Positions 1-36,440 of a stretch of 36,440 nt of DNA are shown piece after piece. Position 1 is the stretch's first letter; every line of letters begins with the position of its first letter. Position numbers and translations under genes: made by a program. The notes below the pieces were generated by a model that was given only the letters and a program-made list of their open reading frames with translations, did not search any database and was not told where the DNA came from. This stretch comes from Verrucomicrobiota bacterium (GTDB lineage Bacteria; Verrucomicrobiota; Verrucomicrobiia; Limisphaerales; AV2): contig QHOP01000368.1 of NCBI GenBank assembly GCA_003219345.1, positions 1-36,440 on the forward strand. The letters are read 5' to 3'.

Positions 1-2367
<2,367 letters not shown>

Positions 2368-2513
2368 CCTTCTCCCTTTCATGGTGGTTGGTGTGCTCGA
2401 CTCAGTTGGACAACTCCTCGAAATCGGGATTGCGAATTGGCGGCCGGTTCGCCAACTGAGATCGGGCCAACGCCTCGTTCGGGTGTCAATTTTGCGAACA
2501 AAAGTGTCCTGGA

Positions 2514-2616
2514 ATCGTTCTTGCTGATTGTGACCCGGTAAAATTCTCAAAATCAGCGATGAGCATCGTTCTTGCTGATTGTGACCCGGTAAAATTTCTC
2601 AAAATCAGCAATGAGC
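2514..2616 (+). repeat. Tandem direct duplication (51 bp + 52 bp) covering the translation start of the downstream gene
   Basis: 2514-2564 ATCGTTCTTGCTGATTGTGACCCGGTAAAATTCTCAAAATCAGCGATGAGC versus 2565-2616, which has one extra T and one G>A change. Each unit ends in ATGAGC and contains the inverted repeat GCTGATT...AATCAGC. Confidence 0.9.
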
Positions 2617-5600
2617 TACAAGTTAAGCGGACTTTTTGTCGCAAGCGTCCTGTTCTGTTTCCCCGCGGCTTTGCAAGCAGGCCAAAGTCCTGTCATCACT
2701 ACCCAGCCACTAAGCCAGACTGCCGTGGCGGGCAGCAGCGCCACGTTCACCGTTGCCGCGACAGGCACGGCCCCGCTTGGCCTTCAATGGAAGTTCAATG
2801 GCGCAAATCTCTCCGGCGCGACGAATCTGACGCTGAGGCTCGACAATGTTCAGCCTGCGCAAGCGGGAACGTATTCTGTGCGGGTCAGCAATCCGTACGG
2901 TTCGGCGCAAAGCAGCAGCGCGCAATTGACCGTCAACGTGCCCGCGCTTATCACCAACCAGCCCATGAGCGTGGCGACGGCCGCCGGTGCAACGGTCACT
3001 TTCGCCGCGGGAGCGTCCGGTACGGCTCCGATATTTTATCAATGGCGTTATAACGGCACCCCGCTCGCCGGCGCGACGAAGTCCACCCTGACGCTGACCA
3101 ACGTCGATATCATCAACAGCGGCGATTATTCGGTTGTGGCCAGCAACATGGCCGGCGCCGATACCAGCATCACGGCAAAATTGGACGTGACGCGCAAGCT
3201 TCGCCAGAGGTGGGTCGGCCGCTACAACGGTTCGGCCAACGGCGTCGATACGGCCACCGCGACGGCAGTCGATGCCCAGGGCAACGTCTTTGTGACCGGC
3301 TACGCGCAGGAGCAGGGAAATGGGCTCGACTACGTCACGCTAAAATACAATTCCGCCGGCGTCCTGTTGTGGCGGGCCGCTTACAACCGCCCGGCGGACC
3401 AGGACGACCAGGCAACGGCGCTGGCGCTGGACAGCGCCGGCAACGTGTATGTCACGGGAGCCTCCCGAGGTTCGAGCAGCGGTTGGGATTACGCGACGCT
3501 TAAATATGACAGCAATGGCAACCGATTGTGGGTGGCGCGTTACAACGGCGCCGGACAGGACGACGCGGCGGCAGCTCTAGCGGTGGATGCGAGCGGGAAC
3601 GTTTACGTGACCGGCTCCTCCAAAAACTCCAGCGGCCATTTCACTTCTGTGACGATCAAGTACGATCATAACGGCAGCCAGGCCTGGCTTTCACGCTACG
3701 TCGGCCCGGGCAACAGTGATGATGAGGGGCAAGCCCTGGCGCTGGACGCCGCGGGCAACGTCTATGTAACCGCCAGGTCGAAAGGCAACGGCACCGACTT
3801 CGATTACGCCACGATCAAGTATGGCAACAACGGCGCGCAATTGTGGGCGGCCCGTTACAATGGTCCGGGCAATGGTCCCGACTCGCCCACGAAGGTGGCG
3901 GTAGATAATGTCGGCAATGTCTATGTGGCAGGGTCTTCGAAAGGCAGGAACTCGGACTTGGATTACGCCACTTTGAAGTATGACTCCAGTGGCAGACAAT
4001 TATGGGCGGCGCGTTACAACGGCCCGCTCAATCAGGCCGACCAGGCCGCCGGCCTGGCCGTGGACGGCTCGGGCAACGTTTTCGTCACCGGCGCTTCCAA
4101 AGGCAGCAACGGGTATTTCGGTTATGCCACCTTGAAATACAGCTCGGCGGGCGCGCAGCTTTGGGTGCAGCGCTACGACAGTCCCGCCAACTTCGACCAG
4201 GTTGGGGCCGCACTCGTGCTCGACAACGCAGGTAATGTTTATGTCACCGGCGGGTCCGGCATCACCATCTCATCCTCTTCCTCGTCCGGAGGCGGCGGAC
4301 TCCTGGGCGGACTGCTCGGCGGACTCCTCGGAATCGTAGAAGGACTTTTGAACGGTGTATTGAATATTCTCGGCCTGGGCAACGCGCCCGATCAATCGGA
4401 TTTCGTCACGATCAAATATCAGAATGCTGACGGGGCGCAAACCTGGATTGCGCGCTACGATGGTCCTGCCCATGACGGCGATGCGCCCATGGCCCTCGCA
4501 CTGGACAGCCAGCAGAATGTCTATGTCGCCGGTCCATCCAAAGGTTCCGGCACCGACTATGATTACGCGGTTGTTAAATATTTCCAGCCCCAGCCTCCGG
4601 TGATTGTGACGCAGCCCGCCAGCCAAAATGTCAACGCGGCGACCACCGTCGTGTTCACTGTCGTTGCTCAAGGCACCGCACCCCTCCTCTACCAATGGCG
4701 GCTGAACGGCGTCAATCTTCCCGGCGCGACGAACGATACTCTGACGCTCACTAATGTCCGGCCCCAGGATGCCGGCTCGTACCAGGTGACCGTCGTCAAT
4801 GATGCCGATGCCGTGGACAGCGACGTGGCTGTCCTGACGGTGGTCACTCCAACCTTCCCGTTTGCGGATAATTTCGCGGATCGAACCTTGGTTTTCACAT
4901 TGAACGGCCAGGGCCGGGGTAACAACTGCGGCGCGGCGCGCGAAGCCGGCGAGCCGAAACACGCCGGCAAAACAGGCGGCAAATCGGTTTGGCTGACGTG
5001 GCGCGCTCCCGCCAGCGGCATCGTCACCCTGACGACTGCCGGCAGCGGTTTCGATACGCTGCTCGCCGTTTATACGGGAACGAATCTCAACGCGCTCACG
5101 CTGGTCGCCAGCGACGATGACCGCGGCGGCTTTTTGACCAGCCAGGTTACCTTCAACGCGCAGGTGGGCGTCGATTATCAGATCGCGGTTGATGGCCTGA
5201 ACGGCGCTTGCGGGGACATCCTATTGAGCTGGGTCATGGAGATCACCACGGATCGAGTCCCGGTCATTACCTCCATGTCAGGCGGGCAAACCGTAGGGAT
5301 GGGGGAGGATGTGACTTTCGCCGTGAGCGTGGACACGTCGCCGGTTGCTTTTCAATGGTATCTGAACGGAGGACTTGTCCCGGATGCACAGTCGAACGTC
5401 CTCACCGTGACCAACGTGCAACCTGAGAATGTCGGGCTTTATTATGTTCGGGTAATGACCGGGACACGGGAAATTTATTCTCAGCCGAGTTACCTCCAGA
5501 TTAATCGCACGGATAATACTGTGAACCGCAACGCCCTGGCCGTGGATAAATTGAGCGATCTGATGGGTCTGCCGCCGGCAGGAAGCCTGTCCGTTCAGAA

Positions 5601-6978
5601 AGCTGGCGGCCGGGCGAAATCATCCGTAAGCCTTTCGCGCGGCTACTCCGGGACCCAGATCTTCAACACCTATAGCGGTACCACTCAAGCCGGCGAGCCC
5701 ATGAACTGCGGCGCCCCTGGTGGTGCTTCATCGTGGTTTGCTTACCAGGCGCCCGTGGGTGGCACCCTGTACATCAACACCGACGGCAGCGGTTTCGATA
5801 CAACTCTTGGCGTTTACGAAGGCAACGGCAACGATTTCTCCAGTCTAGTCTGCGTTGCTTGCGATAACGACAGCGGCGCCAACGGCAAAACCAGCGCCGT
5901 CCGTTTCCCGGCGACGGCAGGGGTTACTTATTACATCTCGGTGGATGGAGTGAACGGCGCCAGCGGACGCGTCGAACTCAATTACAACCTGGGCGATCCG
6001 CCGGTAATTTTGGCCGCGCCGCCAACGCAATATGCGGACACCGGCGACACCCTGACTTTTGCCGTGAGCGTCGCGGGAACAGCGCCCATGGCCTGCCAAT
6101 GGAGTTTTAACGGCACCCCGCTCGCCGGCGCGACCAACACCATGTTGTCCCTGGGCAACGTGCAGGCAAGCGACGCTGGAACTTACTCCGTCTCAATCAG
6201 CAATCTGATCAACGTCGTGAACACGTCCGTCCCTTTATACCTCAATTCACCGACCCTCACAATCACTGCTCAGCCGCAAAGCCAGACCATTTCTGATGGC
6301 GCCAGCGCCTCCTTCAGCGTGGGCGCCGCCGGCAGCGGAACTTTGACTTACCAATGGCAATTCGATGGCACTCCTATCGCGGGCGCCACCAACGCGACCT
6401 TGAGTCTCTCCGCAGTCCACACCGACCAGGGCGGAACTTATTCCGTCCGTGTCACTGACGCTAACGGCCCGCGATGCGCTTGTGCCACGCTGACCGTTTC
6501 TCCCATGCCGGCCATCCTTCGAGATCCGGTCAGCCAAACTGTCGCGACGGGCCAACCGCTGACATTGAACGCGGCCACAGCCGGTTCGCCCATACTGCGA
6601 CACCAATGGCAGCGCAACCATCTGGATATTGCCGATGCCACCAATTCAACCCTGACAATTCCCAGCTTCCAATCTGGCGATGAAGGCGACTATCGCATCG
6701 TAGTCGTGAACAGCTTCGGTTCCGTTGTTAGCGCCGATGCTCGGGTCATGACAGGCTCGGTCCCGCGCCTGAACTCCGCGGTAAGAAGGCTGGATAGCTC
6801 CTTTCAATTCCAGTTTATTGGCCTCGCGAACATCGACTATGTCGTGCAAAGCTCGACGAACCTTGTGGACTGGCAAACCCTGGGCGGCGTGACTTCAACC
6901 AACGGGTACATCGATTTCGTGGATACGGCTGCGACCAATTTTAATACCCGCTATTACCGCGGGCTACAGTCGCAGTAA
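2611..6978 (+). CDS. Large secreted/surface protein: signal peptide, 7 Ig-like domains, 8-repeat SBBP-type beta-propeller, 2 PPC-like beta-sandwich domains, C-terminal STxL..W/YYR domain
   Basis: Signal peptide ending ALQA. Ig repeats P.I..QP.SQT...G...TF.V.A.GT.P..YQW..NG. Eight W..RY.G....D....LA.D..GNVYVTG...DY.T.KY repeats. Two GEP....GG.S.W...AP..G......T.GSGFDT.L.VY.G domains. Tail YVVQSSTNLVDW...TRYYR. Confidence 0.85.
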   Translation: MSYKLSGLFVASVLFCFPAALQAGQSPVITTQPLSQTAVAGSSATFTVAATGTAPLGLQWKFNGANLSGATNLTLRLDNVQPAQAGTYSVRVSNPYGSAQSSSAQLTVNVPALITNQPMSVATAAGATVTFAAGASGTAPIFYQWRYNGTPLAGATKSTLTLTNVDIINSGDYSVVASNMAGADTSITAKLDVTRKLRQRWVGRYNGSANGVDTATATAVDAQGNVFVTGYAQEQGNGLDYVTLKYNSAGVLLWRAAYNRPADQDDQATALALDSAGNVYVTGASRGSSSGWDYATLKYDSNGNRLWVARYNGAGQDDAAAALAVDASGNVYVTGSSKNSSGHFTSVTIKYDHNGSQAWLSRYVGPGNSDDEGQALALDAAGNVYVTARSKGNGTDFDYATIKYGNNGAQLWAARYNGPGNGPDSPTKVAVDNVGNVYVAGSSKGRNSDLDYATLKYDSSGRQLWAARYNGPLNQADQAAGLAVDGSGNVFVTGASKGSNGYFGYATLKYSSAGAQLWVQRYDSPANFDQVGAALVLDNAGNVYVTGGSGITISSSSSSGGGGLLGGLLGGLLGIVEGLLNGVLNILGLGNAPDQSDFVTIKYQNADGAQTWIARYDGPAHDGDAPMALALDSQQNVYVAGPSKGSGTDYDYAVVKYFQPQPPVIVTQPASQNVNAATTVVFTVVAQGTAPLLYQWRLNGVNLPGATNDTLTLTNVRPQDAGSYQVTVVNDADAVDSDVAVLTVVTPTFPFADNFADRTLVFTLNGQGRGNNCGAAREAGEPKHAGKTGGKSVWLTWRAPASGIVTLTTAGSGFDTLLAVYTGTNLNALTLVASDDDRGGFLTSQVTFNAQVGVDYQIAVDGLNGACGDILLSWVMEITTDRVPVITSMSGGQTVGMGEDVTFAVSVDTSPVAFQWYLNGGLVPDAQSNVLTVTNVQPENVGLYYVRVMTGTREIYSQPSYLQINRTDNTVNRNALAVDKLSDLMGLPPAGSLSVQKAGGRAKSSVSLSRGYSGTQIFNTYSGTTQAGEPMNCGAPGGASSWFAYQAPVGGTLYINTDGSGFDTTLGVYEGNGNDFSSLVCVACDNDSGANGKTSAVRFPATAGVTYYISVDGVNGASGRVELNYNLGDPPVILAAPPTQYADTGDTLTFAVSVAGTAPMACQWSFNGTPLAGATNTMLSLGNVQASDAGTYSVSISNLINVVNTSVPLYLNSPTLTITAQPQSQTISDGASASFSVGAAGSGTLTYQWQFDGTPIAGATNATLSLSAVHTDQGGTYSVRVTDANGPRCACATLTVSPMPAILRDPVSQTVATGQPLTLNAATAGSPILRHQWQRNHLDIADATNSTLTIPSFQSGDEGDYRIVVVNSFGSVVSADARVMTGSVPRLNSAVRRLDSSFQFQFIGLANIDYVVQSSTNLVDWQTLGGVTSTNGYIDFVDTAATNFNTRYYRGLQSQ

Positions 6979-7255
6979 GACTGAGACGGTCTTCAGCCCT
7001 TTGGGGAAACGCCTTATCGCCGGCCGATTGACCAAAGAGAGTTGGGAGAAGCAGGCGCAAGAGTTGGTGGAGGCCGGTTCCGGATCTTGGACCTCCGTCC
7101 GTGCGGGATTTGGATTTGGATTGCTTCATTTAGGAAAGCCTCGGCACGCGCGACCGGACGGAAGCCATGTCGTTGCTGAATGCCCGCAATGAAAACCGAA
7201 AGCGGTTCGCGCAAGAAGCGCCCGGTCATAGCAGCAAGGCAGTTCAGTTTTCTTC

Positions 7256-10200
7256 TTACTGCTTATTCAGGCGGTAGAAGCGGTTTTGGGCGGGAACGAT
7301 GTCCTCCGAATAGCCCGGGGCTGGCGCTGGCGTAAGGGTCGTCCACGGGCCGAGGACGGCAGGCGCCCATTGGAGATTCCCGGTACCGGACCAGTTGAGT
7401 GTCACCTTGCCATTACTAACAACAGGAGGCAGGAACCGGGGCGGCAGCGCGGAGGCGTCGTTAAGCCGGACATAGTCGATGCCCATCCAATTGCCGCCAC
7501 CGTTGGCGCTGTAGTCGATGCCTCTAAGAGTCACGATGTTATCAGGGCCGAGACCGACCTGGGCATTCACACTGGCCAGAGTGAACTGCGGGGTTGTGTA
7601 GGCCACACCCAATTGATTAGTGCGAATGAGGACCTGGGACTGGACCAGAACGCCATTGACATAGACCTCGACTCCGTAGCGGGGATCGGTAATCACATCA
7701 CTCGGGTCCTCCAAACTAAGCGCGTCAAAGGTGACCGATAACACGTTGGTGGGTTTTAGCGTGTCTGGAAGGTTGAAGTGATAACGCTGCTCACTGTCGG
7801 CGCCGGCGAAAGCGCGCTCGGCGGCTTCTTCGTTGCGGGGCACCAGGCCGACCGGCGTGTAAGCGCCGTATTGGGTGATGACACTTGCGATGGCATTCGT
7901 ATAAACGCCGGCGAAGTAGTAATCATTGTCCGCTTGCTGATTCAGCTCATGGCTGAACGCGCTTCCCGGCAGGTCGTTGAGAACCCCATTCTCCTGCACA
8001 AAAGTGGCGTTGGTTCCCCCCCCGTCACCTACAGGCCATCCGTCATCATCGAGGCCGACGGCCCAGGGGAACACCGGCGTCGGAAAGGGATCAAGGTGGA
8101 CATAGTCGATGCCCATCCACTGGCCGCCACCGTCCGCGCTGTGATTGATGCCTTTAAGGGTCACGATGTTATCGAAGCCAGGGCCAACCTCAGCGTTCAC
8201 ACTGGCCAAAGTGAATGGATCGGTCGTGAAATCCTTATCGATGTCAGCAGGGTGGATGACGATTTCTGGCTGGACCAGAACGCTATTGAAATAGACTTCG
8301 ATGCCATACTGGGGATCGGCTCCACCGGTGTCCAAATTGAACATGTCATAAGTGACCAGGAGTCGGTCAGTGGGTCTTAGCGTGCTTGGAAGGTTGAAGT
8401 GGTAGCGCTTAGTATTGTCATCGCCGGCGAAGGCGCGTTCGGCGGCCTCTTCGTTGGCCAGCACTGTGCCGACCGGCACGTAGTCGCCGTATTCGGCGAC
8501 GACGCTGGCAATGACATTCGTATAAACGCCAGCGAAGTAGTAGTCATCGTCCGCTCGTTGATCGGCCTCCGGGCTGTTTGGATTTCCGGGCGGCGGGTTG
8601 ACGCCAGCTTCCTGCACAAAAGTAGCGTTCGCTCCCCCACCGTTGCCCGCCGGCTGCGCGTTATCATCCCTGCCGACTGACCACGGGAACGGCGGAGGCA
8701 ATACCGGGTTAAGCTGGACATAGTCGATTCCCATGGAATTGCCGCCACCATTGGCGCTGAAGCTGATGCCTTTCAGAGTCAGGATATTATCAAATCCGGG
8801 ACCAACCTGTGCATTCACACTGGCCACCGTGAATGCCGGCGTGCTATAAGTAACGCCTAATTCAGCAGTGTGAATGATAACCTCAGACATGACCTTCACG
8901 CCATTGACATAGACTTCAACTCCCCAGCGGGGATCCGCTGCGCTTGTATCCAGACTAAGCGCGTCGAAACTGGCAGACAGTTTGTCAGTGGGTTGCAAGC
9001 TGCTTGGAAGGTTGAAGTGATAACGCTGTTCAGTGTCACCCACGGACAAGGCTCCCTCGGCGGCCTCTTCATTGGCTGGAACAGGTCCGACTGGCTCGTA
9101 AGTGCCGTTGCCAGGAATCACAGTCGAATAAACGCCCGCCAGGTAATAATCATTGTCCGCTTGTAGGTTAACCTCGGGGCTGGTCGGGCTTCCCGGCAGC
9201 GGGTTGAGGACGCCATTCTCCTGCACAAAAGTAGCGCTGGCTCCTCCACCATTTCCGACAGTCCAAGCGTTGTCGTTCTGGCCAACAGCCCAAGGCAGCA
9301 CGGGCGGCGGAACCGGTCGGGCCACCGGGTTAAGCTGGACGTAGTCAAGGCCCATCGAATTGCCGCCACCTTCGGCGCTGTGGTTAATGCCTCTTATGGT
9401 TACGATGTTATCGAAACCCGAACCAACCTGTGCATTCACGCTGGCCAGGCTGAACTGCGGCGTCGTGATGGGTTTATTCGTCTGAGCAGGGCGGATGAGG
9501 ACCTCCGGCTGGACTCGCACGCTGTTGAAATAGACTTCCACGCCGTAGCGCGGATCCGCCGCGGTGGTATCCAAATTGAGCGCGTCGAAGGTGACCGCCA
9601 TCAGGTCCGTGGGCGTCAGTGTGTTTGGAAGATTGAAGTGATAGCGCAGTTCGGTGTTACCGCCAGTGAGGGCGCGTTCGGCGGCCTCTTCATTGACCGA
9701 AACCGTACCGACTGGGGTGTAGTTGCCGTTATTGGTGATGACGGTCGTATAAGAGCCGGCGAAATAGTAATCATTGTCAGCTTGTCCATCAACCTCCGGG
9801 CTGTTCGGAACTCCCGGCAGCGGGTTGGTAACTCCATTTTCCTGCACAAAGGTGGTGTTGGTTCCCCCACCGTTACCCACCGGCCATCCATTATCATCGA
9901 GGCCAACCGCCCAAGGGAACACCGGCGGCGGGATTCGTTCGGTCTCTTGATTAAGCTGGACATAGTCGATACCCATCCAATTACCACCACCATCATTGTT
10001 GTAATTGATGCCTCGCAGGCTCACGATGTTATCAAAGCCAGGACCAACCCCTGCGTTCACACTCGCCAGAGTGAATTGCGGGGTCGTGTAATCCTTATCC
10101 AATTGAGCAGAACGGATGAGTATCTCAGACTGGACCAGCACACCATTGACATAGACTTCAATCCCGTAGCGGGTATCCGCCTGGCCTCCTTGCAAATTGT

Positions 10201-10645
10201 TCGCGTCAAAGGTGACCGATAGCAGGTCATTGGTCTTTAGGGTGCTTGGAAGGTTGAAGTGATAGCGCAGATCATTGTCGGCAGCGGCGAACGCGCGCTC
10301 GGCAGCCTCTTCATCGACCGAAACCACACCGACTGGCGTGTAATCGCCATATTCCGGCCTGGCGGTGACGCTGGGGATGACGGTCGTATAAACGCCCGCG
10401 AAGTAGTAATCATTGTCCGCCCCTTGAGGAACCGAGGTACTATCGGGACTTCCCGGCAGCGGGTTAATCGCTCCATTTTCCTGTACGAAGCTGGTGTTGG
10501 CTCCTCCACCGGTACCCATAGGCCAGCCGTTATCGTCGAGGCCGACCGTCCATAAGAGTTGCGCCTGAGCGGTGAAGATCGTTGAGAACAGAAGGCACCA
10601 AAGCACAATGGTACCACGGGAACCCTTTCTGATGTGCATGCACAT
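7256..10645 (-). CDS. Secreted protein built from five tandem ~205-aa beta-rich (CBM-like) repeats plus a short C-terminal domain; no catalytic domain evident
   Basis: Signal peptide ending AQA-Q. Five units start W[TAS]VG.[DN]D and end [WS]MG[IL]DYV.L, each with AD[ND]DYY[FL]AG, EEAAE.A, RYHFNLP and GVEVY.N-type motifs, joined by Pro-rich linkers. Tail LQWAPAVLGPW...RFYRL. Confidence 0.8.
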   Translation of the reverse strand: MCMHIRKGSRGTIVLWCLLFSTIFTAQAQLLWTVGLDDNGWPMGTGGGANTSFVQENGAINPLPGSPDSTSVPQGADNDYYFAGVYTTVIPSVTARPEYGDYTPVGVVSVDEEAAERAFAAADNDLRYHFNLPSTLKTNDLLSVTFDANNLQGGQADTRYGIEVYVNGVLVQSEILIRSAQLDKDYTTPQFTLASVNAGVGPGFDNIVSLRGINYNNDGGGNWMGIDYVQLNQETERIPPPVFPWAVGLDDNGWPVGNGGGTNTTFVQENGVTNPLPGVPNSPEVDGQADNDYYFAGSYTTVITNNGNYTPVGTVSVNEEAAERALTGGNTELRYHFNLPNTLTPTDLMAVTFDALNLDTTAADPRYGVEVYFNSVRVQPEVLIRPAQTNKPITTPQFSLASVNAQVGSGFDNIVTIRGINHSAEGGGNSMGLDYVQLNPVARPVPPPVLPWAVGQNDNAWTVGNGGGASATFVQENGVLNPLPGSPTSPEVNLQADNDYYLAGVYSTVIPGNGTYEPVGPVPANEEAAEGALSVGDTEQRYHFNLPSSLQPTDKLSASFDALSLDTSAADPRWGVEVYVNGVKVMSEVIIHTAELGVTYSTPAFTVASVNAQVGPGFDNILTLKGISFSANGGGNSMGIDYVQLNPVLPPPFPWSVGRDDNAQPAGNGGGANATFVQEAGVNPPPGNPNSPEADQRADDDYYFAGVYTNVIASVVAEYGDYVPVGTVLANEEAAERAFAGDDNTKRYHFNLPSTLRPTDRLLVTYDMFNLDTGGADPQYGIEVYFNSVLVQPEIVIHPADIDKDFTTDPFTLASVNAEVGPGFDNIVTLKGINHSADGGGQWMGIDYVHLDPFPTPVFPWAVGLDDDGWPVGDGGGTNATFVQENGVLNDLPGSAFSHELNQQADNDYYFAGVYTNAIASVITQYGAYTPVGLVPRNEEAAERAFAGADSEQRYHFNLPDTLKPTNVLSVTFDALSLEDPSDVITDPRYGVEVYVNGVLVQSQVLIRTNQLGVAYTTPQFTLASVNAQVGLGPDNIVTLRGIDYSANGGGNWMGIDYVRLNDASALPPRFLPPVVSNGKVTLNWSGTGNLQWAPAVLGPWTTLTPAPAPGYSEDIVPAQNRFYRLNKQ

Positions 10646-10702
10646 TTCTTTGCAGAATTCTCAAACGCCGTCAAACAAAAAAAATCAGATAAATGCAAAA
10701 AG

Positions 10703-10863
10703 GGGCGCATCTTCCACTACCACCTATCGAGTCCGCTCTTCAAGATTTCCGAAGACCCCTCACCCTATCCCTCTCCCCCTCCGATGGGGAGAGGGTGGCC
10801 TTCAGGCCGGGTGAGGGGAATACGTGGTCACATCGACTTGGTGGTGGTGCCCGACATGCGCCC
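10703..10863. mobile_element. MITE-like element with terminal inverted repeats enclosing a REP-like hairpin
   Basis: GGGCGCAT (10703-10710) pairs with ATGCGCCC (10856-10863). Inner imperfect IRs CACTACCAC/GTGGTGGTG and TCGA. It lies in the intergenic region between two divergent genes. Confidence 0.55.
10756..10818. repeat. REP-like palindromic element, family A, copy 1
   Basis: CCCCTCACCC..CCCTCTCCCC-CTCCGAT-GGGGAGAGGG-TGGCCTTCAGGCC-GGGTGAGGGG forms nested stems. Near-identical to 25152-25210 and to the reverse complement of 18278-18345. Confidence 0.9.
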
Positions 10864-10931
10864 TGATTCATCGGACCCTCTGAAATTTTCTCGACGCACA
10901 TCGGGCGGACATACATGTTACTTGAGCCGCC

Positions 10932-13900
10932 GTGAACCACCGCCGTAAAGCGCCAGCTTCCCGCTCGACTGGGACGAAGGTATTTCCTTTTCTCTTCGTG
11001 ACCGCCTGGATGTGCGTCGGCGCCTTGATCAAATGGGACGCACGGTGGCTTTATTTGCTGCTCGGCCTCGCCGTGATCGCGGGCCTATGGGCGGGACGCC
11101 CACGAGCTCTTCCACGCGTGCTGCTACTGCTGGCCTTGGTCTTTCCTGTTTGGAAGAAAGTAGAGCAACGGCCCCATCCGGTCGCGGCCGGCGTAAACGC
11201 GGCGGCCACCGGTGAGAAGGCGGCGCCAGTCACGGATGATGCGGCGGTGATCAGCGCGCTGGTTACGGACGAGGAAACGTATTTGACGTTAAGTCCGAAG
11301 ATGAGCGGGCTTTCAAAGGGCCTGCTCAACTTGCGCCTGCCAGGGCCGGGAGATGACGCGGTGTTCGCGCCTTCAGTAAGCGTTTCGGATATCGGTCCCG
11401 CCCCGGCAACTACCGCCACTGGCGAAAACATGATGGAGTCACGGACGTGGCCCGTCGCCGCGAGCGCGAAGGAAGTGGTGCAAGTTGACTTGTGGCGCCC
11501 ATTGCTGGATGCCGTCTCCTGGTTTGAACACGCAAAGGTGTATCTCATCAGCGGTGAACACCCTGTTGGCGACACGCTCCGATACGAGGCGATCGGCGGG
11601 TTCGACGCATTGGCGCGGATGAAGTCCGGCGAATGGCGTTCGCTGCACGGCAAAATGAAGCTCACTTGGCAGCGCGCGAAAGCCACGCCAGGCGAGCCCG
11701 GACCGGACTGGCGGATCACCGGATGGAAGACTGAGGAACTTCATTGGATCGCCAGCCCCAAGCGGTTGTTCGTCGAGGCGCTGGACACCGCTCTGCGGGC
11801 CCCACAGGATATTGAGAAGGCGCGGCGCTCCCAACATTACGAAGCCACGCTGAAATATTACCGCGACGGTATGAAGTCACCTCCGCATCCCTATTTTGCG
11901 CCGATCTCCGTAAACCAGAAGGAGGGCATCGCCGTAGCCGACATCGATGGTGACGGCTTTGACGACATCTATATCACGGTGCGGATCGGAAAAAACATGC
12001 TGCTGCGAAACCATGGAGACGGCACGTTCACCGAAGAAGCCGCGTTATTTGGCCTTGATCTCCCCGGTCATACGACTTGCGCGCTTTTCGCCGATTTCGA
12101 CAACGACGGCGATCTTGACGTGATGCTCGGGCGTAGTCTCCTGAAGACGACCTATCTCGAAAACCGGGGCGGCCATTTCTTTCAACACCCCATTCCCGCT
12201 TACATGCCGATGGCCGTGATTTCCATGTCCGCGGCCGATTACAACGGCGATGGCCTGCTTGATATCTACCTCTGCACTTACCGGCCGGCCGCTCCCGTTG
12301 GCGCCAGCCCGGCCGGCGGCGTCGCCCAGGTCAAAGAAGGTGACTTTGATTGGCCGGATGAGTTCTTCTCCCCTGAGATGGCAAAGGAATACCGGCGCCG
12401 GCTGGCCGAACACAGGCAGCGCAAGGGCGGCACCGTGCTCGACCAACTCGGCCCGCCCAACGTCTTGCTAGTAAATCGGGGCGGGGGACGCTTCGAGGTG
12501 GCGCCCGAGAACAGCACTGTTGGCATCTGGCGCAACTCGCTTCAAGCCACTTGGTGCGATTACAACCTGGACGGAAGGCCGGACCTGTACGTTGCGAACG
12601 ACTGGGGTCCCGACGTGCTGTTTCGCAATGACGGGCCGGCCGGCTTCACGGACGTGACTGCCGAAGCTGGCCTGACCGCGTACGGCTTCGCCATGGGCGC
12701 TTCCTGGGGCGACTATGACAATGATGGCCGCGAAGACCTTTACGTCTCTAATATGTATAGTGAGGCTGGCCGCCGCATGACCGCCCGAATCCCAGGATTG
12801 AGCAAGATGTTCGTTGAATCTGCCGCGGGCAACTGGCTTTACCACAAGGAGGCCAACGGCAAATTCAAGCAGGTCGCCGGTCTGGAGCCGCCCGCGATGA
12901 CTGTGATGAACGCCGGGTGGTCCTGGGGCGGATGTTTCGCGGACTTCGACAACGATGGCTTCCTCGATCTTTATGTGCTCAGTGGTTACTTTACCGCCCC
13001 AAAGGAACTTTCCTCCGAATTGGACCTCGAAAGCAATCTCTGGCGCACCATGGTGCGCACTGACGAGAACCTCTCCCGCCCCACCTTCCGTTTTTCTCCC
13101 GAATGGAAACGAACCCGCGCCCCCGATAACCTCGGTCCGCAAATTGACGCGCGGCTGGCCGGGGTCGAGCGACAGGGAGACAAAGTATTGGTCCATTCCC
13201 TCAACGGCAGCGAACGCAACCATTACTTCGCCAACCGCGGCGGCCGCTCCTTTGTGGATATCTCCGGCCTCTCAGGATTGGATAACCCGGCCGACAGCCG
13301 GGGCTTCGCAGTGCTGGACTATGATCGCGACGGATGGCAGGACATCGCGTTGGTCAACGCCAACCAGCCCCTTTTCAATCTCTATCGCAATGAAATGCCG
13401 GCGGCGAGGCTGAGCGGTGGCATGATCGCGCTCCGGTTCGTCGGCGGGAATCGGACCTCGGCTCCCTCCAAAGAATTCGCTTGCCGCGATGGCTATGGCG
13501 CGCGCGTCGCGGTGGACCTTGGCGATGAAAAACTCGTTCGCGAACATCGCTGCGGCGATGGCTGGTCCACGCAGAATTCCGCGACTATGATCGTGGGAAT
13601 TGGCTCTCACGCGACGGTTGCTTCTGTCTCGGTGCGATGGCCGTCGGGCAAGACAACCTCCACGCAAGCCATTCCGGAAGGAACCCTCCTCACCGTCTAC
13701 GAAAACCCGGCGGACGCTCCCGCGGGCGAACCGTTCACGCGGAGCGCCTATCGTGTAAAGCCGGCTGCTCCACCTTTATTGGTCACCGACCGGCCCATGT
13801 TTCCTCTGGCCGCCGTGGATACCCGCGCCAAACCCGGCGCGCGCCTGCGCGTTTACACAACATTTGCAACGTGGTGCCCCTCCTGTAAAAAACACTTGCC

Positions 13901-14216
13901 CATTCAGCGGCGCCTGAAGGATGAACTCGCGAGCGAGGGCGTCGATCTTATCGCGATCCCCATCGATGAAGAAGATGACGACCGTAAGCTGGCCGCCTAC
14001 AACACGGAATGGCATCCCCCCGCGCGCCTGGTCAATCTCGCCCCCGCCAGGCGCAAGGAGGCCACGGCCGCCTTTGCCAAAGCGCTCGGCGAGGATCCCC
14101 CCCCGCTTCCATCGACCGTCATCACCGACGGCTCCGGCCGCTTCCTTGCGGCCCAACAAGGCGTCCCGACCGTTTCCACTTTAAGAAAAATGCTCCGCCT
14201 GGATCTGATGAGGTAA
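10932..14216 (+). CDS. Membrane-anchored CRTAC1-like protein: FG-GAP/VCBS repeats, ASPIC/UnbV domain, C-terminal thioredoxin-like CxxC domain
   Basis: N-terminal hydrophobic segments. Repeated D.D.DG..D[IL]Y motifs (ADIDGDGFDDIY, ADFDNDGDLD, GDYDNDGREDLYVSNM). UnbV-type RDGYGARV...GDGWSTQNS...IVGIG...VRWPSG. C-terminal TFATWCPSCKKHLP...LPSTVITD. Confidence 0.85.
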   Translation: MNHRRKAPASRSTGTKVFPFLFVTAWMCVGALIKWDARWLYLLLGLAVIAGLWAGRPRALPRVLLLLALVFPVWKKVEQRPHPVAAGVNAAATGEKAAPVTDDAAVISALVTDEETYLTLSPKMSGLSKGLLNLRLPGPGDDAVFAPSVSVSDIGPAPATTATGENMMESRTWPVAASAKEVVQVDLWRPLLDAVSWFEHAKVYLISGEHPVGDTLRYEAIGGFDALARMKSGEWRSLHGKMKLTWQRAKATPGEPGPDWRITGWKTEELHWIASPKRLFVEALDTALRAPQDIEKARRSQHYEATLKYYRDGMKSPPHPYFAPISVNQKEGIAVADIDGDGFDDIYITVRIGKNMLLRNHGDGTFTEEAALFGLDLPGHTTCALFADFDNDGDLDVMLGRSLLKTTYLENRGGHFFQHPIPAYMPMAVISMSAADYNGDGLLDIYLCTYRPAAPVGASPAGGVAQVKEGDFDWPDEFFSPEMAKEYRRRLAEHRQRKGGTVLDQLGPPNVLLVNRGGGRFEVAPENSTVGIWRNSLQATWCDYNLDGRPDLYVANDWGPDVLFRNDGPAGFTDVTAEAGLTAYGFAMGASWGDYDNDGREDLYVSNMYSEAGRRMTARIPGLSKMFVESAAGNWLYHKEANGKFKQVAGLEPPAMTVMNAGWSWGGCFADFDNDGFLDLYVLSGYFTAPKELSSELDLESNLWRTMVRTDENLSRPTFRFSPEWKRTRAPDNLGPQIDARLAGVERQGDKVLVHSLNGSERNHYFANRGGRSFVDISGLSGLDNPADSRGFAVLDYDRDGWQDIALVNANQPLFNLYRNEMPAARLSGGMIALRFVGGNRTSAPSKEFACRDGYGARVAVDLGDEKLVREHRCGDGWSTQNSATMIVGIGSHATVASVSVRWPSGKTTSTQAIPEGTLLTVYENPADAPAGEPFTRSAYRVKPAAPPLLVTDRPMFPLAAVDTRAKPGARLRVYTTFATWCPSCKKHLPIQRRLKDELASEGVDLIAIPIDEEDDDRKLAAYNTEWHPPARLVNLAPARRKEATAAFAKALGEDPPPLPSTVITDGSGRFLAAQQGVPTVSTLRKMLRLDLMR

Positions 14217-14383
14217 GCGGGCATCCTTTTCAAAGAGGATTTCCAAAGCAGAACGGACATAAGGGTAAAATAGCTTCGGCGAGCGCAACGGCAACGAAAT
14301 ACGCTCCTTGTTCACAATCGCCATTTCGTTTCCACCATCGCGCGTGACATTCGCCACAACCCCATTGGATTCGCCACGACAAT

Positions 14384-14407
14384 CTTTTGTTGCATATGCA
14401 ACAAAAG
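14384..14407. promoter_or_regulatory. Perfect 24-bp palindrome, putative operator or cassette end (downstream copy)
   Basis: CTTTTGTTGCAT|ATGCAACAAAAG, 11 bp beyond the stop codon of the PaaX-family gene; identical to 15247-15270. Confidence 0.7.
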
Positions 14408-14418
14408 TTCGTCACTGG

Positions 14419-15204
14419 TCACGGCCGGTTGAACGTGTGCAGTTGTCGGCCGGCGTCCCGGAGCACTTCCACCCGCCGCCGCCACGCCTGCTGCCCCAGG
14501 TAATCAGAGGGCAGAATCCGGCCCGGCAGCAGGGGATCGTTTGTCACCGCGTCCAGCCACCCTTCGCGCTCCGCCGTCGCCCAGCGCAGCAACGCTTTCG
14601 CCGTCGCGTCGTTGCGGAGCACGCCGCGCGGCCGCTCATCCAGCACTTTCAGATGTCGCGCGTAGCGGCGGTTGATGCGCTCAAAGTCCCACGCGCCCGC
14701 GACGATTTCCGCGTCCGATTCCCCCGCGCAGGGACGCGCCTCCAGCAGGAGCAGCGATTCTACGTTGATCTTCCCGCCGCCGAGAATCTGTCGTTCCTCC
14801 TCCAGCGGATCGGGCGTGATCCACGCGCTGTTTTGCAGATAGCCGAAGCCCTTGTCACGCAGGTAACGTCGCAGCCGTTCGCGCTGGGCGTTTTGTCCCG
14901 TGGGCACGTCGAAGAGCACGAGCCGCCATTGTCCATCCCATCGACGCGCCCAGCGCTCCTCCGGGTCGCGCCCGCCCAGGACGTGTAATCGGCCCTGCAC
15001 CGTCAAGCGATAGAGGCGGTCAGTCGCGGTGCTGGCGTCGCGCTCCAGCAGTTGTTGCTCCTGCAAGGTCGCGACCTGGCGCACGAGGCCGTTGCGATAG
15101 GCCCAGCTTTCGTAGGAGTCGGTCAGGTTGCGAAAAGTCGGTCGCGCGAGCATGTCGGCGGACCAGAGCAGGAGGTTCAGGAATTCTTCGGTCTTGGGTT
15201 GCAT
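14419..15204 (-). CDS. PaaX-family transcriptional regulator (wHTH, central ferredoxin-like domain, PaaX_C); likely start ATG 15204 (MQPKTEE)
   Basis: YRLTVQG wing; WDGQWRLVLFDVP...R.RLR..L...GFGYLQNSAWITP; WDFERINRRY; DPLLPGRILPSDYLG. The longer ORF-track start (15267) lies inside the palindrome/promoter. Confidence 0.85.
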   Translation of the reverse strand: MQPKTEEFLNLLLWSADMLARPTFRNLTDSYESWAYRNGLVRQVATLQEQQLLERDASTATDRLYRLTVQGRLHVLGGRDPEERWARRWDGQWRLVLFDVPTGQNAQRERLRRYLRDKGFGYLQNSAWITPDPLEEERQILGGGKINVESLLLLEARPCAGESDAEIVAGAWDFERINRRYARHLKVLDERPRGVLRNDATAKALLRWATAEREGWLDAVTNDPLLPGRILPSDYLGQQAWRRRVEVLRDAGRQLHTFNRP

Positions 15205-15211
15205 GGAAAAA

Positions 15212-15240
15212 AACATGGCCGCGCGGCGGGCAAATTGCAA
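15212..15240 (-). promoter_or_regulatory. Candidate sigma70 promoter giving a leaderless transcript of the PaaX-family gene
   Basis: Minus strand reads TTGCAA-N17-CATGTT-N7-ATG, with no Shine-Dalgarno before the ATG. The -10 is a weak match. Confidence 0.4.
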
Positions 15241-15242
15241 TG

Positions 15243-15274
15243 CAACCTTTTGTTGCATATGCAACAAAAGGTTG
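15243..15274. promoter_or_regulatory. Perfect 32-bp palindrome, putative autoregulatory operator (upstream copy)
   Basis: CAACCTTTTGTTGCAT|ATGCAACAAAAGGTTG, abutting the candidate -35 box. Confidence 0.75.
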
Positions 15275-15301
15275 TCATGGCCTACAATACCGTTGCCTCT
15301 A

Positions 15302-16496
15302 GTGTAGTGTCCCTCAAATAGAGGGTTTTATTTTCCGGCATTTTGGCTCGGTGCAGCCGGGGTTGAGTTCTTCGAGACGGCGTTTGCATTTGGCAATCTT
15401 CTCCAGGATTTTCTCAACGCTTGCTGTCCAGACAAACGGCTTGGGATTCGTGTTCCAAGCAGCCAAGAAATCAGCAATGGCCTGTTCCAGTTCGGCGACG
15501 CTGTGGAAGGCGCCTCGGCGCACCGCCTTCTCGCTCAATTCCTCAAACCACCGCTCGACTAAATTGAGCCAACTGGAACTGGTGGGTATGAAATGCAGGA
15601 CAAATCGCGGATGTTTGGCCAGCCAGCGGCGCACCCGTTCGTGACCGTGCGTGCCGTAGTTGTCCAGAATCAGGTGCAAGGCCGTCGCCTCCGGAAATTC
15701 CGCGTCCAAGCGACGGAGAAAGCGCAGAAACTCCTGATGTCGATGACGGGAATAACATTCTCCGATAACGCGGCCTTCGACCATTTGCAGCGCAGCAAAA
15801 AGAGTCGTGGTGCCATGGCGTTTGTAATCATGAGTGAACGTGCCGCACCGGCCCGGCTTGAGCGGCAGCCCCGGTTGGGTGCGGTCCAGCGCTTGAATCT
15901 GACTCTTTTCATCCACGCACAACACAACCGCATTTTGCGGCGGAGTCAAATAGATGCCCACCACGTCGGTGAGCTTCTCCAGGAATTTTGGATCACGCGA
16001 GAGCTTGAAACTGCGGCGTAAGTGCGGCTTGAGGTTCTGCTCTTGCCAGAGGCGATGAACCGTATTCTTGCTGACCGCGTGCGCTTGGGCCAGCGTCCGC
16101 GTGCTCCAATGCGTTGCGCCAGGCCGATGAGCATGCAGCGTGGCCTTCACCATCTCCGCGACTTTGGTCGCACTGATACGAGTCTTGCGGCCGCGCCCCG
16201 GCGCGATTTCCCACACGCAACCGATGCCTTGTTGGCGCACACGATAACGCCACCGGGCTGCGGTGCGCTTGCGCACTCCAAGAGCCGAAGCGATTTGCTT
16301 GTCTTGCTGACCGTTTGCGGCGGCCTGAATAATCCGACAGCGCAAGGCGACTTGCTGGGGCGTCGAACCGGATCGAATCCATTGTTCCAAACGAGCCATT
16401 TCAGACTCCGACAGAATGACGGGACACGTTTTCCGAGGCATCCTGTCATCGTTTGAACCCGGGAAAATAAGTCCACTTATTTAAGGGACACTACAC
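15302..16496 (-). mobile_element. Complete IS630-family insertion sequence (1195 bp) with TA target duplication
   Basis: Left end TA|GTGTAGTGTCCCTCAAATA and right end TATTTAAGGGACACTACAC|TA: 19-bp TIRs with one mismatch. TA at 15300-15301 and 16497-16498. The reconstructed empty site is cTAg. Confidence 0.95.
15314..16441 (-). CDS. IS630-family DDE transposase
   Basis: HTH region and THWSTRTLA; VLCVDEKSQIQALDRTQP; THDYKRHGTTTLFAAL; LILDNYGTH; PTSSSWLNLVERWF. The stop codon lies within the left TIR. Confidence 0.97.
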   Translation of the reverse strand: MPRKTCPVILSESEMARLEQWIRSGSTPQQVALRCRIIQAAANGQQDKQIASALGVRKRTAARWRYRVRQQGIGCVWEIAPGRGRKTRISATKVAEMVKATLHAHRPGATHWSTRTLAQAHAVSKNTVHRLWQEQNLKPHLRRSFKLSRDPKFLEKLTDVVGIYLTPPQNAVVLCVDEKSQIQALDRTQPGLPLKPGRCGTFTHDYKRHGTTTLFAALQMVEGRVIGECYSRHRHQEFLRFLRRLDAEFPEATALHLILDNYGTHGHERVRRWLAKHPRFVLHFIPTSSSWLNLVERWFEELSEKAVRRGAFHSVAELEQAIADFLAAWNTNPKPFVWTASVEKILEKIAKCKRRLEELNPGCTEPKCRKIKPSI

Positions 16497-19400
16497 TAGC
16501 GCGTTGCCGTTTGTTTGAGAACTTTCCCTTCAACCCAGCGGGTGTTGTATTTTCGGTGCAGCGCATCGCTCGGGAACTGGGGCCGCTGCTCCCGGCCATA
16601 GAGCTGATCGTCCATGCCGTGGAAGGGCAGTGGCTCGACTTGCGTGCCTGCGGCCACATGAAAATCGGAATCTTTGTCCCAGCCATCGGCGTAAAGGAAA
16701 AATTCGCGGACGCACCCCGCTGGCTTCGGCGGCAGAGAACTCGCCGTAAATTTCAGGCTCAATTCGTCCCCGCCATTCATCAAAGCGAGTCCCTCATCGC
16801 GAGAGGCAATCAGTTCGGAGACGTCACCATAGCGCGTACACCACCCGCCTGGAGTAATAGTCCAATAGGAGTTCGGGCCGACTGTGTCATAGTCCGGTGT
16901 GAGCGGCCAATCTGGCGGCAGATTTTGCGGCGGGCTGAAGCCGCGGAAATGCAGGTCCGCTTCGCTGGGGGTAATGAAGGTGCTCTTTGTCCGCGCGTTC
17001 GGTTTCTTTTCCATTAACGCGATGTGGTCCCAATGAATCTCAAAGGCCTCTGTCAAACGCAACCGGCGCGTGCCCGCCTCCAATTTCCCTTCAAGATCCA
17101 CAAGGATTGTTTTGGTTTTTCCGGCTGGGGCGCCCACAGTCACGTCCACCGCTTTCCAACTTCCGGGAGCGACTTCGGCTTCCAGAGCGGGAAATGGAAA
17201 CGGGAGCGACGGGTCGTGTGAAGCGGCGATATTGGCCATGCCCCCGCCAAACCGAAGCCAGCCATTCATCACCAACACCAGCGGTTTGCTCGCGTCCAGC
17301 GGCCCGAAATCGAGGACCAATCCGTGAGGCTCGGCCAGCCCGCGAAGCTGCGGAACGCGCAATCTGGGGGGCGACACGCGCCGGCCATCGACGGTCTTTA
17401 AAGCAGAAGTGACCTCCTGCCCCGAGTTTAGAGTCCCGCCTTTAGGCGGCTGGGTGTCAAAAGCGGAACCGGCTAAAGCCGGCACCACCAGCTTTGCTTC
17501 GTCCAGGTAGAGCGCCTCGCGAAGCTCTTCGGTGATCTGAACCTCGTACTTCCCGTCCCTCGCGGGGAAGGTCTGCTCGTTTCCAATCCAAACAAGTTCT
17601 TTCGGATCGGCCTCGATATAGCGTCCCTCCGCAATGGGCAGGCCGAGCGGCGCTGCTCCCAAAATATCGGTGACAAACCGAAAACGCTTCCCATCCCACG
17701 CATACAGGTAGGGACAGGAGCCTTCCTGAATCGTCAATTCCAAGGCGAAGAGCGGCTCCTTGCAATTGAAAGTCACCTCGGCGGAGCCTTGGGGCCAGTT
17801 GAACCAATGCACCAGGAACGAATCCAGCTTCTGATGTTTCCCCACCCCCACCTCCACCGGCAGGCGCTGCACCGTCCGGAGCAGGCGCAGTCCGCCCGTT
17901 TCGATCTCGACTTTGCAGCCGATTCCGCTGGCGTTGGAACGGTTCCCAAGCAATTGCACCTTGATTTGCGAATTGGCGTTGCCACCCTCATTGCGCAGGT
18001 AACGCAGGCCCCCATTCGCCAGGGCGACAATCACATCCGAATCGCAGTCCATGTCAAAATCAGCGAAGTGGATTTCCGACACCGCGCCGCCATCGAATTT
18101 ATCAAGGCCGAGTTGGGCTGTTTGTTCCTGAAATCCGGCAAGACCGAGATTGCGCCACACCCGGATTTTTTCTCCAACCGCCCAGAGGTCCAGCCATCCA
18201 TCGTTATCGTAATCGACCGCCACGAGCTGACGGACACCTTCGACCCCCAATTCTGGACGCGCATTAAGACCTTGAACCGCCCCCTCACCCGCCCTTCGAG
18301 CACCCTCTCCCCCTCGGAGGGGGAGAGGGACGGGGTGAGGGGGCGATTTACCGAAAGCGGCTTGTCTCGAGAATGCAATCTCCTTTCGCTCTCCGCCATT
18401 GAAGCAGATGCTGATTTTCCCATCACTCACCACCGCCAGGTCCGGCCGCAGGTCGTTATCGAAATCGCCGGTGCAAAAAATGGCGCCGGCGACCCAATGG
18501 GTCGGCTCGCGGGGGACCAGCCGTCCGCCGCGCTGTTTTTCGAGGAGTAACGTCGGCCCTTCCTTCCGGCTCGCGATCACATCCATATTCTCGTCCCGGT
18601 TCCAATCCTCCATCATTACCGCCTGGGCGTCGTGAAGCGAGGCAGGTATCCCGGACGTGCTGGTGATATCGGTGAAAAGCAGCGGGCCGAATTGGCGATA
18701 GACCCGCACATCATTGGTGTTTCCGGTCACTGCTATCAAATCCAGTTTTCCCGTGAAATCCAGGTCCATCAGCGTTCCGTCAATCGCGCTCAGGGTGCTC
18801 AGGCGACTCCGTGGCGAGACATCCATCGCCAGCCCATTCGTCCCGAATTTGAATAGATGACTTCCTTTGTCCCCGAGCACGACGATATCGTCGAAGCGAT
18901 CATTCTGGAGATCGCCAACCAGCATTTTGGAATAGTGCGCAGACGGGATGGCCGGGTAAGGCGCGCCATAGGGATGGAAAGTGCCATTGGTATTCCAGAG
19001 CAAGCGAAAGGTGCGACCCGCACCTGGCACCGGCCCTTTCTCAACCACGAAGAGACTGTTCCAACCTGTATGGTTCGCATCAATCACCCCGATCGGACCA
19101 GAGAAATGCTGTGCGCCATCGCCCAAGACCTCTTTGGTCGCATCGATAAACCTGATTCTGATTCCTTCTTTGTCCGGCTGCTCCAGCTTGAACGGCACCC
19201 GGGCCTGGGTGTACTTGCTCCTCTCGAATGTGGCGGCGCTCGCCGCGGGTTCTCCGGGGTTGGCTTGGTGCAGTTGAAGCTCCTGCTGCGCCTCATCCTG
19301 CCGCCCTGCGCGGAGGAGCGCCTGGGCCAACAGGTAATGCGCCGCCGAGTGGAGATGGTTTGGGTCCATCCCAATGCCTTCCCGGAACGCGGCGATGGCT

Positions 19401-19876
19401 TCGTCCCATTGTTTCAACCCCATCCGGGCCCTCCCAAGCTGAAAGGATGTCGCCGTTTGTATCGGATCAATTTTCTTCGCGTTTTCCAAGGCTTTCGCTG
19501 CTTCCTCCGGGTTGGACAGACGAAGGTATGCGGACCCTTTGACAAAGTAAGCCGCCGCTGAATTGGGCTCGAGTTTTAGAACTTCATCCGCCTCTCTAAT
19601 CGCCTCCGCCGCCGCTCCGCCCAACAAGTAGCAATTGGCCAGGTTCAATCGCACATCTGCGTCGTTCGGGACAATGGCCGCAGCCTTTTTATAGATGGCC
19701 AGAGCATTGGTGGCATCGCCCAGGTCCAGATAGTTCTTTCCGGCATTCATCAGGCTGAGGAACTGAGCACTGTTCGGCGCGGCGTCGGATTGGTTTGAGG
19801 AACCGCTGCGTTTGCATCCCGCCAGGCAAAACGCCAGCAGAAACAAGCACGCTGATTGGGCAAGCATGGGGCGCAT
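16496..19876 (-). CDS. Lipoprotein with TPR repeats, FG-GAP repeats, ASPIC/UnbV domain and C-terminal SCP domain; carries two in-frame palindromic-repeat insertions
   Basis: Lipobox LAGC. TPR helices (A...Y.KA..I.P, AAAYFVKGSAY). DFDNDLRPDL, DYDNDGWLDL, DFDMDCDSD. SNASGIGCKVEI; GSCPYLYAWDG; ITEELREALYLD; DGWDKDSD. Confidence 0.85.
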   Translation of the reverse strand: MRPMLAQSACLFLLAFCLAGCKRSGSSNQSDAAPNSAQFLSLMNAGKNYLDLGDATNALAIYKKAAAIVPNDADVRLNLANCYLLGGAAAEAIREADEVLKLEPNSAAAYFVKGSAYLRLSNPEEAAKALENAKKIDPIQTATSFQLGRARMGLKQWDEAIAAFREGIGMDPNHLHSAAHYLLAQALLRAGRQDEAQQELQLHQANPGEPAASAATFERSKYTQARVPFKLEQPDKEGIRIRFIDATKEVLGDGAQHFSGPIGVIDANHTGWNSLFVVEKGPVPGAGRTFRLLWNTNGTFHPYGAPYPAIPSAHYSKMLVGDLQNDRFDDIVVLGDKGSHLFKFGTNGLAMDVSPRSRLSTLSAIDGTLMDLDFTGKLDLIAVTGNTNDVRVYRQFGPLLFTDITSTSGIPASLHDAQAVMMEDWNRDENMDVIASRKEGPTLLLEKQRGGRLVPREPTHWVAGAIFCTGDFDNDLRPDLAVVSDGKISICFNGGERKEIAFSRQAAFGKSPPHPVPLPLRGGEGARRAGEGAVQGLNARPELGVEGVRQLVAVDYDNDGWLDLWAVGEKIRVWRNLGLAGFQEQTAQLGLDKFDGGAVSEIHFADFDMDCDSDVIVALANGGLRYLRNEGGNANSQIKVQLLGNRSNASGIGCKVEIETGGLRLLRTVQRLPVEVGVGKHQKLDSFLVHWFNWPQGSAEVTFNCKEPLFALELTIQEGSCPYLYAWDGKRFRFVTDILGAAPLGLPIAEGRYIEADPKELVWIGNEQTFPARDGKYEVQITEELREALYLDEAKLVVPALAGSAFDTQPPKGGTLNSGQEVTSALKTVDGRRVSPPRLRVPQLRGLAEPHGLVLDFGPLDASKPLVLVMNGWLRFGGGMANIAASHDPSLPFPFPALEAEVAPGSWKAVDVTVGAPAGKTKTILVDLEGKLEAGTRRLRLTEAFEIHWDHIALMEKKPNARTKSTFITPSEADLHFRGFSPPQNLPPDWPLTPDYDTVGPNSYWTITPGGWCTRYGDVSELIASRDEGLALMNGGDELSLKFTASSLPPKPAGCVREFFLYADGWDKDSDFHVAAGTQVEPLPFHGMDDQLYGREQRPQFPSDALHRKYNTRWVEGKVLKQTATR
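17426..17492. repeat. REP doublet (family B) inside a CDS
   Basis: GTTTAGAGTC-CCGCCTTTAGGCGG-N19-CCGGCTAAAGCCGG-CACCACCAGC: two short hairpins arranged as an inverted pair. Translated as LVVPALAGSAFDTQPPKGGTLN. Confidence 0.7.
18278..18345. repeat. REP-like palindromic element, family A, copy 2, inside a CDS
   Basis: The reverse complement matches the intergenic copies at 10756 and 25152. Translated in frame as PPHPVPLPLRGGEGARRAGEGA. Confidence 0.9.
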
Positions 19877-19922
19877 TATAGGCTCCGAGGAGCCAATTGG
19901 CCAGATAGGCGATGCACTTTGG

Positions 19923-19998
19923 GGAGGCTGGCGCCTGGGGTCTGGGAGTTGGGGTCTGGCGTCTGGGCCAAGACCCCAAACGCTAAACCCTAGACCAA
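19923..19998. repeat. Heptamer tandem repeats arranged as an imperfect hairpin
   Basis: GGAGGCT GGCGCCT GGGGTCT GGGAGTT GGGGTCT GGCGTCT gggcca AGACCCC AAACGCT AAACCCT AGACCAA. Confidence 0.7.
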
Positions 19999-20018
19999 AA
20001 TTCTGGTCGGTCGCCGCC

Positions 20019-23000
20019 TCACTGCCCGGTCACTCGCAGCCGCATGAACACGCACGGATCGTCGCTGAGCGGTGGTTTCACACGCGAAGTAACCAATGCC
20101 CTGCCATCGCCGAGTTGTTCCATCGATACCGTCTCAAGGTCTGGGGCGCCCTCCTGCCATGCGGCGAGATCAGTTGAAAAGAGAACTTCGATTTTAGCGC
20201 GTTCGGCGCCGAGGCTAACCGGGTAGGTCAGCAGGAGAGCGTCGGGTCCCCCAAGGACGTCAGGTTGCAGGGCGAAGGCCGGAGAAATGGGCGGCAGCCC
20301 GAGGTCATTGCCCAGTGCATAATCGATGATGTCGCGCTCGCCATTTCCATTCGCGTCGCCCAGTGGATCGGCGGGAAAGGGCACGACATCCGTCCAGCCG
20401 GGGCTGCCACCCGGAAAGGCGCTGGAGCGCCAGTTCGTGGCAACTGCAGGATCGGGATTGGTGTCGGGCGCGATTAAGGTAAGGCTGTAACCGGACCCAG
20501 CGGCGGCCGCCGGCCAGGGCGGCGCGTCGTCATAAGTGAATTCCAGAATGGTTTGGTTGTCGGCGTCCTCGAGTTTGATTCGTTCGCCGCCGTTGCTCAG
20601 TACGGTCCCATTTGTGAAAACACCTGCGACCGGACGGTTGGGTCCGTAAACGGCCTTAAAAGCCGCCAGGTCGCGCACAACCAGCACCCGCCCGCCCGGC
20701 GGCAACGAGGTAATGGCGCTGCCGGTAAAACTGAACTCCACGCCCTGCGTGAAGTGCACATCCGTCAGGTCCAGCGTGACCGAGCCGCTGATGTTCAACA
20801 GCTCGATGAATTCGGCCAGCCCGTCGCCTGCGGGATGATACATCAGCTCGCTGACCAGGAGATAGCGTTGGGCGTCAGAGGGCCGGCCCTGGTAAGTCGT
20901 CGTGTTGTTCGTCGCGCCGGAGGCGTCGATGAGCGTGAGCCCTTCCCCGAGACTGGAAAGATGCCCTTTGTAGCCGCCCTGCACGAAAAGCCCCTCACCG
21001 CCTTTGGGTGAAACCGTCCGGGCCCGGAACGCCGCAGTGCTCGGACAGAGGTAGAGGGCGCCGTTCGGCGGCAGGACTGTGCCGGACGTGAACGTGTGCT
21101 CGACTCCACCGGTCAGCCGCCAGTCCGAAATATCCACCGCAATCGGGTTGTGATTCAGCAGTTGAATGAATTCGGCGTCCTGATTTCCCGACGCGGGACT
21201 GGCCTCGATCGCGCCGAAGTCGATCACCGGCTGAACCTCGTTCGTCGCAGCAAGGGTGCCGCCATAGAGCTCCGGCACGATGATCATGTCGCTGCTGCTG
21301 ACGCTGTCGTTAAGGCCCTGGATCGCGAGGATGTTCCGTCCGGCACGTAGATTGGTTTTTTTGGCAGTCGCATCGTAGATGTCGAAGGCCGTCGCCTTGG
21401 CTTCATGCTGCGCAGTCGCGGCGGAGTTCCATTGGGGCGAGACCGGGGCATTGGCCGAGGCCAGCACTGCTCCATTGAGAAAGGCCACGAAGCCGTCGTC
21501 GAATTTCATTCGCAGTTCGAGCCGGTCAAAGGCGGCCGGATCGGCGACGTCGAACTCGATGCGGATATAGACGCTGTTGTTGCTCCGCATCTGGGTGTCC
21601 ACGTTCAGGCCGATGAGCGTTTCATACCCGATGTCACGTTCGTAGCCGACGCCCGTGGCGCCATTGATCCACCCGGTGGTATTGAAAGGCTCGAACGCTG
21701 GGATGCCGATCCAGGTCACGCTCAGACTGCTGTTCGGGGGCACGAACGCCTTCGCGGGCGCTCCCGCCACCACCAGCGGTGTGTACTGGTAGGTCGAACT
21801 GACCGTTTGTGGTTGTGGGATTTCGCCGCCTTTGCCGTCGATCTGGGTGTTGTAGATGTAGTTGCGCCGCGCGGGCAAATACTCGGTCTTCCAGCGCTGG
21901 ATGGCTTTGGCCATTGTTTCCACGGCCGGATCGGTATTCGTGTAGGACACGGTGGCGCCGCCTTGCAGCCAGGAACCCCATTTCTCAAAATCACGCCGGG
22001 CGTCGGACGGCACGATCCCCGGCGGATCGATGAGCGCGGACTGCTCGTTGAGCCTCCGCTCATAATACAGCTCGCTGTCCGGCGTTCCCGGCGCCGGCGG
22101 TGGCTGAAGGAAACGGTCGGTCAACGTGCGGATGCGCCGCATAATCATGGCTCGAGTGGCCGGAGCCGCGAAGAGTTCGGCGACCAATCGGATGGCATCG
22201 CCGGTGATCACGTATCCATCGGTATAGAGCCCGTTGTCGAAATAAGTGTACTGCGTGTTCCAGGTGCGGCCCTGTGAGAGGTCGAGGTCCCACGGCAAAA
22301 TAGCCCACTCCTCGCTCCGCCCGGTGTCGCGGTAGATATACCAGTTTTTGCGGTGCATATCGATGTTCCGGATAACCGAGTTGGCGGCAAGCATGTTGAT
22401 GCAGCGAGGGATGTCGATGTTGTCGTAGAGATAATTATTCAGGGCTGTGCCCGTTAAAGCGAGGCCATCGATCAGCGCCTGGAGATCGCTGTTGTTCTCG
22501 GTTTTGCGAGTCTTCTTCTCCACGCCGGAGGTGCCGGTGTCTCCAGCGCTTTTGTTCAGTGTGTTTGCGTAAACCTTGTAAAGGGCGCCGTTCCTGTTCA
22601 GGCCCGCGCGGTCCAGGTAATCCTCATTCCCGCGTTCGACGAAATCCGCCGTGCTGAAAAAAATTCCGTTTTGTTGAACGCGCACCGTGTTGGCCAAATG
22701 CGCGGCAACGCCAGATTCGCGCATCACTTCGTAGGCCAGCACATGGCGCACCTTCGATTTGTCCGCCCAATTGGTGAGCAGATCGATACCGGACTCGCGC
22801 GGGGCGTTCGTACTCCAGCGGAATCGTTGAGTGCGATTGAAATCGATGTTGTAGCTCTTCTTTGTGAAGCCGGCGGTGGACTGCCCGTGCAAACTGAACA
22901 ACACGTTGTCGTAAAACTCGCCGTCGTAATAAACCGCGCCGCGTGACCCGGCGTCGGTGCCGGCTCCACCGGGGTTGCTGGTGAACCAGTGAAACACCGG

Positions 23001-23909
23001 CAGAGCGGTTTGCACGCCGGCATCCTGCGCCACCGTGCCGAAATACTGATGGGAGTCGAGCGGATCGCGGTAGGCCGGCTCTTTCGTTTCGGTGCCTGTG
23101 GTGTCTCCGGCGACGAATCGCCAGCGCGTCATTTCCCCCGGCGCAAACGCCGCGCCTGGGATAATTGCTGTCCAGATGCCATCGCCTGCGGTCGCATCGC
23201 CGCCAGTGCCATCGTCTGTCATCGCCACCATGGTCTCGGCGGCAAACATCCGGCGGTAGTAAAGCTTCACCGTCGCCACGGGATCGTTGGCCGGACGAAC
23301 GGACGCGGTGATGGTCAACGGACCGGTCACTGGCTGCGGGGGATTTCTTTCCACCGCGCCAAAGATCGGACCAGCGCGGGTGCCGCTGGCATTGGGAGCG
23401 CCGGGAGTGGGGGTGGAGAAGAAACTCCATACCGGGGACGATTCTGGCTCGCCGAGACCAAACGATACGTTCTCGAACTGCGGCGGGTAGGAGGGCGCGA
23501 AGGCGCTGACCACCGTCACGCCGTCCGGCGCAACCAACGCCAGGTACTCGCCCTCCGCCGAGAGTTGGAAATCCGTGTGCAGCCGGCCCGCTGGATCAGC
23601 TCGATTTTTGCCCGAGGCGAATACGACGAGATAGGCGGCGGGGTTCAGCGTCACGGCGGGAAATGTCCACTTGTCAAGGTTCGCCGCGTCGTCCGTGAGA
23701 TGGTAACCCGTCAGCGAGATCGGGGTGCTGTCCGGATTGTGAATTTCAATCCAATCTGAAAACTCACCGTCCTCGTCGGCCAGCCCGGAACCATTCGAAG
23801 CCATGAATTCGGTGATGAGCGGGGCGCCGAAGCCGGTTATGGGAGGTGCCAGCGCCAGCCAAAGGAGCAGCCGGAGACAGGAGGAGGACAGTTTGATTTC
23901 AGGCACCAA
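20019..23909 (-). CDS. Secreted CotH-family kinase with lamin-tail domains
   Basis: Signal-like N-terminus. LTD motifs ITEFMASN...DEDGEFSDWIEIHN, EFIQLLN...VDISDWRL and SELMYHP...EFIELLN. CotH core HGQST...KKSYNIDF, DMHRKNWYIY, PWDLDLSQG. Tail FSTDLAAW...FMRLRV. Confidence 0.88.
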   Translation of the reverse strand: MVPEIKLSSSCLRLLLWLALAPPITGFGAPLITEFMASNGSGLADEDGEFSDWIEIHNPDSTPISLTGYHLTDDAANLDKWTFPAVTLNPAAYLVVFASGKNRADPAGRLHTDFQLSAEGEYLALVAPDGVTVVSAFAPSYPPQFENVSFGLGEPESSPVWSFFSTPTPGAPNASGTRAGPIFGAVERNPPQPVTGPLTITASVRPANDPVATVKLYYRRMFAAETMVAMTDDGTGGDATAGDGIWTAIIPGAAFAPGEMTRWRFVAGDTTGTETKEPAYRDPLDSHQYFGTVAQDAGVQTALPVFHWFTSNPGGAGTDAGSRGAVYYDGEFYDNVLFSLHGQSTAGFTKKSYNIDFNRTQRFRWSTNAPRESGIDLLTNWADKSKVRHVLAYEVMRESGVAAHLANTVRVQQNGIFFSTADFVERGNEDYLDRAGLNRNGALYKVYANTLNKSAGDTGTSGVEKKTRKTENNSDLQALIDGLALTGTALNNYLYDNIDIPRCINMLAANSVIRNIDMHRKNWYIYRDTGRSEEWAILPWDLDLSQGRTWNTQYTYFDNGLYTDGYVITGDAIRLVAELFAAPATRAMIMRRIRTLTDRFLQPPPAPGTPDSELYYERRLNEQSALIDPPGIVPSDARRDFEKWGSWLQGGATVSYTNTDPAVETMAKAIQRWKTEYLPARRNYIYNTQIDGKGGEIPQPQTVSSTYQYTPLVVAGAPAKAFVPPNSSLSVTWIGIPAFEPFNTTGWINGATGVGYERDIGYETLIGLNVDTQMRSNNSVYIRIEFDVADPAAFDRLELRMKFDDGFVAFLNGAVLASANAPVSPQWNSAATAQHEAKATAFDIYDATAKKTNLRAGRNILAIQGLNDSVSSSDMIIVPELYGGTLAATNEVQPVIDFGAIEASPASGNQDAEFIQLLNHNPIAVDISDWRLTGGVEHTFTSGTVLPPNGALYLCPSTAAFRARTVSPKGGEGLFVQGGYKGHLSSLGEGLTLIDASGATNNTTTYQGRPSDAQRYLLVSELMYHPAGDGLAEFIELLNISGSVTLDLTDVHFTQGVEFSFTGSAITSLPPGGRVLVVRDLAAFKAVYGPNRPVAGVFTNGTVLSNGGERIKLEDADNQTILEFTYDDAPPWPAAAAGSGYSLTLIAPDTNPDPAVATNWRSSAFPGGSPGWTDVVPFPADPLGDANGNGERDIIDYALGNDLGLPPISPAFALQPDVLGGPDALLLTYPVSLGAERAKIEVLFSTDLAAWQEGAPDLETVSMEQLGDGRALVTSRVKPPLSDDPCVFMRLRVTGQ

Positions 23910-24097
23910 ATTGATTACAGCTTAACCCGGTCAAAAGCAAGTTTTCTGCCATGTCGCGGTTGATTTTACCTGCCGGGGGGACTTTTCCGTTGAAATACTG
24001 CTGATATTTAAGAGCGTTACACTACTGCGAGAATTAGCGAAAAAGCTACGATTGGCGACAGCTTTGGGCCTGGAAGAAGCAGGACGTCCCACCGCTT

Positions 24098-25072
24098 TTA
24101 CCGGCGCAGTGGACGGAAGTGAAATTCGGCTGGTCGCGACGCACCTTCGTCAATGAGCAGTTCGCAATAGCCTCCGTCCTTCAACAACTCGATGCCCGCG
24201 ATTGAGGGGCAGAGCCGGGTCTTGAACTCACGCCAGCATCGGGCCTCATTGAGCGCGTGGCTCATGCGCCTGATGGAGTTGCCCAGGAAACGAATCGTGG
24301 GCATGCCCGCCAGCAACTGGCTCTGACGATAGAACAAATTGGAGTGCAGATGTCCGATGATGGTCTGCTCGACTTGCGGCAGTCTTCCACGCACGGTTTC
24401 ATCCCGCCAAAGGAACGGCAACGCAGTTGGATCGTGGCAAAACAGCAGCGCACGTTGCTCCGGTTTCAGAGCGGCGAAGGCCCGACGAACCTCCGACAAA
24501 TGCGCCTCGCGCAAAGCCGCCCAGTCCTGGCGCTCTTCCGGGAGCGCTTCCGGTTCATAGACCGGAAAGGCCAGGAGCGAAGAGGTGAGACCTATCAAGA
24601 CGTAGTTGCCGATTTCGGTCCGCCAAAATGGCTGCAGGGCCAGCTCCGTCGTCGCGCGGCGCCAGCTCGCGAGGCGAAAGCCGCCTTTGCCGCCGAACAA
24701 GCTCATTTTGCCCAGTTCATGGTCGCCGATGGCGCTTTGCAGTTTCGCGCCGAATCGGTCGCGGAGCTTGGCCAGACACTCGCGGGCGCTCTCGAAGGCC
24801 GCATCGTCGCACACGCCAACGAATTCCGTGTCGCATGAGTAATCACCGTTTGTGACGACGACGTCGGGGGAATCGGCCCGGGCCAGAAACTCGTCGAGCA
24901 GATGGTTGTGGGCAAAGGGATCGCGCAGCCAGATGTAGTGGCGATAGGCCTTAACCGCGCGGCGGAGGAGGGGATTGGCAATGATGCGCGCCTCATGACC
25001 GCGACGACGCTTTTCCGCGTCGCTGGCGTAATGAATGTCGCTGAGAATCAGGATCGTCTTTTGACGCGACAT
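24098..25072 (-). CDS. Calcineurin-like metallophosphoesterase
   Basis: Motifs SDIH, NGD, GDHE (variant of GNHE), HDP and GHLH in the canonical order. Confidence 0.85.
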   Translation of the reverse strand: MSRQKTILILSDIHYASDAEKRRRGHEARIIANPLLRRAVKAYRHYIWLRDPFAHNHLLDEFLARADSPDVVVTNGDYSCDTEFVGVCDDAAFESARECLAKLRDRFGAKLQSAIGDHELGKMSLFGGKGGFRLASWRRATTELALQPFWRTEIGNYVLIGLTSSLLAFPVYEPEALPEERQDWAALREAHLSEVRRAFAALKPEQRALLFCHDPTALPFLWRDETVRGRLPQVEQTIIGHLHSNLFYRQSQLLAGMPTIRFLGNSIRRMSHALNEARCWREFKTRLCPSIAGIELLKDGGYCELLIDEGASRPAEFHFRPLRR

Positions 25073-25093
25073 GACGCGCGGATGCTATTAATA

Positions 25094-25257
25094 GTGTGGT
25101 GTCCCTTAACGCTTCTTTACAATGACACCGACCAAGCAGGAAACAGGAGCGCCCCTCACCCTGCCCTCTCCCCATCGGATGGGGAGAGGGTGGCCGAAGG
25201 CCGGGTGAGGTGAAAGGGGAACGTTCACATTGTATGGGTATTTCTGTGACATGACAC
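25094..25257. mobile_element. Non-autonomous IS630-type MITE (164 bp) with TA flanks, carrying a family-A REP hairpin
   Basis: Left TA|GTGTGGTGTCCCTTAA matches the IS630 right end at 17/18 positions including the TA. The right end read inward, TA|GTGTCATGTCACAGAAATA, matches at 16/21. No ORF. Confidence 0.7.
25152..25210. repeat. REP-like palindromic element, family A, copy 3
   Basis: CCCCTCACCCTG-CCCTCTCCCCATC-G-GATGGGGAGAGGG-TGGCCGAAGGCC-GGGTGAGG. Confidence 0.9.
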
Positions 25258-25340
25258 TAGGGCAACGATTACGGCGAAGTAAAACGGGAAACCGGCTGCG
25301 CCGCCAAACGCAGCTTGAGGAACGTCCGTTGAATGCAATG

Positions 25341-26447
25341 CTACGGCATCCGGGACAGCGGCAAGGTGATTTTGAACGTGGTGCCTTTGTTGACTTCGCT
25401 CTCGACGCTGATCCGGCCGTGGTGCTCCTGAATGATGCGCGACGTAATCGCCAAACCCAGGCCGGTGCCTTCGGGCTTCGTGGTCACGAACGGGACGAAG
25501 AGGCGCTTGTTCACCTCCGGTGGAATCCCTGAGCCCGTGTCCTTGATGCTGACCTGAATTTGCTCAGCCTTGCCCTTCGGTTCCAAGGGCGAAAGATGGG
25601 CGGTGGCGACAACAATTTCGGTGGCCACGGTCAGCGAGCCCATTTCTTCCATCGCTTCAATGGCATTCAACAGGAGATTGATCAGGGCCTGTTCCAGTTG
25701 CTTGGCGTCGCCTTGCACAAGGTCGATGCCGGCATCGAGAGCGCGGACCAGTTGGATTTTTCTGGTCGTGATGTGGTGCTGCACCAGCCGAAGGGAGTTC
25801 TCGATCACTTCATGGATACTGACGCTGGAGAAGGTGGGCTTGGCCGGTCCGGCGAACTTCAGGAGTTGAGTGACGAGCGAATCGATCCGTTTGGTTTCGC
25901 GGCTGATGAGGCTGGTCATTTCGACGTCCTCGTTCCGTTCCGCCAGGAGGTCCGAGAACGATTTGATGGCCACGAGGGCGTTTTTGATTTCATGCGCCAC
26001 GCCCGCCGACAGCGTGCCGATGCTGGCCAGCCGTTCGAGCCGGCGGATGCGACGTTCCAGCTTCCTGGCCGAATTGAGATCGTGAAAAACCGCGACCACA
26101 ACGAGCGGCTGTCCCGAACCGTCCGCGCACAAAGAAGTGGAGGCGTGAACCGGCGCTTTTTCCTCCGCGTCAGGAAAGAGAACAAAGGTCCGGTCGGTGA
26201 CCGGTTTGCCCGAAGCAAAAGTCTCTTCGATCACCTTTTGCAACGACGCGGGCAGCCCGGTCATTCGGCGGCCGAGAATCGCCTGAGCCACCAGCCCAGT
26301 GATCCGCTCAGCCGCCCGATTGAAAGCCGTCACGGTCCTTTGCGCGTCAACCGACACGACTCCGGGTTCCATGGAACGGAAGAGAAGGCCGGAGAGGTTC
26401 AAACCCTCGTTTCTTCGCTTTATGAAAACGGTTTCTTGAATCGACAT
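25341..26447 (-). CDS. Cytoplasmic PAS-domain histidine kinase (NtrB-like), no adjacent cognate regulator on its strand
   Basis: PAS (GVVSVD...FNRAAERITG), H-box AHEIKNAL, N-box NLLLNAIEAM, DTGSGI, FVPFVTTKPEGTGLGL. No TM segment. Confidence 0.9.
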   Translation of the reverse strand: MSIQETVFIKRRNEGLNLSGLLFRSMEPGVVSVDAQRTVTAFNRAAERITGLVAQAILGRRMTGLPASLQKVIEETFASGKPVTDRTFVLFPDAEEKAPVHASTSLCADGSGQPLVVVAVFHDLNSARKLERRIRRLERLASIGTLSAGVAHEIKNALVAIKSFSDLLAERNEDVEMTSLISRETKRIDSLVTQLLKFAGPAKPTFSSVSIHEVIENSLRLVQHHITTRKIQLVRALDAGIDLVQGDAKQLEQALINLLLNAIEAMEEMGSLTVATEIVVATAHLSPLEPKGKAEQIQVSIKDTGSGIPPEVNKRLFVPFVTTKPEGTGLGLAITSRIIQEHHGRISVESEVNKGTTFKITLPLSRMP

Positions 26448-26696
26448 ACTGAAGATGCTTCGCGAACTGGGCGGGCGTTTACCTGACAGAAATGACCATT
26501 GCGGATTTCAGTACGAGCCGCAGTCCAATGCCGTTGCGCCCACAGAATGATGAAGGCGCCTGGATGGTTCACTTCTGATCGCCGGCTTCGCGTTAGCATC
26601 GACTTCATCAAGTCTAACGACGGAACGGGCGGCTGACAACGAAAAAGCCCTGGCGGGCGGTTCTCGGGCGCAAATTAGTTTTGAGAGCGGCGATAA

Positions 26697-26784
26697 GCAG
26701 CTTGCGGAGCAGCGGTCGAAAGCAAGCCCGCGGCTTCAGTCGTGGGTCGCGGTATTAACAATCGGAGCCGTGAAGCGGCGAAAG
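26697..26784. repeat. REP-like element, family C, left copy
   Basis: Hairpin GCCCGCGGCTTCAGTCGTGGG, then a 40-bp block (26745-26784) that is repeated at 29001-29040. Confidence 0.65.
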
Positions 26785-26989
26785 CAAATCCTCCCGACTT
26801 GCCCTCTGTTCACGCATCGGACCAGGCGGCAGATTGGATGAAACCGCGGAAAACTTTAATGATTGTTGAGTGTTTGGTTTCTCCTTACACTTCGCCTGAA
26901 ATGAACCGTGAAAGCCGGAGAAACTGAAATGAGATCTGAAAGCTATCGTCGATGGGAACGCTGTTGAGTTCACTGCACTTGCTAAACTG

Positions 26990-27835
26990 ATGCGAAACCT
27001 ATCGGGTAAAACGGCTATTCTGACGGGCGCTTCCGGAGGACTGGGTCGTTACATCGCTTTGGCCCTGGCTGAACAAGGAGTGAATTTATTCCTGGCTGCT
27101 TATCCTGGAGAAGGGCTGGACAGCCTCAAAGAAGCGGTTTGCCAGCACGGAGTTCGCGCGATTCCTCTAGTGGCGAATTTTCGCCACGCTTCTCAACTGC
27201 GGTCCGTGGTTGAAGAAGCTAAAAATGGATTCGGCCGAATTGACTTGTTGATCAATAACGCAGGAGTGGAATACACATCCGCCTATCACGAATTGCCCGA
27301 GGAGAATATCGGGGACATCATCGGCATCAACCTGGAAGCGCCGTTGTTGCTCACACGGCTGGTGCTGCCTGAAATGCTGGAGCGACACTGCGGGCACATC
27401 GTGAACATGGCGTCCCTGGCAGGCAAGTCCGGCCCGGCCTTTCAAGAACCGTATGCAGCCACCAAGGCGGCCCTTATTGCGTTCACCGCTTCTCTGCGCG
27501 CCACGTATCGTGGAACCGGAGTCAGCGCCTCGGTCATTTGCCCCGGCTTCGTTGAAGCGGGAATCTACGCGAAGTTAAAGAAGGAAACAGGGTTCCCGGC
27601 GCCGGCGCTCCTGGGCACTTCGCCTCCTGAACCCGTTGCCAAAGGAGTGGTTCGCGCGATCCAACGGGATTTGCCGGAGGTCATTGTTAATCCCTTTCCA
27701 GTGAAGCCGCTTTTTGCGGCCGCCATTTTATTCCCACGGCTCGGAGAATTTCTGATCAACCGAACCGGAGCGCATAAATTCTTTGCCAAGGCGGCAGAGG
27801 TACTGAAACAAAAGCGGATCGAGGCTCAAAAATGA
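26990..27835 (+). CDS. Classical short-chain dehydrogenase/reductase (SDR)
   Basis: TGASGGLG, NNAG, catalytic S (MASLAG) and YAATK, ICPGFV. Overlaps the convergent FadL-family gene by 10 bp. Confidence 0.93.
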   Translation: MRNLSGKTAILTGASGGLGRYIALALAEQGVNLFLAAYPGEGLDSLKEAVCQHGVRAIPLVANFRHASQLRSVVEEAKNGFGRIDLLINNAGVEYTSAYHELPEENIGDIIGINLEAPLLLTRLVLPEMLERHCGHIVNMASLAGKSGPAFQEPYAATKAALIAFTASLRATYRGTGVSASVICPGFVEAGIYAKLKKETGFPAPALLGTSPPEPVAKGVVRAIQRDLPEVIVNPFPVKPLFAAAILFPRLGEFLINRTGAHKFFAKAAEVLKQKRIEAQK

Positions 27836-28944
27836 TAGCCGATGGAAAAATTAACGGCCTGATTGAAAAACTGGTAGCTCCCGTCGGCCGAATTGCCGTT
27901 GTTGATTTGTCGCGCCGGTCCAGCAATGACTTGTCCGGAAAGCGCCCAATTCCAGCTTTCTCCTTTGTGTCCGAACCCTAAACTGGCCACATGCAGATCT
28001 GTGTCCGGCACGATCGGATTGAAATCTCGGTCACTCGTGGAGTTCTGGCTAAAAAAGTACCCTGCGCTTACCCAATATCCGTTTGACAGGTAGCGGGTAA
28101 CGCCGAAGTGCGCGAGGTAACTGGATTTCCAGTTGAGAGGAAACGGCACGTCGCCAAACGCTGTTCCTTTGAACGTGACCGTATCGAGTGTGTCCCAATC
28201 CGTCCAATCCACTCCGACTTCGACGTTCCAGTTTGTTGTCGGTCGAAAGGAGATGCCGCCCATGATAAATTGTGGGAAATCCAGTTCAGCTGACGTCCCG
28301 CTTTTTTGTGAGACAATCGGTTTGGCGGTAGAATTGCCCCGGTAGTTGACTGTGGTAGGGCTGAAGTAGCTGACGCCGAGGGACCACTTGGAGTGTGGTT
28401 GCCACAGCAAGCCAACCTTGGCGCCGTACGCGAAACCATTGCCGCGAAATCTGAATTCGTCACCCGGAACGATGCCGATGCCGCGCCGCAACATGGCCGT
28501 AGAAAAATTCACCGTTGGTCCCGCAGCGATCGAAAGCGTCGAGTTAACCCGCCACGCCGCAATCGGCGCATAGATTCCAAGTCCGAACGCGAGGGGGTAA
28601 TTCATTGGTGAATAGACATAATAAAACTGAGGCACCGGTTGTATTTCGAAGTCAGTGTCGGCTTCGGTGCCGCCGGTGGCCGCCTTGAAATGGGAATTTA
28701 CAGAGATGACGTGCGCTCCGAGTTGGGCATTTTGGCCTTCGAGCAGCGTAATGCCAGCCGGGTTGTAATACAGTGCAGAAGGATTGTTTGCCGTGGCGAC
28801 AAATGCGTTGCCCCGGGCCGTTGCCTCCGCGTCTTGGTTGGGAATGCGGAAACCCAGCGCGCAAAGCGGACTTGATCGAATGGAGAGTTCAATTAATGCC
28901 AGGAAGATGAAGAGCCGGCAACCGAGACCGGTGATCAGGTTCAT
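27826..28944 (-). CDS. fadL: FadL/OmpP1/TodX-family outer-membrane channel for hydrophobic compounds, apparently with an internal in-frame deletion
   Basis: ARGNAFVATANNPSALYYNPAG hatch motif, alternating beta-strands, WTDWD, VPDTD, C-terminal YHF. Signal peptide present. Confidence 0.85.
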   Translation of the reverse strand: MNLITGLGCRLFIFLALIELSIRSSPLCALGFRIPNQDAEATARGNAFVATANNPSALYYNPAGITLLEGQNAQLGAHVISVNSHFKAATGGTEADTDFEIQPVPQFYYVYSPMNYPLAFGLGIYAPIAAWRVNSTLSIAAGPTVNFSTAMLRRGIGIVPGDEFRFRGNGFAYGAKVGLLWQPHSKWSLGVSYFSPTTVNYRGNSTAKPIVSQKSGTSAELDFPQFIMGGISFRPTTNWNVEVGVDWTDWDTLDTVTFKGTAFGDVPFPLNWKSSYLAHFGVTRYLSNGYWVSAGYFFSQNSTSDRDFNPIVPDTDLHVASLGFGHKGESWNWALSGQVIAGPARQINNGNSADGSYQFFNQAVNFSIGYHF

Positions 28945-29000
28945 GGTTTCAACTTCTGGCGGAAATAATCGCTGGATGCAAAGAAAAAATGAGAGCCCAA

Positions 29001-29148
29001 GGTTGCGGTATTAGCAATCGGACCCGCGAAGCGGCGAAAGAGAATTCTCTTCGGCCGCGATTCTGTCGCCCCTGAAGGTGCCTTTGACGATGGACCATTT
29101 TTTCCCCACGGCTCACGCCGTGGGCCCCTCTGCCGCCACACTGTGGCT
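29001..29148. repeat. REP-like element, family C, right copy
   Basis: 40-bp block 29001-29040 is 36/40 identical to 26745-26784. It is followed by CTGTCGCCCCTGAAGGTGC and the hairpin CCCACGGCTCACGCCGTGGG, which is inverted relative to the 26726 hairpin. Confidence 0.65.
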
Positions 29149-29376
29149 GGTGGCTTGCGCGCCCATTGTCAAAATCCAACTTGCGCCCACCTTCAAAGTG
29201 CCCAAGCAATTATTCTATTCACACAATCGTTTTTCTGCTATTCGTCCGCTGGCATAGATTGTCAGTGCGCAATTGCGGACATTCGTTGTTGAGCATGACC
29301 CGCGGTGCTCGGGCACTCTCAGGCCTGCGTTTCTGCTCCGCCACGACGCTAAAAGTCCAAACATCCGCTTCCGACA

Positions 29377-30792
29377 ATGTCAGACTCCGAGGTAAACGAA
29401 AGCCTGGTGACAGCCGAAACGAGCCAGGGAATGGAATTTCGCGCCGGTATTCTGCGGTTGACGCGGCATCTGGTGGTCTTCGAGGTGTATAACCCGGTGT
29501 TCGTCTTGCGTCTGTCGGAGGTATTGAACAACTTCAAGATTCTGGCAGCGGGCCGCCCTGTTTATTCCGGGCGGGCGGTGGTCAACAATCTCATCAACAC
29601 GGGATTGGTGGTCGTTTGCGAGGCGACGCTGGGAGATTCCTGGTTTGATGTAGATTTTCCCGCACCCTCCGAACTGGCGCCAAAAATGCGCGAGGAGTTC
29701 GATCGGTTCATCCAGGCGACGCAGAAGGCACTCCGGATTCGACCGGAATTCAAGCTGGTCATCGCGGACCTGCAAACGCTTTTGATGGATTTGCGCGCCT
29801 GGCTGGAGCAGGTGGAACTGGGTGTGCGTTCGCAGCCGGCGGGTGACCGGTTGCAAATCGAGCGCGAAACGATTTTGGGATTGCAGGAGCCGATTGTCGG
29901 GACCGTGTTGCCGCTGTTGGAAAAGTTTGAAATGACCGCGCAGGAGGTTGAGTCTGAGGCCCGACCCGCGCATATGAATTATCTGAAGCGGCAGATTCAT
30001 CCGTTCGTCCTGTGCGCGCCATTTATTCATCGCACATTTTACAAGCCGCTCGGTTACGCGGGCGACTACGAGATGGTGAACATGATGATCCGCGACCCGT
30101 ATGAGGGCGGATCAATCTTCGCCAAGATTCTGAACCGCATCTTCCTCAGCACGCCGCCGGTTGAAGCGCATCGAGACCGGCTGGTCTATTTGATACAATT
30201 GCTAAGGGGAGAGACCCTCCGGTCGCTGCAGCGCGGACGACCGACGCGCATTTTCAATCTGGGCTGCGGTCCGGCAAAGGAGATTCAAGATTTCCTTGCC
30301 GATCACGATGTCTGCCGGGACGCGCATTTTACGCTCCTTGACTTCAATGACGAAACGTTGGCTTACACCTCCAAGGTGTTGGGTGAGATCAAGAGGCGTC
30401 ACGACCGCCCCACTCAAATCCAACTGGCGAAGAAATCGGTCAATCAACTCATCAAGGAGGCATCCAAACCACTCGGCTCGCCCGCGAAATACGATTTGGT
30501 TTATTGCGCCGGGCTGTTTGATTATCTGCCGGACCAGGTTTGCAAGCGGTTGATGAATATTTTTTATGATTTGTTGGCCCCAGGGGGATTGCTGGTCGCC
30601 ACCAACGTGGATGATTCGAATCCCTCGAAGAACTGGATGGAATATGCGTTGGACTGGCACCTGGTTTATCGCACCGGTCGGCAGTTCGCGACTCTGGCGC
30701 CGGAGGGGGCCCGGCCGGACCTGGTAACAGTCCGCGCGGTCGGCAACGGAGTGAACATATTCATCGAGGTCAGGAAGCCGGAAAATGGCTGA
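29377..30792 (+). CDS. phcB: PhcB-like class I SAM-dependent methyltransferase (putative 3-hydroxy fatty acid methyl ester signal synthase)
   Basis: N-terminal beta domain SQG...LVVFEVYNP...SEVL....I......Y.GRAVV..LINTGL recalls the Ralstonia PhcB N-terminus (from memory). Also KPLGYAGDYEMVNM, SAM motif NLGCGPA, LLDFN and YDLVYCAGLFDYL; 471 aa. First gene before a TM kinase and a REC-HK gene, as in phcBSR. Confidence 0.8.
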   Translation: MSDSEVNESLVTAETSQGMEFRAGILRLTRHLVVFEVYNPVFVLRLSEVLNNFKILAAGRPVYSGRAVVNNLINTGLVVVCEATLGDSWFDVDFPAPSELAPKMREEFDRFIQATQKALRIRPEFKLVIADLQTLLMDLRAWLEQVELGVRSQPAGDRLQIERETILGLQEPIVGTVLPLLEKFEMTAQEVESEARPAHMNYLKRQIHPFVLCAPFIHRTFYKPLGYAGDYEMVNMMIRDPYEGGSIFAKILNRIFLSTPPVEAHRDRLVYLIQLLRGETLRSLQRGRPTRIFNLGCGPAKEIQDFLADHDVCRDAHFTLLDFNDETLAYTSKVLGEIKRRHDRPTQIQLAKKSVNQLIKEASKPLGSPAKYDLVYCAGLFDYLPDQVCKRLMNIFYDLLAPGGLLVATNVDDSNPSKNWMEYALDWHLVYRTGRQFATLAPEGARPDLVTVRAVGNGVNIFIEVRKPENG

Positions 30793-33457
30793 CACGATAC
30801 AATTGACCCCTTCCGAACTTCGCGACGCATTTGCGGTTTACGAGCGGCAGGTGCGGATCAACAACTACAAGGTGGGGTGCGTGCTGGCTTTGATCTTCAT
30901 GCCGGCGGGTGGCTCGCTCGACTACTTTGTTTATCATGAACACCTGCCCGATTTTCTTAAACTGCGCCTGTTGTGTTCGGGCTTGCTGGCGTTGATCTGG
31001 TTCCTGTTTCAAACCGGGATTGGCATCCGGTTTTACCGATTCCTTGGTTTTCTGGTGGCATTTTTGCCGCTGGCATTCATCTCCTGGATGATCAAGGCGA
31101 CCGATGGGCCCAACTCGCCTTACTACGCGGGATTGAATCTGGTCATGCTCGGCGCCGCAATCCTCCTGCGCTGGACTTTGCTGGACAGCATCCTCGTTTT
31201 TGTTTTTTCACTGGGAACGTACCTGGCTGCATGCCTGTCGAGCGAAGCGCCGAGTTCCCCGGGAATTTTCTTCAACAACTTCTACTTTTTGTTCGTCACC
31301 GGCGTGTTCATCATCACCGGGAGTTGGTTTTATAACCGAATCCGCCAGCGCGAATTTGCCCTGCGCTACGAACTGGACCGGAATCGGCAGCAGCTCCAGG
31401 AAACCAATCGCAAGCTCACCGAACTTGACCAGATCAAGAGCCGGTTCTTCGCCAACATCAGCCATGAGCTGCGCACACCGCTCACGTTGCTCCTCGCGCC
31501 GCTCGAAGCCATGCTGCACCAGCACGGCCGGGTCACGGACCCGGAAACGCGCGGCCTGCTGACCACGATGCACTCGAATGGCATGCGTCTGCTGAAGTTG
31601 ATTAACGACCTGCTCGATCTGGTGCGCCTGGAGTCAGGCCACATGGAGGTCAAGCGCGAGCCGCTGGAGTTGTCCGACTTCCTCAAAGGCCTGGCCAGCG
31701 CCGCGCGACAGGTCGCCGACGACAAACGGATCAGACTCGAAACCTGGGTTGCTCCAGAGTTGGTCTCGGTTCTCGCGGATCGCGACAAACTCGAAAAGAT
31801 TCTGCTCAATTTGTTGTTCAACGCCCTGAAGTTCACGCCGGCAGGAGGGCGGGTGGATTTGCGCGCGGAGAAGCAAGGCGATGAATTCGTCCTGCTGGTG
31901 AAAGACACCGGCATGGGCATTTCGCAAAAGAATCTGCCGCATGTTTTCGACCGGTTCTGGCAGGCGGATGGCTCCGCCCGCCGGAAGTATCAAGGCGTCG
32001 GCATCGGCCTCGCGCTGGTGAAGGAACTGACGGAGGTTCAAGGCGGAAAGGTCACCGTGGAAAGCGAAGAGGGCAAAGGAACGACGTTCACGGTGCGGTT
32101 CCCCTGCGAGAAAGCCGAACCCAAACGGAAGGCGCCTGCGGAGGCCACTGAGGAAGCCGTCGAGGCGTACGAACAAGCGCCGGCCGCCGGCACCGTGACC
32201 TCGGAGGAGTGGCTCGCCAACCTGTATCGCCGCGCCGAGTTGTTCCCCGCGTTGACGCCGGTGCAGGAAGCGGTGCGCCCGGTGGAGACGACCGGTGCTC
32301 GCGACCGCCCCAGTGTTCTGGTGGCGGACGACGAGCCGGACATGCTGCGCTTTTTGAAATCACAGCTCAACCGCCATTACAACGTGATTGAAGCGGTGGA
32401 CGGCCAGCAGGCGATAGAAAAAGCCGCGCAGTTCATACCCGAGATCATTCTCCTCGACATGATGATGCCGGAAAAGGACGGCTTGCAGGCCTGCCGCGAA
32501 ATCCGGGAGCGCACCTCCACACAGAACATCCCGATCATCCTGCTGACGGCGCGGGCGGACGAGGAGACCAAGTTGGCGTCGCTTTCGGCCGGCGCCAACG
32601 ACTTTCTGTCCAAGCCTTTTTCCACGACCGAATTGCACGTGCGGGTCAAGAACCTGATCGAGTCCCATCAACTGCAACGCAAGCTCGCCAGGCAAAACCA
32701 GGTTCTCGAATCCACTATCGACCAACTCAAGGAAACCGAGGTGCAGTTGGTGCAGGCGGAGAAGCTCGCCTCACTCGGTCGGATGAGCGCCGGAATCATC
32801 CATGAGATCAACAACCCGCTCAACTTCGCCACGACCGGACTGTTCACCCTGCGCAAAAAACATAAACACATCGCCGAGGAACATCGGCCGGAGTTCGCCG
32901 AAATCCTCAAGGACATCGAGGAGGGCGTGAAACGGGTGAAGAACATCGTGTCCGATCTGCGGTCCTTCAGCCATCCCAACACAGAAATGATGCAGGAAGT
33001 CAACGTGGCCGAGGTGGTGACCACCGCGCTCCGGTTTCTGGGCAACGAGCTGAAGGATCGAGTGCAGATTCATCAGCAGATTCCCGAGGACCTGATGATC
33101 GAAGCGAACAAGAACAAGATAACCCAGGTGTTGGTGAACCTCCTGCAGAATGCATCGGACGCGATGAAGACGAAGGCGTATGCAAACGAAACCGAAACCC
33201 CGGCCATTTCAATCGAGGGCCGCGTCGAAGACGGGCGGACGGTCGTGGCGATCCGCGACAACGGACCGGGGATTGATCCGGCCAACGTGGACAAAATTTT
33301 CGATCCGTTCTTCACGACCAAAGACGTCGGCGAAGGCATGGGGCTGGGATTGAGCATCTGTTACCGGATAGTGGAGGAATGCGGCGGGCGGATCAACGTG
33401 CGGACAGAACCGGGCCGGTTCGCAGAATTTCTGTTGGTCTTTCCACGGAAAACCTAG
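30785..33457 (+). CDS. phcS: PhcS-like membrane sensor kinase with two kinase modules: ~6TM-HisKA-HATPase-REC-HisKA-HATPase
   Basis: 8-bp overlap with the methyltransferase gene (ATGGCTGA). TM sensor with LDY..Y......LRL and SPYYAGLNLV. Module 1: SHELRTPL, NALKFT, DTGMGI, GVGIGL. REC: VADDE, DMMMP, SKP. Module 2: GRMSAGIIHEINNPL, NASDAM, DNGPGI, GEGMGLGL. Confidence 0.75.
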   Translation: MADTIQLTPSELRDAFAVYERQVRINNYKVGCVLALIFMPAGGSLDYFVYHEHLPDFLKLRLLCSGLLALIWFLFQTGIGIRFYRFLGFLVAFLPLAFISWMIKATDGPNSPYYAGLNLVMLGAAILLRWTLLDSILVFVFSLGTYLAACLSSEAPSSPGIFFNNFYFLFVTGVFIITGSWFYNRIRQREFALRYELDRNRQQLQETNRKLTELDQIKSRFFANISHELRTPLTLLLAPLEAMLHQHGRVTDPETRGLLTTMHSNGMRLLKLINDLLDLVRLESGHMEVKREPLELSDFLKGLASAARQVADDKRIRLETWVAPELVSVLADRDKLEKILLNLLFNALKFTPAGGRVDLRAEKQGDEFVLLVKDTGMGISQKNLPHVFDRFWQADGSARRKYQGVGIGLALVKELTEVQGGKVTVESEEGKGTTFTVRFPCEKAEPKRKAPAEATEEAVEAYEQAPAAGTVTSEEWLANLYRRAELFPALTPVQEAVRPVETTGARDRPSVLVADDEPDMLRFLKSQLNRHYNVIEAVDGQQAIEKAAQFIPEIILLDMMMPEKDGLQACREIRERTSTQNIPIILLTARADEETKLASLSAGANDFLSKPFSTTELHVRVKNLIESHQLQRKLARQNQVLESTIDQLKETEVQLVQAEKLASLGRMSAGIIHEINNPLNFATTGLFTLRKKHKHIAEEHRPEFAEILKDIEEGVKRVKNIVSDLRSFSHPNTEMMQEVNVAEVVTTALRFLGNELKDRVQIHQQIPEDLMIEANKNKITQVLVNLLQNASDAMKTKAYANETETPAISIEGRVEDGRTVVAIRDNGPGIDPANVDKIFDPFFTTKDVGEGMGLGLSICYRIVEECGGRINVRTEPGRFAEFLLVFPRKT

Positions 33458-33517
33458 CAATATCTTCAGAGGGCCAGAGGCTCGAAACGGGCGACGCTGG
33501 TCGGAGGACTCGCGGTT

Positions 33518-34780
33518 ATGGAAAACTATTACGATTACAAGAAGTTCGCCATCCTTTACGTGGATGACGAAGAGAAGTCGCTGAAGTATTTCACGCGGGC
33601 ATTCGAGGAGCATTTTCGCATCCTGACTGCCGCCCGGGCGGATGACGGGTTCAAGCTGGTGGAGCAGCACAAGGATGAATTGGGAGTGCTGATGACCGAC
33701 CAGCGCATGCCCGGCAACAAGGGCGTCTGGCTGCTGGAGAAGACGCGGCAGATTCAGCCGCGCATCATCCGGATTCTGGCGACGGCCTATGCCGATATGG
33801 ACGCGGCCATCGCGGCCATCAACAGCGGCGCCATTTACAAATACGTCACCAAACCGTGGGACCCGCCTACGCTCGAAACCACGCTGAAACGCGCGCTGGA
33901 ATTCTTCATCGTCCAACGCGAGCGGGACCAGCTTCTCCGCGAGAAGCTCACCGTCCTTCACAACATGATGATCGCCGATCGCATGGTCAGCCTGGGACTG
34001 CTCGCCGCCGGTTTAAGTCATCACATTCGCAACTCGCTGGTCGCCGTGAAGACGTTTCTCGATCTGGCGCCGACGAAGCTCAAAGAGGAAGACGTGCAGT
34101 TGGACAGTCTTCACAATCCGGACTTCTGGAAGGATTACTATCACAACGTCCAGACCCAGATCGAGAAGATCAACAACATGCTGAAAGACCTCTGGTCCGC
34201 CTCGGAAAAACCTTCCTTCGAGTTCAAGGACGTTGTCAGTTTGCACGAAATCCTTACGGGAGTGCTGGAAAAACTCAAGGACAAGCTGGCGGCCAAGAAA
34301 ATCGGCGTCGAAGTGCAGCTCCCGGACTCGCTGCCGACGCTTACCGTGGACAAACCCAAGTTCGTCCGGTTATTCGAGCTGTTGATTGAGGACGAAATTG
34401 TAAGTCTGCCCGAGGGCAGCCAGATCAGCATCTCCGCTCAGTACACCGAACGCTCGGGGAAGGATCGGGACGTCCGCGTGGACGTTCAGGACAACGGTCC
34501 GGGCCTGCCGAAGGACGCGTTGCGGCTGATCTTCGACCCGTTCGTCGTCCGTTCCGACAGCCCCATGGAGTACGGCATCAAACTCATGGCCTGTTTCTTC
34601 ATTGTGCACCACCACGGCGGGATGATCATGGCCCAAAGCCACGAGAAGAAGGGCACGAGCTTTATTTTGCGGCTCCCGATCGATCCGAATCAGCGCGTCG
34701 TGGTTGAGGAGAACCAGATGTTCCTCGAGAAAGTTCTCCTGAACGACACCATGTGGGAGAAGCTGATGGCGTCGGACTGA
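33518..34780 (+). CDS. phcR: PhcR-like protein: receiver domain plus degenerate histidine-kinase domain
   Basis: ILYVDDEEKSLKYF, MTDQRMPG, RILATAYAD, YVTKPWD. H-box SHHIRNSL; DNGPGL and IFDPF retained, but the N-box (LLIEDEI) and G2 box (EYGIKL) are degenerate. Confidence 0.7.
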   Translation: MENYYDYKKFAILYVDDEEKSLKYFTRAFEEHFRILTAARADDGFKLVEQHKDELGVLMTDQRMPGNKGVWLLEKTRQIQPRIIRILATAYADMDAAIAAINSGAIYKYVTKPWDPPTLETTLKRALEFFIVQRERDQLLREKLTVLHNMMIADRMVSLGLLAAGLSHHIRNSLVAVKTFLDLAPTKLKEEDVQLDSLHNPDFWKDYYHNVQTQIEKINNMLKDLWSASEKPSFEFKDVVSLHEILTGVLEKLKDKLAAKKIGVEVQLPDSLPTLTVDKPKFVRLFELLIEDEIVSLPEGSQISISAQYTERSGKDRDVRVDVQDNGPGLPKDALRLIFDPFVVRSDSPMEYGIKLMACFFIVHHHGGMIMAQSHEKKGTSFILRLPIDPNQRVVVEENQMFLEKVLLNDTMWEKLMASD

Positions 34781-34908
34781 TCGGGGCGGGAAGACGCGGC
34801 GCGATCACGATTTCGATTGCATACTGTGAACGAATGGGCACCAGTAAGAGCGAACCGCGAGAGTGTATGGATTCACGTTCGAGCAGCAACCGCGGGCGCG
34901 GCGCATTG

Positions 34909-36440
34909 ATGAAGACGATTCTGGTAGTGGCTCAACACCCGGAACTGGGTGAGGCAGTCAGTGCCGCTTTGAACGCGGAGCAGTATCGAATCATCAACCG
35001 CCTCAGCGTTGAGGAGGCCGACCCCCTGCTGCACCACAGCTTGCTGGATGCCTGCATCATCGACGCCGATCTGACGAACGTGCAGGCCGTCTGGATGATC
35101 GAAAAAATCCGCCGCCGCCTGCCCCATTGCCCCCTGGTCGTTTATACCAGCGCCAAACCGTGGGCGTGGGAGGAGGAAGCCTATCTTCACGGCGTCAAAC
35201 ATGTGTTGACCAAGCCGGTTCGGGCCCGGATGTTCAACGCGCTGTTGGAGGGTTTATGGACAGCTTCCCGTCCGGTGACGCCTCCGAATAACACAGGCAA
35301 TACGAGTATGCGCTTTCGGGTTCCGCGCCCCCCGGAGCAAGCGCCGGCTTCTGAAAGCAGCCAGACCACCTTTGAGACCTTGCACGTGCTGAGGGATTTT
35401 TCCGCTGTCCTGACTCATTCACTTAATGCCGAGGGGTTGCTCAAGCAGTTCCTGCTCCTGCTGCGCAAAATCATCGGCGTAAACCGTTCGGTCGTGTTTA
35501 TGCGCCAGCCCGCGCCGAGTTTCGGTGAGAGCCCTCCCGGACAAGAGGACGAGCGGCGGCTTCGCTCCGTTTGCGCCATGGGCCTCTCTCCAAGCCTGTT
35601 GGAGCATTTCGAATTGAGCTTTGAAGCCGGCATAGGCGGACACCTCTTCCGCCAAGGGCGCATCCTGCGGCGGGACTGCGAGGAAGTGCAGAGCAACCTG
35701 GAAATTCAAAAGGAATTTGAATTGCTGGGCGTCCAGGTGGCCATTCCCATCCTCGACCGCGAGACCCTGATGGGAGTCGCGGCGTTTGATGGACGCGTCA
35801 CTGGCGATCCGCTCTCCAACACCGAACTGGAGCTGGTCTTCCACCTGCTCGAAGCGCTGGGACTGGCGATTCGGAACATCTGGCTCCATGACCAGTTGGC
35901 GGCCAACCACGGGATGATGGTCAACATCCTGCATGAACTGAGCAGCGGCTGCGTTGTCGTCAGCCGCGAGCTGGCGATTCTCCACGCCAACAAGACCGCG
36001 CGCAGGTACTTCGCGCGGTCCGGGCGACGTGGCACCGAACTTGAGTTCAGCGACCTGCCCCAGGTTCTCGGCGGCAAAGTTTATCAGGTTCTCAAGACAG
36101 GCACGGCGGTCGCCCCCTTCAAATATTCGCCGCCGGATTCCCCCAGTACAGTTTACCAGGTTTCGGTCATCCCTTTCCAAAGCCAGAACTCGGTGGTTCC
36201 CAACTCGGCGCTCCTGGTCGTGGAGGACCATTCGCAGTCCGAACAACTGCACGGGCTGGAGATGGAAGCCGCCAATCTGCGCCTGGTCAAACATATGGCG
36301 GACCGGCTGGCCCACGAGATCGGCAACGCCCTCGTGCCGATTTCGACTCACCAGCAACTGCTGGCCAAGAAATACGACGACGCCGAATTCCGCGCGTCGC
36401 TCGACACCGCGCTGGCCGACGGCGTCCGGCGCGTCACGCG
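34909..36440 (+). CDS. REC-GAF-PAS histidine kinase, 3' end outside the window (absent from the ORF track)
   Basis: Read manually. MKTILVVAQHPE...ACIIDAD...VLTKP is an atypical receiver; DFSAVLTHSL...VAIPILDRETLMGVAAF...LAIRN is GAF; SGCVVVSRELAILHANKTA is PAS; DRLAHEIGNALVP is the H-box. No stop seen before the edge. In-frame upstream ATGs at 34834 and 34867. Confidence 0.85.
   Translation, partial: MKTILVVAQHPELGEAVSAALNAEQYRIINRLSVEEADPLLHHSLLDACIIDADLTNVQAVWMIEKIRRRLPHCPLVVYTSAKPWAWEEEAYLHGVKHVLTKPVRARMFNALLEGLWTASRPVTPPNNTGNTSMRFRVPRPPEQAPASESSQTTFETLHVLRDFSAVLTHSLNAEGLLKQFLLLLRKIIGVNRSVVFMRQPAPSFGESPPGQEDERRLRSVCAMGLSPSLLEHFELSFEAGIGGHLFRQGRILRRDCEEVQSNLEIQKEFELLGVQVAIPILDRETLMGVAAFDGRVTGDPLSNTELELVFHLLEALGLAIRNIWLHDQLAANHGMMVNILHELSSGCVVVSRELAILHANKTARRYFARSGRRGTELEFSDLPQVLGGKVYQVLKTGTAVAPFKYSPPDSPSTVYQVSVIPFQSQNSVVPNSALLVVEDHSQSEQLHGLEMEAANLRLVKHMADRLAHEIGNALVPISTHQQLLAKKYDDAEFRASLDTALADGVRRVT

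Follow-up and report, generated by a model that had tools for sequence, protein, structure and literature searches.

A Verrucomicrobial Gene Cluster as a Probable Phc-Type Signal Module: Methyltransferase, Membrane Double Kinase and Chained Receiver-Kinases

Introduction

Papers on Phc signalling regard it as peculiar to Ralstonia and Cupriavidus. In these bacteria the genes stand in the order phcB-phcS-phcR-phcQ (PMC7694676, PMC8578825), PhcB is described as the synthase of a methyl ester signal (PMC7694676, PMC10653808), and the one survey found, limited to Proteobacteria, reports that within them Betaproteobacteria alone have the phc cluster (PMC10653808). Four genes at the end of the window, which is the whole stretch of DNA analysed (36,440 nucleotides of contig QHOP01000368.1 from a soil-type Verrucomicrobiota bacterium), were proposed, in a sequence-only reading, to be a phcB-phcS-phcR-like locus, that is, a signal synthase with its cognate receptor. 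The question is whether such a signalling system is encoded so far from its described hosts.

Gene organization of the locus

The four genes are co-directional on the forward strand: the methyltransferase ORF1 (29377-30792, +, 471 aa), the membrane kinase ORF2 (30785-33457, +, 890 aa) and the receiver-kinase ORF3 (33518-34780, +, 420 aa), all with ATG starts, are followed by ORF4 (34753-36438, +), whose frame is open from the GTG at 34753 and has an open 3' side, cut by the window end. ORF1 and ORF2 overlap by 8 bp (30785-30792, ATGGCTGA), with a ribosome-binding-like AGGAAG run 8-13 nt upstream of the ORF2 start, and 60 bp (33458-33517) separate ORF2 from ORF3. Orientation, lengths, overlap and gap agree in the ORF list with what had been claimed. 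The translational coupling of ORF1 and ORF2, seen in the overlap and the ribosome-binding-like run, was counted in favour of a signal module. Scans of the whole window for tRNA genes and against Rfam gave no match.

The methyltransferase

ORF1 (29377..30792, +) was assigned as a PhcB-family SAM-dependent methyltransferase, the presumed signal synthase, from full-length homology, conserved motifs and the predicted fold. A full-length alignment to PhcB-type proteins, on which the sequence-only reading depended, was obtained with Cupriavidus necator P0388, from a Burkholderiales relative (38% identity over 456 of 471 aa, E 1e-106). In tblastn of a plasmid collection, a Paraburkholderia gene was the one full-length match (37.9% identity, 97% of the query covered), alongside 114 partial matches to the methyltransferase domain; the Paraburkholderia protein shares 68% identity with Cupriavidus proteins. 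When this protein seeded a homologue search, Cupriavidus, Massilia, Janthinobacterium and others, and no Ralstonia, were among the 120 matches listed. Likeness to Phc was measured against Cupriavidus and Paraburkholderia proteins, and Ralstonia was compared by published description. The JGI name "3-hydroxypalmitic acid methyl ester biosynthesis protein" is carried by 35 of 120 methyltransferase relatives among the matches listed.

Pfam recognized a class I methyltransferase domain in residues 287-430 only, with no credible match in the first 288 residues. The AlphaFold model had a pLDDT of 91.2, and the protein divides into an N-terminal PilZ-like beta-barrel (about 10-85), a helical domain (97-285) containing the motif KPLGYAGDYE, and a Rossmann methyltransferase domain (290-466), all three of which lie within the homology to Burkholderiales PhcB-type proteins. 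SAM-binding and family-specific motifs are conserved in the window's enzyme: G298, P299, E302, D322, Y376, D382, Y383 and the KPLGYAGD block (K223-D230) are invariant in 49 aligned sequences. In that alignment both clades of the family, Burkholderiales included, share 19 invariant columns and another 32 that are nearly so. The best PDB fold matches of the model are small-molecule methyltransferases; searching PDB sequences with the profile of the family gave six weak matches, the best with E 0.00042. For the N-terminal barrel alone, the best matches were PilZ domains, weak in score (E 0.013-0.14). This predicted barrel hints at intracellular control of the enzyme, an observation that speaks against the Phc reading.

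In the FastTree phylogeny of the family (109 rows, rooted at midpoint only), the 11 Burkholderiales rows formed one clade (100*) within a 43-row half, which a 96* branch parts from the 66-row half with the window's enzyme. Alignment and tree place this enzyme in the same full-length family as the Burkholderiales PhcB-type enzymes, at 38% identity, and in a different clade. Grouping inside the PhcB clade, whose failure is the strictest of the refutations named by the sequence-only reading, was not recovered, the enzyme lying outside the Burkholderiales clade on the FastTree. That the nearest functionally anchored group stands at 38% identity only is a separate point against the Phc reading; because of this identity, the acyl chain of a putative ester product is not predictable.

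The membrane sensor kinase

Pfam found two HisKA/HATPase cores and one receiver in ORF2, behind an N-terminal hydrophobic stretch. Hydropathy and profile searches delimited a MASE8-type, PhcS-like membrane sensor domain (30785..31369, +), with six hydrophobic segments in residues 30-181 and no sizeable external loop. A profile of 77 such sensor domains matched the Paraburkholderia PhcS-like kinase with E 3e-35 over positions 6-193 of 194. MASE8 (PF20968) is precomputed on relatives of the domain, and a local Pfam search with the window's own domain gave MASE8 at E 0.0034, below cut-off. Among the matches listed, 17 of 120 short kinase relatives bear the JGI name "PhcS". The earlier description of ORF2 as a multi-TM sensor kinase is confirmed by the six segments and can be refined to a double kinase of the order TM - kinase - receiver - kinase.

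The first kinase core (31436..32110, +; HisKA/HATPase by Pfam, H-box HELRTP with His227) is found in 62 of 67 related loci and missing from the other 5, and as a separate query it gave no match to the Paraburkholderia kinase at E <= 1e-5. The internal receiver (32315..32647, +; Pfam Response_reg, E 4.1e-28), in whose translation Asp515/516, the phospho-acceptor Asp558 and Lys610 were located, is likewise present in 62/67. The second core (32720..33451, +; H-box HEINNP, His673), identified by its match to the PhcS-like kinase, occurs in all 67 loci; it aligned with the Paraburkholderia kinase at 33% identity over 285 aa (E 3e-51; 34% over 251 aa in tblastn), and the two have the H-box type HE[IV]NNP in common. 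The phospho-accepting His of the Paraburkholderia kinase lies at about 233, compared with His230, the residue described for PhcS (PMC11960443). Judged from these matches, the first core and the internal receiver are a module inserted relative to PhcS, standing between the sensor and the PhcS-like core in 62 of the 67 loci. The 890-aa protein does not have the simple architecture of a sensor and one kinase (about 445 aa). This simple form was found in 5/67 related loci, scattered on the enzyme tree, where simple and inserted forms require 6 changes counting the outgroup, at least 4 of them forced by starred branches.

The receiver-kinases

In ORF3 (33518..34780, +, 420 aa), Pfam detected Response_reg, HisKA and HATPase only, in agreement with the receiver-histidine kinase type expected of the third gene; no DNA-binding domain was found by Pfam, and the ATP-binding domain is atypical. 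The comparison with PhcR follows its published description as a receiver plus histidine kinase (PMC8578825), a layout that ORF3 shares, without a DNA-binding domain. The 344-aa regulator of the Paraburkholderia cluster matches the receiver and linker of ORF3 with 40% identity over 209 aa (E 3e-45). All 69 orthologues keep Asp61 and Lys112, 48 keep His168, and at the N-box position 42 have Asp and 11 have Asn. The histidine is Gln in 14/69 orthologues, and this atypical kinase domain also weighs against the Phc reading.

The start of ORF4 is most likely the ATG at 34909, since the receiver then sits where the orthologues have it. The predicted protein (34909..36438, +), fourth of the chain, would be of the receiver-GAF-PAS-like-kinase type, with Pfam matches to Response_reg and GAF before it is cut by the window end. 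Of the fourth co-directional kinase claimed earlier, the plus-strand receiver protein stands; its kinase part would fall beyond the window, and complete orthologues of 674-683 aa have a HATPase domain at the end. In the ORF4 receiver the usual acidic pair reads Ala-Gln. After the receiver-kinase, 12 of 61 loci have an ORF4 orthologue, and a fifth receiver-kinase is next in line in 3 of 6 close relatives checked. PhcQ, in contrast, is receiver-only, and the chain of further receiver-kinases sets the verrucomicrobial locus apart from Phc.

By architecture, the best NCBIfam matches of ORF2 and ORF3 were the Leptospira hybrid kinase LvrA (ORF2 193-887 on 177-817 of a 819-position model, E 4.8e-101) and LvrB (ORF3 13-388 on 7-376 of a 377-position model, E 5.7e-20). 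With 339.1 bits against a curated cut-off of 1200 and 71.8 bits against 500, the scores are far too low for membership, so ORF2 and ORF3 are not taken as orthologues of LvrA and LvrB. AtoS, LuxQ and other NCBIfam equivalog families were rejected as well, with scores far below their cut-offs. LvrB is presented as the structural archetype of kinases that become active when their own receiver is phosphorylated, with an anti-sigma factor as output and no DNA-binding regulator (PMC13269768).

Conservation and distribution

The membrane kinase directly follows the methyltransferase in 77 of the 77 related loci with enough flank, the receiver-kinase comes next in 65 of 65, and as a rule the reading frames overlap or nearly abut; the synteny that the sequence-only reading predicted is conserved. 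Because adjacency holds throughout these loci, the arrangement is, on comparative grounds, not due to chance. The survey took the best 80 of at least 596 matching genome stretches (47-59% identity to the window's enzyme), and since these are the most similar loci, the counts describe the clade of the window's enzyme only. The gene order is also kept in the one Burkholderiales locus examined (Paraburkholderia), so both halves of the family tree show the enzyme-kinase pairing. Order and protein types are the same as those described for Phc: methyltransferase, MASE8-type membrane kinase, receiver-kinase and a further receiver protein (PMC8578825, PMC10653808).

Sixty-five of the 80 nearest loci belong to Verrucomicrobiota, and near-identical proteins come from Verrucomicrobia MAGs, in keeping with the host having been called a probable verrucomicrobium in the sequence-only reading. 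The matching stretches (at least 596 in a one-genome-per-species collection) reach Verrucomicrobiota and Planctomycetota, and look-alike clusters were seen in Myxococcota, Bdellovibrionota and Nitrospirota. The Phc-like system is common in Verrucomicrobiota, no rarity, and relatives are already auto-named PhcB/PhcS by JGI (IMG); a literature search found no description of a Phc-type system in this phylum. The host here, a verrucomicrobium, contrasts with the Betaproteobacteria reported in the Proteobacteria-only survey (PMC10653808).

Phc output runs via the LysR regulator PhcA. No LysR or other DNA-binding domain was found in the 16 window ORFs scanned, nor any DNA-binding domain in 43 downstream ORFs of related loci, as the sequence-only reading had noted for the window. 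Neither PhcA nor an LqsR-type PhcX neighbour was seen at the verrucomicrobial locus. This lack of PhcA or a DNA-binding output in the window and the related clusters, together with the place of the enzyme in the other half of the tree, is to be counted against the Phc reading.

The FadL-type gene and the intergenic region

Divergent from the methyltransferase lies a gene for a 372-aa outer-membrane channel of the FadL/TodX family (27826..28944, -), recognised by Pfam Toluene_X with E 1.2e-29 and 103.5 bits (cut-off 29.7). It is probably the route by which a hydrophobic molecule crosses the outer membrane. Such a gene adjoining the methyltransferase distinguishes the verrucomicrobial locus from Phc. 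Upstream flank extends for 2 kb or more in 64 related loci, and 38 of these have a FadL-like gene, on either strand, ending within 1.5 kb upstream of the methyltransferase. The FadL-type neighbour and the membrane domain without a large external loop make a lipophilic ligand a fitting candidate. The 432 bp between the two genes (28945..29376) are the presumed promoter region; a repeat search there gave short pairs only, and counts of promoter-like and terminator-like elements in 26400-36440 were at shuffle level. An SDR gene nearby (26990-27835) was rejected as a part of the module, being conserved in 4 of 57 loci.

Discussion

Homology and synteny support the phcB-phcS-phcR-like reading: enzyme and sensor are homologous to Burkholderiales proteins, the third gene has the PhcR layout, and the gene order is conserved. 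From these we infer the putative product chemistry and sensing of cell density; cross-talk with Ralstonia is conceivable. It is rather probable that the verrucomicrobial cluster is a Phc-type signal module, which suggests that signalling by fatty-acid esters may extend well past the plant pathogens in which it was discovered.

In such a module, the cytoplasmic methyltransferase would use SAM to esterify a fatty-acid-like carboxylate, as PhcB of Ralstonia and Cupriavidus does, giving a hydrophobic and possibly volatile methyl ester. The ester would leave through the membranes, perhaps helped across the outer one by the FadL-type channel. Inside the membrane it would be sensed by the 890-aa kinase, whose six-segment MASE8-type domain is homologous to that of the Paraburkholderia PhcS-like kinase. 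Phosphate could then pass from His227 to Asp558 within this kinase, and the second, PhcS-like core (His673) would be controlled in an LvrB-like, receiver-controlled manner, before the His673 core phosphorylates Asp61 of the 420-aa receiver-kinase and, through it, the further receiver-kinases. The output would be encoded elsewhere in the genome, there being no DNA binding within the cluster.

Lipophilic fatty-acid-derived signals sensed by multi-spanning membrane kinases are also a functional feature of Vibrio CqsA/CqsS and of the DSF pair RpfF/RpfC. The synthases of the alpha-hydroxyketone and DSF systems are unrelated, however, being PLP-dependent acyltransferases or crotonases instead of a SAM methyltransferase. 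Legionella LqsA/LqsS/LqsR is likewise similar by function only, with a cytoplasmic enzyme, a lipophilic fatty-acid-derived signal and a multi-spanning membrane kinase (PMC10653808).

An unlikely explanation, and the one that survives best beside the signal module, is that the lipid methyl ester or a similar hydrophobic metabolite stays with its producer, the kinase chain monitoring the envelope or fatty-acid state of the cell itself. A membrane-embedded sensor without sizeable external loop would suit this, as would internal control of the enzyme through the PilZ-like barrel and a long internal kinase chain without dedicated transcription factor, and the FadL-type channel could equally import exogenous fatty compounds. 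On the other hand, the product of the only characterised relatives, the PhcB enzymes, is described as released and acting between cells (PMC7694676, PMC8578825), and a synthase and a receptor that stay together in both halves of the tree are what autoinducer systems usually show.

It is very improbable that no signal is made and that the enzyme methylates protein, for example the adjacent kinase or a receiver protein, and so tunes signalling in the manner of CheR on chemoreceptors. Its tight translational coupling with the kinase, weak CheR matches (NCBIfam E 0.007; PDB 5ftw E 0.0088) and one NCBI record that calls a Paraburkholderia relative a "CheR-type MCP methyltransferase" point that way, but every CheR score falls well short of its curated cut-off, the best 49 fold matches listed are small-molecule methyltransferases without a CheR structure among them, and PhcB is described as a signal synthase making a methyl ester (PMC7694676, PMC10653808). 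That the enzyme belongs to ordinary lipid or secondary metabolism, and adjoins kinases sensing something else for reasons other than a common pathway, is scarcely credible: function in Verrucomicrobiota is here predicted from genes and the SDR gene is also close by, but the adjacency in 77/77 loci with overlapping or near-abutting frames, the same pairing in Paraburkholderia and the rarity of the SDR gene (4/57) tell against it.

Returning to the Phc-type signal module, a bolder form of it can be put forward tentatively, with the doubts outweighing the case for it. The pair of PilZ-like-barrel methyltransferase and MASE8 kinase may be an old and widespread signalling device, of which Ralstonia Phc is one late offshoot; Verrucomicrobiota would use it for genuine signalling between cells, with an ester distinct from the known methyl 3-hydroxymyristate and methyl 3-hydroxypalmitate, a dedicated FadL-type gate, a multi-tier receiver-kinase cascade and a non-LysR output. 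If so, this would be the first defined autoinducer pathway for the phylum.

The module is conserved and easily recognised, which would turn whether and how the abundant soil and freshwater Verrucomicrobiota communicate into a question that can be tested at the bench. The natural variants with and without the inserted kinase-receiver module offer material for studying the wiring of receiver-controlled kinase cascades. Candidate genes for synthase, receptor and channel are in hand, and culturable carriers of the cluster include Prosthecobacter, Roseimicrobium and strain DG1235.

Organization of the locus

The ORF listing bore out the arrangement from which the sequence-only reading had proposed a phcBSR-like fatty-acid-methyl-ester quorum-sensing locus: four co-directional ORFs, with an 8-bp overlap between ORF1 and ORF2 (junction sequence ATGGCTGA, an AGGAAG run lying just 5' of it) and a 60-bp gap between ORF2 and ORF3. 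ORF1 (29377–30792, + strand) is the 471-aa methyltransferase described, with a Pfam class I methyltransferase domain at residues 287–430 only. ORF2 (30785–33457, + strand, 890 aa) had been called a multi-TM sensor kinase; the membrane part stands, with six segments, but Pfam finds one receiver between two HisKA/HATPase cores behind the hydrophobic N-terminus. In ORF3 (33518–34780, + strand, 420 aa), receiver, HisKA and HATPase domains agree with the proposed REC-HK. ORF4 (34753–36438, + strand) is open at the window end, up to which Pfam gives receiver and GAF; its assignment as a kinase holds, complete orthologues (674–683 aa) having HATPase at the C-terminal end. It probably starts at ATG 34909, because the receiver then sits as in these orthologues.

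The most economical reading of the locus is a Phc-type synthase–receptor module. Sequence comparison establishes homology of the enzyme, sensor domain, kinase core and receiver, as well as conserved order and coupling, and a hydrophobic-compound channel (FadL type) is a frequent neighbour of the enzyme. In such a module, ORF1 would make a fatty-acid methyl ester that would be released and by which cells would gauge their density. The ORF2 membrane domain would bind the ester, and phosphate would pass from His227 to Asp558, then from His673 to Asp61 and onward. One rival explanation is a feedback circuit on envelope or lipid state that stays private to the cell.

To our knowledge, little cell-to-cell signalling has been described in Verrucomicrobiota, and a literature search found no paper describing a Phc-type system in this phylum. 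The automatic names in IMG are already PhcB and PhcS, so the resemblance was latent in databases. PMC10653808, a survey of Proteobacteria only, reports that the phc cluster is confined to Betaproteobacteria.

The methyltransferase

A word-indexed search gave 5413 relatives of ORF1, and 35 of the 120 listed carry the JGI name '3-hydroxypalmitic acid methyl ester biosynthesis protein'. When 50%-identity representatives were searched exhaustively, 4755 matched at E ≤ 0.001, 664 of them at E ≤ 1e-30, and the top matches were mostly full-length. A single full-length relative came from the plasmid collection, a Paraburkholderia graminis protein that matches 97% of the query at 37.9% identity and shares about 68% identity with Cupriavidus proteins. 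These Cupriavidus proteins include clusters with the same JGI name and one named 'regulatory protein, putative SAM-dependent methyltransferase' in an NCBI record. Comparison with PhcB-type proteins was made in Burkholderiales of the genera Paraburkholderia and Cupriavidus; ORF1 aligns at full length with Cupriavidus necator P0388 (456 aa at 38% identity, E 1e-106). An alignment of 49 sequences covering window-type and Burkholderiales enzymes has 19 invariant columns, including the SAM-binding glycine loop, Asp322 and the KPLGYAGD block of the helical region.

The AlphaFold model of ORF1 is confident (pLDDT 91.2) and consists of a beta-barrel (10–85), a helical domain (97–285) and a Rossmann domain (290–466). 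A CheR-like protein methyltransferase, as a rival explanation, has to be weighed against the fold matches: the top PDB structures are small-molecule methyltransferases (3ocj, SgvM, Rv2258c, SibL and others), and CheR structures are absent from the matches listed through rank 49.

The barrel region (29377–29670, residues 1–98) modelled alone gave a pLDDT of 86.2. Its best PDB fold matches were PilZ (c-di-GMP-binding) domains, namely MrkH, BcsA, PP4397 and YcgR, all weak (E 0.013–0.14, none at ≤ 0.001). Language-model look-alikes of ORF1 include clusters from other phyla with Pfam PilZ in 49–84% of members; the Pfam search of ORF1 found no PilZ, and a canonical RxxxR or DxSxxG motif is not obvious in the barrel translation.

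Trees were built with FastTree and rooted at the midpoint or on a single-row outgroup. The midpoint-rooted family tree, with 109 full-length rows, splits into halves of 43 and 66 rows separated by a 96* branch. All 11 Burkholderiales rows group as a single clade (100*) within the smaller half, and the larger one holds ORF1 together with named Verrucomicrobiota proteins; the tree program flagged several joins of long branches in other parts of this tree. The expected placement of ORF1 in the PhcB clade was not obtained: it belongs to the family but lies outside its characterised clade. Planctomycetota proteins are found on some of the other branches.

Synteny in related loci

A genome scan with ORF1 matched at least 600 stretches, of which 596 were confirmed, and synteny was surveyed in the 80 nearest loci (47–59% identity to ORF1; 65 from records titled Verrucomicrobiota), counting those with enough flank. 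Mere gene neighbourhood, the remaining rival, is faced with a membrane kinase directly after the enzyme in 77/77 loci (one with a 1.5-kb gap) and a receiver-kinase in 65/65, the conserved synteny that had been predicted. The PhcS-like core was present in 67/67 loci, the inserted kinase core and receiver in 62/67, the ORF4 type in 12/61 and an SDR in 4/57.

A FadL-like gene ends less than 1.5 kb upstream of the enzyme in 38/64 loci, and all 45 loci with a match comprise 22 on the + strand and 23 on the − strand. The window's own FadL/TodX-family outer-membrane channel gene (27826–28944, − strand) adjoins ORF1. No FadL-type gene is listed in the annotated stretch of the Paraburkholderia plasmid locus, the sole Burkholderiales locus examined, for which the PLSDB gene table is incomplete; encoded beside the enzyme there are proteins of 445 aa (a kinase), 134 aa (a receiver) and 344 aa (a receiver protein).

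The membrane sensor kinase

By hydropathy, the six membrane segments of ORF2 lie within residues 30–181 without a large loop; the two H-boxes read HELRTP (His227) and HEINNP (His673). BLAST against the Paraburkholderia kinase gave two strong alignments, one of the second core to its kinase core (33% identity, E 3e-51) and another from residue 21 across the membrane domain. A membrane-domain profile of 77 sequences (the window and 76 loci) matched the same kinase at E 3e-35 over 188/194 positions, with no other match in the Paraburkholderia locus. Precomputed Pfam assigns MASE8 to short relatives of this domain; the local Pfam search placed it below cut-off in ORF2 (E 0.0034) and in the Paraburkholderia kinase (E 0.0044). 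Of 120 short relatives listed, 17 have the JGI name 'sensor histidine kinase PhcS', and five further JGI names are generic. Given the homology of both membrane domain and second core, ORF2 therefore looks like a PhcS-type kinase whose sensor and original core are separated by an inserted kinase–receiver module.

Five loci (L052, L053, L055, L071 and L072) have a plain PhcS-like kinase without this insert. They are scattered on the enzyme tree inside the window's own 19-row clade, and therefore the insert was gained or lost repeatedly (6 changes counting the outgroup, at least 4 forced by starred branches).

AT skew is +0.19 in one 2-kb bin (32001–34000), which takes in the part of the 890-aa gene that encodes its receiver and second core, and −0.07 to +0.06 in the remaining window bins.

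ORF3 and the downstream chain

ORF3 joins receiver and kinase without a DNA-binding domain, as PhcR does according to PMC8578825, PMC6989110 and PMC10653808, in which PhcQ consists of a similar receiver alone. Over 209 aa, the receiver and linker of ORF3 share 40% identity with the 344-aa regulator from Paraburkholderia. All 69 ORF3 orthologues have the receiver's Asp61 and Lys112; the phospho-acceptor His168 occurs in 48 of them and Gln takes its place in 14. At the N-box position 42 have Asp and 11 have Asn, and the G2 box is reduced. The ATP-binding domain is thus atypical, and ORF3 may be a phosphatase, scaffold or pseudokinase in some lineages. The ORF4 receiver (34909–35230), read from translation alone, is possibly a pseudo-receiver; Ala-Gln occupies the usual metal-binding acidic pair, and the phospho-acceptor Asp and Lys appear kept.

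The first plus-strand ORFs downstream were scanned in 31 cases, hand-picked from about 62 loci with ORF4-type ones excluded: 12 encode a second receiver-kinase, 7 a receiver either alone or followed by an unknown tail, and the other 12 are unrelated or have no assignment. Another receiver-kinase lies 3' of the ORF4-type gene in 3 of 6 relatives checked. No DNA-binding domain was found in these 31 ORFs, in the genes after the ORF4 type in the 6 relatives, or in the 16 window ORFs scanned, in line with the earlier remark that no such regulator lies in or beside the locus within the window.

The order of ORF2 and ORF3 (kinase–receiver–kinase, then receiver-kinase) mirrors Leptospira LvrA/LvrB over nearly full NCBIfam model lengths, but the scores of 30785–34780 are far below cut-offs. 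The mechanism proposed for the chain, a kinase controlled by a receiver, follows that of LvrB. According to PMC13269768, phosphorylation of the LvrB receiver sets its catalytic domains free and an anti-sigma factor serves as output, so such chains need no DNA-binding partner within the operon.

Other genes in the window

A CHASE2–PAS–kinase–receiver hybrid sensor kinase (1–2367) is open at its 5' end, and a soluble PAS-kinase (25341–26447, − strand; top NCBIfam match AtoS, E 1.6e-91, below cut-off) lies just upstream of the SDR gene. The 1129-aa ORF at 7256–10645 has no credible family match. Four very large proteins are probably surface or secreted, with Ig-like/SBBP repeats (2611–6978), FG-GAP/ASPIC and a redoxin-like end (10932–14216), TPR and FG-GAP (16496–19876), and lamin-tail and CotH kinase-like domains (20019–23909). 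A 375-aa DDE_3 transposase with HTH domains (15314–16441, − strand) is located between two large FG-GAP/ASPIC repeat protein genes.
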